From an uncultured Bacilli bacterium (lineage in GTDB: Bacteria; Bacillota_I; Bacilli_A; RF39; UBA660): a DNA stretch of 53,234 bases. Each line of letters opens with the position of its first letter. Position 1 is the stretch's first letter. The position numbers were made by a program, and so were the translations under genes. The notes under the pieces were generated by a model, which was not told the DNA's origin, made no database searches, and saw nothing but the letters and a program-made list of their open reading frames with translations. Where the stretch lies: the NCBI GenBank assembly GCA_947632715.1, contig CANRQF010000001.1, positions 1 to 53,234 on the forward strand, in the 5' to 3' direction. Positions 1 through 53,234 of this stretch are shown one piece after another.

Positions 1-148
1 TTTTCGGTGCGTTCTCTTTTTTTAAACTTCTTTAAACCTATTATTTTTCGTACTTTTTTTAACAAAGGAATTTATTCTAACTAAAAACATAATTAATATT
101 TTAAAAATCATATGCCATTCTTTTTTATTATTGAAATAATATTCAATT

Positions 149-179
149 AAAAATATCACAAACATTATGTAAGTGATAT
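149..179 (-). terminator. weak intrinsic terminator candidate downstream of the cohesin-like gene
   Basis: 7-bp inverted repeat ATATCAC/GTGATAT (153-159, 173-179), followed on the minus strand by a short T-run. Confidence 0.35.
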
Positions 180-202
180 TTTGGTTTTTAAAATTATATA
201 AG

Positions 203-1102
203 TTATTTATTTTTTTGTTTATTCTTTAAGAAAATGTAGAAAAATCCTATGACTATTAATATAAATAATACTATAGGTAGAATAAATTTAGATTCTTTTT
301 TAACTTTTTCTTTAACAATTCCTTCTTCTTTTGATGCTCTAATAACATTTAATTGATATTTTTTTATTGTTCCATCTTCAGCCTTTACAGTTATTTCAAA
401 ACTATTTTTTCCTTCAGCTAAATTAAATGAACCTAAACCACTAACTGTAGCTTTTGCATCTTCAGTAGTACCATCAATAGTAAGAGAAGTTATTTCATGT
501 TTAACCTCAACATTATAATTTAAAATTTCACTATCAAAATTAATACTTCCCACACTTAAAGTAAGACTTTTTAAATTACTATTATGTGATTTATTAGTTG
601 AAGTATTATTTTTTGATGGTGTTTCTTCTTTTTCCTCATTTGGTTTAGTTGTAATATTTTGATTTACATATTTAACTGTTTTAAATGTATTAGATGATGA
701 TATGTCATCATCTCCATCACTACCAGTAATATTATTAAATGAAATGGTAGTTAATTCATTATTTTGCAAAGATAAATTTTCAAAATTTAAAGTTAAAATA
801 TTCTTTCTATCAGTTATTCCTATACTTTTATATAATACTATTTTAGAACCATTTATTAATTCAAAATTTTCTAATGGCGTTATAGATAGCAACTTTATTT
901 TATCTTGATCATATTCTAAATTTCCAACTAATCCACATAAACCATTACATGAACCCGTTAAATCAATATTACTGACTTCTAAATAAATAGTAATTTTATC
1001 AGAAAATGTATCATTACTAATTATATTGACATCAAAACCTTTGGCAAAAGCAGTTGATACAAAACTAATTAATGAAACTACAACTATTAATATTTTTTTC
1101 AT
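203..1102 (-). CDS. membrane-anchored surface protein with a signal peptide, cohesin-like beta-sandwich, cadherin-like beta-sandwich module and C-terminal TM anchor
   Basis: N-terminal signal peptide MKKILIVVVSLISFVSTAFA. Residues about 21-140 follow a cohesin-like pattern (LVGNLEYDQDKIKLLSITPLE). LKSLTLSVGSINFDSEILNYNVEV...YQLNVIR matches the cadherin-like beta-sandwich repeat. C-terminal hydrophobic helix ILPIVLFILIVIGFFYIF is followed by basic residues. Confidence 0.6.
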   Translation of the reverse strand: MKKILIVVVSLISFVSTAFAKGFDVNIISNDTFSDKITIYLEVSNIDLTGSCNGLCGLVGNLEYDQDKIKLLSITPLENFELINGSKIVLYKSIGITDRKNILTLNFENLSLQNNELTTISFNNITGSDGDDDISSSNTFKTVKYVNQNITTKPNEEKEETPSKNNTSTNKSHNSNLKSLTLSVGSINFDSEILNYNVEVKHEITSLTIDGTTEDAKATVSGLGSFNLAEGKNSFEITVKAEDGTIKKYQLNVIRASKEEGIVKEKVKKESKFILPIVLFILIVIGFFYIFLKNKQKNK

Positions 1103-3483
1103 TAGTTCACACTTTCTAATCCTGCAACATCATTACCGATTTTTACAATATCATCAAGTGAAATAGAACCAGTATCTGAAACATCGCCTGCTAAAGCATA
1201 AACTCCATCTAAATCATTAACTCCATCTAAATGTTGCTTAGTCTTTACTAAATCTGTAATTGAAATATTACCATCACCACTGACATCACCCTTAACAACT
1301 ATATCTAAATCTAATAAAGAGTTATTATAACTATCAGTAACTCTTGCAATCATTCCTGTTCCCACATAATTAGATTGCAGAATAGTTCCGGTTTTATCAT
1401 ACACTTTAATTTTATTTTTAGAATCTAAACCAATATTACTAGCAAAGTTACTAATCTTAGTTTGATTTTTAACATTTTTAATTAAATCATTAAAATTATC
1501 AATAACATAATTTGTATTTTTAGGAAAATATGCCTTACTATCAACAAAATCAATATCGAAATATCCGGATGCAGAATCCAAACCATTATCATAAGAAAGT
1601 TCAAAATAAGCTGCTTTTATATTAGTTAAGTTTTTATTAATATGGACCATTGCATTTCCTTTATTTAGTTGTTTACCCGTAAATTCATAAGTTTCAACTA
1701 TATCTTCATAATTATTATTAAAATTAATAAATGAAGATTGAACTTTTACTTTATAAGTTTCATTATCTTTAAATCCTATTCCATTTATATATATTTTGAT
1801 AGGAAAGTTTCTAGTAGCAATATAATTATAATCATCCATTCTTAAATATAAATTCTTATTATTACCATTTGATAAACTAACATTAGCAAAAACAGGATAA
1901 TTTTGTAATCTTAAAGTTGGAGCACAATAATATATTAACTCATCATTATATTTTATTACTAAGCGATATTTTGGAATATTATAATTTTCATGATTATCAA
2001 CTTTAAATGTTAAACCATTGTGATTTAAATCACGACCATTTACTGAACCACTAGTAATTAAATTTGAGTTTAATGTATCACCATCATCATTAATATTATC
2101 ATAATACAATTCATATGTATAATTTAAGCTTTCATCAAAATCCCTGCCTAAATATCTTATATATATGTTTGAATACTTATTAAAAACATCTTTATTAGTT
2201 TCATAAGTACCACTTGAAAAATAAAAACCACCATCGCCCATAAAAACTGATAAATTCTTTTGACCATTTTCATAAAATAAATCTGAACTTATATTAACTT
2301 TTTTTTCAAAATAAGTATAATAATAATTTATATTTTTTTCTAACTCATTTATATTAATTTTTATAGTATATTTATCTTCATCAGTATATTTTTTTTCTGT
2401 TGAAGAGATGAAATCATCTAAATCTAAAGTATATTTATTATTTAAATCAAGACCATTTACATTAATTGTTTTTTGATAAACTTTATTATTTCCTCGCATT
2501 ATATTTAATGTAACATTATAGTCTTTATTCATAAAATTATTACCATCTATTACAACTGCTAGGGGATTATTTTCATTATGATATTTACTACTTACAACAT
2601 AATAATCTCCTGTAAAATAAATATTATTTGTAGGATTATTTTTATAAATAAGTGATGATTGATAATTAGGTATACTTTCATCATTTACCATATTTAAACT
2701 TACATTATATAATTTATCATTAGCTTTATATTTTAAATTAACATTATAATCATAAATATTAAATTTCATCGATAAAATTAAACGATCTAAGCCATTGATT
2801 GGAATTTCTAATAATACTCCCTTTTTTAATTCAGCACCAGAATAATTATAGGTATTGTTATTTATTAAAATTGGATAATTTATACTATCTTTTAAGTTTT
2901 CACCTTTTAATTTAAAAGTTATATTTTGTAAATTATTAACTTCAAAAACACAATTTTCATCTTCTAAAACTGGAGTAATAACCTCACCATTTTGATATAG
3001 TTCTTCTAATATTAAATTACTTATTGATGGATTAGTTTCATTATAAAAATTAACTTTTATCGTTAATTCTTGACTTGCAATTAAACGATATTCATCTTTA
3101 TTATTACTTTCCATAGGTTTTTCATATATATTATAAACAATATTATTAACAGCACTTTCTTTGTCTAATAAAAGAAACCAATCTTTACCATTATAAGTAT
3201 CTGTATATACACTACTTATAATATCTTCCGTAGTTCGTGAGCCATTAACAACTCTTTCTAAACAATAACTTTTACTATTATCATAATTTTTAATTGTATA
3301 ATTTACATATATTTTATTTATATCATTTATTTCATAAATTCCATCTTTTAATTCAATCTCTTTATCATTTTGAATAAGAGAATTAATTTCAAATATTTCC
3401 TCAGCATGTACTGTTGGAATCATAAATAAAAAATTATTTATAAAAAGACCAAAACATAAAATTATTTCTAAAACTTTTTTCAT
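1102..3483 (-). CDS. large secreted beta-rich protein with a C-terminal dockerin-like module
   Basis: Signal peptide ends ...PTVHAEE. The last 65 aa carry two EF-hand-like Ca loops, DVSGDGNISITD and DVSDTGSISLDD, typical of dockerin type I repeats. The stop overlaps the start of the downstream cohesin-like gene by 1 nt. Confidence 0.65.
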   Translation of the reverse strand: MKKVLEIILCFGLFINNFLFMIPTVHAEEIFEINSLIQNDKEIELKDGIYEINDINKIYVNYTIKNYDNSKSYCLERVVNGSRTTEDIISSVYTDTYNGKDWFLLLDKESAVNNIVYNIYEKPMESNNKDEYRLIASQELTIKVNFYNETNPSISNLILEELYQNGEVITPVLEDENCVFEVNNLQNITFKLKGENLKDSINYPILINNNTYNYSGAELKKGVLLEIPINGLDRLILSMKFNIYDYNVNLKYKANDKLYNVSLNMVNDESIPNYQSSLIYKNNPTNNIYFTGDYYVVSSKYHNENNPLAVVIDGNNFMNKDYNVTLNIMRGNNKVYQKTINVNGLDLNNKYTLDLDDFISSTEKKYTDEDKYTIKININELEKNINYYYTYFEKKVNISSDLFYENGQKNLSVFMGDGGFYFSSGTYETNKDVFNKYSNIYIRYLGRDFDESLNYTYELYYDNINDDGDTLNSNLITSGSVNGRDLNHNGLTFKVDNHENYNIPKYRLVIKYNDELIYYCAPTLRLQNYPVFANVSLSNGNNKNLYLRMDDYNYIATRNFPIKIYINGIGFKDNETYKVKVQSSFINFNNNYEDIVETYEFTGKQLNKGNAMVHINKNLTNIKAAYFELSYDNGLDSASGYFDIDFVDSKAYFPKNTNYVIDNFNDLIKNVKNQTKISNFASNIGLDSKNKIKVYDKTGTILQSNYVGTGMIARVTDSYNNSLLDLDIVVKGDVSGDGNISITDLVKTKQHLDGVNDLDGVYALAGDVSDTGSISLDDIVKIGNDVAGLESVN

Positions 3484-3605
3484 ATAACACCACTTTCTTA
3501 ACTCTATTAACTTTATTTTAACACATTTTATAAATATTTCTATATATTTTTCTTTTTTATTTCATTCATTTCTTAAATTTAATATAATTAAGTTGGTGGT
3601 TTTCT

Positions 3606-4292
3606 ATGGATATACTTAATATTATAAAAAAATATAAAGATGACAAATATAAACAATTTCAAGAAAAAATTTGTAAAACTAAATATGAAATTATTGGTAT
3701 TAAAATACCCATTTTAAGAAAAATTAGTAAAGATTTAATAAAGAATAATAATACAGATGAATTACTTTGTTATAATTATGATAAATATTTTGAACTTATT
3801 ATTATAGAGGGTTTTATTATTGCCAATATTAATGTTGATTATAATAAAAGATTAATGTTAATATCTAATTATTTAAAGAAAATAGATAACTGGGCTATCT
3901 GTGATACTTTTTGTAGTGCATTAAAATTTATTAAAAAAGATTTAGAAGAATTTTTAAACTATTTAAATAAAATTAAAAAAGTAAAGAAAGAATATTATCA
4001 AAGATTTTATATAGTTATCTTACTGCAATATTATCTTAATAATAAATATATAAATTATAATTTAGAAGAATTATTAAATATAAAAAGTGATAAATATTAT
4101 GTTAAAATGGCTATTGCATGGAATTATTCTATTTGTTTAGTTAAATATTATGATATTACTTATAATTATTTAAAAAATAATAAAGATAAAATAGATACAT
4201 TTACATTAAATAAGATTGTTAGTAAAGCTAAAGATTCTTACCGGTTAACAATAATACAAAAAGAAGAATTAGAAAAGTTAAAAAAATCTTAA
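3606..4292 (+). CDS. DNA alkylation repair protein (AlkD-like HEAT-repeat family)
   Basis: Size and motifs (IGIKIPILRKISKDL, DNWAICDTFCSALKFI) resemble the DNA_alkylation family. Confidence 0.6.
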   Translation: MDILNIIKKYKDDKYKQFQEKICKTKYEIIGIKIPILRKISKDLIKNNNTDELLCYNYDKYFELIIIEGFIIANINVDYNKRLMLISNYLKKIDNWAICDTFCSALKFIKKDLEEFLNYLNKIKKVKKEYYQRFYIVILLQYYLNNKYINYNLEELLNIKSDKYYVKMAIAWNYSICLVKYYDITYNYLKNNKDKIDTFTLNKIVSKAKDSYRLTIIQKEELEKLKKS

Positions 4293-4353
4293 TTTAACTA
4301 AACAATAATAGACAAAATTTGCTAATTTTAGTAAAATAAAATTGGTGATAAAA

Positions 4354-4713
4354 ATGGAGTGTTTATTTTGTAAAATTATTAAAGGAGAAGTTCCTAGTAA
4401 CAAATTATATGAAGATGATAAAGTAATAGTTATTTTAGATGCTTATCCTAATGTTGATGGTCATACTTTAATTATTCCTAAAGTACATTATGATACATTT
4501 ATGGATATACCTGATGATTTAGTATTACATATTAACAATATAGCTAAAAAATATACTGCTCATATAATGGAAAAATTAGATGCTAAAGAATTAAGTGTAC
4601 ATGTAAATTATGGTAATAGTCAAAAAATAAAACATTATCATATGCATTTACTTCCAAATTATGGAACAAGGGCTGTAAGAGATGTTAAAGAAGTTTTTGA
4701 GGAATTAAAATAA
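4354..4713 (+). CDS. HIT family (histidine triad) nucleotide hydrolase
   Basis: CLFCKII N-terminus and histidine triad HYHMHLLP. I prefer the ATG at 4354 (GGTGAT SD-like 4 nt upstream) over the TTG at 4342 in the ORF track. Confidence 0.85.
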   Translation: MECLFCKIIKGEVPSNKLYEDDKVIVILDAYPNVDGHTLIIPKVHYDTFMDIPDDLVLHINNIAKKYTAHIMEKLDAKELSVHVNYGNSQKIKHYHMHLLPNYGTRAVRDVKEVFEELK

Positions 4714-5960
4714 TGGCAAGATTAAAGAAAAAAGTTAAAAAAAATTTAACTATATTTCTAATTATTATTCTTTGTGGTTTTCTTTTATTTAAAGTTGGAA
4801 CATTAATTGGTAATATTACTCCAAGTGATAATAATAGTAATAAAGAAATACTTAATAATAAGAATAATAAACCTAAAGAAGAAGAAGAAAAGATTAAAAC
4901 ATATACTGCTAGTTTAATTGCTACGGGAGATGGACTTATTCATAAACCAATATATCAAACTTATTATGATAGTACCACTAATAGTTATGATTTTTCTAGT
5001 ATACTCTCTTTAACTAAAGATAAGATTAAAGACTATGATATTAGATATTATAATCAAGAGACAATTTTTGATGATAGTAAACCTTATAGTAGTTATCCAG
5101 TTTTTAATACACCAAGTGCTTTTGGGGAAAACATGATTGATGCTGGTTTTAATTTAGTAAGTCTTGCCACTAACCACTCAATGGATGGTGGTGCTACTTC
5201 AGCTAAAACGAGTGCAACATTCTGGCGTAATAAAAAAGATATTTTAGCAACTGGTATGTTTTATGATAATTCTGATCGAGAAACTTATCCAATTATGGAA
5301 AAAAATGGTATTACTTATACAATGTTATCATATACAACAAGTACTAATGGTTTGGGAGCATCTGCCCTTTCTAAAGAACCATTTATTTTAAATACATATA
5401 ATGAAGAAAGAGTAAAAAAAGATATTGAGGCTGTTAGAGATAAAGTTGATGTATTAATTGTTGCAATACACTGGGGTGTTGAATATAATCAAGATGCTAC
5501 AGCAGAACAAAAGAATATTGCTAAATTTTTAGCAGATAATGATGTTGATATCGTCTTAGGTACTCATTCTCATTGTATTGAACCTTGGGAAAGAATTGAT
5601 GATACAGTAGTTTTCTATTCCTTAGGTAACTTTGTTTCAAACCAAATGGCTGCTGAAACACCTAAAATAAGAAAAGTTGGTGTTGTTGGAATGTTTGCTA
5701 CATTAAATATAGTTAAAACAGTAGATAAAGAAAATAATACAACTACAATTGAAATAAAAGATATTGGAGCTGATTTAAACTATTCTTATCGTACTCATAA
5801 TAATACTACAGGTAAAAATGAATATTTAGTAATACCTTTTAGTAAAATGGAGGAAAAATATTTAAAAGATTATCAAAGTGTATATGACGAATTTAGTAAA
5901 GTTTTAACTAAGTATGATGATTCAATTAAAATTGAACCACTACCAACTACTGCAAATTAA
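4713..5960 (+). CDS. CapA/PGA_cap family metallophosphatase-like protein, N-terminally membrane anchored
   Basis: N-terminal TM helix. Motifs LATNHSMDGG, HWGVEYN and GTHSHC are typical of the CapA family. The ATG overlaps the HIT stop by 1 nt. Confidence 0.75.
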   Translation: MARLKKKVKKNLTIFLIIILCGFLLFKVGTLIGNITPSDNNSNKEILNNKNNKPKEEEEKIKTYTASLIATGDGLIHKPIYQTYYDSTTNSYDFSSILSLTKDKIKDYDIRYYNQETIFDDSKPYSSYPVFNTPSAFGENMIDAGFNLVSLATNHSMDGGATSAKTSATFWRNKKDILATGMFYDNSDRETYPIMEKNGITYTMLSYTTSTNGLGASALSKEPFILNTYNEERVKKDIEAVRDKVDVLIVAIHWGVEYNQDATAEQKNIAKFLADNDVDIVLGTHSHCIEPWERIDDTVVFYSLGNFVSNQMAAETPKIRKVGVVGMFATLNIVKTVDKENNTTTIEIKDIGADLNYSYRTHNNTTGKNEYLVIPFSKMEEKYLKDYQSVYDEFSKVLTKYDDSIKIEPLPTTAN

Positions 5961-5986
5961 AATACCTTTATAAGGTATTTTTTTTA
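5958..5986. terminator. bidirectional intrinsic terminator between convergent genes
   Basis: Hairpin AATACCTT-TAT-AAGGTATT (5961-5979), flanked by an A-run and a T-run. Confidence 0.55.
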
Positions 5987-6873
5987 AATAAAACTAGTTT
6001 AGGTATTTGTTTATCTTTAGTTAAATATTCAAAGAAATCAATATCATAATCATCTATTAAACGCATAAAATCTTTTATTATTTTATCACTACTAAAAACT
6101 AAAGCACTACGAATAATAAGCGTTGTTATTTCTAAATCTTTATCATCAAAATACTCTACTTGTTCTTCTAATACTGACCAAGTTACTTCATCATATATTA
6201 CTTTTAATAATTCATTAGTAGTATTATAAAATGCTTTCGTAAAACCAATATCTAAAAATATATCTTCTGGTATTTGAAAATTTCTTTTAATAACTTTTTG
6301 TAATAATTCATCAAAGATAAATAATATATTATATTTAAAATTATTATATTTTTCTTTTAACAATATATTAGGTTCATTATTTATTTTATTATCAGTAATT
6401 TTTATTAATACTTTAATAATATCTTGATATATTACTTTTCTTAAGTCATCAATGTTTTCTATAGAATTAATATCATTTTCAAAATAATCTTCCTCTTCTT
6501 CATCTAATACATCTTCCTCATCTAAAGAATAATAATCTGAATCATAATCATAAACAAAATCATTTTTTTCAATTAAATCATATAATTTATTTAATATTCT
6601 TGCTTTAATAATCTTCTCATAATCATCTTTAACATAATTTAACATATTTTCAACATTATACATTTCATCATCGCTAATAAAATCACTAATATTAACTAAA
6701 CTATAACTAGGTATATTATCATAAATTCTTTTTTCTTTTTCTAATAATTTAGTTAAAGAAATTTCTTTTTTACCATTTTTAATATCTTGTAATTTATTAT
6801 AAATTTCTATTGATACTTGATATAAATTACTAACAATATTATATTCATTTTCTAAAAGTCCATATTTTCCCAT
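5968..6873 (-). CDS. hypothetical acidic cytoplasmic protein, tandem paralogue of 6883..7704
   Basis: Long ORF, no TM segment, D/E/Y-rich central segment. Shares a KYN-x-IxxNFxIxxD block and a C-terminal IPK(I/L) motif with its neighbour. Confidence 0.5.
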   Translation of the reverse strand: MGKYGLLENEYNIVSNLYQVSIEIYNKLQDIKNGKKEISLTKLLEKEKRIYDNIPSYSLVNISDFISDDEMYNVENMLNYVKDDYEKIIKARILNKLYDLIEKNDFVYDYDSDYYSLDEEDVLDEEEEDYFENDINSIENIDDLRKVIYQDIIKVLIKITDNKINNEPNILLKEKYNNFKYNILFIFDELLQKVIKRNFQIPEDIFLDIGFTKAFYNTTNELLKVIYDEVTWSVLEEQVEYFDDKDLEITTLIIRSALVFSSDKIIKDFMRLIDDYDIDFFEYLTKDKQIPKLVLFKKNTL

Positions 6874-6882
6874 ATAACCACC

Positions 6883-7704
6883 CTATTTATACAATCTTAA
6901 TATTTTTGGTATATTTCTGTCTTCATTAAATGTTTTTAAAACTTTTTGAGCAGAATTTTCAGTAATATTTAATCCCATTTCTTGTGACGTTTTAACAAAC
7001 TTATTAACATTCATATCATAATCCTCAGGTAACAATAAAGAAATTATTCTCGATATAATTTTACCAAAATAAGTTTTATCATGATTAATAACTGTTATAT
7101 CTGAGAAATACTCATTTACAAATTCAGCATGACCAAATACTACTCTTTCTCTATAAAATTCAGCATCAGATAATCTTAAAACATCTTTAATAAAATAGCT
7201 ATACCAATATACATCTTTTGCTATTTCAAAATTATTATCTATTAAATAAGAACATATATTAGGATACATATATGCTAAAAGATATTTTGCTTTTATACCA
7301 TATTCAATATCATCATCATTATTTTGAATAAAATTTAACATAGTTTTAAGTGTATCATCAATTAAAACATTTCTTATTAATGAATTATTATCATTCATTA
7401 AATATTTAAAATTATTAGATATACGAGCATTATCTAAAAATTTTTGATTATTCATAATAATATTTTCTAGAATATTAGTAATTGTATATTCATCTTTAAT
7501 ATATTTTTGATAATTATTTTCATCATATATTCTTTTATATATTTGTTGTTCACAATTGAATGAAAATTTTAATCTAGATAATACTTGATCATATTCTTTA
7601 TCTTTTTGTTTATTTAATTCTAAATGACATAATTCCATTAAGGTATTATAAATAGATATAGAATAGCCATTTAATGTTGTTAATTCAAAATCATCCATAC
7701 CCAA
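6883..7704 (-). CDS. hypothetical protein, tandem paralogue of 5968..6873
   Basis: Long ORF lying 9 nt upstream of its paralogue. No family recognised. Confidence 0.5.
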   Translation of the reverse strand: MGMDDFELTTLNGYSISIYNTLMELCHLELNKQKDKEYDQVLSRLKFSFNCEQQIYKRIYDENNYQKYIKDEYTITNILENIIMNNQKFLDNARISNNFKYLMNDNNSLIRNVLIDDTLKTMLNFIQNNDDDIEYGIKAKYLLAYMYPNICSYLIDNNFEIAKDVYWYSYFIKDVLRLSDAEFYRERVVFGHAEFVNEYFSDITVINHDKTYFGKIISRIISLLLPEDYDMNVNKFVKTSQEMGLNITENSAQKVLKTFNEDRNIPKILRLYK

Positions 7705-7753
7705 AACTCCTTAAACATCTTTTATTATATAAAAACATTTGAATTAATTCAAT

Positions 7754-7780
7754 AAAAAAGAAGAAGTAATTGACTTCTTC
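7754..7780 (-). terminator. intrinsic terminator after the two micro-ORFs
   Basis: Hairpin GAAGAAGT-AATTG-ACTTCTTC (7760-7780), followed on the minus strand by TTTTTT. Confidence 0.6.
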
Positions 7781-7781
7781 C

Positions 7782-7907
7782 TTAATAAATTAAACTACCT
7801 CCAAGTATTATTGCAAGTAAGATATAAAGAATTAATACTATAAAAAAGTAGTTATAATTATTGTTATTATTGTTTTGTGAACCACATTGGTTATTACAAT
7901 TTTTCAT
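7782..7907 (-). CDS. YjcZ-like tiny transmembrane (sporulation) protein, 41 aa
   Basis: My own translation gives MKNCNNQCGSQNNNNNNYNYFFIVLILYILLAIILGGSLIY. GGAGG lies 7 nt upstream of the ATG. Too short for the ORF track. Confidence 0.55.
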   Translation of the reverse strand: MKNCNNQCGSQNNNNNNYNYFFIVLILYILLAIILGGSLIY

Positions 7908-7931
7908 TTTTACCTCCTTTTTAAATTAAAT

Positions 7932-8018
7932 TTAAATATATGCTCCAAGAATTATAATAAGTAAAATAAACAATACTAAAATTATAGCAGCACCGATACC
8001 ATTATTTCCACAGTTCAT
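7932..8018 (-). CDS. YjcZ-like tiny transmembrane (sporulation) protein, 28 aa
   Basis: My own translation gives MNCGNNGIGAAIILVLFILLIIILGAYI. There is a strong GGAGGAG SD upstream. The hydrophobic core resembles the FALIVVLFILLIIVG core of the YjcZ/tiny_TM_bacill family. Confidence 0.6.
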   Translation of the reverse strand: MNCGNNGIGAAIILVLFILLIIILGAYI

Positions 8019-8141
8019 AATTCACTCCTCCTTTATTGTCTATTCATTTATAATTTATGGTTAATCTTTTTAAGTGTGAGTGTTTAATTTCATTGTAATT
8101 ATTAAATAAGATATGTTATAATACTACTTGGGAGGAAATAT

Positions 8142-9170
8142 ATGAAAAATATGAAGAAAGTTTTACTATTAAGTTTAGTTTGTAGTTTATTATTAACTGG
8201 ATGTGGCAAAGTTCCAAAATTACAAAATGGTGAGGATGCTTTTGTAACATTTAAAAAAGGAGATAAAGAACATCAAATTAGTGCAGAAGATGTTTTTAAT
8301 GAATTAAAAGATAAATATGGATTAGAAGCTGTTATAAATTTAATCGATACTTATGTATATGAAACAGAATTTGCTGATTATAAAGAAAAAGCTAGAACAG
8401 ATGCAGAAAATTCAGTAGATGCTACTATGACATATTTTGGTGGTGAAGAATCATTCTTAGAAGCATTAAGAAGTCAAACTAATTTTCAAACAATTGAAGC
8501 TTACAAAGATTATGTATATTTACTAAACTTACAAAGTCATGGAAGTGATGAATATACTAAAACTTTAATCGATGATAAAGAAATTGAAGATTATTACAAA
8601 AATGAAGCTAAAGGAGATATTGAAGTTTATCACATTTTAATTACTCCACAAGTAAAAGATGATATGACTACAACAGAAAAAAGTGATGCTGAAAAAGCTG
8701 CTAAAGAAAAAGCTCAAGAAGTTATTGATAAACTTAAAGATGCTGATGATAAATTAGAAGAATTTAAAAAATTAGTTAAAGAATATTCTGAAGATGAAGA
8801 CACTAAAGATAAAGATGGTAATTTAGGATATATTAACATTGACTTTGGTGATGAATACGATGAACTTATTAAAGAAGCTTATAAACTTAAAGATGGTGAA
8901 TATAGTAAATCAGTTATAACTACAGAACTTGGATATCATGTAATATATCGTAATGCATCAAAAGAAAAAGAATCTTTAGATGATTTAAGAGATGAAATAA
9001 TTGATATTTTAGTTGATAGAAAACAAGAAGAAGATAGTAAAATATATATTAAAAGTTTAAAATATTATCGTGAACTTTATAATATGAATATAGTTGATGA
9101 TGAAATTGATAGACAATATGGTATATATGTTAATAATCTATTAACTGCATCAACTGATACTGAAGAATAA
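8142..9170 (+). CDS. prsA: foldase lipoprotein PrsA (parvulin-type peptidyl-prolyl isomerase)
   Basis: Lipobox LLTGC. Parvulin motifs YHILI and GYHVIY. GGGAGG SD upstream. Confidence 0.85.
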   Translation: MKNMKKVLLLSLVCSLLLTGCGKVPKLQNGEDAFVTFKKGDKEHQISAEDVFNELKDKYGLEAVINLIDTYVYETEFADYKEKARTDAENSVDATMTYFGGEESFLEALRSQTNFQTIEAYKDYVYLLNLQSHGSDEYTKTLIDDKEIEDYYKNEAKGDIEVYHILITPQVKDDMTTTEKSDAEKAAKEKAQEVIDKLKDADDKLEEFKKLVKEYSEDEDTKDKDGNLGYINIDFGDEYDELIKEAYKLKDGEYSKSVITTELGYHVIYRNASKEKESLDDLRDEIIDILVDRKQEEDSKIYIKSLKYYRELYNMNIVDDEIDRQYGIYVNNLLTASTDTEE

Positions 9171-9185
9171 TAAACATTAAAAAAA

Positions 9186-9213
9186 GGTTTCAACATTTGT
9201 TGAAGCCTTTTTT
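9186..9213. terminator. bidirectional terminator between prsA and recX
   Basis: Hairpin GGTTTCAA-CATTTG-TTGAAGCC, flanked by AAAAA and TTTTTT. Confidence 0.55.
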
Positions 9214-9927
9214 ATATAAATGAAGTTTTATTTGATATTCTAATTCTTCTCCACTATACTTACGACTTAATTTATTTTTTAATTTTAAATATTCTTTTTC
9301 ATATATCTCTTGATTATCTAAAATAGTAAATTCCTCTAATAAAGTTAATATATCTTCTTTATAAAAACCCTTAGTTATTAACTCTTGAATTATCTTTTGC
9401 CTTAACATATTACCAGATAAATTATGATTAGTATCTATTCTTTTTTTTATGTACTTTCTAATTTTATTTAACCATACTTCTTCTTCAATCGTATTTAAAT
9501 AATTATCAATATCGATATCTTTAAATCCTAACTTTTTTAAGTTATATTTTATTTTGTTTTGACCAGTTAATTTTAAATTAACTTCATCATTTATATATGA
9601 TTTAATATATAATGCATCATTTAAATAACCATTTTCTCTTAATCTATCTATTGTATATTTTATAGCATCTTTATTAAAGTTACTAAGTTTTTTTCTAATT
9701 TCTTTTTCCGTTCTTAGTTTACTATTTATATATTTTAAAGCTATATTATAACTTTCTAAATAACTATTATCTTTAATAATATTAAGTAATTCTTCTTCCG
9801 TAATTTCTTTTGTTATTAACAAATTATGTTTTAAAATAACATCGTCATACAAACTTAATTTATCATTATTATCTAATAAAACATCATATACATTATTCTT
9901 CTTTTTGCTTATCTTCTTTATCTTCAT
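9190..9927 (-). CDS. recX: RecX family regulatory protein
   Basis: Repeated three-helix pattern (YALKYINSKLRTEKEIRKKL, GYLNDALYIKSYI) and size are typical of Firmicute RecX. Confidence 0.65.
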   Translation of the reverse strand: MKIKKISKKKNNVYDVLLDNNDKLSLYDDVILKHNLLITKEITEEELLNIIKDNSYLESYNIALKYINSKLRTEKEIRKKLSNFNKDAIKYTIDRLRENGYLNDALYIKSYINDEVNLKLTGQNKIKYNLKKLGFKDIDIDNYLNTIEEEVWLNKIRKYIKKRIDTNHNLSGNMLRQKIIQELITKGFYKEDILTLLEEFTILDNQEIYEKEYLKLKNKLSRKYSGEELEYQIKLHLYKKGFNKC

Positions 9928-10885
9928 ATTCCATACATGCCAGACTTAAATCTTTTAGTAATTTATTTACTTCTTCTAAAGTTTTTATTTTAGCACCACT
10001 GGCAAATTTATGACCACCACCATTATATCTACTAGCAATTTCATTAATAATTGGTCCTCTACTTCTTATGCTAACTTTATATAAATCATTTTTAACATCT
10101 TCAGTTATAAAAGCCCAAACAATTAAATCATCTATAAAATGATAATTATTTATTAAGTTAGATGGTGTTGCATTATCTACATTATATTCTTTTAAAGTTT
10201 CATCATTAATAATGATATAACCAAATTTATGTTCATCAATTTTTAAATTATTAGTTATATAAGCAATAAATTTATGTTCACTAAATGGTCTTGTATATAA
10301 AATATCATATAATGGTACAAAATCTATTTTGCTTTGTTTTAATAATTCTTTTACTGTATCAAATGTTTCATAAGTAGTATTTTTTAAAGAAAATCTTTCA
10401 CTATCAGAAACTATTCCTAAGAAAAGATTTTCTGCTACTTTTTTAGTTAAATTTAATTTAGTATTTAATATAAGTTCACATACCATTTGACTAGCACTAG
10501 ATTTATTGGTATCTGTCCAATCAACAAAACCAGTTATATCTTCTTTTGGATGATGATCAATTTTAATTATTTTACTATAATTTAAATTTTCTATTCCATC
10601 TACTCTATGCATATTAGGTACATCTAATACTATCAATAAAGGATTATTTAATTTTTCGTTATCAGGGTGATCTAAATTACCATATGCTTTAAATTTACTA
10701 ACACCAGCTCCAACTGCATATACTTTTTTATTTGGAAAAGTATTTCTAATTGAATCTCTTAAAGCAATTGTACTAGCAATAGCATCGGGATCGGGACCAA
10801 TATGTCTAGCAATAACTATTTCATCGCTTTTTTTAATTTCTTTATATATATTATTTAATAATCTTTTATTTATTATAATCTCCAC
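9893..10885 (-). CDS. nrnA: DHH/DHHA1 phosphoesterase (NrnA-type oligoribonuclease/pAp phosphatase)
   Basis: Motifs RHIGPDPDAIAS, DHHP and GGGHKFASGA. Confidence 0.8.
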   Translation of the reverse strand: MEIIINKRLLNNIYKEIKKSDEIVIARHIGPDPDAIASTIALRDSIRNTFPNKKVYAVGAGVSKFKAYGNLDHPDNEKLNNPLLIVLDVPNMHRVDGIENLNYSKIIKIDHHPKEDITGFVDWTDTNKSSASQMVCELILNTKLNLTKKVAENLFLGIVSDSERFSLKNTTYETFDTVKELLKQSKIDFVPLYDILYTRPFSEHKFIAYITNNLKIDEHKFGYIIINDETLKEYNVDNATPSNLINNYHFIDDLIVWAFITEDVKNDLYKVSIRSRGPIINEIASRYNGGGHKFASGAKIKTLEEVNKLLKDLSLACMEYEDKEDKQKEE

Positions 10886-12067
10886 CTACTTACTAATAAG
10901 TTCCATAGTATCTAGAGCAATCATTAATTCTTCATTAGTAGGTACAACATATACTGGAATTTTAGAATCATCTGTTGAAATTAATCTAAATTCACCTCGA
11001 AAATCATTCTTTTCGTCATCAATTTTAACACCTAAACTTTTAATTCTATCAATAATCATTTTACGCATATTTTTAGAATTTTCACCTAAACCAGCAGTTA
11101 AAGTAATAACATCTGCTCCATCTAACATATTGTTATAAACAGCAATATAATTAGCGATTTTTTGAGCATACATTTTTTGAGCTAAGATAGCTCTTTCATT
11201 ACCTTCATTAGCAGCATCTTCAACATCTCTACTATCACTTGATATACCACTTATTCCAAGTAAACCGCTCTTTTTATTTAAATCATTAACTATTTCTTCA
11301 GCAGTTTTACCAGTTTTCTTCATAACAAATGGAATAATAGATGGATCTATATCACCGGAACGAGATCCCATCATAATACCAGCAAGTGGTGTAAATCCCA
11401 TAGATGTATCTACAACTCTACCACTATCGATAGCACATAAGCTACCACCATTACCAATATGACAAGAAATAACTTTTAAATCATCTCTTTTTAAATATTC
11501 AGAAATAGTCTTATAAACATAACGATGACTTGTTCCATGAAAGCCATATTTTCTTATACCATATTCAGTATACCATTCATATGGAACTGGATATAAATAC
11601 TCTGTTTCATTCATAGTTTGATGAAATGTAGTATCGAAAACACCAACATTCTTAACATTTGGTAATACTTTCATGAATGCTTCAACACCCATTATATTAG
11701 CAGGATTATGTAAAGGTCCTAATTCATTATATTTGGCAATTCTTTTTAATACATCCTCATCTAATAACATTGATTTTGTAAATTCAGAACCACCATGTAA
11801 GATTCTATGACCTACACCTTCTATTTCATCTAAAGAATTAACTATTTTATAATTAACTAATTCTTCCATTAATATTGATACAGCTACACTATGGTCTTCC
11901 AAAACTCTATCTTTTACTATTTTTTCACCATTATACTTAATAGTATATCTACTATCAGATAATCCTATTTTTTCAAATAAACCACTAGCAACTACTTCTC
12001 TACTTGGAAGTTCAATTAATGTAAATTTTAAAGAAGAACTACCAGCGTTTACAGATAATATTTTCAT
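10886..12067 (-). CDS. ackA: acetate kinase
   Basis: MKILSVNAGSSSLKF N-terminus and full-length acetate kinase motifs (HRILHGG, GFHGTSH). Confidence 0.95.
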   Translation of the reverse strand: MKILSVNAGSSSLKFTLIELPSREVVASGLFEKIGLSDSRYTIKYNGEKIVKDRVLEDHSVAVSILMEELVNYKIVNSLDEIEGVGHRILHGGSEFTKSMLLDEDVLKRIAKYNELGPLHNPANIMGVEAFMKVLPNVKNVGVFDTTFHQTMNETEYLYPVPYEWYTEYGIRKYGFHGTSHRYVYKTISEYLKRDDLKVISCHIGNGGSLCAIDSGRVVDTSMGFTPLAGIMMGSRSGDIDPSIIPFVMKKTGKTAEEIVNDLNKKSGLLGISGISSDSRDVEDAANEGNERAILAQKMYAQKIANYIAVYNNMLDGADVITLTAGLGENSKNMRKMIIDRIKSLGVKIDDEKNDFRGEFRLISTDDSKIPVYVVPTNEELMIALDTMELISK

Positions 12068-12164
12068 AAAAATTCCACCTCTATAACAATTATAAAGGAC
12101 TTGAGTTAATTTGTAAACTAAAAGAAATTAATTAAACACTCTATATTTTATTAATATTTATTAG

Positions 12165-12563
12165 CTAATTTTTACTATTTTTTACTTCCTCTATCTCTTC
12201 AATTGGTACATTTGTTATTTTATGTATTTCTTCTATTTTCATATAGTTTAGTAAACTTTTTATAATTATTCTAGTTCCTTCTTTAACCCCTTCTTCTTTT
12301 CCAATTAAAATACCTTCTTCTTTTCCTTCTTCTTTACCAATTAAAATGCCTTCTTCTTTTCCTTCTTCTTTACCAATCAAAATTCCTTCCTTTTTACCAA
12401 TGTTTATTCCTCTTCTTTCTCCTTTTTCTCTTGCTATTCTCTCTCTTGCTTCTTGCATTAATTTATTTTCTTCTTCAATACTTATCATTCTCGTTATTGT
12501 TCCATCTTCATTATATCTAAACACTTTTTCTTTCACCTCTTCTATTAGTGATAATGTCAACAT
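12165..12563 (-). pseudogene. truncated duplicate of the 3' part of the Rpn-like gene, with an expanded in-frame repeat
   Basis: 12191-12547 is near-identical to 12658-12966, except for 48 extra nt of the EGILIGKE/EGKE-encoding repeat. It lacks the N-terminal nuclease domain. Confidence 0.6.
12191..12547. repeat. direct repeat copy 1 (357 nt) of the Rpn-like 3' segment
   Basis: Aligned by eye with 12658-12966. Confidence 0.85.
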
Positions 12564-12637
12564 AAAAATGTAGGTTTTAGCTAATATAATTTTGTAGGTT
12601 TTTCTACATTTTTATATTAGCACTATCAAACATTTAC

Positions 12638-13540
12638 TTAATTCTTTTTTATTTCTTCTATCTCTTCAATTGGTACATTTGTTATTTTATGTATTTCTTC
12701 TATTTTCATGTAGTTTAGTAAACTTTTTATAATTATTCTAGTTCCTTCTTTAACCCCTTCTTCTTTTCCAATTAAAATACCTTCTTCTTTACCAATCAAA
12801 ATTCCTTCCTTTTTACCAATGTTTATTCCTCTTCTTTCTCCTTTTTCTCTTGCTATTCTCTCTCTTGCTTCTTGCATTAATTTATTTTCTTCTTCGATAC
12901 TTATCATTCTTGTTATTGTTCCATCTTCATTATATCTAAACACTTTTTCTTTCACCTCCTCTATTATTTCATCATTCTTACTTAATTCTTCTAATTCTTC
13001 TTTATTTGCATCTAAGGCTACTATATATTTATCATTTCTTTTACTTTCCTTTCTTTTCCATTCTTCTTTATATTTTCTTATATTTACTGTAATTACTTTA
13101 AATCTTCTACTAAATAATTTCCCAGTTTTTTTGTATATTATATAACCTATATCTTTTTTGGGTGTATTCTTTCCACCATTATATACTAAATCTATTAATA
13201 TTTTTTCACTTACCATATACTCATTGTTTGTATACAACCCATATATTGTACAATAATAAATTAAATTTCTTTCTCTTATTATTTGATCATAATTACTATT
13301 TACTTCAATATCAATTATTTTATTATCTTTAGTTTTTACTAACAAATCTAATATATTATTTTTCTGATTCTTATATTCTTTTGGTAATTCTGTTCTTATA
13401 AATTCAATTACCTCTATCTTCTTTCCTAATATATTACTTAATATCTTATTTAGAAATCTTGTATCTTTGGGATTACCTACCACTTTTTTAAATACTGCAT
13501 CATACTTCAAATTATAAAATGTTTCCATCTTTGGTGCCAA
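12638..13540 (-). CDS. Rpn/YhgA-like PD-(D/E)XK recombination-promoting nuclease / putative transposase
   Basis: The N-terminus LKYDAVFKKVVGNPKDTRFLNKILSNILG...ILDLLVKTKDNKIIDIEVNS is typical of the PDDEXK_transposase-like family. Confidence 0.6.
   Translation of the reverse strand: MAPKMETFYNLKYDAVFKKVVGNPKDTRFLNKILSNILGKKIEVIEFIRTELPKEYKNQKNNILDLLVKTKDNKIIDIEVNSNYDQIIRERNLIYYCTIYGLYTNNEYMVSEKILIDLVYNGGKNTPKKDIGYIIYKKTGKLFSRRFKVITVNIRKYKEEWKRKESKRNDKYIVALDANKEELEELSKNDEIIEEVKEKVFRYNEDGTITRMISIEEENKLMQEARERIAREKGERRGINIGKKEGILIGKEEGILIGKEEGVKEGTRIIIKSLLNYMKIEEIHKITNVPIEEIEEIKKN
12658..12966. repeat. direct repeat copy 2 (309 nt)
   Basis: Aligned by eye with 12191-12547. Confidence 0.85.
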
Positions 13541-13626
13541 TATTTATTCCTTTCTAGAAAGATAGTTCTTCTTTACCTTTCACTTATATATTTCAAAACT
13601 TAGTTATCTCTTCCTTTTTATTCCAT

Positions 13627-13651
13627 AAAAAAACTTTACATTATTGTAAAG
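13627..13651 (-). terminator. intrinsic terminator after the prs-like gene
   Basis: Hairpin CTTTACA-TTAT-TGTAAAG, followed on the minus strand by TTTTTTT. Confidence 0.55.
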
Positions 13652-13657
13652 CTTCAA

Positions 13658-14713
13658 CTATTTTCTTCTAGCTCGAACTAATTCTTCAACTGATTTCTTA
13701 GACATTCCTAATTCTTCTGAGAGATTTTCTTTTTTTTGATGCATAGCTCTAATACAATTCATTAATTGCTCAGTTCCATCAACTATTCTTATTCCCTCAA
13801 GAGGATAAGTCTTTAAATATGTTAAATTAGATATATAAGTTCTATTAATTATACCTTCTTCGTATAGTTTATTAAATTCATAAGTACCTTTTGTAAATAA
13901 ACCAAATGTGGCACATATATATATTTCTTTTGCTCCCATTTCTTTTAATTCTTTACTTGTCTTTAATAAAGTACCACCACTTGATAACATATCATCAACG
14001 ATTATAACTGTTTTACCTGCAGGACTAAAACCTACATATTGATTTGACTCTAAAGGATTTTTGCCATCAACTATTTTTGTTACATCTCTTCTTTTAGAGA
14101 AAAAAGCATGATTACAACCAAAACGATCAGCAAAATGTCTTGCTCTAATTTGTGCTCCTTCATCTGGTGCTACAATTAAAATATTTTCTGGTTTTTTATA
14201 ATCTATATTTTCATTAATAACTAACTCTGTTAATAACGAATTAGTTACATACATATTATCAAAATTATGTTTAGATATGGCTGCTGCTACATTTGGATCA
14301 TGAGAATCAACAGTTAAAATGTTTTTAAATCCTAAATAATGACATTCTCTTAAAAAATCAGCTGCTTCAATTGCTTCTCCAAAAACTCTTCGATGTTGTC
14401 TTCCATAGGGTTGAAATGGAACAATTAAAGTCTTTCTGGCTGGATTATCTTTAAGAGCTCCAATAACTCTAGATATATCCCGAACATGGTCATCTGGGGA
14501 TAATACCTGACCTGTATATTTATTTGGCGTTTTATCATTGACATCACATATAATATATACATCTTGATCACGACATTCAGTTGGTAAAACCACTTTACCA
14601 GAGCCATCTTGAAATCTAACAAAATCAGCATCTACTACTTCATCTGTACTCGCCATTTCTCTTAATTTAGATAAACAATTGTTGATAAAAATCAATTTTA
14701 ATTTTTCATTCAT
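13658..14713 (-). CDS. prs: ribose-phosphate pyrophosphokinase family protein (divergent, long form)
   Basis: PRPP-binding loop VIIVDDMLSSGGT. PYGRQHRR replaces the canonical PYARQDR. Confidence 0.7.
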   Translation of the reverse strand: MNEKLKLIFINNCLSKLREMASTDEVVDADFVRFQDGSGKVVLPTECRDQDVYIICDVNDKTPNKYTGQVLSPDDHVRDISRVIGALKDNPARKTLIVPFQPYGRQHRRVFGEAIEAADFLRECHYLGFKNILTVDSHDPNVAAAISKHNFDNMYVTNSLLTELVINENIDYKKPENILIVAPDEGAQIRARHFADRFGCNHAFFSKRRDVTKIVDGKNPLESNQYVGFSPAGKTVIIVDDMLSSGGTLLKTSKELKEMGAKEIYICATFGLFTKGTYEFNKLYEEGIINRTYISNLTYLKTYPLEGIRIVDGTEQLMNCIRAMHQKKENLSEELGMSKKSVEELVRARRK

Positions 14714-14725
14714 AACTACTCACAC

Positions 14726-14760
14726 AAAAAGAGATTTTATCAATTTAAAATCTCCTTTTT
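14726..14760 (-). terminator. strong hairpin directly upstream of the prs-like start codon (terminator or attenuator)
   Basis: Hairpin GAGATTTTA-TCAATT-TAAAATCTC (14731-14754), with a T-run on the minus strand. Lies 17 nt before the ATG at 14713. Confidence 0.45.
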
Positions 14761-15041
14761 ATCCTCTCAATTTAATTATACTTGTTATTTTATTTAATGT
14801 AAATTATAATTTAAAACTATTTACACAATTTATCTTATTTGTTTATTTTTTTTCTTTCATTATGACTTTTAGTTCTTACGTTTAAAGTATCTTTATATTC
14901 TTTTAACCCTTCTAAATTAAATAGATACGGATTAAAATAATTTTGTAATCTTTCTTTATAACTTTCATTAAAAATATTAATTTGTTTATTTTTTAACATC
15001 ATATCACCATTAATATTTTGGCAATATTTAATATTTTTATA

Positions 15042-16241
15042 CTAAAGTAAATCTTTAAATTCCCTATTATCTAAAGAAGATATTGTAATAGTTTGTTTAC
15101 TCTTAACTGCCTTATAAATCATATCTTCATATGGAATTAATTTTTCATACTCATAACATTTTTCTTTTAAAGGATTTATTACGGGATGATCAGGTACAAA
15201 AATAGTACAACAATCTTCATATGGTAAAATACTTGTTTCATAAGTATCTATTTTTTTGGAAAGATCAATAATTTCTAGTTTATCAAAACAACAAACTGGT
15301 CTTATTACTGGTATTTTAACTACTTCATTAATAACATTCATACTTGTTAAAGTTTGACTTGCTACTTGACCTACTGATTCACCATTAATTAATACTTTAG
15401 CATTACTATTATATGCTACTAAAGCACTAATTCGATACATCATCCTCCGCATAATAGTTATTAAATATTCATGAGGAATATTTTTATATATTTCTTCTTG
15501 AATTTCGGTAAAATTAATTATATGTAATTTTATATTATGATTATATAATGCTAACTTTTGAGCTAATGCCTTAACTTTATTTAAAGCTCTTTCACTAGTA
15601 TGAGGTGGACTTTCAAAATATATTGCTTCTAACTTAATTCCTCTTTTCATTGCTAAATAACCTGCAACGGGTGAATCAATACCTCCACTCAACATAAGTA
15701 ATCCTTTACCAAGTGATGATACAGGATAACCACCAATTCCTTTAATACTTGAAAAATATATTAATACTTCTTTTAATCTTATTTCAACATTAATAACTAA
15801 TTCCGGATTATTAACATCTACTTTAATATTATCTTTATTTTTTAAAATATGACTACCAAATATCTTTCTTAATTCCATACCATCAACTGGATATTTTTTA
15901 TTACTTCTTTTAACTTCTACTTTAAAAGTCTTAAATTCTTTATCTTTAATTAAATTAATAACATTTTCTTTTATATTATCTAAATCTCTATCTAATGATT
16001 TATAAGCTATTACTATTTCATGAATACCAAATATTTTTTGAAGTTTTTCAATAACTTTCTCAAAATCATCTATATTTGGTTCTATAAACATTCTCCCATA
16101 ATCATAATAAATATTAACATCATTCAAAACAAATTTAATATTATCATTTAATATTTTTAAAAAATAATTACGATTGTCTTTTTTTGTTGATAATTCTCCA
16201 TATTTTAAAAATATTATTTTTTGCACTTTATCACCCACCAA
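15042..16241 (-). CDS. thiI: tRNA 4-thiouridine synthase ThiI
   Basis: THUMP-type N-terminus and PP-loop SGGIDSPVA. Confidence 0.9.
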   Translation of the reverse strand: MVGDKVQKIIFLKYGELSTKKDNRNYFLKILNDNIKFVLNDVNIYYDYGRMFIEPNIDDFEKVIEKLQKIFGIHEIVIAYKSLDRDLDNIKENVINLIKDKEFKTFKVEVKRSNKKYPVDGMELRKIFGSHILKNKDNIKVDVNNPELVINVEIRLKEVLIYFSSIKGIGGYPVSSLGKGLLMLSGGIDSPVAGYLAMKRGIKLEAIYFESPPHTSERALNKVKALAQKLALYNHNIKLHIINFTEIQEEIYKNIPHEYLITIMRRMMYRISALVAYNSNAKVLINGESVGQVASQTLTSMNVINEVVKIPVIRPVCCFDKLEIIDLSKKIDTYETSILPYEDCCTIFVPDHPVINPLKEKCYEYEKLIPYEDMIYKAVKSKQTITISSLDNREFKDLL

Positions 16242-17355
16242 TTAAATTATTTAACTTTTTATATTCTACCTCAAAAACATCTAAAAATCTATTAATTTCT
16301 AACACAGTTGTTAAATGAGATAAACTTATACGCATACAAGATTTACTACGATCTATTTTATTATATAAAGCCATTACTCCCATACATAATTCATCTTTAT
16401 TATTTGCACTTAAATAAATATCTTTACTTCCTAAAATATTTAATAGTTCACTTGCTATTATTTTATCAAAACTAATACTTAAAATATGAGGAATACTATA
16501 TTTAGTTTTATTTATTCTTATTCCTTCTATATTTTCTAACTTACTAGTAACTCTTTCATTTAAAAGATTTATATATTTTTCTCTTTTTTCACAATCTCTA
16601 ATAGCTACTTTTAAAGCATCTTTCATACTTATTATTAAAGGAAGAGCTACCCCATTAGGATTATTTTTACTATTTTTATTACCACCATACATTAAAGGAG
16701 ATATTTTAACTAAATTATTTTTATATAAGAAACCTACTCCTTTAGGACCATAAAACTTATGAGCACTGACACTACCTAAATCAATATCACGAAAACTGAT
16801 AGAAGTTTTACCTATGGCTTGAGTTAAATCAGAGTGAAATAGCGTTTGATTATTTTCTTTTTTAATAATTTGCCTTAACATTTTTAATGGTTGTCTTACC
16901 CCTGTTTCATGATTAACGGCACAAATACTAACTAATATTGTATCTTCTCTTACTAATTTTTTTAATTCATCAAACTTTATTAAACCATCCTCATCATTAG
17001 AAACATAACTAATTTCAAATCCTAAAGATTCTAAATAATTACATATTCCATATATAGATGGATGTTCTAGTTTAGAAACAATAATATGTCTTCCTCTTTT
17101 ATAATTAGCTAAAGAGGCTCCAATTAAAGCCATATTGTTAGCCTCAGTTCCACTATTAGTATAAATTATTTCACTTTCCATAATATTAAAAATATTACTA
17201 ATTTCTTTGGTGGCATCATCTAACAATTTCTTGCACTTTAAACCCATATCATTATTTCCTGAATCAAGTCCAATGTATTCTTTACTTATTTTATTATAAG
17301 TATCTAAGGCATCTAAAGATATTGGGGTTGTTGTACTATAATCTAAATAAGTCAT
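16231..17355 (-). CDS. class V aminotransferase-fold cysteine desulfurase (NifS/IscS-like, ThiI partner)
   Basis: PLP-lysine motif SAHKFYGPKGVG. Overlaps thiI by 11 nt. Confidence 0.85.
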   Translation of the reverse strand: MTYLDYSTTTPISLDALDTYNKISKEYIGLDSGNNDMGLKCKKLLDDATKEISNIFNIMESEIIYTNSGTEANNMALIGASLANYKRGRHIIVSKLEHPSIYGICNYLESLGFEISYVSNDEDGLIKFDELKKLVREDTILVSICAVNHETGVRQPLKMLRQIIKKENNQTLFHSDLTQAIGKTSISFRDIDLGSVSAHKFYGPKGVGFLYKNNLVKISPLMYGGNKNSKNNPNGVALPLIISMKDALKVAIRDCEKREKYINLLNERVTSKLENIEGIRINKTKYSIPHILSISFDKIIASELLNILGSKDIYLSANNKDELCMGVMALYNKIDRSKSCMRISLSHLTTVLEINRFLDVFEVEYKKLNNLIGG

Positions 17356-17399
17356 ATTATCGCTCTCCTATTTAAATTATACCAAATATTACTTAATAT

Positions 17400-17426
17400 A
17401 AAAAGATAGATTTTTATTCTATCCTT
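17400..17426 (-). terminator. intrinsic terminator after ezrA
   Basis: Hairpin GATAGA-N7-TCTATC, followed on the minus strand by a T-run. Confidence 0.45.
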
Positions 17427-17437
17427 TATTCTAATTA

Positions 17438-19159
17438 TTATTTGTATTCTTCTAATAATTTTTTATGTATACCTGGTTCTATAATATTTATGGCATTAAT
17501 TGCACTTTCTAAACTAATTTTAAAATTACCTTTATTAAAAGCATTCTCAGCTTTCGTTAAATTTATTTCTACTTCTTTATTAGTTAAACGATATCTATTG
17601 CCATAGACTATTGCTGTTTCTGCCATTTTAGCTGTTTTTACTGTTTCATTAATCGTATTATATACTTTTAAAACTAAATCTCTAGCAGTATCTACTCTTA
17701 AATTTAAGGTTTTAATAGAGATAGGTCTTTGATCAAGTTCTTTAACCATTTCATTAATTGCAAGAGTTGCTTCCGATAATTCAACATAATAATTCTTAGG
17801 TATAATTGGTAATTTATAACTTCTTACTTTCTCTTTAGCTTGACTTAAAATATCTTTAATATTTTCAAGTTCATCTCTTGCTCTTAATTCATCTTCTTTT
17901 AAACTACCTAAAGTTCTTAGCGCATTACTTAACTTTTCTTCTTCTTTTTGTAAACGATTATTAATAAGTTCCATCTCTTTAGCTAATTTAGAATAAGCAA
18001 AAGATTTACTTCTTTCCATCTCTACTACTTTATCATAATCTTCTCTTATTTTATTAAATTCTTCTTTTATTTCACTTATTACTAATACTTCATCATCTGA
18101 TAAATCATAACTATATTTAATATCATCTATTTTACGATATAATTCATTATTTATTTTTTCAAGTTTACTTACCTTTATTAATATTGTTCTTTTATACTCT
18201 GTATATAAAGTTTTTGTTAACTTCTCTTTATCAAAATCATTGTACAAGGAATCAAAATAATCTAACATTGTTTTAAGTTCAAAAATAGAATCAACAACAT
18301 TTAAAACATTAAGACGCCCAAATATATCTTGAATCTTTTTATTTACTTCTTCAATATTATATTCAATATTTAAATAATCAAGATTATAACCCTCTACTTT
18401 CATCTTATGATATATATTATTAATATCATCTATTCTCTTAGGTATTAATATACTACCTAAATCTACTATAGTTTTAGTTTCTTTAATAACTATTTTTAAA
18501 TTACCAATAATATCATCAATTGCTTTAACAATTTTACCAACTTCTAAATATTCATTTTGTTCCATCGCTGTTTCAAAGGCTCCAAATAATTTATCAACAT
18601 TTTCAAATTGTAATTCAATGGGGGTTTTAATAATCTCATAATCTTTTAAATTATTATTATATAAATTTCTTATTTCACGATAATCAGATTTTAATTTAAT
18701 AATTATTTCTCTATTCTTTTCTTCCGATAAAGTTAATTCTTTAATTTCTGATAGTAAGAAATCTGCTTTTGTTTTTAAATAACTAATATTTACCTCAGCT
18801 TCTATTATACCTTCTTTTAATTTTTCATATTCTTTATCATTAAAATCATTTTGAAGTTCAATTATTTCATCAGTTATTTTCGGAATCTCTTTATCTCTTA
18901 TATTTTCAAATCTTTTTTGCCAACTTTTATATTTCTTTTTTAATTCTTGATTATTAATTAATGCTTCTACTTTATTAAGTTCAGATAATATATTACTAGA
19001 TATTATTAAGTTTTTATCTCGCTCTAAAGCATTTATTTCTTCATTAATTTTCTTCTTATATTTTTTATCCATTAATAACATTATAACTACGACAAGAACC
19101 ATAGAAATAACATAATATAATATAGCTATAGCAATAAAGGTACCTCTTGTTAAATTCAT
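17438..19159 (-). CDS. ezrA: septation ring formation regulator EzrA
   Basis: Single N-terminal TM helix followed by about 540 aa of coiled coil. Length and layout are typical of EzrA. Confidence 0.8.
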   Translation of the reverse strand: MNLTRGTFIAIAILYYVISMVLVVVIMLLMDKKYKKKINEEINALERDKNLIISSNILSELNKVEALINNQELKKKYKSWQKRFENIRDKEIPKITDEIIELQNDFNDKEYEKLKEGIIEAEVNISYLKTKADFLLSEIKELTLSEEKNREIIIKLKSDYREIRNLYNNNLKDYEIIKTPIELQFENVDKLFGAFETAMEQNEYLEVGKIVKAIDDIIGNLKIVIKETKTIVDLGSILIPKRIDDINNIYHKMKVEGYNLDYLNIEYNIEEVNKKIQDIFGRLNVLNVVDSIFELKTMLDYFDSLYNDFDKEKLTKTLYTEYKRTILIKVSKLEKINNELYRKIDDIKYSYDLSDDEVLVISEIKEEFNKIREDYDKVVEMERSKSFAYSKLAKEMELINNRLQKEEEKLSNALRTLGSLKEDELRARDELENIKDILSQAKEKVRSYKLPIIPKNYYVELSEATLAINEMVKELDQRPISIKTLNLRVDTARDLVLKVYNTINETVKTAKMAETAIVYGNRYRLTNKEVEINLTKAENAFNKGNFKISLESAINAINIIEPGIHKKLLEEYK

Positions 19160-19226
19160 TCTTAAGACTCCTTACCATAACCATTTTACCATAATATTTT
19201 TATTTTTAGAATATCGTTTTGTTAAT

Positions 19227-19254
19227 TTGTTAAAATTTGTCAAATTTTTATAAT
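19227..19254 (+). promoter_or_regulatory. candidate sigma-A promoter for pyrG
   Basis: TTGTTA-N16-TATAAT. AT-rich background, so false positives are likely. Confidence 0.3.
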
Positions 19255-19297
19255 AATATTGCAACACTTAACTATTTTATCTATAATTAAAGAGAGC

Positions 19298-19328
19298 CTA
19301 ATAGTTCTCACGAATTATTAGTTTTTTT
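19298..19328 (+). terminator. intrinsic terminator-like attenuator in the pyrG leader
   Basis: 10-bp stem CTAATAGTTC/GAATTATTAG, 4-nt loop, then TTTTTTT. Ends 6 nt before the AGGAGG SD of pyrG. Confidence 0.5.
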
Positions 19329-19344
19329 ATTATTAGGAGGTAAT

Positions 19345-20949
19345 ATGGCTAAATATGTATTCGTAACTGGAGGGGTTGTTTCTGGTCTTGGTAAAGGTAT
19401 AACGGCATCATCTGTGGCACTATTATTAAAATCAAGGGGCTATAAAGTTTTCATGCAAAAATTTGATCCTTACTTTAATGTGGATCCTGGCACGATGAAT
19501 CCTATTCAACATGGAGAAGTATATGTAACTTATGATGGTTGTGAAACTGACTTAGATTTAGGTCACTATGAAAGATTTATTGATGAAGAACTTAATTATT
19601 CATCTAATATTACAAGTGGTAAAATTTATAAATCAGTAATTGAAAAAGAAAGAAAAGGAGATTATCTTGGCGCAACAGTACAAATGGTACCACATATCAC
19701 CAATGAAATAAAAAATAAAATTTATGAAGCTGCTGCATCTAGTAATGCTGATATTATTATTACGGAAATTGGTGGTACAGTTGGAGATATTGAATCTAAT
19801 TCTTTTATTGAAGCTCTAAGGCAAGTACAATATGAACTTGGTAAAAGTAATACTTTCTTTATTCATTGTACTTTAATACCATATATATTTGGTTCAGGTG
19901 AACTTAAAACTAAACCTACCCAAAATAGTGTTAAAGATTTAAGAAATATGGGAATATCACCAGATGCTTTAGTTTGTAGAGCCCCATTTGAAACTAGTCA
20001 AAATATTAAAAATAAACTATCTTTATTCTGTTCTATTCCTGTTAATAATATTATTGATTCAATTGATGTTAATAACATTTATCAAATTCCCCTTAATTAT
20101 TATAAACAACATATAGATGAAATTATTTTAAAACAATTTGAATTACCAGTAAAAAAAGCTAATTTGAAATATTGGGAAGATCTTGTAAATACAGTTGATA
20201 ATTTAAAAGATGAAATAGAAATTGCTCTAGTAGGAAAATATGTTGAATTACATGATGCTTATATTTCTGTTTCTGAAAGTTTAAAACATGCTGGTTATAA
20301 AGTAAATAAAAAAATTAATATTAACTGGATTAATTCTGAAGAATTAGAAAAAGAATCAGCTAATTTGAAAGAAATATTTAAAAATGTAAAAGGAATACTT
20401 GTTCCTGGTGGCTTTGGTGGAAGAGGTATTGAAGGTAAAATAAAAGCCATTACTTATGCAAGAGAAAATAAAATACCTTTTTTAGGTATATGTTTAGGTA
20501 TGCAACTAGCAGTTATTGAATTTGTCAGAAATGTTTGTCATTTAGAAGATGCTAATTCAACGGAATTTAATCCTACTTGTAAAAATCCCGTTATTGATTT
20601 AATGGCTGATCAAAAATCTATTATAAATATGGGTGGAACTTTAAGACTTGGTAATTATGAATGTACTCTTATTAAAAATACATTAGCATATAAAGACTAT
20701 AATACAGATATAATTTTAGAAAGACATAGACATCGTTATGAATTTAATAATGCTTATAAAGAAATATTAGAAAAAAATGGCTTAATAATTTCTGGAACTA
20801 ATACAAAAGCTAATTTAGTAGAAATAATTGAACTAGAAAATCATCCTCACTTTATTGCTTGTCAATTTCATCCAGAATTTAAAAGTAGACCAACACACCC
20901 TCATCCATTATTCTTAAGCTTTATTGAAGCAGCAAATAAAATTAAATAA
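19345..20949 (+). CDS. pyrG: CTP synthase
   Basis: Motifs GGVVSGLGKG and GICLGMQ. Full-length similarity to PyrG. Confidence 0.97.
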   Translation: MAKYVFVTGGVVSGLGKGITASSVALLLKSRGYKVFMQKFDPYFNVDPGTMNPIQHGEVYVTYDGCETDLDLGHYERFIDEELNYSSNITSGKIYKSVIEKERKGDYLGATVQMVPHITNEIKNKIYEAAASSNADIIITEIGGTVGDIESNSFIEALRQVQYELGKSNTFFIHCTLIPYIFGSGELKTKPTQNSVKDLRNMGISPDALVCRAPFETSQNIKNKLSLFCSIPVNNIIDSIDVNNIYQIPLNYYKQHIDEIILKQFELPVKKANLKYWEDLVNTVDNLKDEIEIALVGKYVELHDAYISVSESLKHAGYKVNKKININWINSEELEKESANLKEIFKNVKGILVPGGFGGRGIEGKIKAITYARENKIPFLGICLGMQLAVIEFVRNVCHLEDANSTEFNPTCKNPVIDLMADQKSIINMGGTLRLGNYECTLIKNTLAYKDYNTDIILERHRHRYEFNNAYKEILEKNGLIISGTNTKANLVEIIELENHPHFIACQFHPEFKSRPTHPHPLFLSFIEAANKIK

Positions 20950-20958
20950 ATAAAAAAA

Positions 20959-21005
20959 ACTATTGGTATAGCAGTATTACTTATAAAAGTCCAATAGTTT
21001 TTTTA
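20959..21005 (+). terminator. intrinsic terminator after pyrG
   Basis: ACTATTGG...CCAATAGT stem followed by TTTTTTT. Confidence 0.5.
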
Positions 21006-21184
21006 TCCTTACTTGTTTACAATTTTAATTCTAGATAGACTTCATCTACCAAAATTTTTAAGAACATAAACATAGTCGCGAACACATTCACTGCTACTAA
21101 TTATCTTTTATCACATTTATTAATATTTGTAAATATATTTTTTATTTTTTTTATAATTTTTACATTTTTTTACGTTTAAAAATT

Positions 21185-21209
21185 AAAAGAGATATTTCAT
21201 ATCCCTTTA
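21185..21209 (-). terminator. intrinsic terminator after Cys-rich protein P1, paralogous to the one at 26857-26885
   Basis: On the minus strand, GGGATAT-GAA-ATATCTC followed by TTTT. Confidence 0.55.
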
Positions 21210-21238
21210 ATATTTTTTATCATTATCAGTTATAATTT

Positions 21239-22534
21239 CTATTTTACTGACGAAAATGTTTTGTAACATAAAGCCCAACTACCACCTAGACCATCGGCTG
21301 CTCCACCTACTTCTCTAGTATATCCGGCAGCACATGTTCCTGCTACTGGTCCACATTCTTTATCACATGCATCTTGGGAAGTATATGTTTTAGATGTATC
21401 ATTTTGACATGTCCATATTGTAATTGTACCACCGCCTCCGGTACTATTACATTCACAAAGTACTTGTGTTCTACCATTTTGATAACAAACAGGTAAACTT
21501 GACATTGAACCATAACCACAATTATCAAAAACTACTTCTTTTTCTCCTTGTTGTTCCCAACCACCATTTTGACATATCCAATTGGATTTAATACAATAAC
21601 CATCTCCACCACCATAACCGCCACTTGTAGAATGGCAACCACTAGTTTGAGAAACTGATGACTCAATAGTACATGATCCTATTCCAGCGTCATTTTTTAC
21701 ATACCCATAATAAGTTCCTGATAAAGATATAGATGGATTTGAAGGATTTGTATATTTTGAATCATCTTGAGGGGTTATGTTGGTTGTTCCTACATACCAT
21801 TTTTCTGCATCGCTACTTTTATTAAATTTTACTGAAATTGAACCATTTGTATTTACTACTTCAAATGAACATTTTGGTATATTCTTTGTTTCAGGTTTAT
21901 CATATGTTATTGAATCATAATCACTAACTTGGAATTTACTATTTTTAACAAAAGCATAATATGTAAATACTCCTTTTGTATCAGGAATACTAAATGTACT
22001 ATTATCTAATTTTTTATTACTGGATTCTGTTGAAGTTAAATTAGTCCATGTACAACTTGAACTATTATTTGATGTTGTAACACAATATTGAGTAGCATTT
22101 TTCAAAGTCCATTTTAGATGATAGCCAACAACTGGATTTGTAGTTGTTGAACCTTTAAAACTACCTAGATTAAATGTTAAAGATGCTTTCAAAAAATATA
22201 AATTACAATATGTTGATTTATTAGTCTTTACTGATGCTTTTCTTGTACTTTCATTATAAGTTAATACACCAGTTAATTTATTTCCTTTTTTATCTACACA
22301 ATTTGAACTATCTTCATCAAATAAATAACCTTCTGGCCAAAAATTCTTTTCTTCATATAATCTATAGCCATCACCTTCATCAACATAAATAGAAAACATT
22401 TCACTATTAATACTCTCTACTTTTTCATAATTGGTTAATACTTTTCTATTACCATAAGACCTAATTAAAAAAGCAATGGCAAAGCCCTCTAATAATATAA
22501 CTACTACTAACAATACTTTTGCTATTTTTTTCAT
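21239..22534 (-). CDS. cysteine-rich N-terminally anchored modular surface protein (paralogue P1), function unknown
   Basis: N-terminal TM helix. Conserved blocks are shared with 26920..27978 and 27991..29187. The SD lies inside the end of the upstream ATP-grasp gene, with a 7-nt gap. Confidence 0.75.
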   Translation of the reverse strand: MKKIAKVLLVVVILLEGFAIAFLIRSYGNRKVLTNYEKVESINSEMFSIYVDEGDGYRLYEEKNFWPEGYLFDEDSSNCVDKKGNKLTGVLTYNESTRKASVKTNKSTYCNLYFLKASLTFNLGSFKGSTTTNPVVGYHLKWTLKNATQYCVTTSNNSSSCTWTNLTSTESSNKKLDNSTFSIPDTKGVFTYYAFVKNSKFQVSDYDSITYDKPETKNIPKCSFEVVNTNGSISVKFNKSSDAEKWYVGTTNITPQDDSKYTNPSNPSISLSGTYYGYVKNDAGIGSCTIESSVSQTSGCHSTSGGYGGGDGYCIKSNWICQNGGWEQQGEKEVVFDNCGYGSMSSLPVCYQNGRTQVLCECNSTGGGGTITIWTCQNDTSKTYTSQDACDKECGPVAGTCAAGYTREVGGAADGLGGSWALCYKTFSSVK

Positions 22535-22541
22535 TTTTCAC

Positions 22542-23747
22542 TCACTTCCAATAACTATTTTTATATTCTATATAATAATGTAACCATCTTTTTCTAAGCA
22601 TCAAATATCTTAGAAAATTACGATCACATTTTGCATCCATTGGTTTAATTACTTTTTCCCATAATTTGAATACTTCTTTTTTATAAGCTTCATTATTTAT
22701 ATATTTTTTTATTATACCTTTTGGAACAAAAGATAATAATACTTTTTCATTTAAATATCTAAATTCATGTTCTTCATGATTGATTAAATCATCCACTAAA
22801 GTTTTAACTAAATTTTTACCCAATGCTGTAATGTAGTAACTACATCTACCTTGTCTTGCATTAATTTCTAATACTTTAAAAGTATTATCTTTCTTATCAT
22901 ATTTCATATCAACTTCAGCAAAACCACGATAATTGATACTCTCTAAGAAATTTTTAATGGTATCTACTTGTTTTTGAACATCACCATTTGTTAAATTTAA
23001 GCCATTAATTAAGACAGCCGCATTACCAACCATTGTTGTTGTTCTTTCTTGTAGTCCAATTTGAGCAAAACTCATAAATTCAGCTTTACCTTTACTATTT
23101 ACATAGCAAACAGCATCAAATAAACAATCATCATCTCCTTCAATAAATTCTTGGATGATTAACTTATCATTATATCCACTACTATATATTATATCAATTT
23201 TTTCTTGTAATGTGTTAAAATTTTTAATTTTATATATTTTATTTTTGCCTGCAAATTCTAAATGGTTGTAATCTACCACATTTGCGGGCTTTAAAACGAT
23301 GGGGTAAGAAATTTCTTTTAAATCTACTTTACACTTTTTGTCATAATAAATTGTCTTTGGAAACTTTAAATTACTCTTTTCATACGTTTTATAAAATATT
23401 TCTTTATTAGTTAAACTTTTTAAAACTTTTAAATCTGGTAAATTAAATAAATAATTTTTAGCAAGTTCTTCTTTATTTTTACTAATAAATTCACTATAAG
23501 TTTCATTGGTACTAATAAGTAATATTTTTTCTTTTTTATCTTTAGCAAAATCTCTAAGTAATTTTAAAAATCCTTCTTCACTCCACATATCTTGATTGTA
23601 AGATACTTCTAAAATATTAGTATATTTAGTAAATGATAAAACTTTTGTACCAATAACATATGGCTTTATTTTATATTCTTCATAACAACATCTAGCCATA
23701 TAGTAAGCATTCGCATCAGTTCCTAAAATGAGTACTGGATTCTTCAT
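22542..23747 (-). CDS. ATP-grasp carboxylate-amine ligase, D-aspartate ligase (Aslfm)-like
   Basis: Motifs VLILGTDANAYYMARCCYEEY, LKPANVVDY, FAEVDMKYD..FKVLEINARQGRCSYY and a C-terminal RKRWLHYYIEY resemble the D-Asp ligase family as I remember it. Not checked by search. Confidence 0.65.
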   Translation of the reverse strand: MKNPVLILGTDANAYYMARCCYEEYKIKPYVIGTKVLSFTKYTNILEVSYNQDMWSEEGFLKLLRDFAKDKKEKILLISTNETYSEFISKNKEELAKNYLFNLPDLKVLKSLTNKEIFYKTYEKSNLKFPKTIYYDKKCKVDLKEISYPIVLKPANVVDYNHLEFAGKNKIYKIKNFNTLQEKIDIIYSSGYNDKLIIQEFIEGDDDCLFDAVCYVNSKGKAEFMSFAQIGLQERTTTMVGNAAVLINGLNLTNGDVQKQVDTIKNFLESINYRGFAEVDMKYDKKDNTFKVLEINARQGRCSYYITALGKNLVKTLVDDLINHEEHEFRYLNEKVLLSFVPKGIIKKYINNEAYKKEVFKLWEKVIKPMDAKCDRNFLRYLMLRKRWLHYYIEYKNSYWK

Positions 23748-23757
23748 ATTCTCTCCT

Positions 23758-24939
23758 TTAATATTTTATTTCACTTTTTTCATTATTTTCAATATGAACT
23801 CTTACAACCCGATTAGATATAGAACTATATAAATGATAAGCATTAGTACCTAAATTTTTACATACTTCTTCTTGCGATATAACACTGCCAAATATTTCTA
23901 CTTCATCATTTATTTTAACTGTATTATCTACTTCAACCATGATCATATCCATACAATCATTTAATATTTTATATTTCTTTTTATTAATGGAAACATTACC
24001 AAATTCTTTTGTAACTCCATCAGCATAACCAATAGGTATTGTTGCTACTAACATATCTTCTAAAGCTTTATATTTGGCATCATAACCCACTATTTCATCC
24101 TTTTTTACTTCTCTTATACTAATTACCTTAGAATATAGGGAAAATGCTGGTTTAACCTTTAAATCGTTCTCTAAATAAGTATTACTAATATTATATTTCT
24201 TTAAATAACTTTCTCTTTTCTTACATCTTAAATAATCTTGAAAACTAGTTGAATATTTTATAATTGAATTATAACCATACATTAAGATACCTAGTCTTAT
24301 TCCTGTTGTATACTTACATTTATCATGACGTATTAGAGTTAGGCTTCTTGCAAAGTGAATGATTGGAATACTACTTAAATCTAAATCACTTATTAATTCA
24401 TCTATTTTGTTAATTGCTTCATCATAATAAGGATCCATAAACCCAGAGGTTGCAAAATGGGTAAATAAACCTTCTAAAACCATATTATCTTTTTCTTGGA
24501 TTAATTTATATGTTTCATTAATATCTTCTTTATTTTGGAATCCTAATCGATTCATACCTGAATTAATTATCATATGTATTTTTAATTCTTTTTTATATTT
24601 TTTAGTTACTAATTCTTTTACGTAATCTAAATTCTCTACTGATATTGTAATATCATTTTTACAAGCAACTTCTACATCTTCTAAGTCAATTGGTTCTAAT
24701 ATAAGTATGGGAATATCTAAATAATATTTTCTTATTTCTAATGCTTCATCTAATGAAGATACTGCTAAATAATTTATACCTCCCTTTATTAAAGATGGTA
24801 TTATATGTATTCCATGATTATAAGCATTATTTTTAACTACCCCAATATAATATTTATAATCATTATACTTTTCTTTTATATTCTTAACATTTTGTTCTAA
24901 TATATCATTATTTATTAATGCATATGTTTTTCTATACAT
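23758..24939 (-). CDS. alr: alanine racemase-fold (fold-type III PLP) amino-acid racemase
   Basis: PLP-lysine motif VVKNNAYNHG. Also IPIGYADG and MDMIMVEV. Confidence 0.8.
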   Translation of the reverse strand: MYRKTYALINNDILEQNVKNIKEKYNDYKYYIGVVKNNAYNHGIHIIPSLIKGGINYLAVSSLDEALEIRKYYLDIPILILEPIDLEDVEVACKNDITISVENLDYVKELVTKKYKKELKIHMIINSGMNRLGFQNKEDINETYKLIQEKDNMVLEGLFTHFATSGFMDPYYDEAINKIDELISDLDLSSIPIIHFARSLTLIRHDKCKYTTGIRLGILMYGYNSIIKYSTSFQDYLRCKKRESYLKKYNISNTYLENDLKVKPAFSLYSKVISIREVKKDEIVGYDAKYKALEDMLVATIPIGYADGVTKEFGNVSINKKKYKILNDCMDMIMVEVDNTVKINDEVEIFGSVISQEEVCKNLGTNAYHLYSSISNRVVRVHIENNEKSEIKY

Positions 24940-24951
24940 AACTTGTCTCCT

Positions 24952-26778
24952 TTATACACTTTCATTTACAAAAAATATCTCATACCATTTCAAAAATGAA
25001 TATATAGCCCATACTTTTTTATATAGATATTTTTTAGTACTAGTACAACTATCAAGAAGTTTCACTATTTTTTTAGTATTAAAGAATTTATTTGCATAAT
25101 CACTTGTAAATACATTCTTTACTTCATCATAGAATGGACTTTCACATATCCAATTTCTAAGAGGTACCGGAAATCCTAACTTCTTTTTATTATATGCTTC
25201 CGTTGGTATAACTTCTTTTGCGGCTTCTCTCATCGCTAATTTCGTTTTATTTTTAGCTATCTTTTGTTCCATTTTTAAAGTTTTAGCTACTTCAAACACT
25301 TCTCTATCAACAAATGGTACTCTTACCTCTAAAGAGTTAGCCATACTCATGCAATCACCTTTATGAAGGATATCTGCTACTAACCAAAAATTAATATCAA
25401 TGGCTTGCATTTTATTTAAATTATTTTCATCTTCATTTTTATTAAATATCTCTTTAGTAATTTCTTTATTTTTTATTTTACCTTTACTAACTAATATTTT
25501 ATCTCTTTCTCTTTCACTAAATATCTTACTTATACCAACATAATCATCTTCTAATTTATATCCTCTTCTTACTAAGAAATTTCTACCTCTAAATTCAGGT
25601 GTTAATTCAAGTAATTTAGCAATACTATGTCTTATAAAATAAGGAATTTTATTATACCAAGATAAATCAACATTTTCTAAATAAGTATTATATCCCCCAA
25701 AGAACTCATCAGCACCTTCACCAGATAAGCACACTTTAACATCCCTACTAGCAATTAATGATAAGAAATACAATGATATTGCTGATGGATCACTAAATGG
25801 TTCATCCATATGATAAATAAGTTTTGGAACAACTTCTAAGTATTCCTCTTTACTAATTATTTTACTTTTATTTTCTATTCCCAATTTATTAGATAAATCT
25901 TCAGCATAACTAATTTCACTATATTCTAAATTATTATATCCTACAGTATAAGTCTTATTAGGTTTAGCAAGAGATACAATATATGAAGAATCTACTCCAC
26001 TTGATAGAAATGAACCAACTTCAACATCACTTATTTGATGATGAGTTACTGAATCTTCCATAACTTTAGCTATTTTACTAACTACTTCTTCTAAACTGTT
26101 ATCTTTTACTTCAAATTTTACATCATAATATTTTTGAATATTTATTTCATTATCTTTATATATTAAATAAGATCCAGCAGGTAATTTATATACTCCTTTA
26201 AAGAAAGTTTCATCTAAAGGATTAAAACTAAATGACAAATATAAAGGTAGAGCATCTGTATTTAATTCTTTTTCAAAATCAGGTTGTTCTAAGAATGCTT
26301 TAATTTCACTTGCAAACATAAAAGTATCATTAAATTTACCATAATAAAAAGGTTTAATACCAAAATGGTCTCTAGCGCAAAATAAAGTTTTATTTTTTTT
26401 ATCCCAAATAGCAAAAGCAAACATTCCTCTTAACTTAGAGGGAAGGCTACTTCCCCATTCTTCATATCCATGAACTAAAACTTCTGTATCCGTTGTGGTT
26501 GTAAATTTATGTTTATGTTTTTTTAATTCTTTAGTTAATTCTTCATAATTATATATTTCACCATTAAATATAACAATTACATCACTAGTTTCATTATATA
26601 TTGGTTGATGTCCTTTACTTAAATCAATTATAGAAAGACGACGATGACCTAAGGCTACATCATCATCAGTATAATAGCCATCATCATCCGGACCACGATG
26701 TTTAATTCGATCAGCCATCTTTTTAATTATTTTATCTTTTTTCTTTTCTTTATTTACAAATCCAACTATTCCACACAT
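24952..26778 (-). CDS. asnB: asparagine synthetase B-type glutamine amidotransferase
   Basis: MCGIVGF N-terminal nucleophile. PP-loop-like FLSSGVDSS. 608 aa. Confidence 0.88.
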   Translation of the reverse strand: MCGIVGFVNKEKKKDKIIKKMADRIKHRGPDDDGYYTDDDVALGHRRLSIIDLSKGHQPIYNETSDVIVIFNGEIYNYEELTKELKKHKHKFTTTTDTEVLVHGYEEWGSSLPSKLRGMFAFAIWDKKNKTLFCARDHFGIKPFYYGKFNDTFMFASEIKAFLEQPDFEKELNTDALPLYLSFSFNPLDETFFKGVYKLPAGSYLIYKDNEINIQKYYDVKFEVKDNSLEEVVSKIAKVMEDSVTHHQISDVEVGSFLSSGVDSSYIVSLAKPNKTYTVGYNNLEYSEISYAEDLSNKLGIENKSKIISKEEYLEVVPKLIYHMDEPFSDPSAISLYFLSLIASRDVKVCLSGEGADEFFGGYNTYLENVDLSWYNKIPYFIRHSIAKLLELTPEFRGRNFLVRRGYKLEDDYVGISKIFSERERDKILVSKGKIKNKEITKEIFNKNEDENNLNKMQAIDINFWLVADILHKGDCMSMANSLEVRVPFVDREVFEVAKTLKMEQKIAKNKTKLAMREAAKEVIPTEAYNKKKLGFPVPLRNWICESPFYDEVKNVFTSDYANKFFNTKKIVKLLDSCTSTKKYLYKKVWAIYSFLKWYEIFFVNESV

Positions 26779-26814
26779 TGTATGCCTACTTTCTTTATAT
26801 TGACTTCTACTTTA

Positions 26815-26843
26815 ATTTTAAATAATTAGTTAAATTAAGTCAA
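26815..26843 (-). promoter_or_regulatory. candidate sigma-A promoter of the asnB-alr-ATP-grasp-P1 operon
   Basis: On the minus strand, TTGACT-N17-TAAAAT, about 35 nt upstream of the asnB-like ATG. Confidence 0.4.
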
Positions 26844-26856
26844 TATTTTACTATTT

Positions 26857-26885
26857 AAAAAGAGATATTTTTCATATCCCTTTTA
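26857..26885 (-). terminator. intrinsic terminator after Cys-rich protein P2
   Basis: On the minus strand, GGGATAT-GAAAA-ATATCTC followed by TTTTT. Homologous to 21185-21209. Confidence 0.55.
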
Positions 26886-26919
26886 TAATATTTATTATAA
26901 TTAATTACAATTTTCTATA

Positions 26920-27978
26920 CTACTGAACTACTGATGAAAATGTTTTATAACATAATGCCTGACTATTAGCTTGTCCATCTGTTCCAACAACCAATCTAGT
27001 GTATCCTACATCACATGTTCCTGCTACTGGTTTACATACTGCATCACATGCTGATTGAGATGAATATGGTGTTCTTGTATCATATTGACAAGTCCATACT
27101 GTTGAACCAGCACTTGGTCCACCGGAAGATGAACAACTACATGTTTCATAATCGGTTCTTTGACTAGTACCTCCAGCGGTATTACAACTTCCTGAACAGT
27201 TAGAAGTAGTTGAATGCCCCGAACAACTATATACTTGTGAACTACTAGTTATTGTTGCACTCATAGTTCCATTAACACAACTACAATATCCTTCATATAA
27301 AGTACAAGTAGAACCAGAATCTCCACCGCTACTACTTCCACCGGCAGTTGCAGAATGACATCCGCTTGTTTGAGAAATTTTTGTTTCTATAGTACATGAT
27401 GCTATTCCCACACTATTTTTTACATACCCATATAATGTAGAAAAACTAAATGTAGTTGTTTCTGTATTATTATATTGTGAATCAATTTGAGGAGTTATTC
27501 CACTTGTCCCTACATACCATTTTTTTGCATTATCACTTTTATTAAATGTTATTGAAATTGAACCATTTGTATTTGATACGCTAAATGAACATGTTGGTAG
27601 TGTTTCTGTTATTGGTAAATCAAAATATAAATAACAATAAGTTGTTTGTTTTGTATTTGTTACATATGCTTTATTTTCACTTTTTTCAAATGTTAATACT
27701 CCACTTACTATTTCTCCTTTTTCATTTATGCATGATGATTTACTTTGATTAAAATTATATCCTGATGGCCATGTTGTTGAACTGGAATATTCTTGGTATT
27801 CTCCACTACCTTCTTTAGTTTCTACCATTATCGCAAATGAACCATCTTTCTTTATTTCTTTTAATTCTACATTATCAAGTACTATTTCTTTATTTGTACT
27901 TGATTTATACATGAAGTATGTTGCTACTATCTCTATTACTATTAACATTATTATTAATATACTCTTATTCTTTTTCAT
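26920..27978 (-). CDS. cysteine-rich N-terminally anchored modular surface protein (paralogue P2), function unknown
   Basis: N-terminal TM helix. Shared blocks WPSGYNF..C..YCYLYF, PTCSFSVSNTNGSISITFNKSDNAKKWYVGT, GYVKNSVGIASC and WTCQYD...LCYKTFSSV. Confidence 0.75.
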   Translation of the reverse strand: MKKNKSILIIMLIVIEIVATYFMYKSSTNKEIVLDNVELKEIKKDGSFAIMVETKEGSGEYQEYSSSTTWPSGYNFNQSKSSCINEKGEIVSGVLTFEKSENKAYVTNTKQTTYCYLYFDLPITETLPTCSFSVSNTNGSISITFNKSDNAKKWYVGTSGITPQIDSQYNNTETTTFSFSTLYGYVKNSVGIASCTIETKISQTSGCHSATAGGSSSGGDSGSTCTLYEGYCSCVNGTMSATITSSSQVYSCSGHSTTSNCSGSCNTAGGTSQRTDYETCSCSSSGGPSAGSTVWTCQYDTRTPYSSQSACDAVCKPVAGTCDVGYTRLVVGTDGQANSQALCYKTFSSVVQ

Positions 27979-27990
27979 AAATTAATCCCC

Positions 27991-29187
27991 TTAACTCATT
28001 TTATAACAATATAATGGGTAACCACCTGGATTAGATGCTGTATATCCATCTTTACAACTACTTGCTTTACAATTGTTAGTACAGTCATCTTGAGAACTAT
28101 ATTCTTTTTGGTCTAGTGAACATTGATATGTTGCTCCGCTTCCTCCCCCACATGTACATCCATATATAGCTTGAGCACCAACACTATAATCTTGGCAACC
28201 ACCATATATTGTTTCTTTTGGACATGATGAACCAGATCCTAAACTATGTACTTCAACGTATTTATCACCTTGTTTAGTACATGTTGAAATATTCCAACTA
28301 CAATTAGCTGCGCTACCTTGCGAAACTTGTGAACATCCTGGAGCCTCTGCATACATATCTGCTTTACATTTTCCAATTCCTGAACTATTCTTTACATATC
28401 CATATAATGTACTTGGTGGAAATGTTAATGTTGTTGGATTATCATAATTTGAATCTACATTTTGATCTGCTATATCTTTAGTTCCTACATACCACCTATC
28501 TGCATTATCACTTTTTGTAAATGTTACTCCTCCTCTGCTATCTGCAGTAAATGTACATGTTGGTGCTGAATTTATTATTGTTATTATATCGCTTGCACTT
28601 GCCATTATTCCTGATGCATTTCTTACATAAAAATAATATGTTTGTTGACCTGTTGTTGTAAAAGTATAACTACTTGAATAACTTGTTACACTTGATGATA
28701 AACTTTGCCAACTGCATCCGCTTGGATTTGATGATTGTGTGATACAATATTGGGTTGCATTTGGTAAGGTCCATGATGCATTCCATGTTGTTCCTGACAA
28801 TGGAGCTGTTTCACTTGCAAAACTAAATGTTGCTGTATAATTTGCTTTATCCATATATAATGTACAATATACTGTTCTTGTACTTGTTACTGTTACACTT
28901 CCATTATTCATGGAAAATGATGGTGTTACTTTTTCTCCAAATTGATCTTCACATTTTGTCATACTTGTGTTGATTTGATATGTTCCTGTTGGAAATGTAT
29001 TTCCAGATTGTTCAGCATAACTTCCATTATCTTGTTGCACATAAAAAGTTAAATAATTATTATGTTTTTCTTTTTTCTTTATTTCTTCTACTTCTGTACC
29101 CATATATGTTTTATATGTTTTTATACCTATAAAACAACATATCAAAAGCAAAATGAGTACAAACATCCTTTTTTGTACTTTTTTCAT
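27991..29187 (-). CDS. cysteine-rich N-terminally anchored modular surface protein (paralogue P3), function unknown
   Basis: N-terminal TM helix. Same block order as P1, including the extra NATQYC(V/I)T module. More divergent C-terminal Cys-rich domain ending LYCYKMS. Confidence 0.75.
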   Translation of the reverse strand: MKKVQKRMFVLILLLICCFIGIKTYKTYMGTEVEEIKKKEKHNNYLTFYVQQDNGSYAEQSGNTFPTGTYQINTSMTKCEDQFGEKVTPSFSMNNGSVTVTSTRTVYCTLYMDKANYTATFSFASETAPLSGTTWNASWTLPNATQYCITQSSNPSGCSWQSLSSSVTSYSSSYTFTTTGQQTYYFYVRNASGIMASASDIITIINSAPTCTFTADSRGGVTFTKSDNADRWYVGTKDIADQNVDSNYDNPTTLTFPPSTLYGYVKNSSGIGKCKADMYAEAPGCSQVSQGSAANCSWNISTCTKQGDKYVEVHSLGSGSSCPKETIYGGCQDYSVGAQAIYGCTCGGGSGATYQCSLDQKEYSSQDDCTNNCKASSCKDGYTASNPGGYPLYCYKMS

Positions 29188-29212
29188 AACTTAACCTACC
29201 TATCATAATTTA

Positions 29213-29241
29213 ATTATAATTAGTAACAATTAAAAAGTCAA
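29213..29241 (-). promoter_or_regulatory. candidate sigma-A promoter of the P3-P2 operon
   Basis: On the minus strand, TTGACT-N17-TATAAT, about 25 nt upstream of the P3 ATG. Confidence 0.45.
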
Positions 29242-29243
29242 CT

Positions 29244-29268
29244 AAAAAAAGTTCATTCAAAATGAACT
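29244..29268 (-). terminator. intrinsic terminator after the phosphatase-like gene
   Basis: Stem GTTCATT/AATGAAC followed on the minus strand by TTTTTTT. Confidence 0.5.
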
Positions 29269-29269
29269 C

Positions 29270-29863
29270 TTAAATTCTTTTAATAGAAATATTTTCTTGC
29301 ATATTTATTTCATAAATATCATAATCAGTATCACTATCATCATATATTACTTCATTATTAAATTCTAATATTAAATTATCATCTAAATTATAATCTACTT
29401 TAGCATATTTAAGTAAAAATCCTAAAATAGCTCGACGATGAGTGAATAAAACAATATTATCTTCTTTTATATCTTTGATAAAAGTATCTATTCTATTACC
29501 AACTTCAATTAAAGATTCCCCATTAGGTAATTTATATCTAAAATCATGTTCTTGTAAACCTTTAACCATTTTCATATTTTTGTTACCTAATAGTCCAACT
29601 TGACAATCATTTAAATTCATATTCATTTTAATTTTTAATTCTAACTTTTGTTGTAAATATTTAGCAGTTTGTAAAGCACTACTATAAAAAGAAGAATATA
29701 TACCATTTATATTTTGAAATATTGGTAATTCACTAATTATTTTAGCATTTTCTTCTCCCTTGATACTAAGAGGTCTAACCATTCTTATAAGTTCTAAATT
29801 AGAAGTATTACTATAATTAATATCCTCTAATAATGAATTATTACTAACTAAATAAATTTTCAT
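29270..29863 (-). CDS. histidine phosphatase superfamily-like protein with a non-canonical N-terminal motif
   Basis: PLSIKGEENAKII and LFTHRRAILGFL resemble the PGM/His-phosphatase fold. The RHG catalytic motif position reads VSNN. Confidence 0.4.
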   Translation of the reverse strand: MKIYLVSNNSLLEDINYSNTSNLELIRMVRPLSIKGEENAKIISELPIFQNINGIYSSFYSSALQTAKYLQQKLELKIKMNMNLNDCQVGLLGNKNMKMVKGLQEHDFRYKLPNGESLIEVGNRIDTFIKDIKEDNIVLFTHRRAILGFLLKYAKVDYNLDDNLILEFNNEVIYDDSDTDYDIYEINMQENISIKRI

Positions 29864-29871
29864 AATATCAC

Positions 29872-30231
29872 TTATTCTTTCATATACTTCTTTAAAGAAT
29901 TAATAAATATATCGGGATTAGCAGGATATAATGTAAAATGAATTTTATTTAGATCAATTATTACTTTTTCAGCATTTTGGGTTATCTTTTTTATTTTTTT
30001 AATATTTATTTTTATTTTTAAAAATCCTAATTTAATAATTAGATACTTATTATTAATATAATAAGTTGTAAAATAAAACATATGAGCAATAATTAAAGTT
30101 AAAATAAAATATATACTAAAGATAAGATATTTCTTTAAATATAACCAAAATATACAAGTTATAAAACATAATATTATTAAAAATGTCATCGTTACTAAAT
30201 TAGATTTAGTATTTTTAACTTTAAATTTCAT
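29872..30231 (-). CDS. small membrane protein (two TM helices plus a basic C-terminal domain)
   Basis: ORF with two hydrophobic helices. No family recognised. Confidence 0.45.
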   Translation of the reverse strand: MKFKVKNTKSNLVTMTFLIILCFITCIFWLYLKKYLIFSIYFILTLIIAHMFYFTTYYINNKYLIIKLGFLKIKINIKKIKKITQNAEKVIIDLNKIHFTLYPANPDIFINSLKKYMKE

Positions 30232-30287
30232 ATAATCACTTTACCTCTCCCCTTAATTTTATCAAAAATATTATAAAAAGAAAATAA

Positions 30288-32252
30288 TTAATTATTTTTA
30301 AAAACTTTTTGATAATAATTATTATCAATAATTAATTTACTAATATTTACTTTACTATTAACAATATGATTAACATTTTTAACATAATCATCAGGGATTA
30401 TTTCACCCTCTACTGGAATAAATTTATTACTTTTAGCATAATACATACCTTTATCACTAACCCAGCTATTATCAGCAAAAATAGCAAGTCCACCTTCTGT
30501 ACTTAGAATATCTTTACCAATAAATAATCTTGAATCATAATTAATCCCAAAAGCATTATAAATAGTTGGAATAACATCTAATTGACTACCTACTTTCGTA
30601 ACATTAACTGTATCCATTTCACTATTCCAAAGAATAAAACTACTCTTATTTCTTGTAATTATTTCTTCTCTTTCAAATGTACTAGCTTCATTAATTTCAT
30701 CTAAATCTAAGACATATGGATTATGATCACCCACTAAGGCTATAACAGTATCCTCGAGTTTACCTGCTTCATCTAGTTTTTGAATTAATAAAGAAAGGGC
30801 TTGATCAAGTTCCATTTGACTAGCCAAATAACCTGATATTCTTTCACTTAATCCTAAATTAAATTGTAAAAATTCTTCTTTATGTTTTCTTGCTTGATAA
30901 TTTTCACTCCAACTATAACCAGAATGACCAGATACAGTTGCATAAAAGACCATAAAATGATCATCATTAATATAATCATCTACTGTCGTATCAATCATTT
31001 CAACATCACTTCTTGGCCATACTTTACAATTAACTCTTTTTTCTAGTCCATTACCACAGCCTAAGAAATTATCAAAACCCATACTCTTTAAATATTTATT
31101 ACGATCTTGAAAAGTATAAGTATTATTATGATAAGCATAAGTATTATAATTTATTTCTTTAAATTTATTAGCAATACCTTGAGGAAAAGAAATATTTCCA
31201 CTTCTAAACTTAGATAAAATATTAGTGGATGTAGCATATAAACCACTTAATTCTTGAAATTCACCACCAATAGTACTATAAATAGTTGGTGTATAAAAAT
31301 TCTTAAAAGAAAAGCCACTGTTAACAAGCTTATATAAAGTTGGTGTTATATCTTCTCTAACTGCTATTTCATTAAAACTTTCAGCCATAAATAATATTAA
31401 ATTTTTATCTTTAAAGATACCTGTATAATCATTTTGTAATGTTCCTGTATCATTAGCCATATATTCATGAATTTGTTTAATTGAACTATTTTTTTCATTT
31501 TCTTTTAAAAATTCAAAATCTATATCTAAATTATTATAATCATATACTTTTACACTAGGTTCATCATCTTGTTCATTTGGATCATTTAAAGGATTATCAT
31601 TTACTATTTTATCTTGAAAACCAATTACTTCTCTTTTTAAATCAATAATCATGGCATGAATTAAACCAAAATAATCAATATTTAAAGATACATTATTAAT
31701 ATCATAATATAAATAATATGGAGAATTAATTTCTTCTTTATTAATATTTAAACTTAAAATAAATAATAAAAATACTAGTAATGATAAGCAAAAATAACCA
31801 AGATTCTTTTTCCAATTATTATGTTCAAAATCAATATGTTTATGAAATATACCAGATAAAATTAAAGGTAACAAAATTAAGATTATTCCAAGTATTCTTT
31901 TTAAAATTTCTATTAAACCAGTAAGGGCAAAATCTCCAACTTGATCAGCTATTTTTAAAGCTGAAAGTGAAACATAAAAGCCAAAATAACCATCAACTAC
32001 ATATTCTACTCCAAACCATATTGTAATTGATAACAGAATAAAATAAAAAATTATTTTATTTATTTTTTCTTTTTTAAATATTGTTGATATAACCCACAAT
32101 AATAAACTAAAAAATGTTAAAAAGATTAAGATATTTATTAATGATATATTAAATATATCATTGTGAACTAATACCTTAAATAATAATTCTAAATAAATAA
32201 AACTAACTAAATAAATAAAAAATATTTTAATTTTTTTCATACTTATCATCAT
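30288..32252 (-). CDS. LTA synthase family protein (polytopic N-terminus plus extracellular sulfatase-fold domain)
   Basis: About five N-terminal TM helices, then a sulfatase-like domain (NLILFMAESF, GDHNP). Confidence 0.75.
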   Translation of the reverse strand: MMISMKKIKIFFIYLVSFIYLELLFKVLVHNDIFNISLINILIFLTFFSLLLWVISTIFKKEKINKIIFYFILLSITIWFGVEYVVDGYFGFYVSLSALKIADQVGDFALTGLIEILKRILGIILILLPLILSGIFHKHIDFEHNNWKKNLGYFCLSLLVFLLFILSLNINKEEINSPYYLYYDINNVSLNIDYFGLIHAMIIDLKREVIGFQDKIVNDNPLNDPNEQDDEPSVKVYDYNNLDIDFEFLKENEKNSSIKQIHEYMANDTGTLQNDYTGIFKDKNLILFMAESFNEIAVREDITPTLYKLVNSGFSFKNFYTPTIYSTIGGEFQELSGLYATSTNILSKFRSGNISFPQGIANKFKEINYNTYAYHNNTYTFQDRNKYLKSMGFDNFLGCGNGLEKRVNCKVWPRSDVEMIDTTVDDYINDDHFMVFYATVSGHSGYSWSENYQARKHKEEFLQFNLGLSERISGYLASQMELDQALSLLIQKLDEAGKLEDTVIALVGDHNPYVLDLDEINEASTFEREEIITRNKSSFILWNSEMDTVNVTKVGSQLDVIPTIYNAFGINYDSRLFIGKDILSTEGGLAIFADNSWVSDKGMYYAKSNKFIPVEGEIIPDDYVKNVNHIVNSKVNISKLIIDNNYYQKVFKNN

Positions 32253-32393
32253 TTTTATTATAACACTTCTTTAAACTTTTTTATTATATTATTATTCTAT
32301 TTACATTTTATTTAACACAAATAAGAAACAATTGTTTGTTTCCTATCAAGTATTACTCTTCAATATCGTTAGTAAAGAATACTAGATTGATAT

Positions 32394-32434
32394 CAAAAAA
32401 GAAAATATGTACTAAGTAATACTCGTGTACATAT
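32394..32434 (-). terminator. intrinsic terminator after the YihY-family gene
   Basis: Stem ATATGTAC/GTACATAT followed on the minus strand by TTTCTTTTTT. Confidence 0.45.
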
Positions 32435-32446
32435 TTTTATTATTAA

Positions 32447-33313
32447 CTAATTATTATGTTTTATAGTACCATTTTTTAACAAATTAGATTCATCTTTTTG
32501 GGTATTTAAAGCCATACCTATTGTAAATACTAAAGATAAATAATAAATCCAAATCATTAAAACAACAATACTAGCAAGACCTCCATATAGAACACTATAA
32601 TTAGCATAATTAGTGACATATATTGAATATACTTTCGTTCCAATTATAAAGCATATAGTAGTAAATATAGCACCATAATTTAAAACTCGATGACGATTCT
32701 TTTTATCTGGTGCAATTGAATATATTAATCTTATAATTAAGAAAATAAACACCCAAGTAATTGGTCCTTTTAATAAATTAAATATTAGAGTTATTTTATT
32801 AGTTACCATTGGATTTAAATTAACTTCTTTAATAAGAGTAACAATTATATTTCCAAAGACAGGGACAATTAACATAAACAATAATAAAATAACAAAAAGA
32901 AAAGATAAACCCATTGCTCTTATTCTTCTTTTTAACCAACTTTTATTGGGATTACCATATAAAGTATTACTAGCAATAATTATGGCATCTGCACCATTAC
33001 TAGCTATATATAAACCAGCAATAACAGTTATAAAGAAATGAAGACCAGCTCCTATACCTAAGTTAGAACCTAAAACTAAATTAGCTATATCTTTGGAAAA
33101 AGAATTAGCAATAAAATTATAAAGAAAATCAACTGACAAATTAAGAACGGAAGCCCCATAAGAAATTAGACCAAATGTTGGAATTATGGCAAGACAAAGA
33201 AAAAAAGAAATATTACCTGGTAAAATAACCATTTCACTTCTTCTTAATACTTTAAAAAAGTTTTCAAAAAAGTCTTTGATTGTCAATTTAGCTTTTTTAA
33301 TTCTTTTTTTCAT
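32447..33313 (-). CDS. YihY/BrkB family inner membrane protein
   Basis: Polytopic membrane protein with the typical N-terminus (FFKVLRRSEMVILPGNISFFLCLAIIP). Confidence 0.75.
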   Translation of the reverse strand: MKKRIKKAKLTIKDFFENFFKVLRRSEMVILPGNISFFLCLAIIPTFGLISYGASVLNLSVDFLYNFIANSFSKDIANLVLGSNLGIGAGLHFFITVIAGLYIASNGADAIIIASNTLYGNPNKSWLKRRIRAMGLSFLFVILLLFMLIVPVFGNIIVTLIKEVNLNPMVTNKITLIFNLLKGPITWVFIFLIIRLIYSIAPDKKNRHRVLNYGAIFTTICFIIGTKVYSIYVTNYANYSVLYGGLASIVVLMIWIYYLSLVFTIGMALNTQKDESNLLKNGTIKHNN

Positions 33314-35310
33314 TTGTTTCCTTTTTTCACTTTCATATCATCAATGGCTTCCGTTAAAGCATCTTCAATAGTTTTTAAATTACTTTCAATTATACTATAA
33401 CCAAATTCTGCTCCATAATTATAAGGAAGTCTTTTTAATTCTTTATTTAATTTATGTATATAATTAATTATTTGTTTTTGAGTATATCCAACTGTATAAA
33501 TAACAAATTCATTACCATCACTACGCATTAAATCACTATTATCAAGTTGGGTTTTAATTAAAGCATTAGCAAATGCTTGAATTTGTTTATCTCCTTCACT
33601 AACACCATACTTTTCATTTATTTCTGTTAATTTATTTAAATCAACAACAATTATTGCTTGAGGATATACAGTATTATTACTCCAAGATTTCATAAAATCA
33701 CTTAAATATGTTCTATTCTTAAGACAAGTTAGTTCATCAATAAATCTAATTTTTTCATCTTTCTTTAATTTTCTAGCAATTCTTATCTTTTTAGTATTTT
33801 TATAAACAATAAAGCCAATAAATAATATAGCTATTATTACTAAAATAACATATTTAATAATTGTATTTAAAATATTACCATTTTCAACTACTTCTAAATG
33901 ACTATTAAGTCCTTTATTAATCATACTAAATGTATCTAAATAATTAATATATTTATCTAATAATAAATGTAATATTTCATAATCGCTTCTAACTTTAAAA
34001 GTATATGTTGAATTAATATATGTTTCATATTTACTAGTATAATTATTTAACTTTTTATTATTTAAATATTTAAAATTATATGTATCAAGAATAATTATTA
34101 CATCTTCTTTATTTAATTTATATAATTCTTTATTATCTTTATAAGTATTGATAATGATTCCACCTTCAATACCCATTAAATAATTGTAGATATTACTTCC
34201 TTCTTCAACATATACTTCTTCACCTTTTAAACTATATAAAGAATTAAATACTTTATCATTATCAGTTCTTGTAATAATTGATATATTGGCAAGTATACCA
34301 TTAGAAGTATTCACATAATTATCTTCAATATTTTTATTAAAATCAAAATATAAATCTACTTTATTTTTATTTATTTGTTTAATTAATTTATTTAAATTAC
34401 GATATTTAGATATATTAAAATATACACCAGAAAATTCACTAAATTCACGTAAATATTCAGCAACTATACCTCCATATTTTCCACTCATAATTACTTCATA
34501 TGGTGAATTATTGATAAATCCATATTCATAATCAACACTACGTAAACGATCTATATCAGAATCTGTTATTTTAAGAGATTCTGTAAATAAATTAAATTCT
34601 TCTTCTTTTAAGTATTTACTACTAGATACATTCCAAGAATTAAAATATTTATATAATATGCTACTTAAAGTATCATCTATTCCACTTAAAGTATAATAAC
34701 ATTCTATATCACTTAAATGATAAACTATCTCTAAGTTATTTGCTAATATTTGATCGATATTTCTAATTCTAGGAACTAAAATAAAATTAGTTGTATCATT
34801 TAAAGAATTATATAATTCTTCATTTGTTTCATAAGTAGTAAAGTTTATATTAATATCTTTTAAATAATTTTTAACATATTCTTCATTAGTTTTTAAAATA
34901 CCTATATTAGTATTTTCTAAATCACTATTTTGTTTAATGAAACTTTTTTCTTTACCTACTAAAATATAGTGATCTGTATAAAATATTTTAGAAGTATCAT
35001 TAACATCTTCTTCATAACTTAATTTTATAAGATTATCTTCACTATTTGTAGTTACATAATTAAAATTAATACCATACTCTTCTGTAACATCATTTAAAAA
35101 ATCATAAAAAACACCATGACCATCTTTACTAAATAAATTTTCATCTGGTGCTATATAAATATTATTAATATTATTGATATTGGTATTTATCCAAGTTCTT
35201 TCTGAACTAGTTAATTTTGTATCATCATTTAAAAATTTATATGTAATAATAGCTCCCAATAAAAGAACTATTATTCCTATGGCAATAAATAGCCATTTTT
35301 TCTTTTTCAT
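33310..35310 (-). CDS. membrane sensor with extracellular solute-binding-like domains and a degenerate GGDEF domain
   Basis: N-terminal TM, large extracytoplasmic region, second TM, then a GGDEF-type domain (DELTCLKNR, VVDLNKLTEINEKYG). The signature reads DGNEF. Confidence 0.7.
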   Translation of the reverse strand: MKKKKWLFIAIGIIVLLLGAIITYKFLNDDTKLTSSERTWINTNINNINNIYIAPDENLFSKDGHGVFYDFLNDVTEEYGINFNYVTTNSEDNLIKLSYEEDVNDTSKIFYTDHYILVGKEKSFIKQNSDLENTNIGILKTNEEYVKNYLKDININFTTYETNEELYNSLNDTTNFILVPRIRNIDQILANNLEIVYHLSDIECYYTLSGIDDTLSSILYKYFNSWNVSSSKYLKEEEFNLFTESLKITDSDIDRLRSVDYEYGFINNSPYEVIMSGKYGGIVAEYLREFSEFSGVYFNISKYRNLNKLIKQINKNKVDLYFDFNKNIEDNYVNTSNGILANISIITRTDNDKVFNSLYSLKGEEVYVEEGSNIYNYLMGIEGGIIINTYKDNKELYKLNKEDVIIILDTYNFKYLNNKKLNNYTSKYETYINSTYTFKVRSDYEILHLLLDKYINYLDTFSMINKGLNSHLEVVENGNILNTIIKYVILVIIAILFIGFIVYKNTKKIRIARKLKKDEKIRFIDELTCLKNRTYLSDFMKSWSNNTVYPQAIIVVDLNKLTEINEKYGVSEGDKQIQAFANALIKTQLDNSDLMRSDGNEFVIYTVGYTQKQIINYIHKLNKELKRLPYNYGAEFGYSIIESNLKTIEDALTEAIDDMKVKKGNK

Positions 35311-35801
35311 TCTTCAGCACTACTTTCTGTTAAGCTATATTCATTCCAAACTAAATTACCATCACTATTAGCGTTTCTTGTTCCTACAATTAGATATTTT
35401 TTATCTTTATTTAGAACATTAGTTATATTTATTTCAATATCATATACTTTTAATAATGATTCACTAAATAATGTAATTACGCTTTCACCAAGTTTTTTAG
35501 CATTATCTATTTTAAGTCCATCATCACAATTAACATTAATGAAAATATTTGCTCCTTTAATATTGATAACTACTTTATTAATTAATGCTTCACTTTTTAA
35601 AGTATCTGTTATATCATTTTTTAATTCCTCAGTAATAGGTAAATCTTTAATATTATCTAGTCGATTGCCATAAACATCTTTAGATGAGCCATAAAAGAAA
35701 ATAATTACAATTACTACAAAAGCTACTAGCCATAATATTAAGATTATTGCTAATACTAATAGTACTTTATTCTCTCTTAAAAACTTTTTTAATTTATTCA
35801 T
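35307..35801 (-). CDS. hypothetical N-terminally anchored protein
   Basis: ORF with one TM helix. Its stop overlaps the start of the GGDEF gene by 4 nt. Confidence 0.5.
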   Translation of the reverse strand: MNKLKKFLRENKVLLVLAIILILWLVAFVVIVIIFFYGSSKDVYGNRLDNIKDLPITEELKNDITDTLKSEALINKVVINIKGANIFINVNCDDGLKIDNAKKLGESVITLFSESLLKVYDIEINITNVLNKDKKYLIVGTRNANSDGNLVWNEYSLTESSAEE

Positions 35802-35895
35802 TAATTACACCTCTTTGGCAATATTATTATACTATATATTAATATTTATGGCAAACTGTAACCAAATTTGTCAAATAATCGTTAATTTACAACAA

Positions 35896-36504
35896 TTATC
35901 TTTTTCTCGTTAATTTTTTATAACTAGGATTTTTACTATTATTAATATCTTCAACTATTTCTTCTAACTCTGTATTTGTTAAATATTCAATACTATTAAT
36001 ATTGATCATAGATTCACTTGATGGTACAAATTCATATTCTTTCGTCGATAATTTAGCTACTAATTCCGGATTAATATTACAATTATCATTTAACTTATCT
36101 TCATTATCTATATATAATTTAGTTTTTTTCATATCTTTAACATTTATATTATCTTTAATATTCAAAACCATTGAATAAATAAAACCACCAATATTTATAC
36201 CTAGTGCTATTAAATTTAAAGGATTTAAAAATATTATAAATGCTATTAAATTAATTATTAAAACAATTAAATTGCCATTCATCATTATTTTATTACCTTT
36301 TATACTTTTATTAAATTCTTTTATACTCTCATCGAAGTTAATAAATTTAACTTGATTATGCATCATTTGTTGTAAAAGATTTTTCATTTCTTGTGTATTT
36401 TCATATTCTTTTACTGCATTACTAAAATGAACTTTTATTTTATTATCATCTTCTTCATAAAATAAAATATATTTATCATAATTACCATCATAATAATCTT
36501 TCAT
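35896..36504 (-). CDS. hypothetical membrane protein
   Basis: ORF with two central TM helices. Its start overlaps the miaB stop by 1 nt. Confidence 0.5.
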   Translation of the reverse strand: MKDYYDGNYDKYILFYEEDDNKIKVHFSNAVKEYENTQEMKNLLQQMMHNQVKFINFDESIKEFNKSIKGNKIMMNGNLIVLIINLIAFIIFLNPLNLIALGINIGGFIYSMVLNIKDNINVKDMKKTKLYIDNEDKLNDNCNINPELVAKLSTKEYEFVPSSESMININSIEYLTNTELEEIVEDINNSKNPSYKKLTRKR

Positions 36505-37907
36505 TATAAAACCACTTCACCATCTAAACTAAAACTTTTGGCATCTTTTATTTTTACTTTTATTATTTTACCAATTGTATCTTTAACATTAACGCCTTCA
36601 ATATTAACAAGTTTCATTGTATCAGTATAGCCATAAACTTTAGCATTATCTTTTTCTGACTTGCCTAAAACTAAAACTTCTACTTCTTTATTTAATAATT
36701 TTTGATTACTTTTATTTGCATAATAGTTTACGAGTTCATTTAATTCATATAATCTTTGTTCTTTTTCTTCCAATGTTACTTTATCTTCCATTCTAGATGC
36801 TGGTGTACCTTCCCTTGGTGAAAAAATAAAAGTATATGCACCATCAAATTCACAAGTTTTAACAACATCTAAAGTTTCTTCAAAATCTTCTCTTGTTTCA
36901 TTTGGAAAACCAACAATAATATCGGTAGTTATGGTTGCATTGGGAATCTTAGTTTTGATTTTATTAAATAATTCAATATATTCTTCCTTAGTATATCTTC
37001 TATTCATTCTTCTTAATATTTCATTACTACCAGATTGAATTGGTAAATGAATATAAGGCATAATATTTTTATATTTAGCAATAACATCAATCATTTCATC
37101 GGTAAAATTCCAAGGATGGGATGTTACAAATCTAATACGTTCAATACCAGTTTTAGCTACACTTTCAAGTAAATCACTAAACTTTTCGCCAATATCTCTA
37201 CCATATGCATTAACATTTTGACCAAGTAAAGTAACTTCTTTATAACCTTTATTTTTTAATTCCATGACTTCTTTTAAAATATCTTCTTTTTTTCTACTTC
37301 TTTCTCTACCTCTTGTATAAGGCACGATACAATATGTACAGAATTTATCACAACCATACATAATATTAATCCAAGCTGTATATTTAGAATCTCTTTCATA
37401 TTGCATTCCTTCTAAAACTTCATCACTTTCGGAATAGACCTCTATTTCTAATTTAGAAAATTCTTGAACTAATAACTTTGGTAAATCATATAAATTATGG
37501 GTACCAATAATAATATCGACAAAAGAATATTTTTCTTTTATTAAACTAACAAAATCTGGTTGTTCACTCATACAACCAGCAATAACTATTTTAACATCGT
37601 TTCTATTCTTTTTTAGATAATGACATTTTCCTAAAAAACCAATAACTTTATCGCGAGCATTCTCTCTTATTGCACATGTATTTAAAACAATAACATTAGC
37701 CTCTTCAATATTAGAAGTATTAACAAGACCTAATCTTTCTAAATAACTACGTATAGCTTCACTATCATGAACATTCATTTGACAACCATAAGTTCTTAAA
37801 AAATATTTCTTGTTAGTAAATACTTTTTTTATATCTTCATTTAATGTTATATATTTATTTTCTTTTTTTTCTCTTTTTTTCGCAACTTCTAAATCTGGTA
37901 AATGCAT
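36504..37907 (-). CDS. miaB: tRNA (N6-isopentenyl adenosine(37)-C2)-methylthiotransferase MiaB
   Basis: Radical SAM CDKFCTYC. UPF0004 N-terminal domain with conserved cysteines. C-terminal TRAM domain. Confidence 0.88.
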   Translation of the reverse strand: MHLPDLEVAKKREKKENKYITLNEDIKKVFTNKKYFLRTYGCQMNVHDSEAIRSYLERLGLVNTSNIEEANVIVLNTCAIRENARDKVIGFLGKCHYLKKNRNDVKIVIAGCMSEQPDFVSLIKEKYSFVDIIIGTHNLYDLPKLLVQEFSKLEIEVYSESDEVLEGMQYERDSKYTAWINIMYGCDKFCTYCIVPYTRGRERSRKKEDILKEVMELKNKGYKEVTLLGQNVNAYGRDIGEKFSDLLESVAKTGIERIRFVTSHPWNFTDEMIDVIAKYKNIMPYIHLPIQSGSNEILRRMNRRYTKEEYIELFNKIKTKIPNATITTDIIVGFPNETREDFEETLDVVKTCEFDGAYTFIFSPREGTPASRMEDKVTLEEKEQRLYELNELVNYYANKSNQKLLNKEVEVLVLGKSEKDNAKVYGYTDTMKLVNIEGVNVKDTIGKIIKVKIKDAKSFSLDGEVVL

Positions 37908-37953
37908 ACAACCACTTCCTAGTAAAGTATTTTATCATAAATACTAATAATTT

Positions 37954-38067
37954 GAAAGCAGGTTTGTGATTTTGTAAATTACGGGATAAGTTTAAGGGTA
38001 GATAAATTTAATATTAAGATATATTTTGAAAGTTGCTAAATTTTTTAATCAACCAAAACCCGCTTTC
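37954..38067 (-). promoter_or_regulatory. structured 5' leader candidate upstream of miaB
   Basis: About 12-bp closing helix, GAAAGCGGGTTT (minus strand, 38056-38067) with AAACCTGCTTTC (37954-37965), enclosing about 90 nt. No class recognised. Confidence 0.3.
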
Positions 38068-38075
38068 AGTTGTAG

Positions 38076-38104
38076 ATAATAAACTTTCTTATTTTAATTT
38101 GCAA
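38076..38104 (-). promoter_or_regulatory. candidate sigma-A promoter for the miaB leader
   Basis: On the minus strand, TTGCAA-N17-TATTAT. The predicted start falls at the base of the leader helix. Confidence 0.35.
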
Positions 38105-38152
38105 GGGTTTCGACAAATGATGTCAAAACTTCTAATAATTCGACATTTTTAC

Positions 38153-38184
38153 CAAAAAAAATCTTCCTAAATTAATAGGAAGAT
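38153..38184 (-). terminator. intrinsic terminator after the thioredoxin-like gene
   Basis: 9-bp stem ATCTTCCTA/TAGGAAGAT followed on the minus strand by TTTTTTTT. Confidence 0.65.
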
Positions 38185-38191
38185 AAAATTT

Positions 38192-38803
38192 TTAGTCTTC
38201 TTGCTTTTTACTTAAGAATATTCCTAAAGCACCAACAGCACCAGTTACAACAACAATACTTACTACTAAAATAATAATAGCAGTTTTAGACATCTTTTTC
38301 TTTTCAACTTTAATACAATCATCTTTGCCATCTTCAACACATGCTACAACGTCTTTATCGCCCTCTTCATAAGCTCTATCAATATAACTCTCTAAATCAG
38401 TACTATAAGAAGTTCTAGCATAAATATCACTTATTATAACAAGTGGTGTACCATTGGTATTTGCATCTCTAAATCCAGCTTCATTAAATACTTTTACTAC
38501 TTTTTGTCCTAATTCATAATCTGATCCATAAACTGCTGGATGAATTGTGGAAAATAATTCTTTCTTTACAATTGTAAATTTTTTATTATAAGAATCTAAT
38601 CCTTCTAAATATTCTAGCTCAGCCTCACAATAACTGCAATCATTAGCTAAAAAGATATATACTTTAACTAAATCATCAGTATTTACTACTTCCTCTTTTT
38701 CTTCTTCTTTAACAGTTTCATCATTATCTTTACTCTTCGCTGCATTTACACTTATTGGTAAAATAAGAAGTAAACATAATAATAAACTTATTATCTTTTT
38801 CAT
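38192..38803 (-). CDS. exported, membrane-tethered thioredoxin-fold protein (CxxC)
   Basis: Signal peptide ...ISVNAAK. Active-site-like CSYC after a beta-strand (VYIFLANDCSYC). C-terminal TM helix. Confidence 0.6.
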   Translation of the reverse strand: MKKIISLLLCLLLILPISVNAAKSKDNDETVKEEEKEEVVNTDDLVKVYIFLANDCSYCEAELEYLEGLDSYNKKFTIVKKELFSTIHPAVYGSDYELGQKVVKVFNEAGFRDANTNGTPLVIISDIYARTSYSTDLESYIDRAYEEGDKDVVACVEDGKDDCIKVEKKKMSKTAIIILVVSIVVVTGAVGALGIFLSKKQED

Positions 38804-38924
38804 TCTTAAACCTTCCTTCTACAAAAATTATAACACGCCTTTATTTAAAAATAAAGTTTATCATAATAATTTGAATTACAAATATTTATATAATATAATA
38901 ATATTATATTTTGGAGGACTTTTT

Positions 38925-39824
38925 ATGAAATATATTATTGATACAGATCCTGGTATAGATGATGCAATTGCTATTATGCTTGGTGTTAAAAATAACTTAG
39001 ATGTTATTGGTTTTACTTTAGTAAGTGGGAATATTCCAGTTGTTAAAAGTGAAAAAAATTTAAAAATTATTCAAGATTTTTTAGAAACTAATATTAAAAT
39101 GTACAATGGTAGTGTGGAAAATTTATGTAATCACCAAACTGCTGAATTTGCCCATGGTATTGATGGCCTTGGTTATGCTGTATTTCCTGACAATAATAAA
39201 CGTAAATTTGAAAAATTATCGGCTGAAGATTTTATTATAAGTTCATCTAAAAAATATCAAGATAATTTAACAATTATTTGTTTAGGACCACTTACTAATT
39301 TAGCAAATGCAATTAAAAAAGATAAAACTTTATATAAAAGAATTAAACATGTTTTAATAATGGGCGCATCATACAATCCCACTAATATTGAAAAATATAT
39401 TGAATTTAATGTTAATGTTGATCCAGAAGCAGCTGAACTTGTTTTTAATACTCCATTTGAAGATATAAAAGTTGTTACTCATGAAATTGGTATCACTTCT
39501 TTTATTGAACGAGAATACATGGATAATTTAAGAAATTCTGAGCATTTAGTTTCCAGATTTATTGGCGAAATGGCTCAAAAATATATGGAATTTAGTTATG
39601 AAAAATATGGTGTTTTGGGTCTTACAGCTCCAGATCCTACGGCAATTGCTTCAATTATTAATCAAAATGTTATTAAATTTGAACCATGTCAAATCAAGCT
39701 TGTTAAAAATAAAGATAATAAAAATGAATGTCATGTAGATTTAACTTCTAATAGTAATATCAAAATATCTACTAATTTTGACTTAGAATTATTTAGAAAA
39801 ATATTTAAAAATACTTTTAATTAA
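38925..39824 (+). CDS. nucleoside hydrolase (IUNH family)
   Basis: N-terminal DTDPGIDDAIA motif. I prefer the ATG at 38925 (GGAGG 7 nt upstream) over the TTG at 38871. Confidence 0.85.
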   Translation: MKYIIDTDPGIDDAIAIMLGVKNNLDVIGFTLVSGNIPVVKSEKNLKIIQDFLETNIKMYNGSVENLCNHQTAEFAHGIDGLGYAVFPDNNKRKFEKLSAEDFIISSSKKYQDNLTIICLGPLTNLANAIKKDKTLYKRIKHVLIMGASYNPTNIEKYIEFNVNVDPEAAELVFNTPFEDIKVVTHEIGITSFIEREYMDNLRNSEHLVSRFIGEMAQKYMEFSYEKYGVLGLTAPDPTAIASIINQNVIKFEPCQIKLVKNKDNKNECHVDLTSNSNIKISTNFDLELFRKIFKNTFN

Positions 39825-39840
39825 ATTTAATACTAATTTC

Positions 39841-39962
39841 TTCAATGTATTTTTTTGACATTCCTGCCACTTTTTTACAATGGCACTGTATCGTAATTTC
39901 GTCAAAAAAAGAACCTTAACACTTCTTCTCTATTTTTTCTTTACCACCCGTATGGTTATAAT
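39841..39962. repeat. direct repeat copy A (122 nt), containing a decayed copy of the serS 3' end (39916-39962)
   Basis: Near-identical to 41300-41423. The serS-derived part has a 1-nt deletion that breaks the frame. Confidence 0.85.
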
Positions 39963-39971
39963 TTGTCAAAA

Positions 39972-41213
39972 CTATAAATCCAAACTATCTTGATTTAATA
40001 AAAATTCCTGTATTCCAATTACTAATATACCTTCTTCTGTATACCAATGCTTTATGTTATCTTTTACAACAATTATTTTTTTAAATTCATCACCAATATT
40101 AAGCAATGGTCTTTCCTCTTGGATAGTTTTTTCTCTTTCTTCTAGATGTAAAGTACATTGAATATAATATCTTTTATAAGATTGATTACATACAAAATCA
40201 ACTTCCAATTGCTTACGTTTATTTTTGTCCCTTACTTCTACAATTCCAACATCTACGTTATATCCTCTCATTAATAATTCATTATATATAACGTTTTCCA
40301 TTAAATGATTCTCTTCTAATTGTCTAAAATTAATTCTAACATTTCTAAGCCCGATATCTGTAAAATAATACTTACTTGGAGTAGATATATACTTTTTCCC
40401 TTTAATATTATATCTTTCAACTTTATTAATTAAAAAAGAATCTAATAAATAATTAATATATGATGTTATTGTTTGAACATTAACATCTTTAATCATATTG
40501 CTTGTAAAAGTATTGGCTAATTTTGTAGGATTAGTAAGTGATCCAACTGATGAAGATAAAATATTTATAAGAGTATTTAAAACATCTTCTCTACCTACAT
40601 TATTTCTTTCTATTATATCTTTTAAATATGTTGTTTCAAATAAATTCTTTAAATATGAGCTTTTCTCTTCTTCTGTCTTTTTGGTTAAAATATAAGGCAT
40701 ACCTCCATAAATTAAATATTCATTCCAAGCATCATCTTGGGTTCCTTTATAAGCAGAAACAAATTCTTTAAAAGATAATGGATAAATTTTTACTTCATCT
40801 CCACGACCTCTAAATTCTGTTATTATATCAGATGATAAAAACTTAGAATTACTTCCAGTTACATAAACATCAACATTTTCTATATGTAAAAAACCATTTA
40901 ATACAAACTCAAAATCAGGAACATTTTGTATTTCATCTAATATTACATAATACATTTTTTTATCAACAATTAAACTACGAATATATTCATCAAGAACATC
41001 GGGATCTAAATATTTTTTATTTTTTCTTTCTTCTAAATCAAGTTTAATTATATGATCCTCATTAACTCCATTATCCATTAAATAATTCTTGAAAATTGGA
41101 TCTAATAAGTATGACTTACCTGATCTTCTTATTCCAGTAACAACTTTGATCATACCATTTTCTTTTCTACTAATTAATTTATTTAAATATATATCTCTTT
41201 TTATTTGGGTCAT
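39972..41213 (-). CDS. AAA+ ATPase with a C-terminal DUF4143-type (restriction-endonuclease-like) domain
   Basis: Walker A GIRRSGKS and Walker B YVILDEIQ. Layout is typical of the AAA_14 plus DUF4143 family. Confidence 0.75.
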   Translation of the reverse strand: MTQIKRDIYLNKLISRKENGMIKVVTGIRRSGKSYLLDPIFKNYLMDNGVNEDHIIKLDLEERKNKKYLDPDVLDEYIRSLIVDKKMYYVILDEIQNVPDFEFVLNGFLHIENVDVYVTGSNSKFLSSDIITEFRGRGDEVKIYPLSFKEFVSAYKGTQDDAWNEYLIYGGMPYILTKKTEEEKSSYLKNLFETTYLKDIIERNNVGREDVLNTLINILSSSVGSLTNPTKLANTFTSNMIKDVNVQTITSYINYLLDSFLINKVERYNIKGKKYISTPSKYYFTDIGLRNVRINFRQLEENHLMENVIYNELLMRGYNVDVGIVEVRDKNKRKQLEVDFVCNQSYKRYYIQCTLHLEEREKTIQEERPLLNIGDEFKKIIVVKDNIKHWYTEEGILVIGIQEFLLNQDSLDL

Positions 41214-41222
41214 TTTTATCCT

Positions 41223-41280
41223 CCATTGTATTTTTTTGGCATTTTTGCCACTTTTTTACAATGACATTGTACCATAATTT
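41223..41280. repeat. divergent partial third copy (B) of the repeat, containing the ATPase promoter candidate
   Basis: GGCATTTTTGCCACTTTTTTACAATGACATTGTACCATAATTT. On the minus strand this gives TTGAAA-N18-TACAAT with an extended-10 TG. Confidence 0.6.
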
Positions 41281-41299
41281 ATAAACTTTTTTCAATATA

Positions 41300-41423
41300 T
41301 TCATTGTATTTTTATGGCATTTTTGCCACTTTTTTACAATGGCACTGTATCGTAATTTCGTAAAAAAAGAAGCATTAACACTTCTTATCTATTTTTTCTT
41401 TACCACCCATGTATGGTTGTAAT
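41300..41423. repeat. direct repeat copy C (124 nt), overlapping the functional serS 3' end
   Basis: Aligned by eye with 39841-39962. Confidence 0.85.
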
Positions 41424-42664
41424 ACTTTAGGTATTAAAACACTTCCATCTTCTTGTAAATTATTTTCTAAGAATGCAATTAACATTCTAGGTGGAGCAAT
41501 TACAGTATTATTTAAAGTATGAGCAAATTCTTTAGTACCGTCTTCTTTTTTATAACGAATACCTAATCTTCTAGCTTGAGCATCAGTTAAATTAGAACAA
41601 GAACAAACTTCAAAATATTTTTGTTGTCTTGGACTCCAAGCTTCAATATCACAAGAACGATATTTTAAATCTGCTAAATCACCACTACAACAAACAAGTT
41701 TACGAACGGGAATATTAAGTGTTCTAAATAATTCAACTGAATAATTCCACATCTTATTGTACCATTCTTCACTTTCTTCTGGTTTACAAATTACAATCAT
41801 TTCTTGTTTTTCAAATTGATGAATACGATATACTCCTCTTTCTTCAATACCATGAGCTCCAACTTCTTTTCTAAAGCATGGTGAATATGAAGTCATCGTT
41901 ATTGGTAAATCACTTTCTTTTAATAATTGATCTTTATATTTAGCAATCATAGAATGTTCACTAGTTCCAATTAAATATAAATCTTCACCTTCAATTTTAT
42001 ACATCATAGCATCTTTTTCTTCAAAAGACATAACACCATTAACGGCATCACCATGAATCATGTATGGTGGTATACAATAAGTAAAGCCTTTATTAATCAT
42101 AAAATCACGGGCATAGGCTAAAACTGCTGAATGAAGTCTAGCTATATCACCCATTAAATAGTAAAAACCATTACCACTTACGCGACCAGCAGCATCTTTA
42201 TCAAGACCATTAAAACTGCTCATTATATCAGCATGATATGGTATCTCAAAATTAGGAACAATTGGTTCACCAAAACGAGCTTCTTCCACATTTTTAGAAT
42301 CATCTTCTCCAATTGGTACATCATCTGCAATAATGTTTGGTATAACCATCATAATCTTTTTAATTTTGTCTTCAAGTTCTACTTCTTTTTCTTCACATTC
42401 CGGAATTTCTTTATTAATTTCTGCTACTTGTTCTTTAATTTTGTTTGCATCATCAATTTTTTTATCTTTCATTAAATTACCAATTTCACTACTAAGTTTA
42501 TTTTTTTCGGCTTTTAAAGTATCAACTTTTACTTTATATTCACGATATTCTTTATCAAGTTCATATACTTCATCAACTAAAGGTAATTTCTTATCTTGAA
42601 ATTTTTTCTTAATATTTTCTTTTACTAATTCTCTATTTTCTCTTATTAATTTTATATCTATCAT
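41375..42664 (-). CDS. serS: seryl-tRNA synthetase
   Basis: The MIDIKLIREN start, coiled-coil arm and class II core are typical of SerS. The 22-codon extension in the ORF track runs into the T-box terminator, so the start is moved to 42664. Confidence 0.93.
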   Translation of the reverse strand: MIDIKLIRENRELVKENIKKKFQDKKLPLVDEVYELDKEYREYKVKVDTLKAEKNKLSSEIGNLMKDKKIDDANKIKEQVAEINKEIPECEEKEVELEDKIKKIMMVIPNIIADDVPIGEDDSKNVEEARFGEPIVPNFEIPYHADIMSSFNGLDKDAAGRVSGNGFYYLMGDIARLHSAVLAYARDFMINKGFTYCIPPYMIHGDAVNGVMSFEEKDAMMYKIEGEDLYLIGTSEHSMIAKYKDQLLKESDLPITMTSYSPCFRKEVGAHGIEERGVYRIHQFEKQEMIVICKPEESEEWYNKMWNYSVELFRTLNIPVRKLVCCSGDLADLKYRSCDIEAWSPRQQKYFEVCSCSNLTDAQARRLGIRYKKEDGTKEFAHTLNNTVIAPPRMLIAFLENNLQEDGSVLIPKVLQPYMGGKEKIDKKC

Positions 42665-42682
42665 TTTTATCTCTCTTTCTAT

Positions 42683-42850
42683 TAAAATAAAAACCACAAA
42701 ACACTCCAAGGAGCAATTCTGCGGTACCATCCTTTATATCACTTATTTGTTTGTAACGGAACAACCCGATATTTTTTAAATATACTCCGAAAGGAGATTC
42801 ACAATATTACTTTATTAGTTTCCACCAACCACTAACTCTCTATTAAAAGT
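42683..42850 (-). promoter_or_regulatory. T-box leader (tRNA-sensing riboswitch) of serS
   Basis: On the minus strand there is an AGAGAG stem I start, T-box core AAAGGATGGTACCGCAG (42719-42737), and the terminator helix CCGCAGAATTGCTCC/GGAGTGTTTTGTGG followed by TTTTTATTTT. Confidence 0.7.
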
Positions 42851-42880
42851 AATTATTGCTACTAATCTTTCATCTTTGTT

Positions 42881-43090
42881 TTATTTGTATTTATTCATTT
42901 GATTCATAACTTGTTTAATTTGTTTTTGACTAGGTTTTCTACCCATGCCACTCATCATTGTTTCAATCATCTTTTCATTAATTGGAGGATTTTTTTGCAT
43001 GTATTTTTTAGTTATAAATCTCGATATTAAAAATCCTAAAATAACTCCTACTACTAAACCACCAATTAAATATAATATATTGGCTAACAT
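42881..43090 (-). CDS. YneF/UPF0154 family small membrane protein
   Basis: One N-terminal TM helix, then FITKKYMQKNPPINEKMIETMMSGMGRKPSQKQIKQVM, typical of UPF0154. Confidence 0.7.
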   Translation of the reverse strand: MLANILYLIGGLVVGVILGFLISRFITKKYMQKNPPINEKMIETMMSGMGRKPSQKQIKQVMNQMNKYK

Positions 43091-43515
43091 TATCTACTTT
43101 TTCCTTTCTTTTCTTTCTTTAATAAATCTCTTATCTCTTCAAGTAACAATACTTCATCACTTTTGACAACTGGAGCTACTTCTTCTTTCTTTTCTTCTTC
43201 TTTTCCTTTTTTACCAAATTTATGAATACCATTATTGAAATTATTAATTATTTTAACAATAACAAATAAACATACAGCATTAATTAAGAAATCAATTACC
43301 GATTGAATAAAAGCACCATACATAATATGTGCATTTCTAAATGTAATCGATAAATTAGAAAAATCATGACCTCCTAAAATAATACCAATAAGTGGTGTAA
43401 AAATATTATTTACTAAACTTGTAACAATATTTCCAAATGCTGCACCGATGATAACACCAACAGCAAGATCAACAACATTTCCTCTTGAAATAAACTCCTT
43501 AAACTCTTTTAACAT
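43090..43515 (-). CDS. mscL: large-conductance mechanosensitive channel
   Basis: N-terminus [27 protein letters not shown]. Confidence 0.9.
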
Positions 43516-43589
43516 TTTCCTTCACCTAGTCTTATTTTATTATAACTAGTCATATTTTGCAAGAAAATTAAATAAAAAACTAAAGTTAG

Positions 43590-44204
43590 TTAACTTAATT
43601 TTTTTATTTGTTCATTATAATTATCACTCATACAAATGAATGAACCACTCACTATAATATCTAAATTATATGGCTTAATAATATCAATAACCTCATCATT
43701 TACTCCCCCATCAATACCAATTAAAACATGTTTATCTTTTAAATACGATATTTTATTAAGTACTTCTTTAATAAATGTTTGACCACCTTTACCTGGATAA
43801 ACACTCATAATTAAAACATAATCTATTTTATTTATATATTTATCTAATATTGTCACATCTTCATTAGGATTAATCGCAATTCCTATTTTAACACCATTAC
43901 TATGAACAAAATCTATTACTTCTTCAATATTAGGTGTACCATCTAAATGAACCGTTATCATATAGACATTTAATTTTATTAATTTTCTTATATACTTAAG
44001 AGGATCATTCACCATTAAATGAATATCTAATCTTAAAAATAAATCTTTTAAGTTACTTATTATGTCATCTATTTCAAAATTCTTTTCTGGAACATAAATA
44101 CCATCCATTAAATCAACATGAATTAAATCAGCATCACTTTCATCAATCATATTTAATGTTGTTATCCTGTCATATTTGCTTTTTAAAAAACTTACTGATA
44201 TCAT
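43590..44204 (-). CDS. rpe: ribulose-phosphate 3-epimerase
   Basis: Motifs HVDLMDG, HLMV and GIDGG. Sits downstream of rsgA, as in the Bacillus prkC operon. Confidence 0.8.
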   Translation of the reverse strand: MISVSFLKSKYDRITTLNMIDESDADLIHVDLMDGIYVPEKNFEIDDIISNLKDLFLRLDIHLMVNDPLKYIRKLIKLNVYMITVHLDGTPNIEEVIDFVHSNGVKIGIAINPNEDVTILDKYINKIDYVLIMSVYPGKGGQTFIKEVLNKISYLKDKHVLIGIDGGVNDEVIDIIKPYNLDIIVSGSFICMSDNYNEQIKKLS

Positions 44205-44213
44205 AAAACCTCC

Positions 44214-45113
44214 TTATTTAATAGGAACATAACCTGCTTCTTCGGCAATCTTTTGACCATTACTTCCTAACAATTCTTCTTTTAATTTTGTTAATGTTTT
44301 ATTTTTATTATCTTTTAAAGTAACCATGTAATAAGCAGATCTTAATGGATATTCTCCATTTTTTATTGTCTCATTATTTGGTTTTATGCCATTTACCCCA
44401 AGTAATTTCATTTGATCATTTTTATACATTGTATTAGCATAGTAATAATAAGAATAACCTATGGCATCAAGACCATTTTCATAACTAGATACATAATCAA
44501 TAATCCCCATCATTGTTTCAATGTATTCTCTTTCTTCTGGTTCCCTCATCTTTTTACCCTTCATTACTAAACTAAGCATTCCTGTTTGGCTTCCGGAATT
44601 TTCAGGTCTTTGGTATGCTACTATCTTAGCATCTCTACCTCCTACTTCCTTCCAATTAGTAATTTCACCTGTATATATTTTTTGAATTTCTTCTAATTTT
44701 AAACTATCAACTTTATTATTAATATTAGTAAAGAAAACAAATGCTTCATTAACTAAAGGTGTAACTTCTAATTCAACATTTTTATCTTTAGCTCTTTTTA
44801 ATTCATCACTACTTGGTTCGGTAACTACAATTAAATCTACTTCTCTATTAATAAGTTTAGTATAAGCTGGATCAGTATTTGTATAATTGGCAGTTAGATT
44901 AAAATTGGTTAAATTATCAATTAAAGCATCAGTTAAAGGTTGGGTAGCTAAAGATGCATCAATCTTTATTTCTTCATTATATATTACTTTTTCTTTTGGT
45001 TTATCTAAAACATTATCTTTACTATTATTTAAGAATAAAAATACTCCAAAACCTAAGGCAATACCTGTTAAGATTGTTATTATAACTATTACTATAATTG
45101 TACTTTTTTTCAT
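44214..45113 (-). CDS. PstS/PBP_like_2-type substrate-binding protein, N-terminally anchored (orphan)
   Basis: N-terminal TM. YQRPENSGSQTGM and GYSYYYY resemble phosphate-binding-protein-like domains. No ABC permease or ATPase is nearby. Confidence 0.55.
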   Translation of the reverse strand: MKKSTIIVIVIITILTGIALGFGVFLFLNNSKDNVLDKPKEKVIYNEEIKIDASLATQPLTDALIDNLTNFNLTANYTNTDPAYTKLINREVDLIVVTEPSSDELKRAKDKNVELEVTPLVNEAFVFFTNINNKVDSLKLEEIQKIYTGEITNWKEVGGRDAKIVAYQRPENSGSQTGMLSLVMKGKKMREPEEREYIETMMGIIDYVSSYENGLDAIGYSYYYYANTMYKNDQMKLLGVNGIKPNNETIKNGEYPLRSAYYMVTLKDNKNKTLTKLKEELLGSNGQKIAEEAGYVPIK

Positions 45114-45121
45114 ATATACTC

Positions 45122-46774
45122 CTACTTAAATAAATCTTTTATTATGATTTCTGAATTATCATAAAATTCATCATATTCTTCATCATTTTTAACTTCTGCT
45201 AACATATAAATATTATCATTATATTGCATATATATTTTACTATTCATCATATTTATATGTAATCCTAAAGTATCTTTTTTATATTCATCATGATCCATAT
45301 ATAATTCCATATTTTTAACTAAATTTTCTTTAGTATCATATTTTAAATACTCATATGGAATATAATCATATATTTTATCTGTTAATATATCTTGTAATTT
45401 AACTTCTTTATTATTAGAAATAAGTTCATATGTAAATTCATTCTTACTTAACTTTTCATCAATAAAATCATAACCATCAAAATCTGTTATACTATAAGCT
45501 CCCTCTGATGCATCAAATCTTTTATAACTATTTAAATATATATCTTTACGATATTTATTATAATCACTTTTACTAAGTTCATAATTGTAGTTATTACAAG
45601 CAAAATAATAATATTCTTTTGGATATAAATAATATGTTTCACAGCTTACTTTATAAACACTATTTTCTTTTCTATTCTTTTTCAAATTATCTACTATATT
45701 ATCTGTATATTCTTTAGCATTATCAGTATAAGAAGTTATAGAAATATCATAAATAGTATTATCTATTTCTTTAAAATATTGACAATTATCATATTCACAT
45801 TCGGATAAATAAGTATAATCATCAAATTCATTAAATTTTCTTTCTATTTCTTTTGATTTATTAACAAATATATTATTATTATTTTTAAATTTATCATATA
45901 TTATTAAATTATCAACCATATCTATATAATTTAAAGTAAGTCTATAATTTTTATCATATTTTTCTTTTAAATAATAAGTTTCATATTCTCCCCTTATTAA
46001 CTCACAATCTTTATTATTTTGACATTCTTTATCATAATCATCAATAATTAAAGGATTATAAACATATACATTATTAAAATATAAATTTAAAGTAGCATTT
46101 CTAAATGAGAATAAATAATCATTTTTATTAAATGAATTCATAACTGATAAAGTACTATCTTCAACTTTACTATAATCTTTATTTATATTACAATCATAAC
46201 AATAATTATAAGTATCTCCTAAAGTGAAATAGATATTATCTTCTGTTTCTTTATAAACTAATTCTTTTAATTTATCTATATCATTTATAACATCTTCAAT
46301 AGTTATACTACTTCCTGTATTTAAATCAATATTTAATGTATCTAATACTAATCCATCATAATATATTAAAGCATCTTCATAATTATCAATATCTTCATCT
46401 ATTAAAATAAATTCAATTGATAAAGTATTTTCAAATCCTAAGTAATTAGATGTAAATAATGTATGTTTATTTAAATCTACTTCTTTACTTAATTTTTCTA
46501 TTTTACTTTTTACCTCTTCATTTATTTTCTCTTCTATTTTTTTATCCTTTAAACCATTTATACTTATATAATAAATATTTTTATTATTATTTAAATTATG
46601 TACTTCATAAGTTAAAGGATTTTCTAAATAGGATTTAGTTATATCAACTAAATATTTTTGATTATTTACTTTTTTAATTTCATCATTATTATTTGTTACA
46701 TAATAGTATAATTCAAATCCTATAATACCTAATAATATTATAATAATTAAACTTAAAAATGCCTTCTTTTTCAT
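45122..46774 (-). CDS. hypothetical N-terminally anchored Y/N/D-rich extracytoplasmic protein
   Basis: Long ORF with a single N-terminal TM helix. ISINGLKDKKIEEKINEEVK weakly recalls DUF4163/RsiV-like domains. Confidence 0.5.
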   Translation of the reverse strand: MKKKAFLSLIIIILLGIIGFELYYYVTNNNDEIKKVNNQKYLVDITKSYLENPLTYEVHNLNNNKNIYYISINGLKDKKIEEKINEEVKSKIEKLSKEVDLNKHTLFTSNYLGFENTLSIEFILIDEDIDNYEDALIYYDGLVLDTLNIDLNTGSSITIEDVINDIDKLKELVYKETEDNIYFTLGDTYNYCYDCNINKDYSKVEDSTLSVMNSFNKNDYLFSFRNATLNLYFNNVYVYNPLIIDDYDKECQNNKDCELIRGEYETYYLKEKYDKNYRLTLNYIDMVDNLIIYDKFKNNNNIFVNKSKEIERKFNEFDDYTYLSECEYDNCQYFKEIDNTIYDISITSYTDNAKEYTDNIVDNLKKNRKENSVYKVSCETYYLYPKEYYYFACNNYNYELSKSDYNKYRKDIYLNSYKRFDASEGAYSITDFDGYDFIDEKLSKNEFTYELISNNKEVKLQDILTDKIYDYIPYEYLKYDTKENLVKNMELYMDHDEYKKDTLGLHINMMNSKIYMQYNDNIYMLAEVKNDEEYDEFYDNSEIIIKDLFK

Positions 46775-46786
46775 AAATACCCCTCA

Positions 46787-47608
46787 TTATTCTTTAATAA
46801 ACTTTAAATAATTTTCATATCTTGATAATAATATTTTATTATTTTTAACTTCATTTATTATTTCACAACCATCTTCACAAATATGTTTACAATCATTATA
46901 TTTACATTCTTTATCTCTGAATTCTATAAAACTATTTTTTATTTCTTCTTTATTATAATTATTAATATCTATTGAAGAAAATCCTGGTGTATCAATAATA
47001 TATAAATCATCTACTTCATATAAAGAAACTAGTCTAGTAGTGTGTTTTCCTCTTCCTAGACTTTTTGATATTTCATTTGTTTCTAAGTTTAAATCTTTAT
47101 CAAATTTATTAATAAGCGTACTCTTTCCTGCTCCCGTTTGACCACACACAGTAACTATTTTCTTACTTAAATATTTTTTTATTTTCTTAATATCATTATT
47201 ATTAAATACTTTAATTCCTATACTTTCATAATACTTCATTATTTTATTAACATTTTTTATTTCTTCTTCTATAGCTAAATCCATTTTAGTTAAAATAATA
47301 ACTGGTTCTATTTTATTTATTGTTATAATACTTATTAATTTATCAAGTAAAGTATAGTTGATATCTGGTTCTTTAATACTAGTAACTATTAATGCTACAT
47401 CAATATTAGCGACATTTGGTCTTAGTAGATAATTTTTTCTATCTTTAACACTTTCAATAGTATTATTTTTAGTATCTACTAAGACTATATCTCCCACTAA
47501 AAGTTTAGTATTTTTAAGTTTTCCTCTAACTTTACAATTATATGTATTCTTATCTACTTTAACAGTAAATAAGTCACTATTAATTTTAATTATTAATCCT
47601 TCTAACAT
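46787..47608 (-). CDS. rsgA: ribosome small subunit-dependent GTPase A
   Basis: Circularly permuted GTPase with GQTGAGKSTLIN and a C-terminal Cys cluster CKYNDCKHICEDGC. Confidence 0.9.
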   Translation of the reverse strand: MLEGLIIKINSDLFTVKVDKNTYNCKVRGKLKNTKLLVGDIVLVDTKNNTIESVKDRKNYLLRPNVANIDVALIVTSIKEPDINYTLLDKLISIITINKIEPVIILTKMDLAIEEEIKNVNKIMKYYESIGIKVFNNNDIKKIKKYLSKKIVTVCGQTGAGKSTLINKFDKDLNLETNEISKSLGRGKHTTRLVSLYEVDDLYIIDTPGFSSIDINNYNKEEIKNSFIEFRDKECKYNDCKHICEDGCEIINEVKNNKILLSRYENYLKFIKE

Positions 47609-49377
47609 AAACCATCGTCACAACTTGGTTCTTCCGTAGTATTATCTGATTGATAAACCCAAATAGTAAATGTTGCTCCACTCGTTACTGGCGTTCCTGC
47701 TTCTCTACTTTGTTTATAAATTGTACCATCTAAATTAGTCTCACTTATAGTATATTTTACATCTAAAATAACACCTTGATCTTTGCAGAAACTTTCAACA
47801 TCAGAAACAGCATAAGTACCATCAGTAAAATCTGGATAAGCTGCCCCAACAATAGCTTTATAAATAGTAATTCCTTCACCTTTTTTAAGAGATTTACCTG
47901 CTTCAACAGATTGTCTTACTATTTCATCATTTTCAAATTCACTTTCGGGATCATCAATTATCTCATCTTCGACATTGACAATAATACCTCTTGCTTCTAA
48001 AGATCCTTTTATTAAATTATAATTTTGGCCAGTATAATCTTCAATTAAAATTGTTTCATCACCAGTTGAAATATATAATTTTACTTCTGATCCTTTCTTT
48101 CTTTTTGTTCCCTCTAAAGGAGAAGTTTTAGCAACTTTACCTACTTCTACATTTTTAGATGCAATACTGTCTTCATCATCTGATACAGTAAATCCAGCAT
48201 CTTGTAGAACTTTTACTGCTTCACTTGGCTCTAAATTTGTTACATCTGGCACTAATATATCTTCTCTTTGATTTAAAAAGATTATGAGTACAAAGACTAA
48301 AGTAACTACAATAATTAAGCCAACAAATACTGCTGCTAGTTTAATTAAAATTCCATTTTGTTTTTTCATATCATCACCCGTTATCTTTTTAACAATTATT
48401 TCATCATTTTCTTCTTTTTTATTATTATCAATATTTTTTTCAACATTCTTTTTTACTTCTTTTTCTTTAACTTCCGTTTTAACTTGTTTAAGTATTTTTG
48501 TATCATCACTAATCTCTTGATATTTTAATTTAATTTTTTCTTCATTAGCCCTTGATGGATCTAAGCAAGTTTTTAAATCTTCATGCATTTCTCTAGCATC
48601 GGCATATCTATTTTTAGGATTTTTAGCTGTTGCTTTAATTATAATATTCTCAACACTTTGAGGAATATTTGGTAATTCATCACGAATACTTGGAAGTGGT
48701 TCTTTTAAATGTTTAAGAGCAATTTCGACAGCATTCTCACCTTTAAATGGCAATTTACCAGTTAAAAGTTCATAAAATAATATCCCAATTGAATATATAT
48801 CACTTTGTAAGGTTGCCCCTTTTCCACTTGCTTGTTCTGGTGGTAAATAATGAACACTACCCATTACGGAATTAGTTTGCGTAAGTTGAGTTGAATTTAT
48901 AGCCATGGCAATACCAAAATCAGTAATTTTTACTAAACCATTTTCGAGTATCATAATATTTTGAGGTTTAATATCACGGTGAATAATATAAGAATCATGA
49001 GCAACAGATAAACCATCAGTAATTTGAAGAACGATATCTACTGCTTCCGATACAGTTAAACTACCTCTTTTTTTAAGTAAATCTTTTAAATGTTTACCTT
49101 CAATATATTCCATTACAATATAGTATTCGCCATTATCTTCCCCAACATCATATACTTCAACTATATTAGGATTAGATAAACTAGATGCTGCTAAAGCTTC
49201 TCTTTGAAATCTTCTTACAAACTTTTCATCATTAGCAAGATCTCCTCTTAAAACTTTTACAGCTACATTTCTATCTAAAATTGTGTCATATGCTAAATAA
49301 ACATTAGCCATTCCACCTTCACCAATACTTTTTATAAGTTGGTAGCGATCACTAATCTTTTGCCCTTTCATTACCAT
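47602..49377 (-). CDS. prkC: Ser/Thr protein kinase with extracellular PASTA repeats
   Basis: Kinase motifs HRDIKPQN and DFG. One TM helix, then PASTA-like repeats. Confidence 0.9.
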   Translation of the reverse strand: MVMKGQKISDRYQLIKSIGEGGMANVYLAYDTILDRNVAVKVLRGDLANDEKFVRRFQREALAASSLSNPNIVEVYDVGEDNGEYYIVMEYIEGKHLKDLLKKRGSLTVSEAVDIVLQITDGLSVAHDSYIIHRDIKPQNIMILENGLVKITDFGIAMAINSTQLTQTNSVMGSVHYLPPEQASGKGATLQSDIYSIGILFYELLTGKLPFKGENAVEIALKHLKEPLPSIRDELPNIPQSVENIIIKATAKNPKNRYADAREMHEDLKTCLDPSRANEEKIKLKYQEISDDTKILKQVKTEVKEKEVKKNVEKNIDNNKKEENDEIIVKKITGDDMKKQNGILIKLAAVFVGLIIVVTLVFVLIIFLNQREDILVPDVTNLEPSEAVKVLQDAGFTVSDDEDSIASKNVEVGKVAKTSPLEGTKRKKGSEVKLYISTGDETILIEDYTGQNYNLIKGSLEARGIIVNVEDEIIDDPESEFENDEIVRQSVEAGKSLKKGEGITIYKAIVGAAYPDFTDGTYAVSDVESFCKDQGVILDVKYTISETNLDGTIYKQSREAGTPVTSGATFTIWVYQSDNTTEEPSCDDGLC

Positions 49378-49380
49378 CTT

Positions 49381-50127
49381 TTATTCACCATTCCTCGTTA
49401 AATATGCTATAGAGACATTATCTAGTCCTCCTCTAGCATTACATTTTCTAATTAATTTATCTACTTTTTCACTAATTTCTAATTCATCATCAATTAAAAC
49501 TTTTTCAATTTGTTCATCCGTAAGCATTGTTGTAAGTCCATCACTACATAACATAATTGCTTCAATATCTTCCATATCAACAACTTCAAAGATATCTAAA
49601 TCAACTTTTTCACTTGCTCCAAGTGCTTTCATTAAAACATTTCTTTTTGGATGAGTTTTAGCTTCATTTTCTGTTAAATTTCCTACATCTACTAACAAAT
49701 TAACTAAAGTATGATCTTTTGTAACTTTATGTAATTTTTTATTTTTATTAATAACATAACCGGAAGAATCACCAATATTTCCAAATATTAAAAATGAACT
49801 AGTAAGAAGTGCTACAACAACTGTTGTACCAAGCCCTTTAGAATCAACATTTTCTTCTCCATAAGTTAAAATATCTTGATTAATTTCATTAATATTATCA
49901 TTAAGCCAATTAATCGCATCTAACTTTGAACCAATACTCGGAATTTCATTAAAACGACTTCCAAGTTTGGTAACAACGATACTTGATGCTACTTCTCCTT
50001 TTCTGTGTCCACCCATACCATCTGCTACTACTAATAAATATTCATCACTTTCATTTTTTAAAATAGTAACACTATCTTCATTATGGCTTCTAACACGACC
50101 TGAATCTGTCATATAACAAGTTTTCAT
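49381..50127 (-). CDS. stp: PP2C-family Ser/Thr phosphatase
   Basis: Motifs NEDS, ADGMGGH and DGL. Lies directly upstream of prkC. Confidence 0.9.
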   Translation of the reverse strand: MKTCYMTDSGRVRSHNEDSVTILKNESDEYLLVVADGMGGHRKGEVASSIVVTKLGSRFNEIPSIGSKLDAINWLNDNINEINQDILTYGEENVDSKGLGTTVVVALLTSSFLIFGNIGDSSGYVINKNKKLHKVTKDHTLVNLLVDVGNLTENEAKTHPKRNVLMKALGASEKVDLDIFEVVDMEDIEAIMLCSDGLTTMLTDEQIEKVLIDDELEISEKVDKLIRKCNARGGLDNVSIAYLTRNGE

Positions 50128-50130
50128 ATT

Positions 50131-51141
50131 CTACACCTCTTTACTTCTAAGTTGACCACACGCAGCACTTATGTTACCCCCAAATTCTTTTCTAACTGTA
50201 ACATTTATCCCATTATCTATTAATGTATCTTTAAATTCTTTTATTCTTGTACTTTTTGCAAAATCTATATTTTTAGTTTCATTATAAGGTATTAGATTAA
50301 CATAAACATTCATGCCTTTTAAAAGTTTAGCAAGCTCTAAAGCATTGTCTTTGCTATCATTTACCATATTAAGCATAACATATTCTATAGTAACTCGTCT
50401 ATTAGTTTTTGCAATATATTTTCTTAAAGCCTCAATTACTTTACTTATATTATACACTTTATTTATAGGCATTATTTTATCTCTTATTGTATCATTCGGA
50501 GCATGTAAACTTAAAGCTAGATTAACTTGTAAATCTAAATTACTATATTCTTCTATTTTTGGTACTAATCCACATGTTGAAACAGTTATATGTCTTGCTC
50601 CAATCGATAAACCTTTTGGATGATTAATGATTCTAATAAAATTAATTAAATTATCATAATTATCAAATGGTTCTCCTATTCCCATAACAACAACTGAATT
50701 TACTTTTTCTTTAATATCTTCTTCAATTAAAATAATTTGTTCCACCATTTCATAAGTTTCTAAGTTTCTAACTTTTTTAAGACGACCACTTTCACAAAAT
50801 TTGCATCCCATATTACAACCAACTTGACTAGAAATACAAACACTTAAACCATAATCATGATACATTAAAACTGCTTCAACATAATTATTGTCTAAAAGTT
50901 CAAATAAATATTTTTTAACTCCCGTACCATCTTCTCTTTTTTTTATTTTAATAAAATTAATAGTATACTCTTCTTTTAATTTATTTCTTAAATCTTTATT
51001 TATATTAGAAAAATTATCTATATTATATTCTTTATGAATATATAACCATTCAAAAATTTGGGTAGCTTTATATTTCTTTTCACCCATATCTATAAAATAA
51101 TTTTCTAAATCTTCAATTTTTAAATTCATTAAATTCTTCAT
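50131..51141 (-). CDS. rlmN: 23S rRNA/tRNA adenine-C2 methyltransferase RlmN (radical SAM)
   Basis: Radical SAM CNMGCKFC and a C-terminal conserved Cys (ISAACGQL). Confidence 0.9.
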   Translation of the reverse strand: MKNLMNLKIEDLENYFIDMGEKKYKATQIFEWLYIHKEYNIDNFSNINKDLRNKLKEEYTINFIKIKKREDGTGVKKYLFELLDNNYVEAVLMYHDYGLSVCISSQVGCNMGCKFCESGRLKKVRNLETYEMVEQIILIEEDIKEKVNSVVVMGIGEPFDNYDNLINFIRIINHPKGLSIGARHITVSTCGLVPKIEEYSNLDLQVNLALSLHAPNDTIRDKIMPINKVYNISKVIEALRKYIAKTNRRVTIEYVMLNMVNDSKDNALELAKLLKGMNVYVNLIPYNETKNIDFAKSTRIKEFKDTLIDNGINVTVRKEFGGNISAACGQLRSKEV

Positions 51142-51194
51142 AACTTAATTTTACTATAAAATGAGTAATTTGTAACGAAAAATGTCATTTTTTG

Positions 51195-51310
51195 CAAAAA
51201 AAAGAAAGGCATATGCCTCTCAAGGTAATTAGGTACGAGATATTGTACCTGTTAATTGTGGTATGTTTTAAAGTCTTCATCTGACTCGTTAATTTCTTAA
51301 CAAGACTAAG
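51195..51310 (-). ncRNA. candidate small RNA or leader: three hairpins ending in an intrinsic terminator
   Basis: On the minus strand, AGTCTT..AAGACT (51272-51307), AGGTAC..GTACCT (51231-51250), then AGGCATATGCCT (51207-51218) followed by TTCTTTTTTTT. Confidence 0.3.
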
Positions 51311-51464
51311 TATATCATAATATTTTAAAGATAACAAGTACTTTTGTATAAATTTGTACACATTTTTTTAACAATAAATTTTTAAAGTGTAATTGTCCAA
51401 ATATATCCACATTTTAATTTTCTTCATAAATTAACATTTATAATATCTTAAAGAAAGTGAAATT

Positions 51465-51899
51465 ATGGAAAAATTAAGAAATTTACGGGAAGATGCCGAA
51501 CTAACTCAAGAAGATATTGCCAATATCTTAGGAATTCATAGGTCTACGTATACCTCCTATGAAATAGAAAGAGATACTATGCCCATAAATCACTTAAATA
51601 CATTATGTAATTATTTTAACGTATCGATTGATTATGTTTTAGGTTTTAATACTAAAATGCAATATCCCCATAATAGAAAAAATATTGATAAAAAATTACT
51701 AACGTCAAGACTTAAGGACTTTCGTAAAAATAATCATTTAACACAAAAACAAATTGCGGAAATATTTAAAATATCAAGAAGTACTTGGACCGGTTATGAA
51801 TATGGTCATTATCAAATACCTACTCTAATTCTTTTTACAATTGCTAAAGATTATCATGTAAGTATTGATTATTTATTAGGAAAAATAGACGAATATTAA
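51465..51899 (+). CDS. XRE-family regulator with two tandem HTH domains
   Basis: Two HTH_3-like units: LTQEDIANILGIHRSTYTSYE and LTQKQIAEIFKISRSTWTGYE. Confidence 0.75.
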   Translation: MEKLRNLREDAELTQEDIANILGIHRSTYTSYEIERDTMPINHLNTLCNYFNVSIDYVLGFNTKMQYPHNRKNIDKKLLTSRLKDFRKNNHLTQKQIAEIFKISRSTWTGYEYGHYQIPTLILFTIAKDYHVSIDYLLGKIDEY

Positions 51900-51951
51900 T
51901 AACATAAAATCCTTTTTTTCATAAAATACTATGATACGAAAGGATGGTATA

Positions 51952-52158
51952 ATGTCTAAAGGAATACTAACAGCAAGAGAACAAGAAGTTTTTGAATTAT
52001 TAGTACTAAATAAAACAACCAAAGAAATAGCAAAACAATTAAAAATTAGTGAAAAAACAGTTAGAAATCATATCTCAAACACAATGCAAAAATTAGGAGT
52101 TAAAAGTCGTGCTCAAGCTGTCGTTGAATTACTTAAATTAGGAGAATTAACTATTTAA
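51952..52158 (+). CDS. LuxR/GerE-type single-domain HTH regulator
   Basis: LTAREQEVFELL...TKEIAKQLKISEKTVRNHISNTMQKLGV. I prefer the ATG at 51952 (AAAGGA SD-like sequence upstream). Confidence 0.75.
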   Translation: MSKGILTAREQEVFELLVLNKTTKEIAKQLKISEKTVRNHISNTMQKLGVKSRAQAVVELLKLGELTI

Positions 52159-52217
52159 TTCTCTTTTTAAATGTTTTATTTTCCCTTATTAATAATATAA
52201 TTAATTAAGGTGACAAT

Positions 52218-53150
52218 ATGTTAAAAAAAATAGCAATTAAAAAAATTTTGATTGTATCTTTAGCTTTTATAATCTTATTAATACTTTATTTTTTTCCTGC
52301 TAAAGATGAAAATAACTTTACTTCTTCTCTTTCCTATGTCAATCCTACAACTATACCTATTTATTTAGTAGATCAAAATAATTTAGTATCTCGATTTGAG
52401 ATAATTCAAAAAAGTAATAACACGATGGAATTAATTGATGAAATAATTAACAATTTAATTATTAATAATTTTGATAACAATTATATACCTGATAATTTTA
52501 AAAAAATAATTCCCGAAAATACAAAAATAATTAGTAAAGATTTAAATGATGGTTTACTTAAAATAAATTTTAGTAAAGAAATATTAAATGTTTCTTTAGA
52601 AGATGAAGAAAAAATGCTTGAATCAATTATTTACTCTCTAACAGAAATAAAAGATATTAAAAAAATAATGATTTTTGTTGAAGATGAACAATTAACTAAA
52701 TTACCTAATAGTAAAAAAACTATTCCAACTATTTTAGATCGCAGTTATGGTATTAATAAAATATATGATTTAACAAGTATGAAAGATATTAATAAAGTTA
52801 CCACTTATTATGTTAGTAAATTTGATAATTTATCTTATTATACTCCCATAACTTCTTATACTAATACTAAAAAAGAAAAAGTTGAAATAATTATTGAAAA
52901 ACTAAAAACATCACCTACATATGATACTAATTTAGTAAGTTATTTAAATGCATCTGCTGAACTTTTAAAATATGAAATATTAGAAAATAGTGTTAATTTA
53001 AGTTTTAATAATGAAATATTAAATTTAAATAATAACTCTATAATTGAAGAAGTAAAATATTCAATTGCCCTTTCCATTAGAGATACTTATGATATTTATG
53101 AAACTATTTTCTTTGTTGATGATATTTTAATGGATGCTCATTTTATTTAA
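52218..53150 (+). CDS. GerM-like (GerMN domain) sporulation/germination protein, N-terminally anchored
   Basis: N-terminal TM. Two repeated modules with a GerMN-like pattern (IPIYLVD..., LKINFSKEI, VNLSFNNEI). Confidence 0.6.
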   Translation: MLKKIAIKKILIVSLAFIILLILYFFPAKDENNFTSSLSYVNPTTIPIYLVDQNNLVSRFEIIQKSNNTMELIDEIINNLIINNFDNNYIPDNFKKIIPENTKIISKDLNDGLLKINFSKEILNVSLEDEEKMLESIIYSLTEIKDIKKIMIFVEDEQLTKLPNSKKTIPTILDRSYGINKIYDLTSMKDINKVTTYYVSKFDNLSYYTPITSYTNTKKEKVEIIIEKLKTSPTYDTNLVSYLNASAELLKYEILENSVNLSFNNEILNLNNNSIIEEVKYSIALSIRDTYDIYETIFFVDDILMDAHFI

Positions 53151-53174
53151 GTTAGCCTAAAAGCTAACTTTTTA
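53151..53174 (+). terminator. intrinsic terminator after the GerM-like gene
   Basis: Hairpin GTTAGC-CTAAAA-GCTAAC followed by TTTTT. Confidence 0.6.
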
Positions 53175-53217
53175 TTGAAATATTATTTCTTTTGTTATAT
53201 AATTAACTTGTTCAGTT

Positions 53218-53234
53218 GTCCCCGTAGCTCAGCT
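53218..53234 (+). tRNA. 5' end of a tRNA gene, truncated by the window edge
   Basis: GTCCCCG-TA-GCTCAGCT matches an acceptor arm, U8/A9 and D-arm consensus. The anticodon is not visible. Confidence 0.55.

Follow-up and report, generated by a model that had tools for sequence, protein, structure and literature searches.

A dockerin-bearing surface protein and its candidate membrane cohesin anchor in an uncultured gut Bacilli genome

Non-cellulosomal cohesin-dockerin pairs are often listed but seldom assigned a partner or a purpose. The window analyzed here, i.e., the whole 53,234-nt stretch at the start of contig CANRQF010000001.1 of an uncultured Bacilli bacterium, carries near its beginning two adjacent genes whose products a sequence-only reading had described as a secreted dockerin protein and a membrane-anchored cohesin-like protein. 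We asked whether the second protein is likely to hold the first at the cell surface, and what kind of protein would be displayed in this way.

A coupled gene pair with signals for export and anchoring

The upstream gene (1102..3483) is an ORF of 793 aa for a predicted secreted, non-enzymatic, dockerin-bearing surface protein (the cargo), and the downstream gene (203..1102) is an ORF of 299 aa that combines a signal peptide, a cohesin-fold domain, a linker, a Cadherin-like domain and a transmembrane (TM) helix (the anchor). Both lie on the reverse strand (-), as do all other features given below. The anchor start shares 1 nt with the cargo stop in the junction TAATG, in line with the overlap noticed earlier, and all sequence features listed by the sequence-only reading were found where it had placed them. 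A hairpin followed by a U-rich stretch (150..182), located by direct reading and folding, starts 20 nt past the anchor stop (RNA folding: -11.1 kcal/mol, z=-3.4 versus shuffles) and is likely the terminator of the two-gene unit. A consensus terminator scan detected none in the window; with just 2 G-C pairs, this hairpin escaped it. A search for sigma-70 promoters gave nothing beyond what shuffles gave, and Rfam had no match anywhere in the window.

Reading of the sequence placed a signal peptide at the start of each protein. In the cargo a Sec signal peptide covers residues 1-27 (...TVHA/EE; 3403..3483), with a helix at residues 2-18 in the model and presumed cleavage after ...TVHA. In the anchor it covers residues 1-20 (...TAFA/KG; 1043..1102); A20 is conserved in the family, for which about 25 full-length relatives were found, and cleavage probably follows this residue. 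The mature anchor would begin with a 125-aa cohesin-fold N-domain (residues 22-147; 662..1039), followed by a low-complexity linker rich in N, T, S, K, E and P (residues 148-171; 590..661). The linker varies strongly in length among orthologues, has only 11% identity within the family and was modeled with pLDDT <50 at residues 149-168.

The two remaining parts of the anchor agreed with the earlier description. The Cadherin-like beta-sandwich stalk (residues 172-256; 335..589) matched PF12733 at 46.4 bits against a gathering score of 24.2 (residues 177-255, profile positions 1-88 of 89), and the same family was matched by all 16 anchor family members searched. It was the only family that Pfam and NCBIfam returned for the two full-length proteins. 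The C-terminal TM helix (residues 274-297; 212..283), evident from the model and a hydrophobic stretch, is followed by the basic tail KNKQKNK. Taken with the signal peptide, the positive-inside rule predicts a topology in which the cohesin-fold domain is outside the cell.

Dockerin and cohesin assignments

The cargo ends in a divergent type-I-like dockerin (residues 726-793; 1105..1308), recognized with a family profile and, below threshold, with Pfam, that appears to consist of two Ca-loop and helix repeats. The duplicated Ca-loop segment that had been claimed for this C-terminus is present, DVSGDGNISITDLVK...DVSDTGSISLDDIVK corresponding to residues 733-781 (nt about 1141-1287) within the dockerin. 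Dockerins were defined by two repeats of about 22 residues with D/N at positions 1, 3, 5 and 12, each followed by a helix. Loop 1 (D-V-S-G-D-G-N-I-S-I-T-D) fits the Ca-loop pattern, its third position being Ser. In loop 2 (D-V-S-D-T-G-S-I-S-L-D-D) the usual Asp/Asn of position 5 is replaced by Thr, and this loop is still more degenerate in the orthologues (N-I-T-D-T-G-E-I...). The dockerin helices were modeled at residues 742-753 and 776-786 with pLDDT <50, and the AF2 pLDDT over the dockerin was low (33-45).

Dockerin_1 (PF00404), the family expected for this region, was the top Pfam match of the isolated cargo C-terminus (19.0 bits, E=0.0016) and covered profile positions 1-51 of 57, but the scores (17.3-19.0 bits, including 18.3 in the genome search) stayed below the gathering score of 22.9 bits. 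Two relatives (P0126 and P0127) do carry PF00404. A profile of the last 68 residues of the family matched 2ccl_B (E=4.2e-6) and 1ohz_B (E=9.1e-6) in the PDB over positions 4-61 of 68, and about 20 further matches were also dockerins. The designation "type I" for this sequence is a best resemblance only.

Directly before the dockerin is a small alpha/beta domain (the pre-dockerin module; residues 651-725, 1309..1533) that is conserved together with it. This module aligned with the region preceding the dockerin in an otherwise unrelated cargo encoded on another contig of the genome, C49 (BLASTP E=1e-10, from residue 667), and its HMM also matched directly before dockerins in other cargo types.

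The cohesin assignment of the anchor N-domain was less direct. The sequence-only reading had taken the lack of a significant HMM hit as what would speak against its cohesin-like region, and for Pfam this was literally the outcome: Cohesin (PF00963; gathering score 24.1 bits) matched neither the full anchor nor the isolated N-domain at E<=10, nor any of 16 anchor family members at E<=1. In the PDB, a phmmer search with the anchor returned nothing, and neither a profile of the full anchor family nor one restricted to the N-domain (A3) matched a cohesin. The assignment thus rests on a fold search and profile-profile links, which sustained the cohesin-like description where Pfam did not. The cohesin jelly-roll is a flattened beta-sandwich of nine strands; the AF2 model of the N-domain (residues 24-145) has ten beta strands with pLDDT of about 90, and cohesins made up 17 of its 21 top Foldseek matches in the PDB (probability 1.00, E 3.6e-9 to 2e-5, TMt 0.55-0.77), among them 2w1n (3.6e-9), 4dh2, 4ums, 6kgf, 1g1k, 2vo8 (TMt 0.77) and 2xdh. 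By hhalign, A3 aligned with a profile of the N-domains of relatives positive for both Pfam and PDB cohesins (96.6%, E=6e-10, 94 columns), which itself matched 1tyj/2y3n in the PDB at E about 1e-4 and also 5g5d, 4uyp and 2w1n; at the level of profiles, homology of the N-domain to recognized cohesins is thus transitive only. The N-domain has an invariant CxxxC (C52, C56) and a G-L-x-G-x-L-x-Y-D motif.

Conservation, a second pair and the choice of partner

Orthologous cargo-then-anchor pairs with overlapping stop and start were found at seven related gut-Bacilli loci (L006 and L009-L014). The best conserved part of the cargo is the dockerin, with a mean identity to orthologues of 62%, compared with 51% for the pre-dockerin module and 38% for the cargo body, and that of the anchor is the cohesin (49%, versus 11% for the linker). 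L006 encodes two tandem cargo paralogues whose bodies are about 45% identical and whose last 150 codons are about 99% identical as protein; 22 nucleotide differences, mostly synonymous, separate these codons. Near-identical plugs are as expected if the one cohesin encoded downstream has to accommodate both paralogues. Among 200 other genomes of the order, just 2 had a strict orthologue of the cohesin domain, and the pair is therefore accessory.

The arrangement extends beyond these orthologues. In 49 of 84 loci, an ORF with a C-terminal dockerin lies directly upstream of a gene with a Cadherin-like/TM stalk, at gaps of -11 to 246 nt, and the dockerins at these loci pass Pfam. Their cargoes include GH73/SH3 autolysins, LRR proteins and giant repeat proteins, with GH73-dockerin loci in Massilimicrobiota timonensis and others. 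The window pair has the same layout, i.e., a dockerin-ended gene and, next downstream on that strand, a gene encoding a signal peptide, N-domain, Cadherin-like domain and TM helix.

A census of the genome (1.23 Mb, 88.7% complete) with custom HMMs returned exactly two dockerins and two cohesin-like domains, arranged as two adjacent pairs, and in this respect the earlier description of a minimal non-cellulosomal pair was correct. The search for other dockerin-bearing proteins thus added one, on C49, where a second, canonical pair has an identical layout: an SH3 and dockerin protein (Dockerin_1, 45-51 bits), then a cohesin/Cadherin-like/TM protein (Cohesin PF00963, 28.1 bits). Genome-wide, PF00963 matched only C49 and a weak site on C7. 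Both window proteins are homologous to the proteins of the C49 pair (E=2e-12 and 1e-10). A multi-cohesin scaffoldin with many dockerin-bearing glycoside hydrolases, as in a cellulosome or amylosome, was not found in the genome. Lack of sortase was considered as an explanation of the tether and rejected, since the genome has sortases; the tether is therefore not needed for want of another anchoring route.

With two dockerins and two cohesins in one genome, the modules could be real without the neighbors being partners, and the two pairs would then form one small promiscuous network. In that case the window dockerin would have its partner in the C49 cohesin or in some other receptor, and the window cohesin would accept both cargoes or just the GH73-like enzyme of C49. 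Promiscuity of this kind is common in cellulosomes, where a type I dockerin often binds several cohesins from one species, and the dockerin regions of the window and C49 cargoes, pre-dockerin module included, are 27% identical. Against such crossing, the two cohesin N-domains have diverged so far that BLASTP aligns only their last strands, each of them needed its own HMM, and the window-type dockerin accompanies the CxxxC cohesin in all seven of the orthologous loci that have the upstream gene on the contig. We consider crossed partners, in either form, unlikely.

The two proteins might also be co-expressed and never dock. The EF-hand-like module would then stabilize the cargo with Ca2+ or bind a wall polymer, and the small protein would be an independent membrane adhesin with a cohesin-like tip. 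Many non-cellulolytic organisms have dockerin-like modules for which no cohesin partner is known, and the absent Pfam Cohesin match and subthreshold dockerin score would agree with this explanation. It has a similarly small chance of being right: the fold search was specific to cohesins and not to generic Ig domains, the adjacency is conserved over many cargo types, and in both proteins constraint is strongest in the docking modules.

Given the cohesin fold, the profile link, the second pair on C49 and the conserved gene pair, which are four independent lines, the proposal that the downstream protein tethers the upstream one, through a predicted cohesin-dockerin contact, is supported. The window pair is thus probably a non-covalent surface-display unit in which a dockerin cargo is held by a membrane cohesin anchor.

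The putatively displayed protein and related anchoring systems

Between the signal peptide and the pre-dockerin module, AF2 and Foldseek indicated about six tandem beta-sandwich (Ig/macroglobulin-like) domains (residues 28-650; 1534..3402), in an all-beta model with pLDDT mostly 80-95. Foldseek matched multi-domain beta-sandwich chains at a TM of only about 0.2 (MG domains of complement C5/C4 and alpha-2-macroglobulin, adhesin repeats and the Sap S-layer) and found no catalytic fold in the array. Self-BLAST found no internal repeats, and the domains are too diverged to count as sequence repeats; orthologues of the cargo are 30-77% identical to it. The large protein had been said to lack a glycoside hydrolase or other catalytic domain, and Pfam and NCBIfam bear this out, with no full-length family, catalytic domain, GH or CBM. 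No enzyme domain is present, and the role of the cargo is most likely structural or adhesive, as a surface fibril, adhesin or coat protein of a gut commensal. That it is instead a tethered protease trap or shield, like a bacterial alpha-2-macroglobulin, is very improbable: its best Foldseek matches are indeed MG-domain chains (complement C5/C4, A2ML1 and bacterial alpha-2-macroglobulins; E about 1e-10 to 4e-12), but their TM is what any beta-sandwich string would give, it has no thioester, bait-region or CUB-like domain and no Pfam A2M match, and it is half as long as bacterial alpha-2-macroglobulins.

In the favored surface-display reading, the two genes would form one transcription and translation unit. 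The 299-aa protein would be exported and its signal peptide cleaved, with the C-terminal TM helix holding it in the membrane and the basic tail inside; outside the cell, the Cadherin-like stalk and flexible linker would carry the single divergent cohesin at the tip. The 793-aa protein would be exported separately and plug its pre-dockerin module and dockerin into this cohesin, probably in a Ca-dependent manner via at least the first, canonical Ca loop. Once docked, the cargo would project from the cell as a rod of about six beta-sandwich domains.

The closest published counterparts of the anchor are single-cohesin proteins with a C-terminal TM helix from H. luporum, C. cibarium and Lachnoclostridium sp. 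MSJ-17, which were proposed as non-SLH anchoring scaffoldins and whose partners were called unclear (PMC11557425). Like these proteins, the window anchor combines one cohesin with a C-terminal TM helix that presumably lies in the bilayer and lacks an SLH domain and a sortase signal, and the hosts are likewise not, or not clearly, cellulolytic. Unlike them, it has a partner candidate, i.e., the translationally coupled upstream gene, and its cohesin is invisible to Pfam, has the CxxxC and is carried by a Cadherin-like stalk. Ruminococcus bicirculans, according to the account of Wegmann et al. [quoted passage not shown] As far as that account goes, R. bicirculans and the window organism are both non-cellulolytic gut Firmicutes with a minimal cohesin-dockerin set, and the C49 pair and the GH73-dockerin loci of Massilimicrobiota timonensis and others look like the R. 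bicirculans type, whereas the window cargo is a 793-aa non-enzymatic beta-sandwich array and not a peptidoglycan hydrolase.

Structurally, the anchor N-domain finds its best or near-best matches in the non-cellulosomal pairs that Clostridium perfringens uses in glycosidase and toxin complexes (PDB 2w1n, 2jh2, 2vo8 and 2ozn). There, as predicted here, a cohesin joins secreted proteins outside a cellulosome, but both modules are on large secreted enzymes that assemble mutually, whereas the window has a small dedicated membrane anchor and a non-enzymatic cargo. The best sequence-profile match of the window dockerin is C. thermocellum type I (Xyn10B dockerin-CipA cohesin, 1ohz/2ccl), and the cohesin model, which lacks a crowning helix, matches cohesins of type I, including that of OlpC (4dh2). 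The window dockerin resembles type I cellulosomal dockerins in its two predicted tandem Ca-loop and helix repeats, but its second Ca loop is imperfect and the repeats are asymmetric, and a dual binding mode is therefore doubtful. Its conserved pre-dockerin module is reminiscent of X-Doc in types II and III. Unlike cellulosomes, the window system is without a multi-cohesin scaffoldin, CBM or glycoside hydrolases.

We conclude that the window pair is a real and fairly ordinary case of a putative plug-and-socket surface-display cassette that is widespread in gut Gram-positive bacteria. TM-anchored single cohesins (PMC11557425) and, as far as the account in PMC4611034 goes, the GH73 pair of R. bicirculans are already in print. 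A broader reading, which we put forward tentatively and only as a whole, is that gut Bacillota use the cassette generally, as a modular substitute for sortase/SLH anchoring, with a private plug for each socket. The window pair would then be a distinct specificity class in which a Pfam-invisible CxxxC cohesin and a decaying second Ca site lead to single-mode, possibly one-calcium docking, and in which the cargo plug is kept identical even between diverged tandem paralogues.

The locus is a clean, minimal and testable case, with one plug and one socket that are translationally coupled in a 1.2-Mb genome with two pairs. Standard HMM annotation misses its cohesin completely and its dockerin narrowly, and Pfam-based surveys therefore undercount such systems in uncultured gut Bacilli. 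Confirmed binding would make the anchor and the 140-residue plug a compact, natural pair for surface display, and would make the cargo a candidate coat protein or adhesin of a little-known gut lineage.

The gene pair and the cargo dockerin

ORF reading of the window, whose G+C content is 20–28%, revealed within its first 3.5 kb two reverse-strand genes encoding a 793-aa protein (1102..3483; hereafter, the cargo) and a 299-aa protein (203..1102; hereafter, the anchor). The cargo stop and the anchor start share one base (TAATG), a hairpin, A/T-rich and with its 3' side U-rich, sits 20 nt past the anchor stop (150-182; RNA fold -11.1 kcal/mol, z=-3.4), and the gene upstream of the cargo (3606..4292) is divergently oriented, so the pair looks like one unit. 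That the two proteins are merely co-expressed, without docking, is improbable in our view. The cargo ends in a dockerin, and the anchor has a cohesin-fold N-domain.

The last 68 residues of the cargo are, judging from sequence, a dockerin. In isolation this C-terminus had Dockerin_1 as its best Pfam match (19.0 bits; 18.3 bits in a genome-wide search), but scored below the gathering score of 22.9 bits. A PDB sequence search with the whole cargo returned dockerins as top matches (E about 0.05), and a dockerin profile of seven family members matched the type I dockerin of C. thermocellum Xyn10B over almost its full length (2ccl_B, E=4e-6; 1ohz_B, E=9e-6), with about twenty further PDB matches, also dockerins. 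Loop 1 (DVSGDGNISITD) has Ser at position 3 and is otherwise canonical; in loop 2 (DVSDTGSISLDD), position 5 is Thr, and the loop is more decayed in cargo orthologues (NITDTGEIGITD). Adjoining the dockerin is a pre-dockerin module of ~70 residues (1309-1533, reverse strand), which also precedes the dockerins of unrelated cargoes at four other loci (L021, L034, L036 and L043) and on C49, another contig of the same genome. By analogy with X-Doc arrangements, it may act as an X-module.

The cohesin-fold tip of the anchor

In the anchor, Pfam recognized only a Cadherin-like domain (residues 177-255, 46.4 bits). The AlphaFold model (mean pLDDT 78.5) predicts a beta domain of ten strands spanning residues 24-145, with pLDDT about 90, then a disordered linker (149-168) leading to the Cadherin-like sandwich, and a helix (274-297) followed by KNKQKNK. 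When the N-domain was compared with the PDB using Foldseek, 17 of the 21 top ranks were cohesins, including 2w1n (3.6e-9), OlpC (4dh2), P. cellulosolvens ScaB Coh7 (4ums), C. acetobutylicum CohA2, C. cellulolyticum 1g1k and 2vn5, C. perfringens 2vo8 (TMt 0.77) and 2jh2, and A. fulgidus 2xdh.

No anchor family member scanned matched PF00963 (Cohesin), and a profile of the family's N-domain found nothing in the PDB. The sequence link to cohesins is indirect, running through the N-domain profile of more distant relatives, which aligned with the family profile (96.6%, E=6e-10) and matched the solved cohesins 1tyj and 2y3n (about 1e-4), then 5g5d, 4uyp and 2w1n. The cohesin-typical G-L-x-G-x-L-x-Y-D strand is common to family members, and C52-x3-C56 is invariant. 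These two cysteines (947-949 and 935-937, reverse strand) lie in the loop and strand just ahead of that strand and could form a disulfide or a metal site; C49-type cohesins lack this CxxxC of the anchor subfamily. On the fold and profile results, the tip of this anchor is a cohesin.

The two ORFs, dockerin C-terminus, Cadherin-like domain, TM helix and cohesin-fold N-domain described in a sequence-only reading were all confirmed. Among the Pfam families it named, Cadherin-like was recovered, Dockerin_1 fell short of its threshold and Cohesin gave no match.

Related pairs and their conservation

A Pfam search of the whole genome (1.23 Mb, 92 contigs, completeness 88.7%) yielded a single strong dockerin (50.7 bits) and a single cohesin (28.1 bits) 90 nt beyond it, both on C49, where they form a further, canonical pair. 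The dockerin belongs to a 577-aa cargo (3765-5498, forward strand) with SH3_3 and Dockerin_1 (45 bits), probably a GH73-like wall hydrolase by analogy with related loci. Its 494-aa anchor (5509-6993, forward strand) starts 10 nt past the cargo and comprises a signal peptide, cohesin, Cadherin-like domain, extra domain, TM helix and long Lys/Glu-rich cytoplasmic tail. The two anchors are homologous (E=2e-12), as are the cargo C-termini (E=1e-10), whose alignment begins about 60 residues ahead of the dockerin. A census with purpose-built HMMs counted two dockerins and two cohesin-like domains in the genome and no more, always as neighbours. We consider it unlikely that modules of the two pairs cross-pair. 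A third Cadherin-like/TM stalk protein (323 aa; contig C35:9839-10807, forward strand) has a signal peptide and a CHAP-like amidase motif (GYGHVAYV), the enzyme being fused directly where the anchors have cohesin, making the stalk a general membrane display module.

Only six relatives of the cargo were found among 5.8 billion proteins; the anchor has about 25 full-length relatives. For both genes, the nearest public relatives come from goat rectum and Hadza human gut, in MAGs that carry the labels Bacilli, 'uncultured Mycoplasma' or Mycoplasmatota. At L006 and L009-L014 a cargo orthologue lies directly upstream of an anchor orthologue, nearly always with the stop/start overlap. At L014 the cargo orthologue occupies two ORFs (4606-6168, 520 aa, and 6189-7001, 270 aa) in a MAG, reflecting either a frameshift/stop (pseudogene) or an assembly error. 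Of 84 loci retrieved via the anchor family, 49 have a C-terminal-dockerin protein directly upstream of a stalk/TM gene; the other cargoes there include GH73 glucosaminidases with SH3 (e.g., in cultured Massilimicrobiota timonensis), LRR proteins and 2,170-aa repeat giants, with dockerins that pass Pfam. Three-gene variants (L015, L032, L064 and L086) encode, in order, a ~1,580-aa dockerin-bearing giant of Cadherin-like repeats, a 700-790-aa Cadherin-like/TM protein and a 545-610-aa cohesin/Cadherin-like protein, suggesting larger assemblies from the same parts.

Conservation within the window family is highest in the dockerin, at 62% mean identity, and the cohesin, at 49%; the cargo body has 38% and the linker 11%. 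Two tandem cargo paralogues precede one anchor gene at L006 (1275-3617 and 3617-6001; ENA ERZ1643251 NODE_455). Their bodies are about 45% identical, against about 99% at the protein level over the last 150 codons, where 22 of 450 nucleotides differ, mostly synonymously, a pattern that indicates purifying selection on a plug (pre-dockerin module plus dockerin) that would have to fit a single downstream socket. When 200 other genomes of the order were examined, only 2 had strict orthologues of the cohesin domain and 28 had weaker cohesin-like matches; the pair is an accessory trait.

The cargo body and predicted surface display

As the sequence-only reading had noted, the cargo has no recognizable catalytic domain: neither Pfam nor NCBIfam recognized a family in the full-length protein. 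Its AlphaFold model (12-sequence alignment; mean pLDDT 78) predicts an N-terminal signal-type helix, an all-beta region of ~six sandwich domains (residues 28-650, pLDDT 80-95), a small alpha/beta module (~655-727) and a poorly modelled C-terminus. Foldseek matched this model only to tandem beta-sandwich chains (TM about 0.2), namely complement and alpha-2-macroglobulin MG domains, adhesin repeats and the Sap S-layer. The modelled fold is generic. A cargo working like alpha-2-macroglobulin is very improbable.

Sequence and models support the earlier suggestion that the anchor tethers the cargo. The anchor would be a type I membrane protein with its cohesin outermost; the secreted cargo would then be caught via its dockerin, mounting a non-enzymatic beta-sandwich rod non-covalently as an adhesin or coat protein. 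We regard such non-covalent display as quite likely, and infer cohesin-dockerin binding, its Ca dependence and pair specificity. Sortases are present in the genome, so the tether would supplement other anchoring rather than take its place.

Proteins that combine one cohesin with a C-terminal TM helix have been described as possible non-SLH anchors, their partners being called unclear in that study (PMC11557425); our literature search found no publication joining cohesin, dockerin and Cadherin-like domains in the sense of this cassette. The window pair is not a cellulosome, but a divergent non-cellulosomal cohesin-dockerin anchoring pair of a kind already known. It is useful for its cohesin, which is invisible to HMMs, its imperfect second Ca loop and its conserved pre-dockerin module, and the clean two-pair genome offers a test bed.

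Follow-up and report, generated by a model that had tools for sequence, protein, structure and literature searches.

Three neighbouring genes of an uncultured Bacilli bacterium, P1, P2 and P3, found in a 53,234 nt stretch of DNA (the window), belong by sequence to a large, unnamed, multi-copy family found in spore-forming gut Bacilli that are uncultured and very low in GC. The paralogues are mosaics of a constant anchor and a variable head, and we lean towards the view that the encoded proteins are variable, surface-displayed adhesin- or receptor-like proteins built on a new anchor module. The original prediction of three paralogous, N-terminally anchored, modular proteins is thereby borne out, although they are not an isolated three-gene invention.

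All three open reading frames were found exactly where predicted, on the reverse strand. By reading frame and alignment, P3 (27991..29187, 398 aa) is of a 'long' type, P2 (26920..27978, 352 aa) is of a 'short' type lacking module c, and P1 (21239..22534, 431 aa) is of the long type with a P2-like head. Full-length alignment confirms that they are paralogous, with 48% identity between P1 and P2 and 35% between P1 and P3, whilst the parts following the N-module scored 162, 104 and 80 bits in tblastn (E values of 2e-47, 2e-27 and 9e-20). The motifs and block order, (a) to (e), originally read from the sequence were correct. In P3, the transmembrane (TM) helix (aa 7-24, nt 29116-29169) precedes the beta domain of the N-module (aa 45-113, nt 28849-29055), the Ig-like modules c (aa 114-205, nt 28573-28848) and d (aa 208-277, nt 28357-28566) and the Cys-rich head, e (aa 278-398, nt 27994-28356). 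The corresponding parts of P2 are a TM helix containing Glu16 (aa 6-26, nt 27901-27963), the beta domain (aa 46-120, nt 27619-27843), module d (aa 127-198, nt 27385-27600) and the head (aa 199-352, nt 26923-27384). P1 likewise has a TM helix containing Glu16 (aa 5-26, nt 22457-22522), then the beta domain (aa 45-115, nt 22190-22402), modules c (aa 116-214, nt 21893-22189) and d (aa 219-291, nt 21662-21880) and the head (aa 292-431, nt 21242-21661). Module d is bracketed by cysteines (C222 and C288 in P1), and the Gly/Ser/Cys-rich C-terminal domain, e, is shorter in P3.

As had been suspected, no curated family covers these proteins: Pfam, NCBIfam and PHROGs yielded nothing useful, and there was no sequence match in the PDB, nor a fold match in the PDB and BFVD. 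The full-length AF2 model of P1 (pLDDT 70.5, but about 90 in module d) contains predicted beta sandwiches, for which Foldseek returned only tandem Ig-domain adhesion molecules, and these weakly (best E value 1.4e-3, none at E<=0.001). A profile of the head found nothing among PDB sequences; as far as the searches reached, this domain appears to be clade-specific. The extra two-Cys module c is present in P1 and P3 only of the three, as described, but it is not special to them, being apparently a widespread Ig-like repeat close to Big_13. P1-P3 themselves have no Big_13 match in Pfam even at E<=1; homologous module-c repeats that overlap Big_13 occur in P0017 (667-750, 27.8 bits) and P0135 (389-472, 21.2 bits), the cut-off being 27. 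No phage link was found for P1-P3.

What unites the wider family is the N-module, the first ~115 residues. It opens with a TM helix, in many cases bearing a Glu at mid-membrane, and continues through a linker into a small beta domain with two Cys. The predicted N-terminal helix is indeed hydrophobic; modelled by AF2 over the first 120 residues of P2 (pLDDT 85.9), it covers residues 2-28 and is followed by a low-confidence linker and the small beta domain. An exhaustive HMMER search with a profile of seven full-length members recovered 1,136 representative clusters at E<=1e-3, of which 587 also passed E<=1e-10; the N-module was found in 142 of the best 150 clusters, usually as the sole matched part. 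A genome scan placed 59 loci, all of them in uncultured Bacilli or Clostridia gut MAGs, with up to ~14 copies per genome (in one Hadza MAG). Both cysteines are retained in all 144 non-redundant members, a Pro and a Tyr in 140 each and, within the closing C-x-L-Y-F motif, the Tyr and the Phe in 139 each; the TM Glu, present in 93 of the 144, is absent from P3. P1-P3 match the definition of the family, an N-terminal TM helix ahead of a ~70-aa domain that has a pair of invariant Cys, the positions W/F-P, Y, N and G and a closing Y-C-x-L-Y-F motif. The HMM A4 matches P2, P1 and P3 over profile positions 1-118 (E values of 5.3e-40, 4.1e-33 and 7.7e-33, respectively), scores that are partly circular because P1-P3 are among its 55 members, and it matches no other window ORF convincingly; independent support for membership comes from the recovery of the wider family by the seven-member full-length profile. 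In other members, the passengers behind the N-module include Big_13, an OmpL47-type barrel, LRR/internalin and Lcl_C domains.

The unusual richness in cysteine on which the original prediction remarked is evident: Cys makes up 4.2-5.1% of P1-P3 against 0.96% in the other 43 window ORFs, a four- to fivefold difference. Exported proteins of Firmicutes usually avoid Cys, whereas P1-P3 have 18 extracytoplasmic cysteines, with P3 having a further two in its TM helix. Extracytoplasmic cysteines add up to an even total in each of the eight complete members (18, 18, 18, 18, 16, 12, 18 and 16). Twelve Cys columns are filled in every member having the column, ten of them in all nine relatives, such that the pattern is kept in every relative examined; of 84 copies of the module-c repeat, 83 retain both cysteines of the pair. 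The heads of P1-P3 contain 12-14 cysteines and end in an invariant C-x3-C ... C ... C mini-domain. These cysteines may be disulfide bonded, but the host is an anaerobic gut Firmicute, and nine disulfides would have to fold oxidatively outside the cell; the window showed no thiol-disulfide oxidoreductase. The GC content of the three genes is raised, as noted previously (0.30-0.34 against ~0.24 in the surroundings). However, the excess lies wholly at codon position 2 (0.45-0.51 against 0.21-0.34), GC3 being 0.10-0.11, equal to that of the neighbours; hence it is an effect of amino acid composition, as had been proposed, rather than of foreign DNA.

Comparison with a sister genome reveals where the paralogues diverge. 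Its three long paralogues are 100% identical over ~570 nt, after which nucleotide identity falls to 42-49%, and its three short paralogues are identical over ~280 nt. P3 is 98-100% identical to the sister-genome paralogues at the nucleotide level across the N-module but only 39-52% identical across the head, the fastest-diverging part of the proteins. Identical 5' anchors of this sort are consistent with different heads having been joined to one anchor by recombination or gene conversion. The overall dN/dS is high, at 0.57-1.0, though dS is unreliable at a GC3 of 0.10 and the ratio could reflect relaxed constraint rather than diversifying selection; moreover, contigs of five or more other assemblies encode an identical P1 protein, which gives no hint of rapid switching. 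Between 20900 and 29400, the sole repeats are paralogous segments of 75-81% identity. Repeat D6 pairs 54 nt of the 3' flank of P2 (26860-26913) with the flank of P1 (21185-21238) at 80% identity, and this duplicated flank suggests that P1 originated as a duplicate. A diversity-generating retroelement target was rejected, as there was neither a reverse transcriptase among the scanned window ORFs nor a near-identical template repeat.

P3 and P2 are predicted to form a separate transcription unit, on the basis of promoter-like and terminator-like signals; promoter-like sites are no more frequent than chance across the region. Upstream of P3 on the same strand is a sigma-70-like promoter read from the sequence (TTGACT-17-TATAAT, 29213..29241, 11/12 match), followed by the ribosome binding site AGGTAGG, with the terminator-like hairpin of the preceding gene lying within ~29243-29276 (-8.6 kcal/mol, z -2.6). 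P2, with the ribosome binding site AAGGGGA, starts 12 nt after the P3 stop codon and is followed by a terminator-like hairpin and T-run (26852..26885, -10.1 kcal/mol, z -4.1, with 0 of 200 shuffles as good) in the duplicated 3' flank. Between P2 and P1 lies a reverse-strand operon (22542..26778) of genes outside the family, encoding an AsnB-type amidotransferase (24952-26778; Pfam, and NCBIfam TIGR01536 at 1.9e-153), an alanine racemase (23758-24939; Pfam, and TIGR00492 at 1.3e-75) and an uncharacterised ATP-grasp ligase (22542-23747; weak NCBIfam matches only). A second sigma-70-like promoter on this strand (TTGACT-17-TAAAAT, 26815..26843, 10/12 match) would start an asnB-alr-ATP-grasp-P1 unit, P1 alone of the three belonging to that operon. 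The 3' flank of P1 (21180..21238), which is homologous to that of P2, also contains a terminator-like hairpin (-7.5 kcal/mol, z -2.6).

This arrangement could indicate that P1-P3 are partners or substrates of the operon, acting as scaffolds for peptidoglycan or teichoic acid modification or being modified themselves. P1 starts just 7 nt after the ATP-grasp stop codon and has a terminator-like hairpin in common with it, so the two are probably co-transcribed; P3 and P2 lie immediately upstream of the operon, and the same layout is found in a conspecific contig (L002). However, long and short paralogues are paired at three unrelated loci in the sister genome (MurJ/GerQ, sigG and PTAC/AddAB), and the functional tie to an envelope-tailoring operon originally put forward is not supported. 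Asn_synthase and Ala_racemase are also outside the 25 most recurrent Pfam families (lowest listed count 2) among 147 neighbours of family genes, and both the predicted signals of the P3-P2 unit and the putative origin of P1 by duplication point the same way, making this explanation decidedly unlikely. A link to sporulation is a weaker rival to the adhesin or receptor reading, unlikely but with more in its favour: P1-P3 would be envelope proteins that sit in the forespore or mother-cell membranes, facing the intermembrane space or the cortex, or that finish on the spore surface, with heads cross-linked in the manner of spore coats. The host is a spore-former with a GerM homologue at 52218-53150, and the sister genome encodes sigG, a SpoIVB-type peptidase and GerQ. 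Family genes lie between sigE and sigG in two MAGs (L019 and L027), flank spoIIAA-sigF-spoVAC/AD/AE in six loci and adjoin gerQ in two, whilst a P3-like and P2-like pair is directly upstream of sigG in L007; Sigma70 domains are encoded by nine of the 147 neighbours. These nine nonetheless represent about three independent syntenic positions, and the members at sporulation-adjacent sites vary from 143 to 823 aa, a pattern more suggestive of insertion hot-spots or inherited synteny than of a single conserved sporulation gene. The spore-surface idea keeps some plausibility yet is weak. Sporulation-adjacent loci are not enriched overall: ~24% were observed against the ~34% expected by a rough estimate in which ~10% of genes are sporulation genes and adjacency means one within two genes either side. 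The near-consensus, sigma-70-type promoter predicted for P3 and the LRR, Ig and Lcl_C passengers of other members, typical of external adhesins, likewise argue against it. Cys-rich, cross-linked proteins are typical of the outer layers of spores, and CotY/ExsY and CdeC share with P1-P3 a high Cys content in a spore-former and, for some N-module family genes, a sporulation setting. Yet such classical proteins of the coat and exosporium have neither signal nor TM segments, being synthesised in the cytoplasm of the mother cell, and no sequence similarity to them was detected; P1-P3 were rejected as proteins of this class on the grounds of their TM helix and the lack of a CotY/ExsY/CdeC-type match in Pfam or NCBIfam.

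The mosaic structure itself resembles that of CdiA-CT, Rhs and LXG systems, in which nucleotide identity breaks off at a defined point where sharply divergent C-terminal cassettes follow a constant N-terminal region, and defensin-like peptides include small Cys-rich domains with a C-x3-C helix. On this reading, P1-P3 would be effectors akin to polymorphic toxins or bacteriocins, in which toxic heads are exchanged behind a constant trafficking region at the N-terminus. We regard this as very unlikely, since neither P1-P3 nor the genes directly beside them contain a toxin, immunity or secretion-system domain recognised by Pfam or NCBIfam, and no small immunity-like ORFs follow the heads, P3 leading directly into P2 and hairpins following P2 and P1. 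The conserved TM helix suggests that the proteins stay in the producer membrane, and the passengers of the wider family are adhesin-type. The basic N-terminus, Glu-bearing hydrophobic helix and small globular beta domain with one Cys pair give the N-module a superficial likeness to pilins and pseudopilins, and a T2SSE-type ATPase is encoded ~6 kb from one sister-genome pair. That P1-P3 are fibre subunits of this kind is nevertheless most improbable, and already largely refuted: the class III signal motif is missing, with neither a Gly at -1 nor G|F..E5 and with the Glu ~10 residues into the helix, a disordered linker in the AF2 model parts the helix from the beta domain, such that it does not pack on the sheet, and the N-module model has no pilin among its PDB matches (best Foldseek E value 1.6). 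Pfam found no prepilin peptidase or assembly genes in the scanned window ORFs.

Display of P1-P3 as surface adhesins or receptors has a close parallel in modular Gram-positive adhesins such as internalins and Big-domain/MSCRAMM-type proteins, which also carry a distal binding domain on a string of Ig-like beta sandwiches. In place of a cleavable signal peptide and C-terminal LPXTG, GW, LysM, SLH or CWB2 anchoring, P1-P3 appear to be anchored by an N-terminal TM helix together with a new two-Cys domain. Sortase anchoring through LPXTG was rejected: the C-termini (...LCYKTFSSVK, ...LCYKTFSSVVQ and ...YCYKMS) have neither that motif nor a hydrophobic segment. The Vlp, Vsa and Vsp proteins of Mycoplasma are likewise encoded by multiple, tandem, recombining genes and combine a conserved N-terminal export or anchor region with hypervariable C-terminal parts. 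However, P1-P3 have no lipobox or acylation site, and their variable part consists of folded domains rather than short tandem repeats; the window showed neither an invertible promoter nor a site-specific recombinase. Lipoproteins were similarly dismissed, as the first 70 residues of P1 and P2 are free of Cys and the L-I-C-C of P3 is within the helix, without Gly, Ala or Ser at -1.

The adhesin or receptor role proposed originally fits the Big_13, LRR/internalin, OmpL47-type and Lcl_C domains of the wider family, but none of these is in P1-P3, for which it is suggested by architecture and by the company of other members; the presence of some family genes in core sporulation loci would fit another role. 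On the adhesin or receptor reading, P1-P3 would adopt a type II single-pass topology, with the N-terminus inside and the bulk of a probably surface-exposed protein outside. Beyond the membrane, a stalk would be formed by the Ig-like sandwiches, one or two per protein and each flanked by a pair of cysteines, and on this stalk the distal Gly/Ser/Cys-rich head may act as a variable binding or recognition tip. P3 and P2 would be co-expressed as a long and short pair and may cooperate. Across the family, the N-module, comprising a short basic tail, the TM helix, a conserved linker and the ~70-residue beta domain with its two invariant cysteines, would anchor each protein in the membrane and provide a common base for differing outer domains.

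P1, P2 and P3, three paralogous cysteine-rich proteins with an N-terminal anchor, are encoded on the minus strand by intact open reading frames of 431 aa (21239-22534), 352 aa (26920-27978) and 398 aa (27991-29187), exactly where the original prediction had placed them, and all of the motifs it listed are present in the block order it gave. Each starts with an N-module (a TM helix, a linker and a two-Cys beta domain, about 115 residues in all), continues through Ig-like domains, namely module c in the 'long' type (P1 and P3) and module d in all three, and ends in a Gly/Ser/Cys-rich head, module e. Aligned end to end, P1 is 48% identical to P2 and 35% identical to P3; as the parts downstream of the N-module still match at 162, 104 and 80 bits among the three, the paralogy is far above chance. 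Several points say that these are genes: each is preceded by a purine-rich ribosome binding site, the P1 sequence is found identical on contigs of at least five other assemblies, and near-identical relatives of P3 are present in other samples.

Upstream of P3 lie, in order, the terminator-like hairpin of the preceding gene, TTGACT-17-TATAAT, AGGTAGG and the ATG; P2 starts 12 nt past the end of P3, and has downstream a hairpin (-10.1 kcal/mol, z -4.1) with a T-run, then TTGACT-17-TAAAAT before asnB, the first gene of the asnB-alr-ATP-grasp operon that separates P2 from P1. P1 itself starts 7 nt past the ATP-grasp gene and has a homologous hairpin at its 3' side. On the basis of these promoter-like, hairpin and spacing signals, the transcription units are likely to be P3-P2 and asnB-alr-ATP-grasp-P1. 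However, promoter-like sites are no commoner than chance across the region as a whole, hence those at P3 and asnB are plausible signals, short of proof. Sequence comparison showed the 54 nt flanking the 3' ends of P1 (21185-21238) and P2 (26860-26913), which include the terminator-like hairpin, to be 80% identical, indicating that the duplication giving the P1 and P2 heads took the downstream terminator along.

The window is very AT-rich (GC around 24%), and the codon bias of its ORFs is extreme (GC3 around 0.10), with AGA, AGG and CGG occurring 210, 12 and 3 times per 10,000 codons respectively. In some related Bacilli, of the GTDB order RFN20, AGG has been reassigned to Met or CGG to Trp (PMC8629427). 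There was no sign of an alternative genetic code in the window, AGG and CGG being rare, AGA dominant and the ORFs intact under table 11. The P1-P3 genes do have a raised GC content (0.30-0.34), as had been noticed, but the excess lies wholly at codon position 2 (0.45-0.51 versus 0.21-0.34), with GC3 (0.10-0.11) the same as that of the neighbouring genes. It therefore reflects a composition rich in Ser, Thr, Gly, Cys and Ala, much as had originally been raised as a possibility, rather than a foreign origin, and horizontal transfer was rejected as its source.

No characterised family could be confidently matched to these proteins by sensitive homology and fold searches, in agreement with the original view that they belong to none that can be named. 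P1-P3 gave no match above noise in Pfam, even at E <= 1, none in NCBIfam at E <= 0.1 and none in PHROGs; neither the N-module profile nor that of the head had a significant match among PDB sequences, and the literature searched yielded no family of this description. Just four more full-length relatives, from a single ENA sample, came out of 5.8 billion proteins in a word-indexed search. By contrast, exhaustive HMMER searching with a seven-member profile recovered 1,136 representative clusters at E <= 1e-3, 587 of them at E <= 1e-10. In 142 of the best 150 of these clusters the N-module was present, in most as the only matched part, and the proteins behind it ranged in size from 113 to more than 1,000 aa. 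P1-P3 fall within the unnamed family delineated here by this module, members of which are called 'hypothetical protein' at most in the sources. A phage origin was discarded: P1-P3 have no relatives in IMG/VR viral contigs, no fold match in BFVD and, as above, none in PHROGs.

Both N-module cysteines are invariant (144 of 144 non-redundant modules), a proline and a tyrosine are each conserved in 140, and the tyrosine and phenylalanine of the closing C-x-L-Y-F in 139 each. A glutamate lies in mid-membrane in 93 of the 144, including P1 and P2, a position occupied by cysteine in P3-type proteins. The AF2 model of the module, built from 55 members, has a pLDDT of 85.9, with a helix at residues 2-28 and a beta domain at 48-119; the linker between them was modelled with low confidence, yet is conserved in sequence. 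Foldseek found no counterpart in the PDB (best E 1.6) or BFVD, and no Pfam or NCBIfam model spans the module in any of 52 family members scanned. Being well conserved, confidently modelled and lacking a counterpart in Pfam, NCBIfam or the PDB, it is definable as a new domain family.

The suggested census of relatives, run on GTDB species representatives, yielded 59 loci from rabbit and Hadza guts, all in MAGs of 'uncultured Bacilli' bar one of 'Clostridia'. Tandem arrays of two or three genes were frequent, and a single genome had about 14 copies. Beyond the N-module, other members carry Big_13, OmpL47-type barrel, LRR/internalin, Lcl_C and similar adhesin-type domains. At three loci (L014:3-2002, L031:5956-7923 and L033:778-2788) a short ORF of around 145-165 aa consists of the N-module only, and is directly followed by a protein of around 490-520 aa in which an FGE-sulfatase-like domain is weakly recognisable; either a gene split in two or an arrangement of two proteins could account for this.

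The full-length AF2 model of P1 (pLDDT 70.5, with module d at about 90) shows beta sandwiches one after another, for which the PDB offered only adhesion molecules of the generic tandem Ig-domain kind, none at E <= 0.001. Module c is a widespread Ig-like repeat. Large LRR-bearing proteins without the N-module have four to seven copies of it (matched stretches number up to 19-21); both its cysteines are retained in 83 of 84 copies, and in two of the LRR-bearing proteins it overlaps Pfam Big_13 with marginal scores. Module d, which a small number of other family members share, is a sandwich related to module c with a cysteine on either side, closing in YGYVKN..G where the latter has YY.FVKN. Among all sequences compared, the head turned up only in a narrow clade, and a scan of JGI metagenome contigs found no relatives of its terminal mini-domain; its final 55 or so residues contain five invariant cysteines, including a C-x3-C inside the only predicted helix.

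Cysteine makes up 4.2-5.1% of P1-P3, compared to 0.96% of the other ORFs in the window, whose proteins with an N-terminal hydrophobic segment mostly have between zero and two cysteines, with one having eight. A 550 aa protein with an N-terminal TM helix and eight cysteines (45122-46774, minus strand) has no Pfam or NCBIfam match, and neither does one of 793 aa (1102-3483, minus strand). The cysteine pattern proved to be conserved among relatives: in the nine clade members, 12 columns are filled in every protein having the column, two each in the N-module, module c (in the five proteins that have it) and module d, one at the start of the head and five at the C-terminal end. All eight complete proteins have an even number of extracytoplasmic cysteines (18, 18, 18, 18, 16, 12, 18 and 16), as full disulfide pairing would predict; the incomplete ninth has 20 if its absent first N-module cysteine is assumed. 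Exported Firmicute proteins usually exclude cysteine, and 18 such residues, putatively paired, raise the question of how proteins bearing them fold in an anaerobe.

A sister genome (ENA sample ERZ27249050; three contigs at an equal coverage of around 31x) has three pairs of a long and a short gene (the latter lacking module c, as does P2), in three unrelated loci. Its long genes are 100% identical at the nucleotide level over the first 570 nt or so, then only 42-49%; the short genes are identical over approximately the first 280 nt, then around 50-80%. Between P3 and the sister long genes, identity is likewise 98-100% in the N-module, where synonymous differences are nearly absent, and 39-52% in the head. 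For such a mosaic of constant anchor and variable head, recombination or gene conversion between copies is the best explanation, and the abrupt drop from 100% to around 40-50% identity between paralogues makes it a clear case in which cassette-like diversification can be tested. Crude estimates of dN/dS were 0.57-1.0, dS being unreliable at a GC3 of 0.10. Since no reverse transcriptase was found among the window ORFs scanned, and no template repeat or near-identical repeats in the P1-P3 region (20900-29400), a DGR or invertible-element mechanism was rejected. Several metagenomic contigs (L008:1-893, L016, L025, L028, L035 and L049) start inside the N-module, their genes beginning at position 1-3, which suggests that this region, being repeated and nearly identical, causes assemblies to break; hence copy numbers in MAGs are probably underestimated.

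The operon between P2 and P1 encodes an AsnB-type amidotransferase (TIGR01536, 1.9e-153), an alanine racemase (TIGR00492, above cut-off) and an ATP-grasp ligase (22542-23747, minus strand) of no close family, which has a top NCBIfam match of 48.6 bits against a cut-off of 218 and a weak match to an archaeal pseudomurein ATP-grasp model. 'Envelope tailoring' is a reasonable label for its putative function. The proposed link of P1-P3 to this operon found no support: the linkage is not conserved in other genomes, the sister pairs lying in three unrelated loci, so that despite the adjacency a functional coupling seems improbable. The same lack of conservation disposes of a RiPP or graspetide system, in which the ATP-grasp and AsnB-like enzymes would act on cysteine-rich precursors, as does the nature of P1-P3, TM proteins of 350-430 aa with folded Ig domains.

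EzrA, PyrG, an LtaS-like sulfatase-family protein, PrkC/PASTA and a GerM homologue are also encoded in the window, marking the organism as a walled spore-former. A mobile element may have left behind the ORF of the PD-(D/E)XK_2 transposase family with a TTG start (12638-13540, minus strand), a fragment homologous to which lies at 12165-12563. Adjoining the GerM homologue (52218-53150), 22 kb from P1-P3, is a 144 aa double-HTH Xre-type regulator (51465-51899, plus strand), homologues of which, in four other loci (L017, L036, L046 and L061), are divergently oriented and immediately 5' of family genes.

A sporulation-linked envelope role is unlikely, although family genes recur beside sporulation genes. 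In two uncultured Bacilli MAGs the order is ftsZ-spoIIGA-sigE-[family]-sigG (L019:2223-8834 and L027:2507-6876), and one sister-genome pair, P3-like and P2-like, lies directly 5' of sigG (L007:871-3875); sigE and sigG are adjacent in Bacillus subtilis. In six loci (L009, L026, L031, L037, L053 and L059; for example L037:3008-7485) a family gene flanks spoIIAA-sigF-spoVAC-spoVAD-spoVAE, upstream or downstream, and in two it adjoins gerQ. No separate spoIIAB-sized ORF is obvious in the spoIIAA/sigF gap of those six. When the 147 neighbours lying no more than two genes from a family gene elsewhere are tallied by Pfam domain, the commonest are HTH_3 (10), Sigma70 (9), STAS (4), PRC (3), and SpoVAD, SpoIIGA, GerQ and SpoVAC (2 each), a result that reflects these few conserved positions. 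However, members at the sigE-sigG, sigF-spoVA and gerQ positions differ widely in length, and by a rough estimate the share of loci beside sporulation genes is not clearly above that expected from the density of such genes in a spore-former. We regard the association as a lead, not a finding.

A basic tail (MKK...), a hydrophobic helix of around 20 residues with conserved positions, the Cys-paired Ig-like domains and the lack of an A-x-A type cleavage motif suggest that P1-P3 are type II signal-anchored proteins, with their bulk outside the membrane. The constant N-module would form a membrane-proximal base, which may contact other copies or a partner through its buried glutamate and conserved linker, with the Ig-like domains as a stalk and the Cys-knotted head as a variable, exposed tip. 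Their role is somewhat more probably than otherwise the surface display of variable binding or recognition domains; this adhesin or receptor reading, already among those raised in the original prediction, is the best supported because adhesin-type passengers occur elsewhere in the family. P1-P3 work most like modular Gram-positive adhesins, and resemble variable surface lipoprotein families and polymorphic-toxin cassettes in their population genetics. Unlike lipoproteins and LPXTG proteins, however, they have no lipobox or sorting signal. A toxin-like role, which the resemblance to such cassettes might recall, is very improbable given that they have neither toxin nor immunity domains, while pilin-like fibres are scarcely credible, P1-P3 having no class III signal and no pilin fold, and were ruled out on motif, model and fold search.

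P1-P3 are therefore real, were accurately described, and are modular surface proteins of a familiar kind with two undescribed parts, a widespread anchor module and a Cys-rich head. A broader, tentative reading, which we think rather doubtful as a whole, is that the N-module is a new envelope sorting, anchoring or assembly device, doing the work performed elsewhere by lipoboxes, LPXTG signals or pilin leaders, and marking over 1,000 variable surface proteins of uncultured spore-forming gut Bacilli. Its constant DNA would be a recombination handle by which disulfide-knotted heads are swapped between loci and strains, as an antigenic or ligand-variation system, and the developing spore could be where the copies at sigE-sigG and sigF-spoVA are displayed. 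The lineage, very-low-GC, spore-forming uncultured Bacilli of rabbit and human (Hadza) guts, has an uncharacterised surface biology, and this family, which reaches about 14 copies in a genome, probably ranks among the principal groups of proteins that it exposes. Hence it offers an entry point to the study of strain-level variation, of phage receptors and of attachment to hosts or particles in these organisms, and its significance would be greater still should the N-module turn out to be a sorting or assembly device in its own right, or should the link to sporulation loci be functional.

Follow-up and report, generated by a model that had tools for sequence, protein, structure and literature searches.

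Results

Organisation of the locus

Three genes on a contig from an uncultured Bacilli bacterium, encoding an asparagine synthetase-like amidotransferase (asnB-like), an alanine racemase-like enzyme (alr-like) and an ATP-grasp ligase, raise the question of whether they together make a D-amino acid, attach it to a peptidoglycan precursor and amidate it, as an earlier note on this DNA had proposed. The stretch which we analysed, here called the window, is 53,234 nucleotides long, and our analysis of the source genome covered this 53 kb contig. The window also encodes a PASTA kinase, EzrA and LtaS, indicating that the organism has a wall.

All genes of the unit lie on the minus strand. The asnB-like gene (24952–26778) encodes a 608 aa AsnB-type glutamine amidotransferase of paralogue clade U containing MCGIVGF and FLSSGVDSS, the alr-like gene (23758–24939) a 393 aa fold-type III PLP racemase containing VVKNNAYNHG and IPIGYADG, and the ATP-grasp gene (22542–23747) a 401 aa carboxylate-amine ligase related to D-aspartate ligases and belonging to an Alr-linked clade. 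These are followed by a co-transcribed Cys-rich gene (21239–22534) encoding a 431 aa, N-terminally membrane-anchored protein. The successive gaps are 12, 10 and 7 nt; the open reading frames, motifs and first two gaps are exactly as previously claimed.

Two terminator-like hairpins on the minus strand, which closely resemble each other, flank the unit. The upstream hairpin (26858–26884) has an 11-bp stem followed by a U-run (−11.2 kcal/mol; z = −3.9; equalled in 0 of 200 shuffles); it lies upstream of the promoter-like motif and closes an upstream Cys-rich paralogue gene, parting that gene from the operon. The downstream hairpin (21186–21208; z = −2.9; equalled in 3 of 200 shuffles) ends the four-gene unit. 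The promoter-like TTGACT-N17-TAAAAT (26815–26843, minus strand; 10/12 matches) is present as described, 36 nt 5′ of the asnB start codon, but such matches are not in excess in this 24% GC DNA (51 seen vs 66.9 ± 8.3 expected from shuffles), and the promoter is therefore plausible by position only. The hairpin pair is stronger evidence for the transcription unit than the promoter match.

The Cys-rich gene does end the operon, but it is a passenger particular to this window. Its product had no family match in a domain search, and the window holds two paralogues of it, at 26920–27978 (48% identity) and 27991–29187 (35% identity). It was not found in the relative loci L012–L098; because it is absent even from the closest relatives (L098), we consider it lineage-specific.

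Conservation of the racemase and ligase

We compared the locus with a species-level set of 80 genomes whose ligases are 43–81% identical to that of the window. In 75 of these the ligase gene is immediately preceded by an alr-like gene (median gap 10 nt), so the tight packing of the two genes is not due to chance, and the same arrangement was found on 28 further metagenome contigs. Carriers are labelled Bacilli, Clostridia and Saccharibacteria. Divergence of the ligase goes with divergence of the racemase (Mantel r = 0.85, p = 0.001). The expected conservation of gene order thus holds for these two genes, and the racemase and ligase pair is the conserved core of the module.

No RacD-type racemase was found in the 75 genomes and 28 contigs carrying the pair. 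On 28 contigs a window-like ligase has Alr upstream of it, and on 28 contigs an Asl-like ligase has RacD downstream; no window-like ligase was paired with RacD and no Asl-like ligase with Alr. It should be noted that vertical inheritance, and not specificity, could account for this strict partition. A cluster combining the three chemistries is not unprecedented, contrary to the earlier suggestion, as asnB-asl-racD-asnB occurs on approximately 17 high-GC human-gut contigs; asnB-asl occurs in L. crispatus. However, our literature search found no paper describing a module of an alr-like gene with an Asl-related ligase.

The ATP-grasp ligase

A domain search of the ligase returned ATP-grasp_3 alone, as a weak match (25.8 bits). 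Over its full length it is homologous to presumptive D-Asp ligases of lactobacilli (30–34% identity, E 1e−46 to 1e−50), which adjoin racD in L. curvatus or asnB in L. crispatus. The family-invariant residues K153, Q199/E200, D280, E294, N296 and R298 are present. The AF2 model (pLDDT 90.8) is a confident ATP-grasp, with L-amino-acid ligases, PylC and Ddl/VanA as the nearest solved folds; Foldseek matches to the L-amino-acid ligases (BL00235, RizA) and PylC had E values of about 1e−13 to 1e−14 and TM scores of 0.52–0.59 at ≤ 17% identity. Searching the PDB with the single sequence gave no sequence-level match, and a profile matched carbamoyl-phosphate synthetase only (E 2.7e−9).

In the ligase tree the window's enzyme belongs to a separate Alr-linked clade outside the RacD-linked D-Asp-ligase clade, with bootstrap support of 63/100 for the strict clade, rising to 90/100 with a sister group of unknown context included. 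The description of this enzyme as D-Asp-ligase-like is therefore borne out by homology but not by its position in the tree, an outcome which the note itself had named as counting against it. Several close homologues carry the name "D-aspartate ligase" from JGI. The wider family includes ligase-RacD fusion proteins as well as fusions to DegT sugar aminotransferases, and the latter suggest that some relatives act on non-peptidoglycan substrates.

The alr-like racemase

The racemase contains Ala_racemase_N and C domains and scored 254.6 bits against TIGR00492 (cut-off 168), in agreement with its previous assignment. The catalytic set is intact (K39, Y43, R136, H166, R219, Y265, M312 and Y354), while the substrate entryway is remodelled. 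The changes are D171G with a one-residue deletion, R309D, I352N, R290K, N203R, G135N, Q314M and G86E/A87P, and an insertion of approximately 30 aa separates the N and C domains. K129I and D131N are further changes in the window's enzyme. Across the cassette racemase clade, D171, R309, I352, N203, G135 and Q314 are altered in 53–73 of 73 sequences and the catalytic residues are kept. Six relative loci have a canonical second alr 3.5 kb away which keeps all canonical residues and scores 396 bits against TIGR00492 (cassette copy: 266), so in these relatives the cassette racemase is not simply the housekeeping copy. Together with the residue changes, this marks the racemase as a specialised, dedicated paralogue. 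As it also belongs to a different superfamily from RacD, as the earlier note had recognised, the idea that the substrate may not be D-Asp is reasonable.

Racemases of the Alr fold that act on Lys, Arg and Orn are known, and in OrnR the residue equivalent to N203 contacts the PLP phosphate and not the substrate (PMC13397332). PDB matches of the window's racemase include 4dza and 4dyj. I222 and Y354 are both retained; the residues reported for lysine racemases are Thr at 222 and Trp at 354. We also considered VanT, which was rejected on score (176 bits vs a VanT-G cut-off of 460).

The AsnB-like amidotransferase

The AsnB-like product has GATase_6/7 and Asn_synthase domains (TIGR01536, 512 bits), with Cys2 and the SSGVDSS PP-loop present, which confirms its domain assignment. 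An asnB gene lies directly downstream of the ligase in 58 of the species-representative genomes (median gap 4 nt), and approximately one fifth of carriers have no adjacent asnB. The usual module AsnB belongs to clade D; this gene is missing from the window, where the operon opens with a clade-U AsnB instead. Genes for the three predicted chemistries do sit in one unit here, as claimed, but the pair normally comes with an amidotransferase other than this asnB.

Two relatives (L096 and L097) have a clade-U asnB directly after ltaS with no racemase-ligase pair nearby, and their GGDEF-BrkB-LtaS neighbourhood is also retained upstream in the window. Other clade-U members lie directly upstream of the pair. 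The window's AsnB may be a housekeeping or independently acting enzyme, and may or may not have taken over amidation in the module. Since clade U also occurs away from the pair and some carriers have no adjacent asnB, amidation is not obligatory and may not happen in this organism.

Cell-wall neighbourhoods in relatives

We also examined the genes surrounding the module in relatives. Among them are murE directly downstream of the module, in copies without the DNPR motif, and a diaminobutyrate-2-oxoglutarate transaminase (619 bits) between asnB and murE; transaminase and non-DNPR murE directly follow the module in Lachnospiraceae-type loci and several metagenome contigs. At several module loci asnB adjoins murE. 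Further neighbours include MraY, MurB, a SpoVB/MurJ-like flippase, a FemX-like gene, M23 peptidases and FtsEX. Canonical Ddl homologues adjoin the cassette in two loci (L091 and L168), which indicates that the pair is not a Ddl replacement. In one carrier (L036) a MurE of the DNPR (mDAP) type is encoded nearby, which fits poorly with a branch on a Lys/Orn side chain.

Discussion

Comparison with known systems

AslA belongs to the ATP-grasp enzymes and uses beta-aspartyl phosphate; its gene shares an operon with racD, and once D-Asp has been ligated it is amidated by AsnH (PMC4155827). The RacD/Aslfm (AslA)/AsnH system, which forms the D-Asp (D-iso-Asn) cross-bridge in Enterococcus faecium, Lactococcus lactis and lactobacilli, shares with the window the series of racemase, ATP-grasp ligase and AsnB-type amidotransferase, ligase homology and clustering of the genes. 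However, the window's racemase is a fold-type III PLP enzyme and not a member of the Asp/Glu-racemase family, it is encoded upstream and not downstream of the ligase, the ligase clade is separate and never accompanied by RacD, and the AsnB is from a different paralogue clade.

L. plantarum asnB1 co-localises with murE and serves mDAP amidation. AsnB1 and the Corynebacterium LtsA resemble the present case in using an AsnB-family glutamine amidotransferase on a peptidoglycan carboxylate, a role predicted here, and in asnB-murE adjacency, but they need no ligase or racemase, and the module-adjacent murE does not have the DNPR typical of mDAP-adding enzymes. VanT of VanC/E/G/L/N-type vancomycin resistance is likewise an Alr-fold paralogue, beside a housekeeping Alr, feeding a non-standard D-amino acid to an ATP-grasp ligase for peptidoglycan precursors, as proposed here; it differs in that the window's racemase keeps Y354 and has no membrane domain and its partner is Asl-like, not Ddl-like. 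The L-amino-acid ligases and PylC share ATP-grasp acyl-phosphate chemistry joining amino acids but have different biological roles. B2-type peptidoglycan, which has D-Orn or D-Dab bridges and occurs in Eubacterium limosum and Clavibacter, calls for a racemase of D-diamino acids together with a ligase that depends on ATP; with the transaminase and murE linked to the module in some carriers, a connection can be inferred.

Alternative explanations

Ordinary genomic copies of alr and asnB might lie beside the ATP-grasp gene by chance, and both genes do score above the curated thresholds of the alanine racemase and asparagine synthase models; clade U, to which the window's asnB belongs, is also seen apart from the pair. 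The adjacency of the pair across three taxonomic labels, the distinctive signature of a racemase clade coexisting with canonical alr and the correlated divergences make this very improbable, and largely refute it for alr. We also think it improbable that the genes make a free D-amino-acid dipeptide or amide, or decorate a teichoic acid, capsule, glycan or surface protein such as the flanking Cys-rich proteins. The DegT fusions, the nearest solved folds, which make free dipeptides, and the position of the pair among surface-protein genes near ltaS would fit such a role; however, conservation of the pair does not extend to the Cys-rich genes, the recurrent neighbours of the pair in relatives are murE, mraY, murB, flippase, femX-like and M23 peptidase genes, and no transporter or tailoring genes of the metabolite-cluster type accompany it.

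Within peptidoglycan, one specific form of our main explanation is a true D-aspartate ligase with an Alr-fold stand-in for aspartate racemase, producing an L-Lys/Orn-D-Asp (D-iso-Asn) cross-bridge. This is a possibility we hold tentatively: homology to Asl and the JGI names agree with it, the occurrence of an AsnB gene with both RacD-type and Alr-type modules suggests a free carboxylate after ligation, and N203R/K in 70 of 73 racemases brings an extra positive charge to the PLP site. That site, however, binds PLP phosphate in OrnR, R309 is Asp/Glu in 53 of 73 racemases, which is unfavourable to an acidic substrate, the ligase lies outside the RacD-linked clade with no RacD partner, and we know of no Alr-fold aspartate racemase. 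Those acidic residues (R309D/E and G86E), the known Lys, Arg and Orn racemases, the 4dza and 4dyj matches, the transaminase and non-DNPR murE in some carriers and the existence of B2 walls, to whose bridge formation no genes are known to have been assigned, would all suit a B2-type or related bridge, in which the ligase would couple the amino group of a D-diamino acid from the racemase (D-2,4-diaminobutyrate, D-Orn or D-Lys) to a stem carboxylate such as the D-Glu alpha-carboxyl, and AsnB would amidate the bridging residue's free alpha-carboxyl. We consider this unlikely, as carboxylate-donor and amine-donor roles would be swapped relative to Asl, the residues reported for lysine racemases are absent, most carriers, including the window, have no such transaminase nearby, and amidation of B-type bridges is not established. 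A neutral branch is similarly doubtful, with D-Ala, D-Ser or D-Asn joined through its alpha-carboxyl to the residue 3 side-chain amine and AsnB supplying L-Asn or amidating elsewhere, for example mDAP or D-Glu. The alanine racemase score, the retained Y354, which favours small substrates, the asnB-murE adjacency shared with L. plantarum and the structural neighbour PylC, which couples a D-amino acid alpha-carboxyl to Lys N-epsilon, agree with it, and broad-spectrum Alr-fold racemases take Ser, Asn and Gln. Against this, six carriers already obtain D-Ala from a canonical second alr, Y354 is replaced in VanT-type serine racemases, and the AsnB in both module types would have no explanation if no carboxylate were left free.

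Proposed function

Our main explanation, to which we give a probability of roughly 60%, is that the alr-like and ATP-grasp pair forms the core of a module for peptidoglycan side chains (a branch or cross-bridge) which shares the RacD/Asl/AsnH logic of enterococci and lactic acid bacteria but has a non-homologous racemase. The gene anatomy, homologies, conserved pairing, clade separation, altered racemase residues and cell-wall neighbourhoods are observed here, whereas all substrates and the sequence of the steps are inferred. The racemase, a cytoplasmic PLP enzyme of the Alr fold with a rebuilt substrate channel, would convert an L-amino acid to the D-form. The Asl-related ligase would then activate a carboxylate as an acyl-phosphate and join the D-amino acid to a stem-peptide precursor, either UDP-MurNAc-peptide or lipid II, with the residue 3 side-chain amine as the likeliest acceptor. 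Finally, an AsnB-type glutamine amidotransferase, in most carriers the module-specific clade-D AsnB, would amidate the carboxylate left free. Our best guess is a D-amino acid with one carboxylate still free once it has been ligated, either D-Asp-like or, in a B-type arrangement, a D-diamino acid; the D-Asp-like option is weakened by the fact that we know of no Alr-fold racemase acting on acidic amino acids.

The pair is carried by more than 100 related gut bacteria, all of them uncultured, and, because it recurs beside cell-wall genes in the relatives, it probably adds a D-amino-acid branch to the cell wall.

Results

Organisation of the operon

The window is chromosomal DNA with 24% GC and codes for EzrA, PyrG, LtaS, a PASTA kinase and its phosphatase, and further housekeeping genes of a walled Firmicute. 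An earlier note on this DNA described three closely packed genes, and these were found on the minus strand at the positions given, with the quoted motifs present: an asnB-like amidotransferase gene (24952-26778), an alr-like racemase gene (23758-24939) and an ATP-grasp ligase gene (22542-23747), separated by gaps of 12 and 10 nt. A fourth gene, encoding a 431-aa Cys-rich protein (21239-22534, minus strand), lies 7 nt beyond the ligase. The promoter proposed for this unit, TTGACT-N17-TAAAAT, does exist as a site, but such sites are no more frequent in the window than in shuffled sequence; in this AT-rich DNA we rejected the consensus match as lacking statistical weight. Two similar terminator-like hairpins, upstream of the promoter (26858-26884) and after the Cys-rich gene (21186-21208), bound the unit better than the promoter does.

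The 431-aa Cys-rich protein is 48% and 35% identical to two paralogues encoded upstream on the same strand (26920-27978 and 27991-29187). The three proteins share an N-terminal membrane anchor, 12 invariant Cys and a C-terminal CYK motif, and no match to them was found in Pfam or NCBIfam. Their genes bracket the racemase-ligase operon, with near-identical terminator hairpins after two of the three. A Cys-rich gene beside the racemase-ligase pair was absent from all other loci, and as this includes the closest relatives we rejected the protein as a substrate or partner of the module; the gene is probably co-transcribed, yet outside the conserved module.

Two further features on the minus strand were observed elsewhere in the window. 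A 300-aa PD-(D/E)XK transposase-family gene (12638-13540) is followed by a 132-aa ORF (12165-12563) which repeats its C-terminal part almost verbatim, including the GKEEG(I/K)LI repeats, and which looks like a partial tandem duplication. At 203-1102 and 1102-3483 there are two adjacent surface-protein genes, encoding a membrane-anchored 299-aa protein with a Cadherin-like beta-sandwich domain and a 793-aa protein with no Pfam match, which ends in paired D-x-D/S-G-D-G-x-I repeats that are dockerin-like by eye.

Conservation of the racemase-ligase pair

We scanned one genome per species and recovered 80 loci with ligases 43-81% identical to that of the window. All 80 are from metagenome-assembled genomes, labelled as Bacilli, 'Tenericutes', Clostridia, Lachnospiraceae, Acutalibacteraceae or Saccharibacteria. 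The order of racemase and ligase is kept in these relatives, with an alr-like gene present in 76 of the 80 loci and immediately upstream of the ligase in 75 (median gap 10 nt). An asnB-like gene was found in 63/80 loci; in 58 of these it lies immediately downstream of the ligase (median gap 4 nt). The divergences of the three proteins correlate pairwise (Mantel r = 0.85 and 0.90). To link the module to a known wall chemotype, we looked for a cultured carrier among the 120 top-scoring homologues each of the window ligase and of a Lachnospiraceae member, and among the 80 genome loci; all of them are metagenome-derived. The earlier note knew of no description of this arrangement, and our literature search for the gene combination, which covered bridge-forming ATP-grasp ligases, found none either.

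A probably specialised racemase paralogue

The racemase had been assigned to the fold-type III PLP enzymes, and our domain search agrees. The protein scores 254.6 bits against TIGR00492, above the alanine racemase (Alr) equivalog cut-off of 168, with the match split in two by an insertion; its VanT-G score is 176 bits against a cut-off of 460. The catalytic Lys39 and Tyr265 of Alr and the PLP ligands R136, H166, R219 and Y354 are all present. We aligned 73 cassette racemases (those paired with a ligase of this kind) and used Geobacillus stearothermophilus Alr for numbering; the motifs of the latter agree with a PDB alignment. K39, Y43, R136, R219 and Y265 are invariant in the cassette racemases (n = 73) and H166, M312 and Y354 nearly so. 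In the substrate entryway, which we take to consist of D171, R290, R309 and I352, D171 is replaced by G in 72/73 sequences, with a one-residue deletion, I352 by N, S or T in all 73, R309 by D or E in 53/73 and R290 by K in 42/73. Further replacements are N203 by R or K (70/73), G135 by N or H (70/73), Q314 by M (66/73) and G86-A87 by E-P, and there is an insertion of ~30 residues between the N and C domains. The window racemase has G171 (with the deletion), K290, D309 and N352, and so does not conserve the Alr entryway; it also carries K129I and D131N. Positions 309, 313 and 290 differ among subclades and do not clearly track gene context, such as whether a diaminobutyrate transaminase gene is there. 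It should be noted that N203R looked like a carboxylate binder, but the equivalent Asn of the ornithine racemase OrnR binds the PLP phosphate (PMC13397332).

Six Acutalibacteraceae/Ruminococcaceae-type loci contain a second alr ~3.5 kb downstream. This copy matches TIGR00492 in one stretch with 396 bits, compared with 266 for the cassette copy of those loci, and has every canonical residue, all four entryway positions included, indicating that the cassette racemase is not the housekeeping enzyme there.

The ligase is related to D-aspartate ligases

The ligase matched PF02655 (ATP-grasp) weakly in the domain search (25.8 bits). The ATP-grasp fold is present, together with its residues for binding nucleotide and Mg, and K153, Q199/E200, D280, E294, N296 and R298 are invariant in family alignments. 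The solved folds nearest to its AlphaFold (AF2) model, which has a pLDDT of 90.8, are L-amino-acid ligases, biotin carboxylase, PurK, PylC and Ddl/VanA (TM 0.5-0.6); because these are the nearest folds of a confident model, the enzyme is predicted to be a generic carboxylate-amine ATP-grasp ligase. Searching the PDB with the single ligase sequence returned nothing meaningful and a profile matched carbamoyl-phosphate synthetase alone (E 2.7e-9), so that these searches provide no structural template for the substrate pocket. Residues 378-397 form a conserved basic and aromatic C-terminal helix with the consensus KRxLYLxKRxxxYYKKYKNxxW, which could bind the membrane and would then fit action on lipid-linked precursors.

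Full-length homologues from lactobacilli (Lactobacillus crispatus, L. curvatus and L. fermentum) were found by tblastn in plasmid-labelled records; they align with 79-98% of the query at 30-34% identity (E 1e-46 to 1e-50). These genes are chromosomal, and their sources call the products carboxylate-amine ligase or D-aspartate ligase; the L. curvatus gene comes after aspS and an Asp/Glu-family racemase gene and the L. crispatus gene after asnB. The loci agree with the published operon of aslA (D-Asp ligase) and racD (Asp/Glu-family aspartate racemase) and the amidation step of AsnH (PMC4155827). The homologues are presumptive orthologues of D-Asp ligase (Asl), and it is to this lactobacillal set that our Asl comparisons refer. 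The wider family comprises 2622 representatives at E < 1e-3 and holds both ligase-RacD and DegT-aminotransferase-ligase fusions, so that membership alone leaves the substrate unfixed.

In bootstrapped NJ trees the Alr-linked ligases form one clade, apart from the lactobacillal Asl group and the RacD fusions. The strict Alr-linked clade was recovered in 63/100 bootstraps, and in 90/100 together with a sister group; in 0/100 did the window ligase and the lactobacillal Asl set form a group of their own. The resemblance to D-Asp ligases reported in the earlier note thus does not extend to a place in the RacD-linked clade. No RacD homologue was found in the window or in the 80 genome loci, so the window ligase lacks the pairing with racD expected of a D-Asp ligase. 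On metagenome contigs RacD lies beside none of 44 window-like ligases and beside 28 Asl-like ones: 28 contigs have a window-like ligase with Alr upstream (RacD in 0/28) and 28 have an Asl-like ligase with RacD downstream (Alr in 0/28).

The Asl-like ligases of the RacD contigs are 41-46% identical to L. crispatus Asl, and the four contigs checked are high-GC (51-61%). RacD-type contigs from the human gut (L111, L114, L120, L127-L128, L130-L133, L135, L138-L140, L142, L145-L146, L152, L154, L156-L157, L160, L162, L165 and L173) have the whole classical D-Asp gene set in a single cluster; ~17 have the order asnB-asl-racD-asnB, with two distinct AsnB paralogues, and the remainder read asl-racD-asnB, some ended by the contig edge. 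A cluster of all three chemistries therefore already exists for the classical system, and the Alr-type module has the same architecture with the racemase swapped.

No racemase gene adjoins the ligases of the sister group (ligase sequences P0127-P0137; loci L125, L129, L134, L150, L153 and L169) or those of L102-L105. In L102-L105, L125, L129 and L153 the family ligase is paired with a ~506-aa divergent Mur-ligase-like gene, 25% identical to MurE, which may be another kind of branch-building pair.

Amidotransferase paralogues

The window AsnB (512 bits against TIGR01536) has an Ntn Cys2 glutaminase domain and an Asn_synthase domain with a PP-loop, as do amidating AsnB paralogues, and is 43% identical to the asnB product beside asl in L. 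crispatus. We know of no sequence signature which separates peptidoglycan-amidating AsnB from amidation of free aspartate. The AsnB proteins of the loci fall into three groups: clade D, whose members are usually found downstream of the pair in the Alr-type module; a RacD-module group near the L. crispatus protein; and clade U. The window protein belongs to clade U and is not orthologous to the clade-D partner.

Clade-U copies lie directly upstream of the pair in L012, L019, L023, L095, L098 and L124. In L096 and L097, from related uncultured Bacilli, they come directly after ltaS, the start codon overlapping the stop codon, to make up a GGDEF-BrkB-LtaS-AsnB array, and the pair is not nearby. 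The array is kept on the minus strand of the window as GGDEF (33310-35310), BrkB/YihY (32447-33313) and LtaS (30288-32252) genes, and genes for a bPH protein, a histidine phosphatase and two of the Cys-rich paralogues lie between ltaS and asnB. This context hints that the role of clade-U AsnB may be tied to lipoteichoic acid or the envelope. Neither the window nor its closest relatives (L012, L013 and L098) have the clade-D gene, and relatives at ~66-69% ligase identity have both genes, in the order asnB(U)-alr-ligase-asnB(D). The most economical reading would be that the pair and its own asnB came to sit behind an asnB already resident there, and that the module copy was then lost in the window lineage.

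Cell-wall genes around the module

In relatives, murE follows or flanks the module and scores above the TIGR01085 cut-off; copies directly downstream have EDAR, EDPR or NDDL in place of DNPR. A gene for diaminobutyrate-2-oxoglutarate transaminase, with scores above the EctB cut-off (619 and 614 bits), either separates asnB from murE or comes right after the ligase. A SpoVB/MurJ-like flippase gene is near the module in 15 loci, and further neighbours include MraY, MurB, M23 peptidases, FtsEX, CtpA, a FemX-like gene and SpoIID/MreB. One locus (L036) has a DNPR-type murE and mraY nearby and lacks asnB. Such gene neighbourhoods point to peptidoglycan.

In eight loci (L068-L070, L083, L093, L107, L121 and L171) the transaminase gene is directly upstream of a murE without DNPR and there are no ectoine genes, which suggests that the walls of some uncultured Lachnospiraceae-like bacteria contain 2,4-diaminobutyrate. 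In L077 the FemX-like (FemAB family) gene (5234-6439) sits between the alr-like gene and the ligase, which suggests that tRNA-dependent and ATP-grasp branch-building enzymes may act in one locus.

Discussion

The best-supported model is a peptidoglycan side-chain module, in which the dedicated racemase would make a D-amino acid, the Asl-related ligase would join it to the stem-peptide precursor and AsnB, where present, would amidate the leftover carboxylate. The pair could also be read as an Alr with a non-canonical D-Ala-D-Ala ligase, but we rejected this as a general explanation because canonical Ddl homologues adjoin the cassette in L091 and L168 and six loci have a canonical alr.

Within the side-chain model, the ligase homology and the AsnB common to both modules agree with a D-Asp-like branch residue, which would however need an acidic substrate, for which no precedent is known in the Alr fold. 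The fold itself, the acidic entryway and the link to diaminobutyrate transaminase agree with a D-diamino acid, although the substrate roles of the ligase would then have to be reversed, and the residue may also be neutral (D-Ser, D-Ala or D-Asn). A more novel reading, to which we give a probability of about 0.4, is that the residue installed by the Alr-fold racemase and the ligase dedicated to it is not D-Asp but, for instance, D-2,4-diaminobutyrate, D-ornithine, D-asparagine or D-serine. Annotation pipelines label the racemase 'alanine racemase' and the ligase 'hypothetical' or 'D-aspartate ligase', and the labels of both are probably misleading.

The carriers of the Alr-type module are all uncultured gut and rumen bacteria. 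Cross-bridge chemistry sets wall cross-linking, the action of lysins, lysozyme and antibiotics, and the muropeptides seen by host immunity. If the residue is a D-amino acid other than D-Asp, many uncultured gut Bacilli and Clostridia would have a peptidoglycan chemotype to which no genes have yet been assigned, and the pair may represent the bridge-forming enzymes that have long been missing for B-type walls. If the pair does install a new branch, it would add a new specificity class to the alanine racemase fold and a new substrate to the ligase family, and would provide a genetic marker of wall type for at least 100 species.
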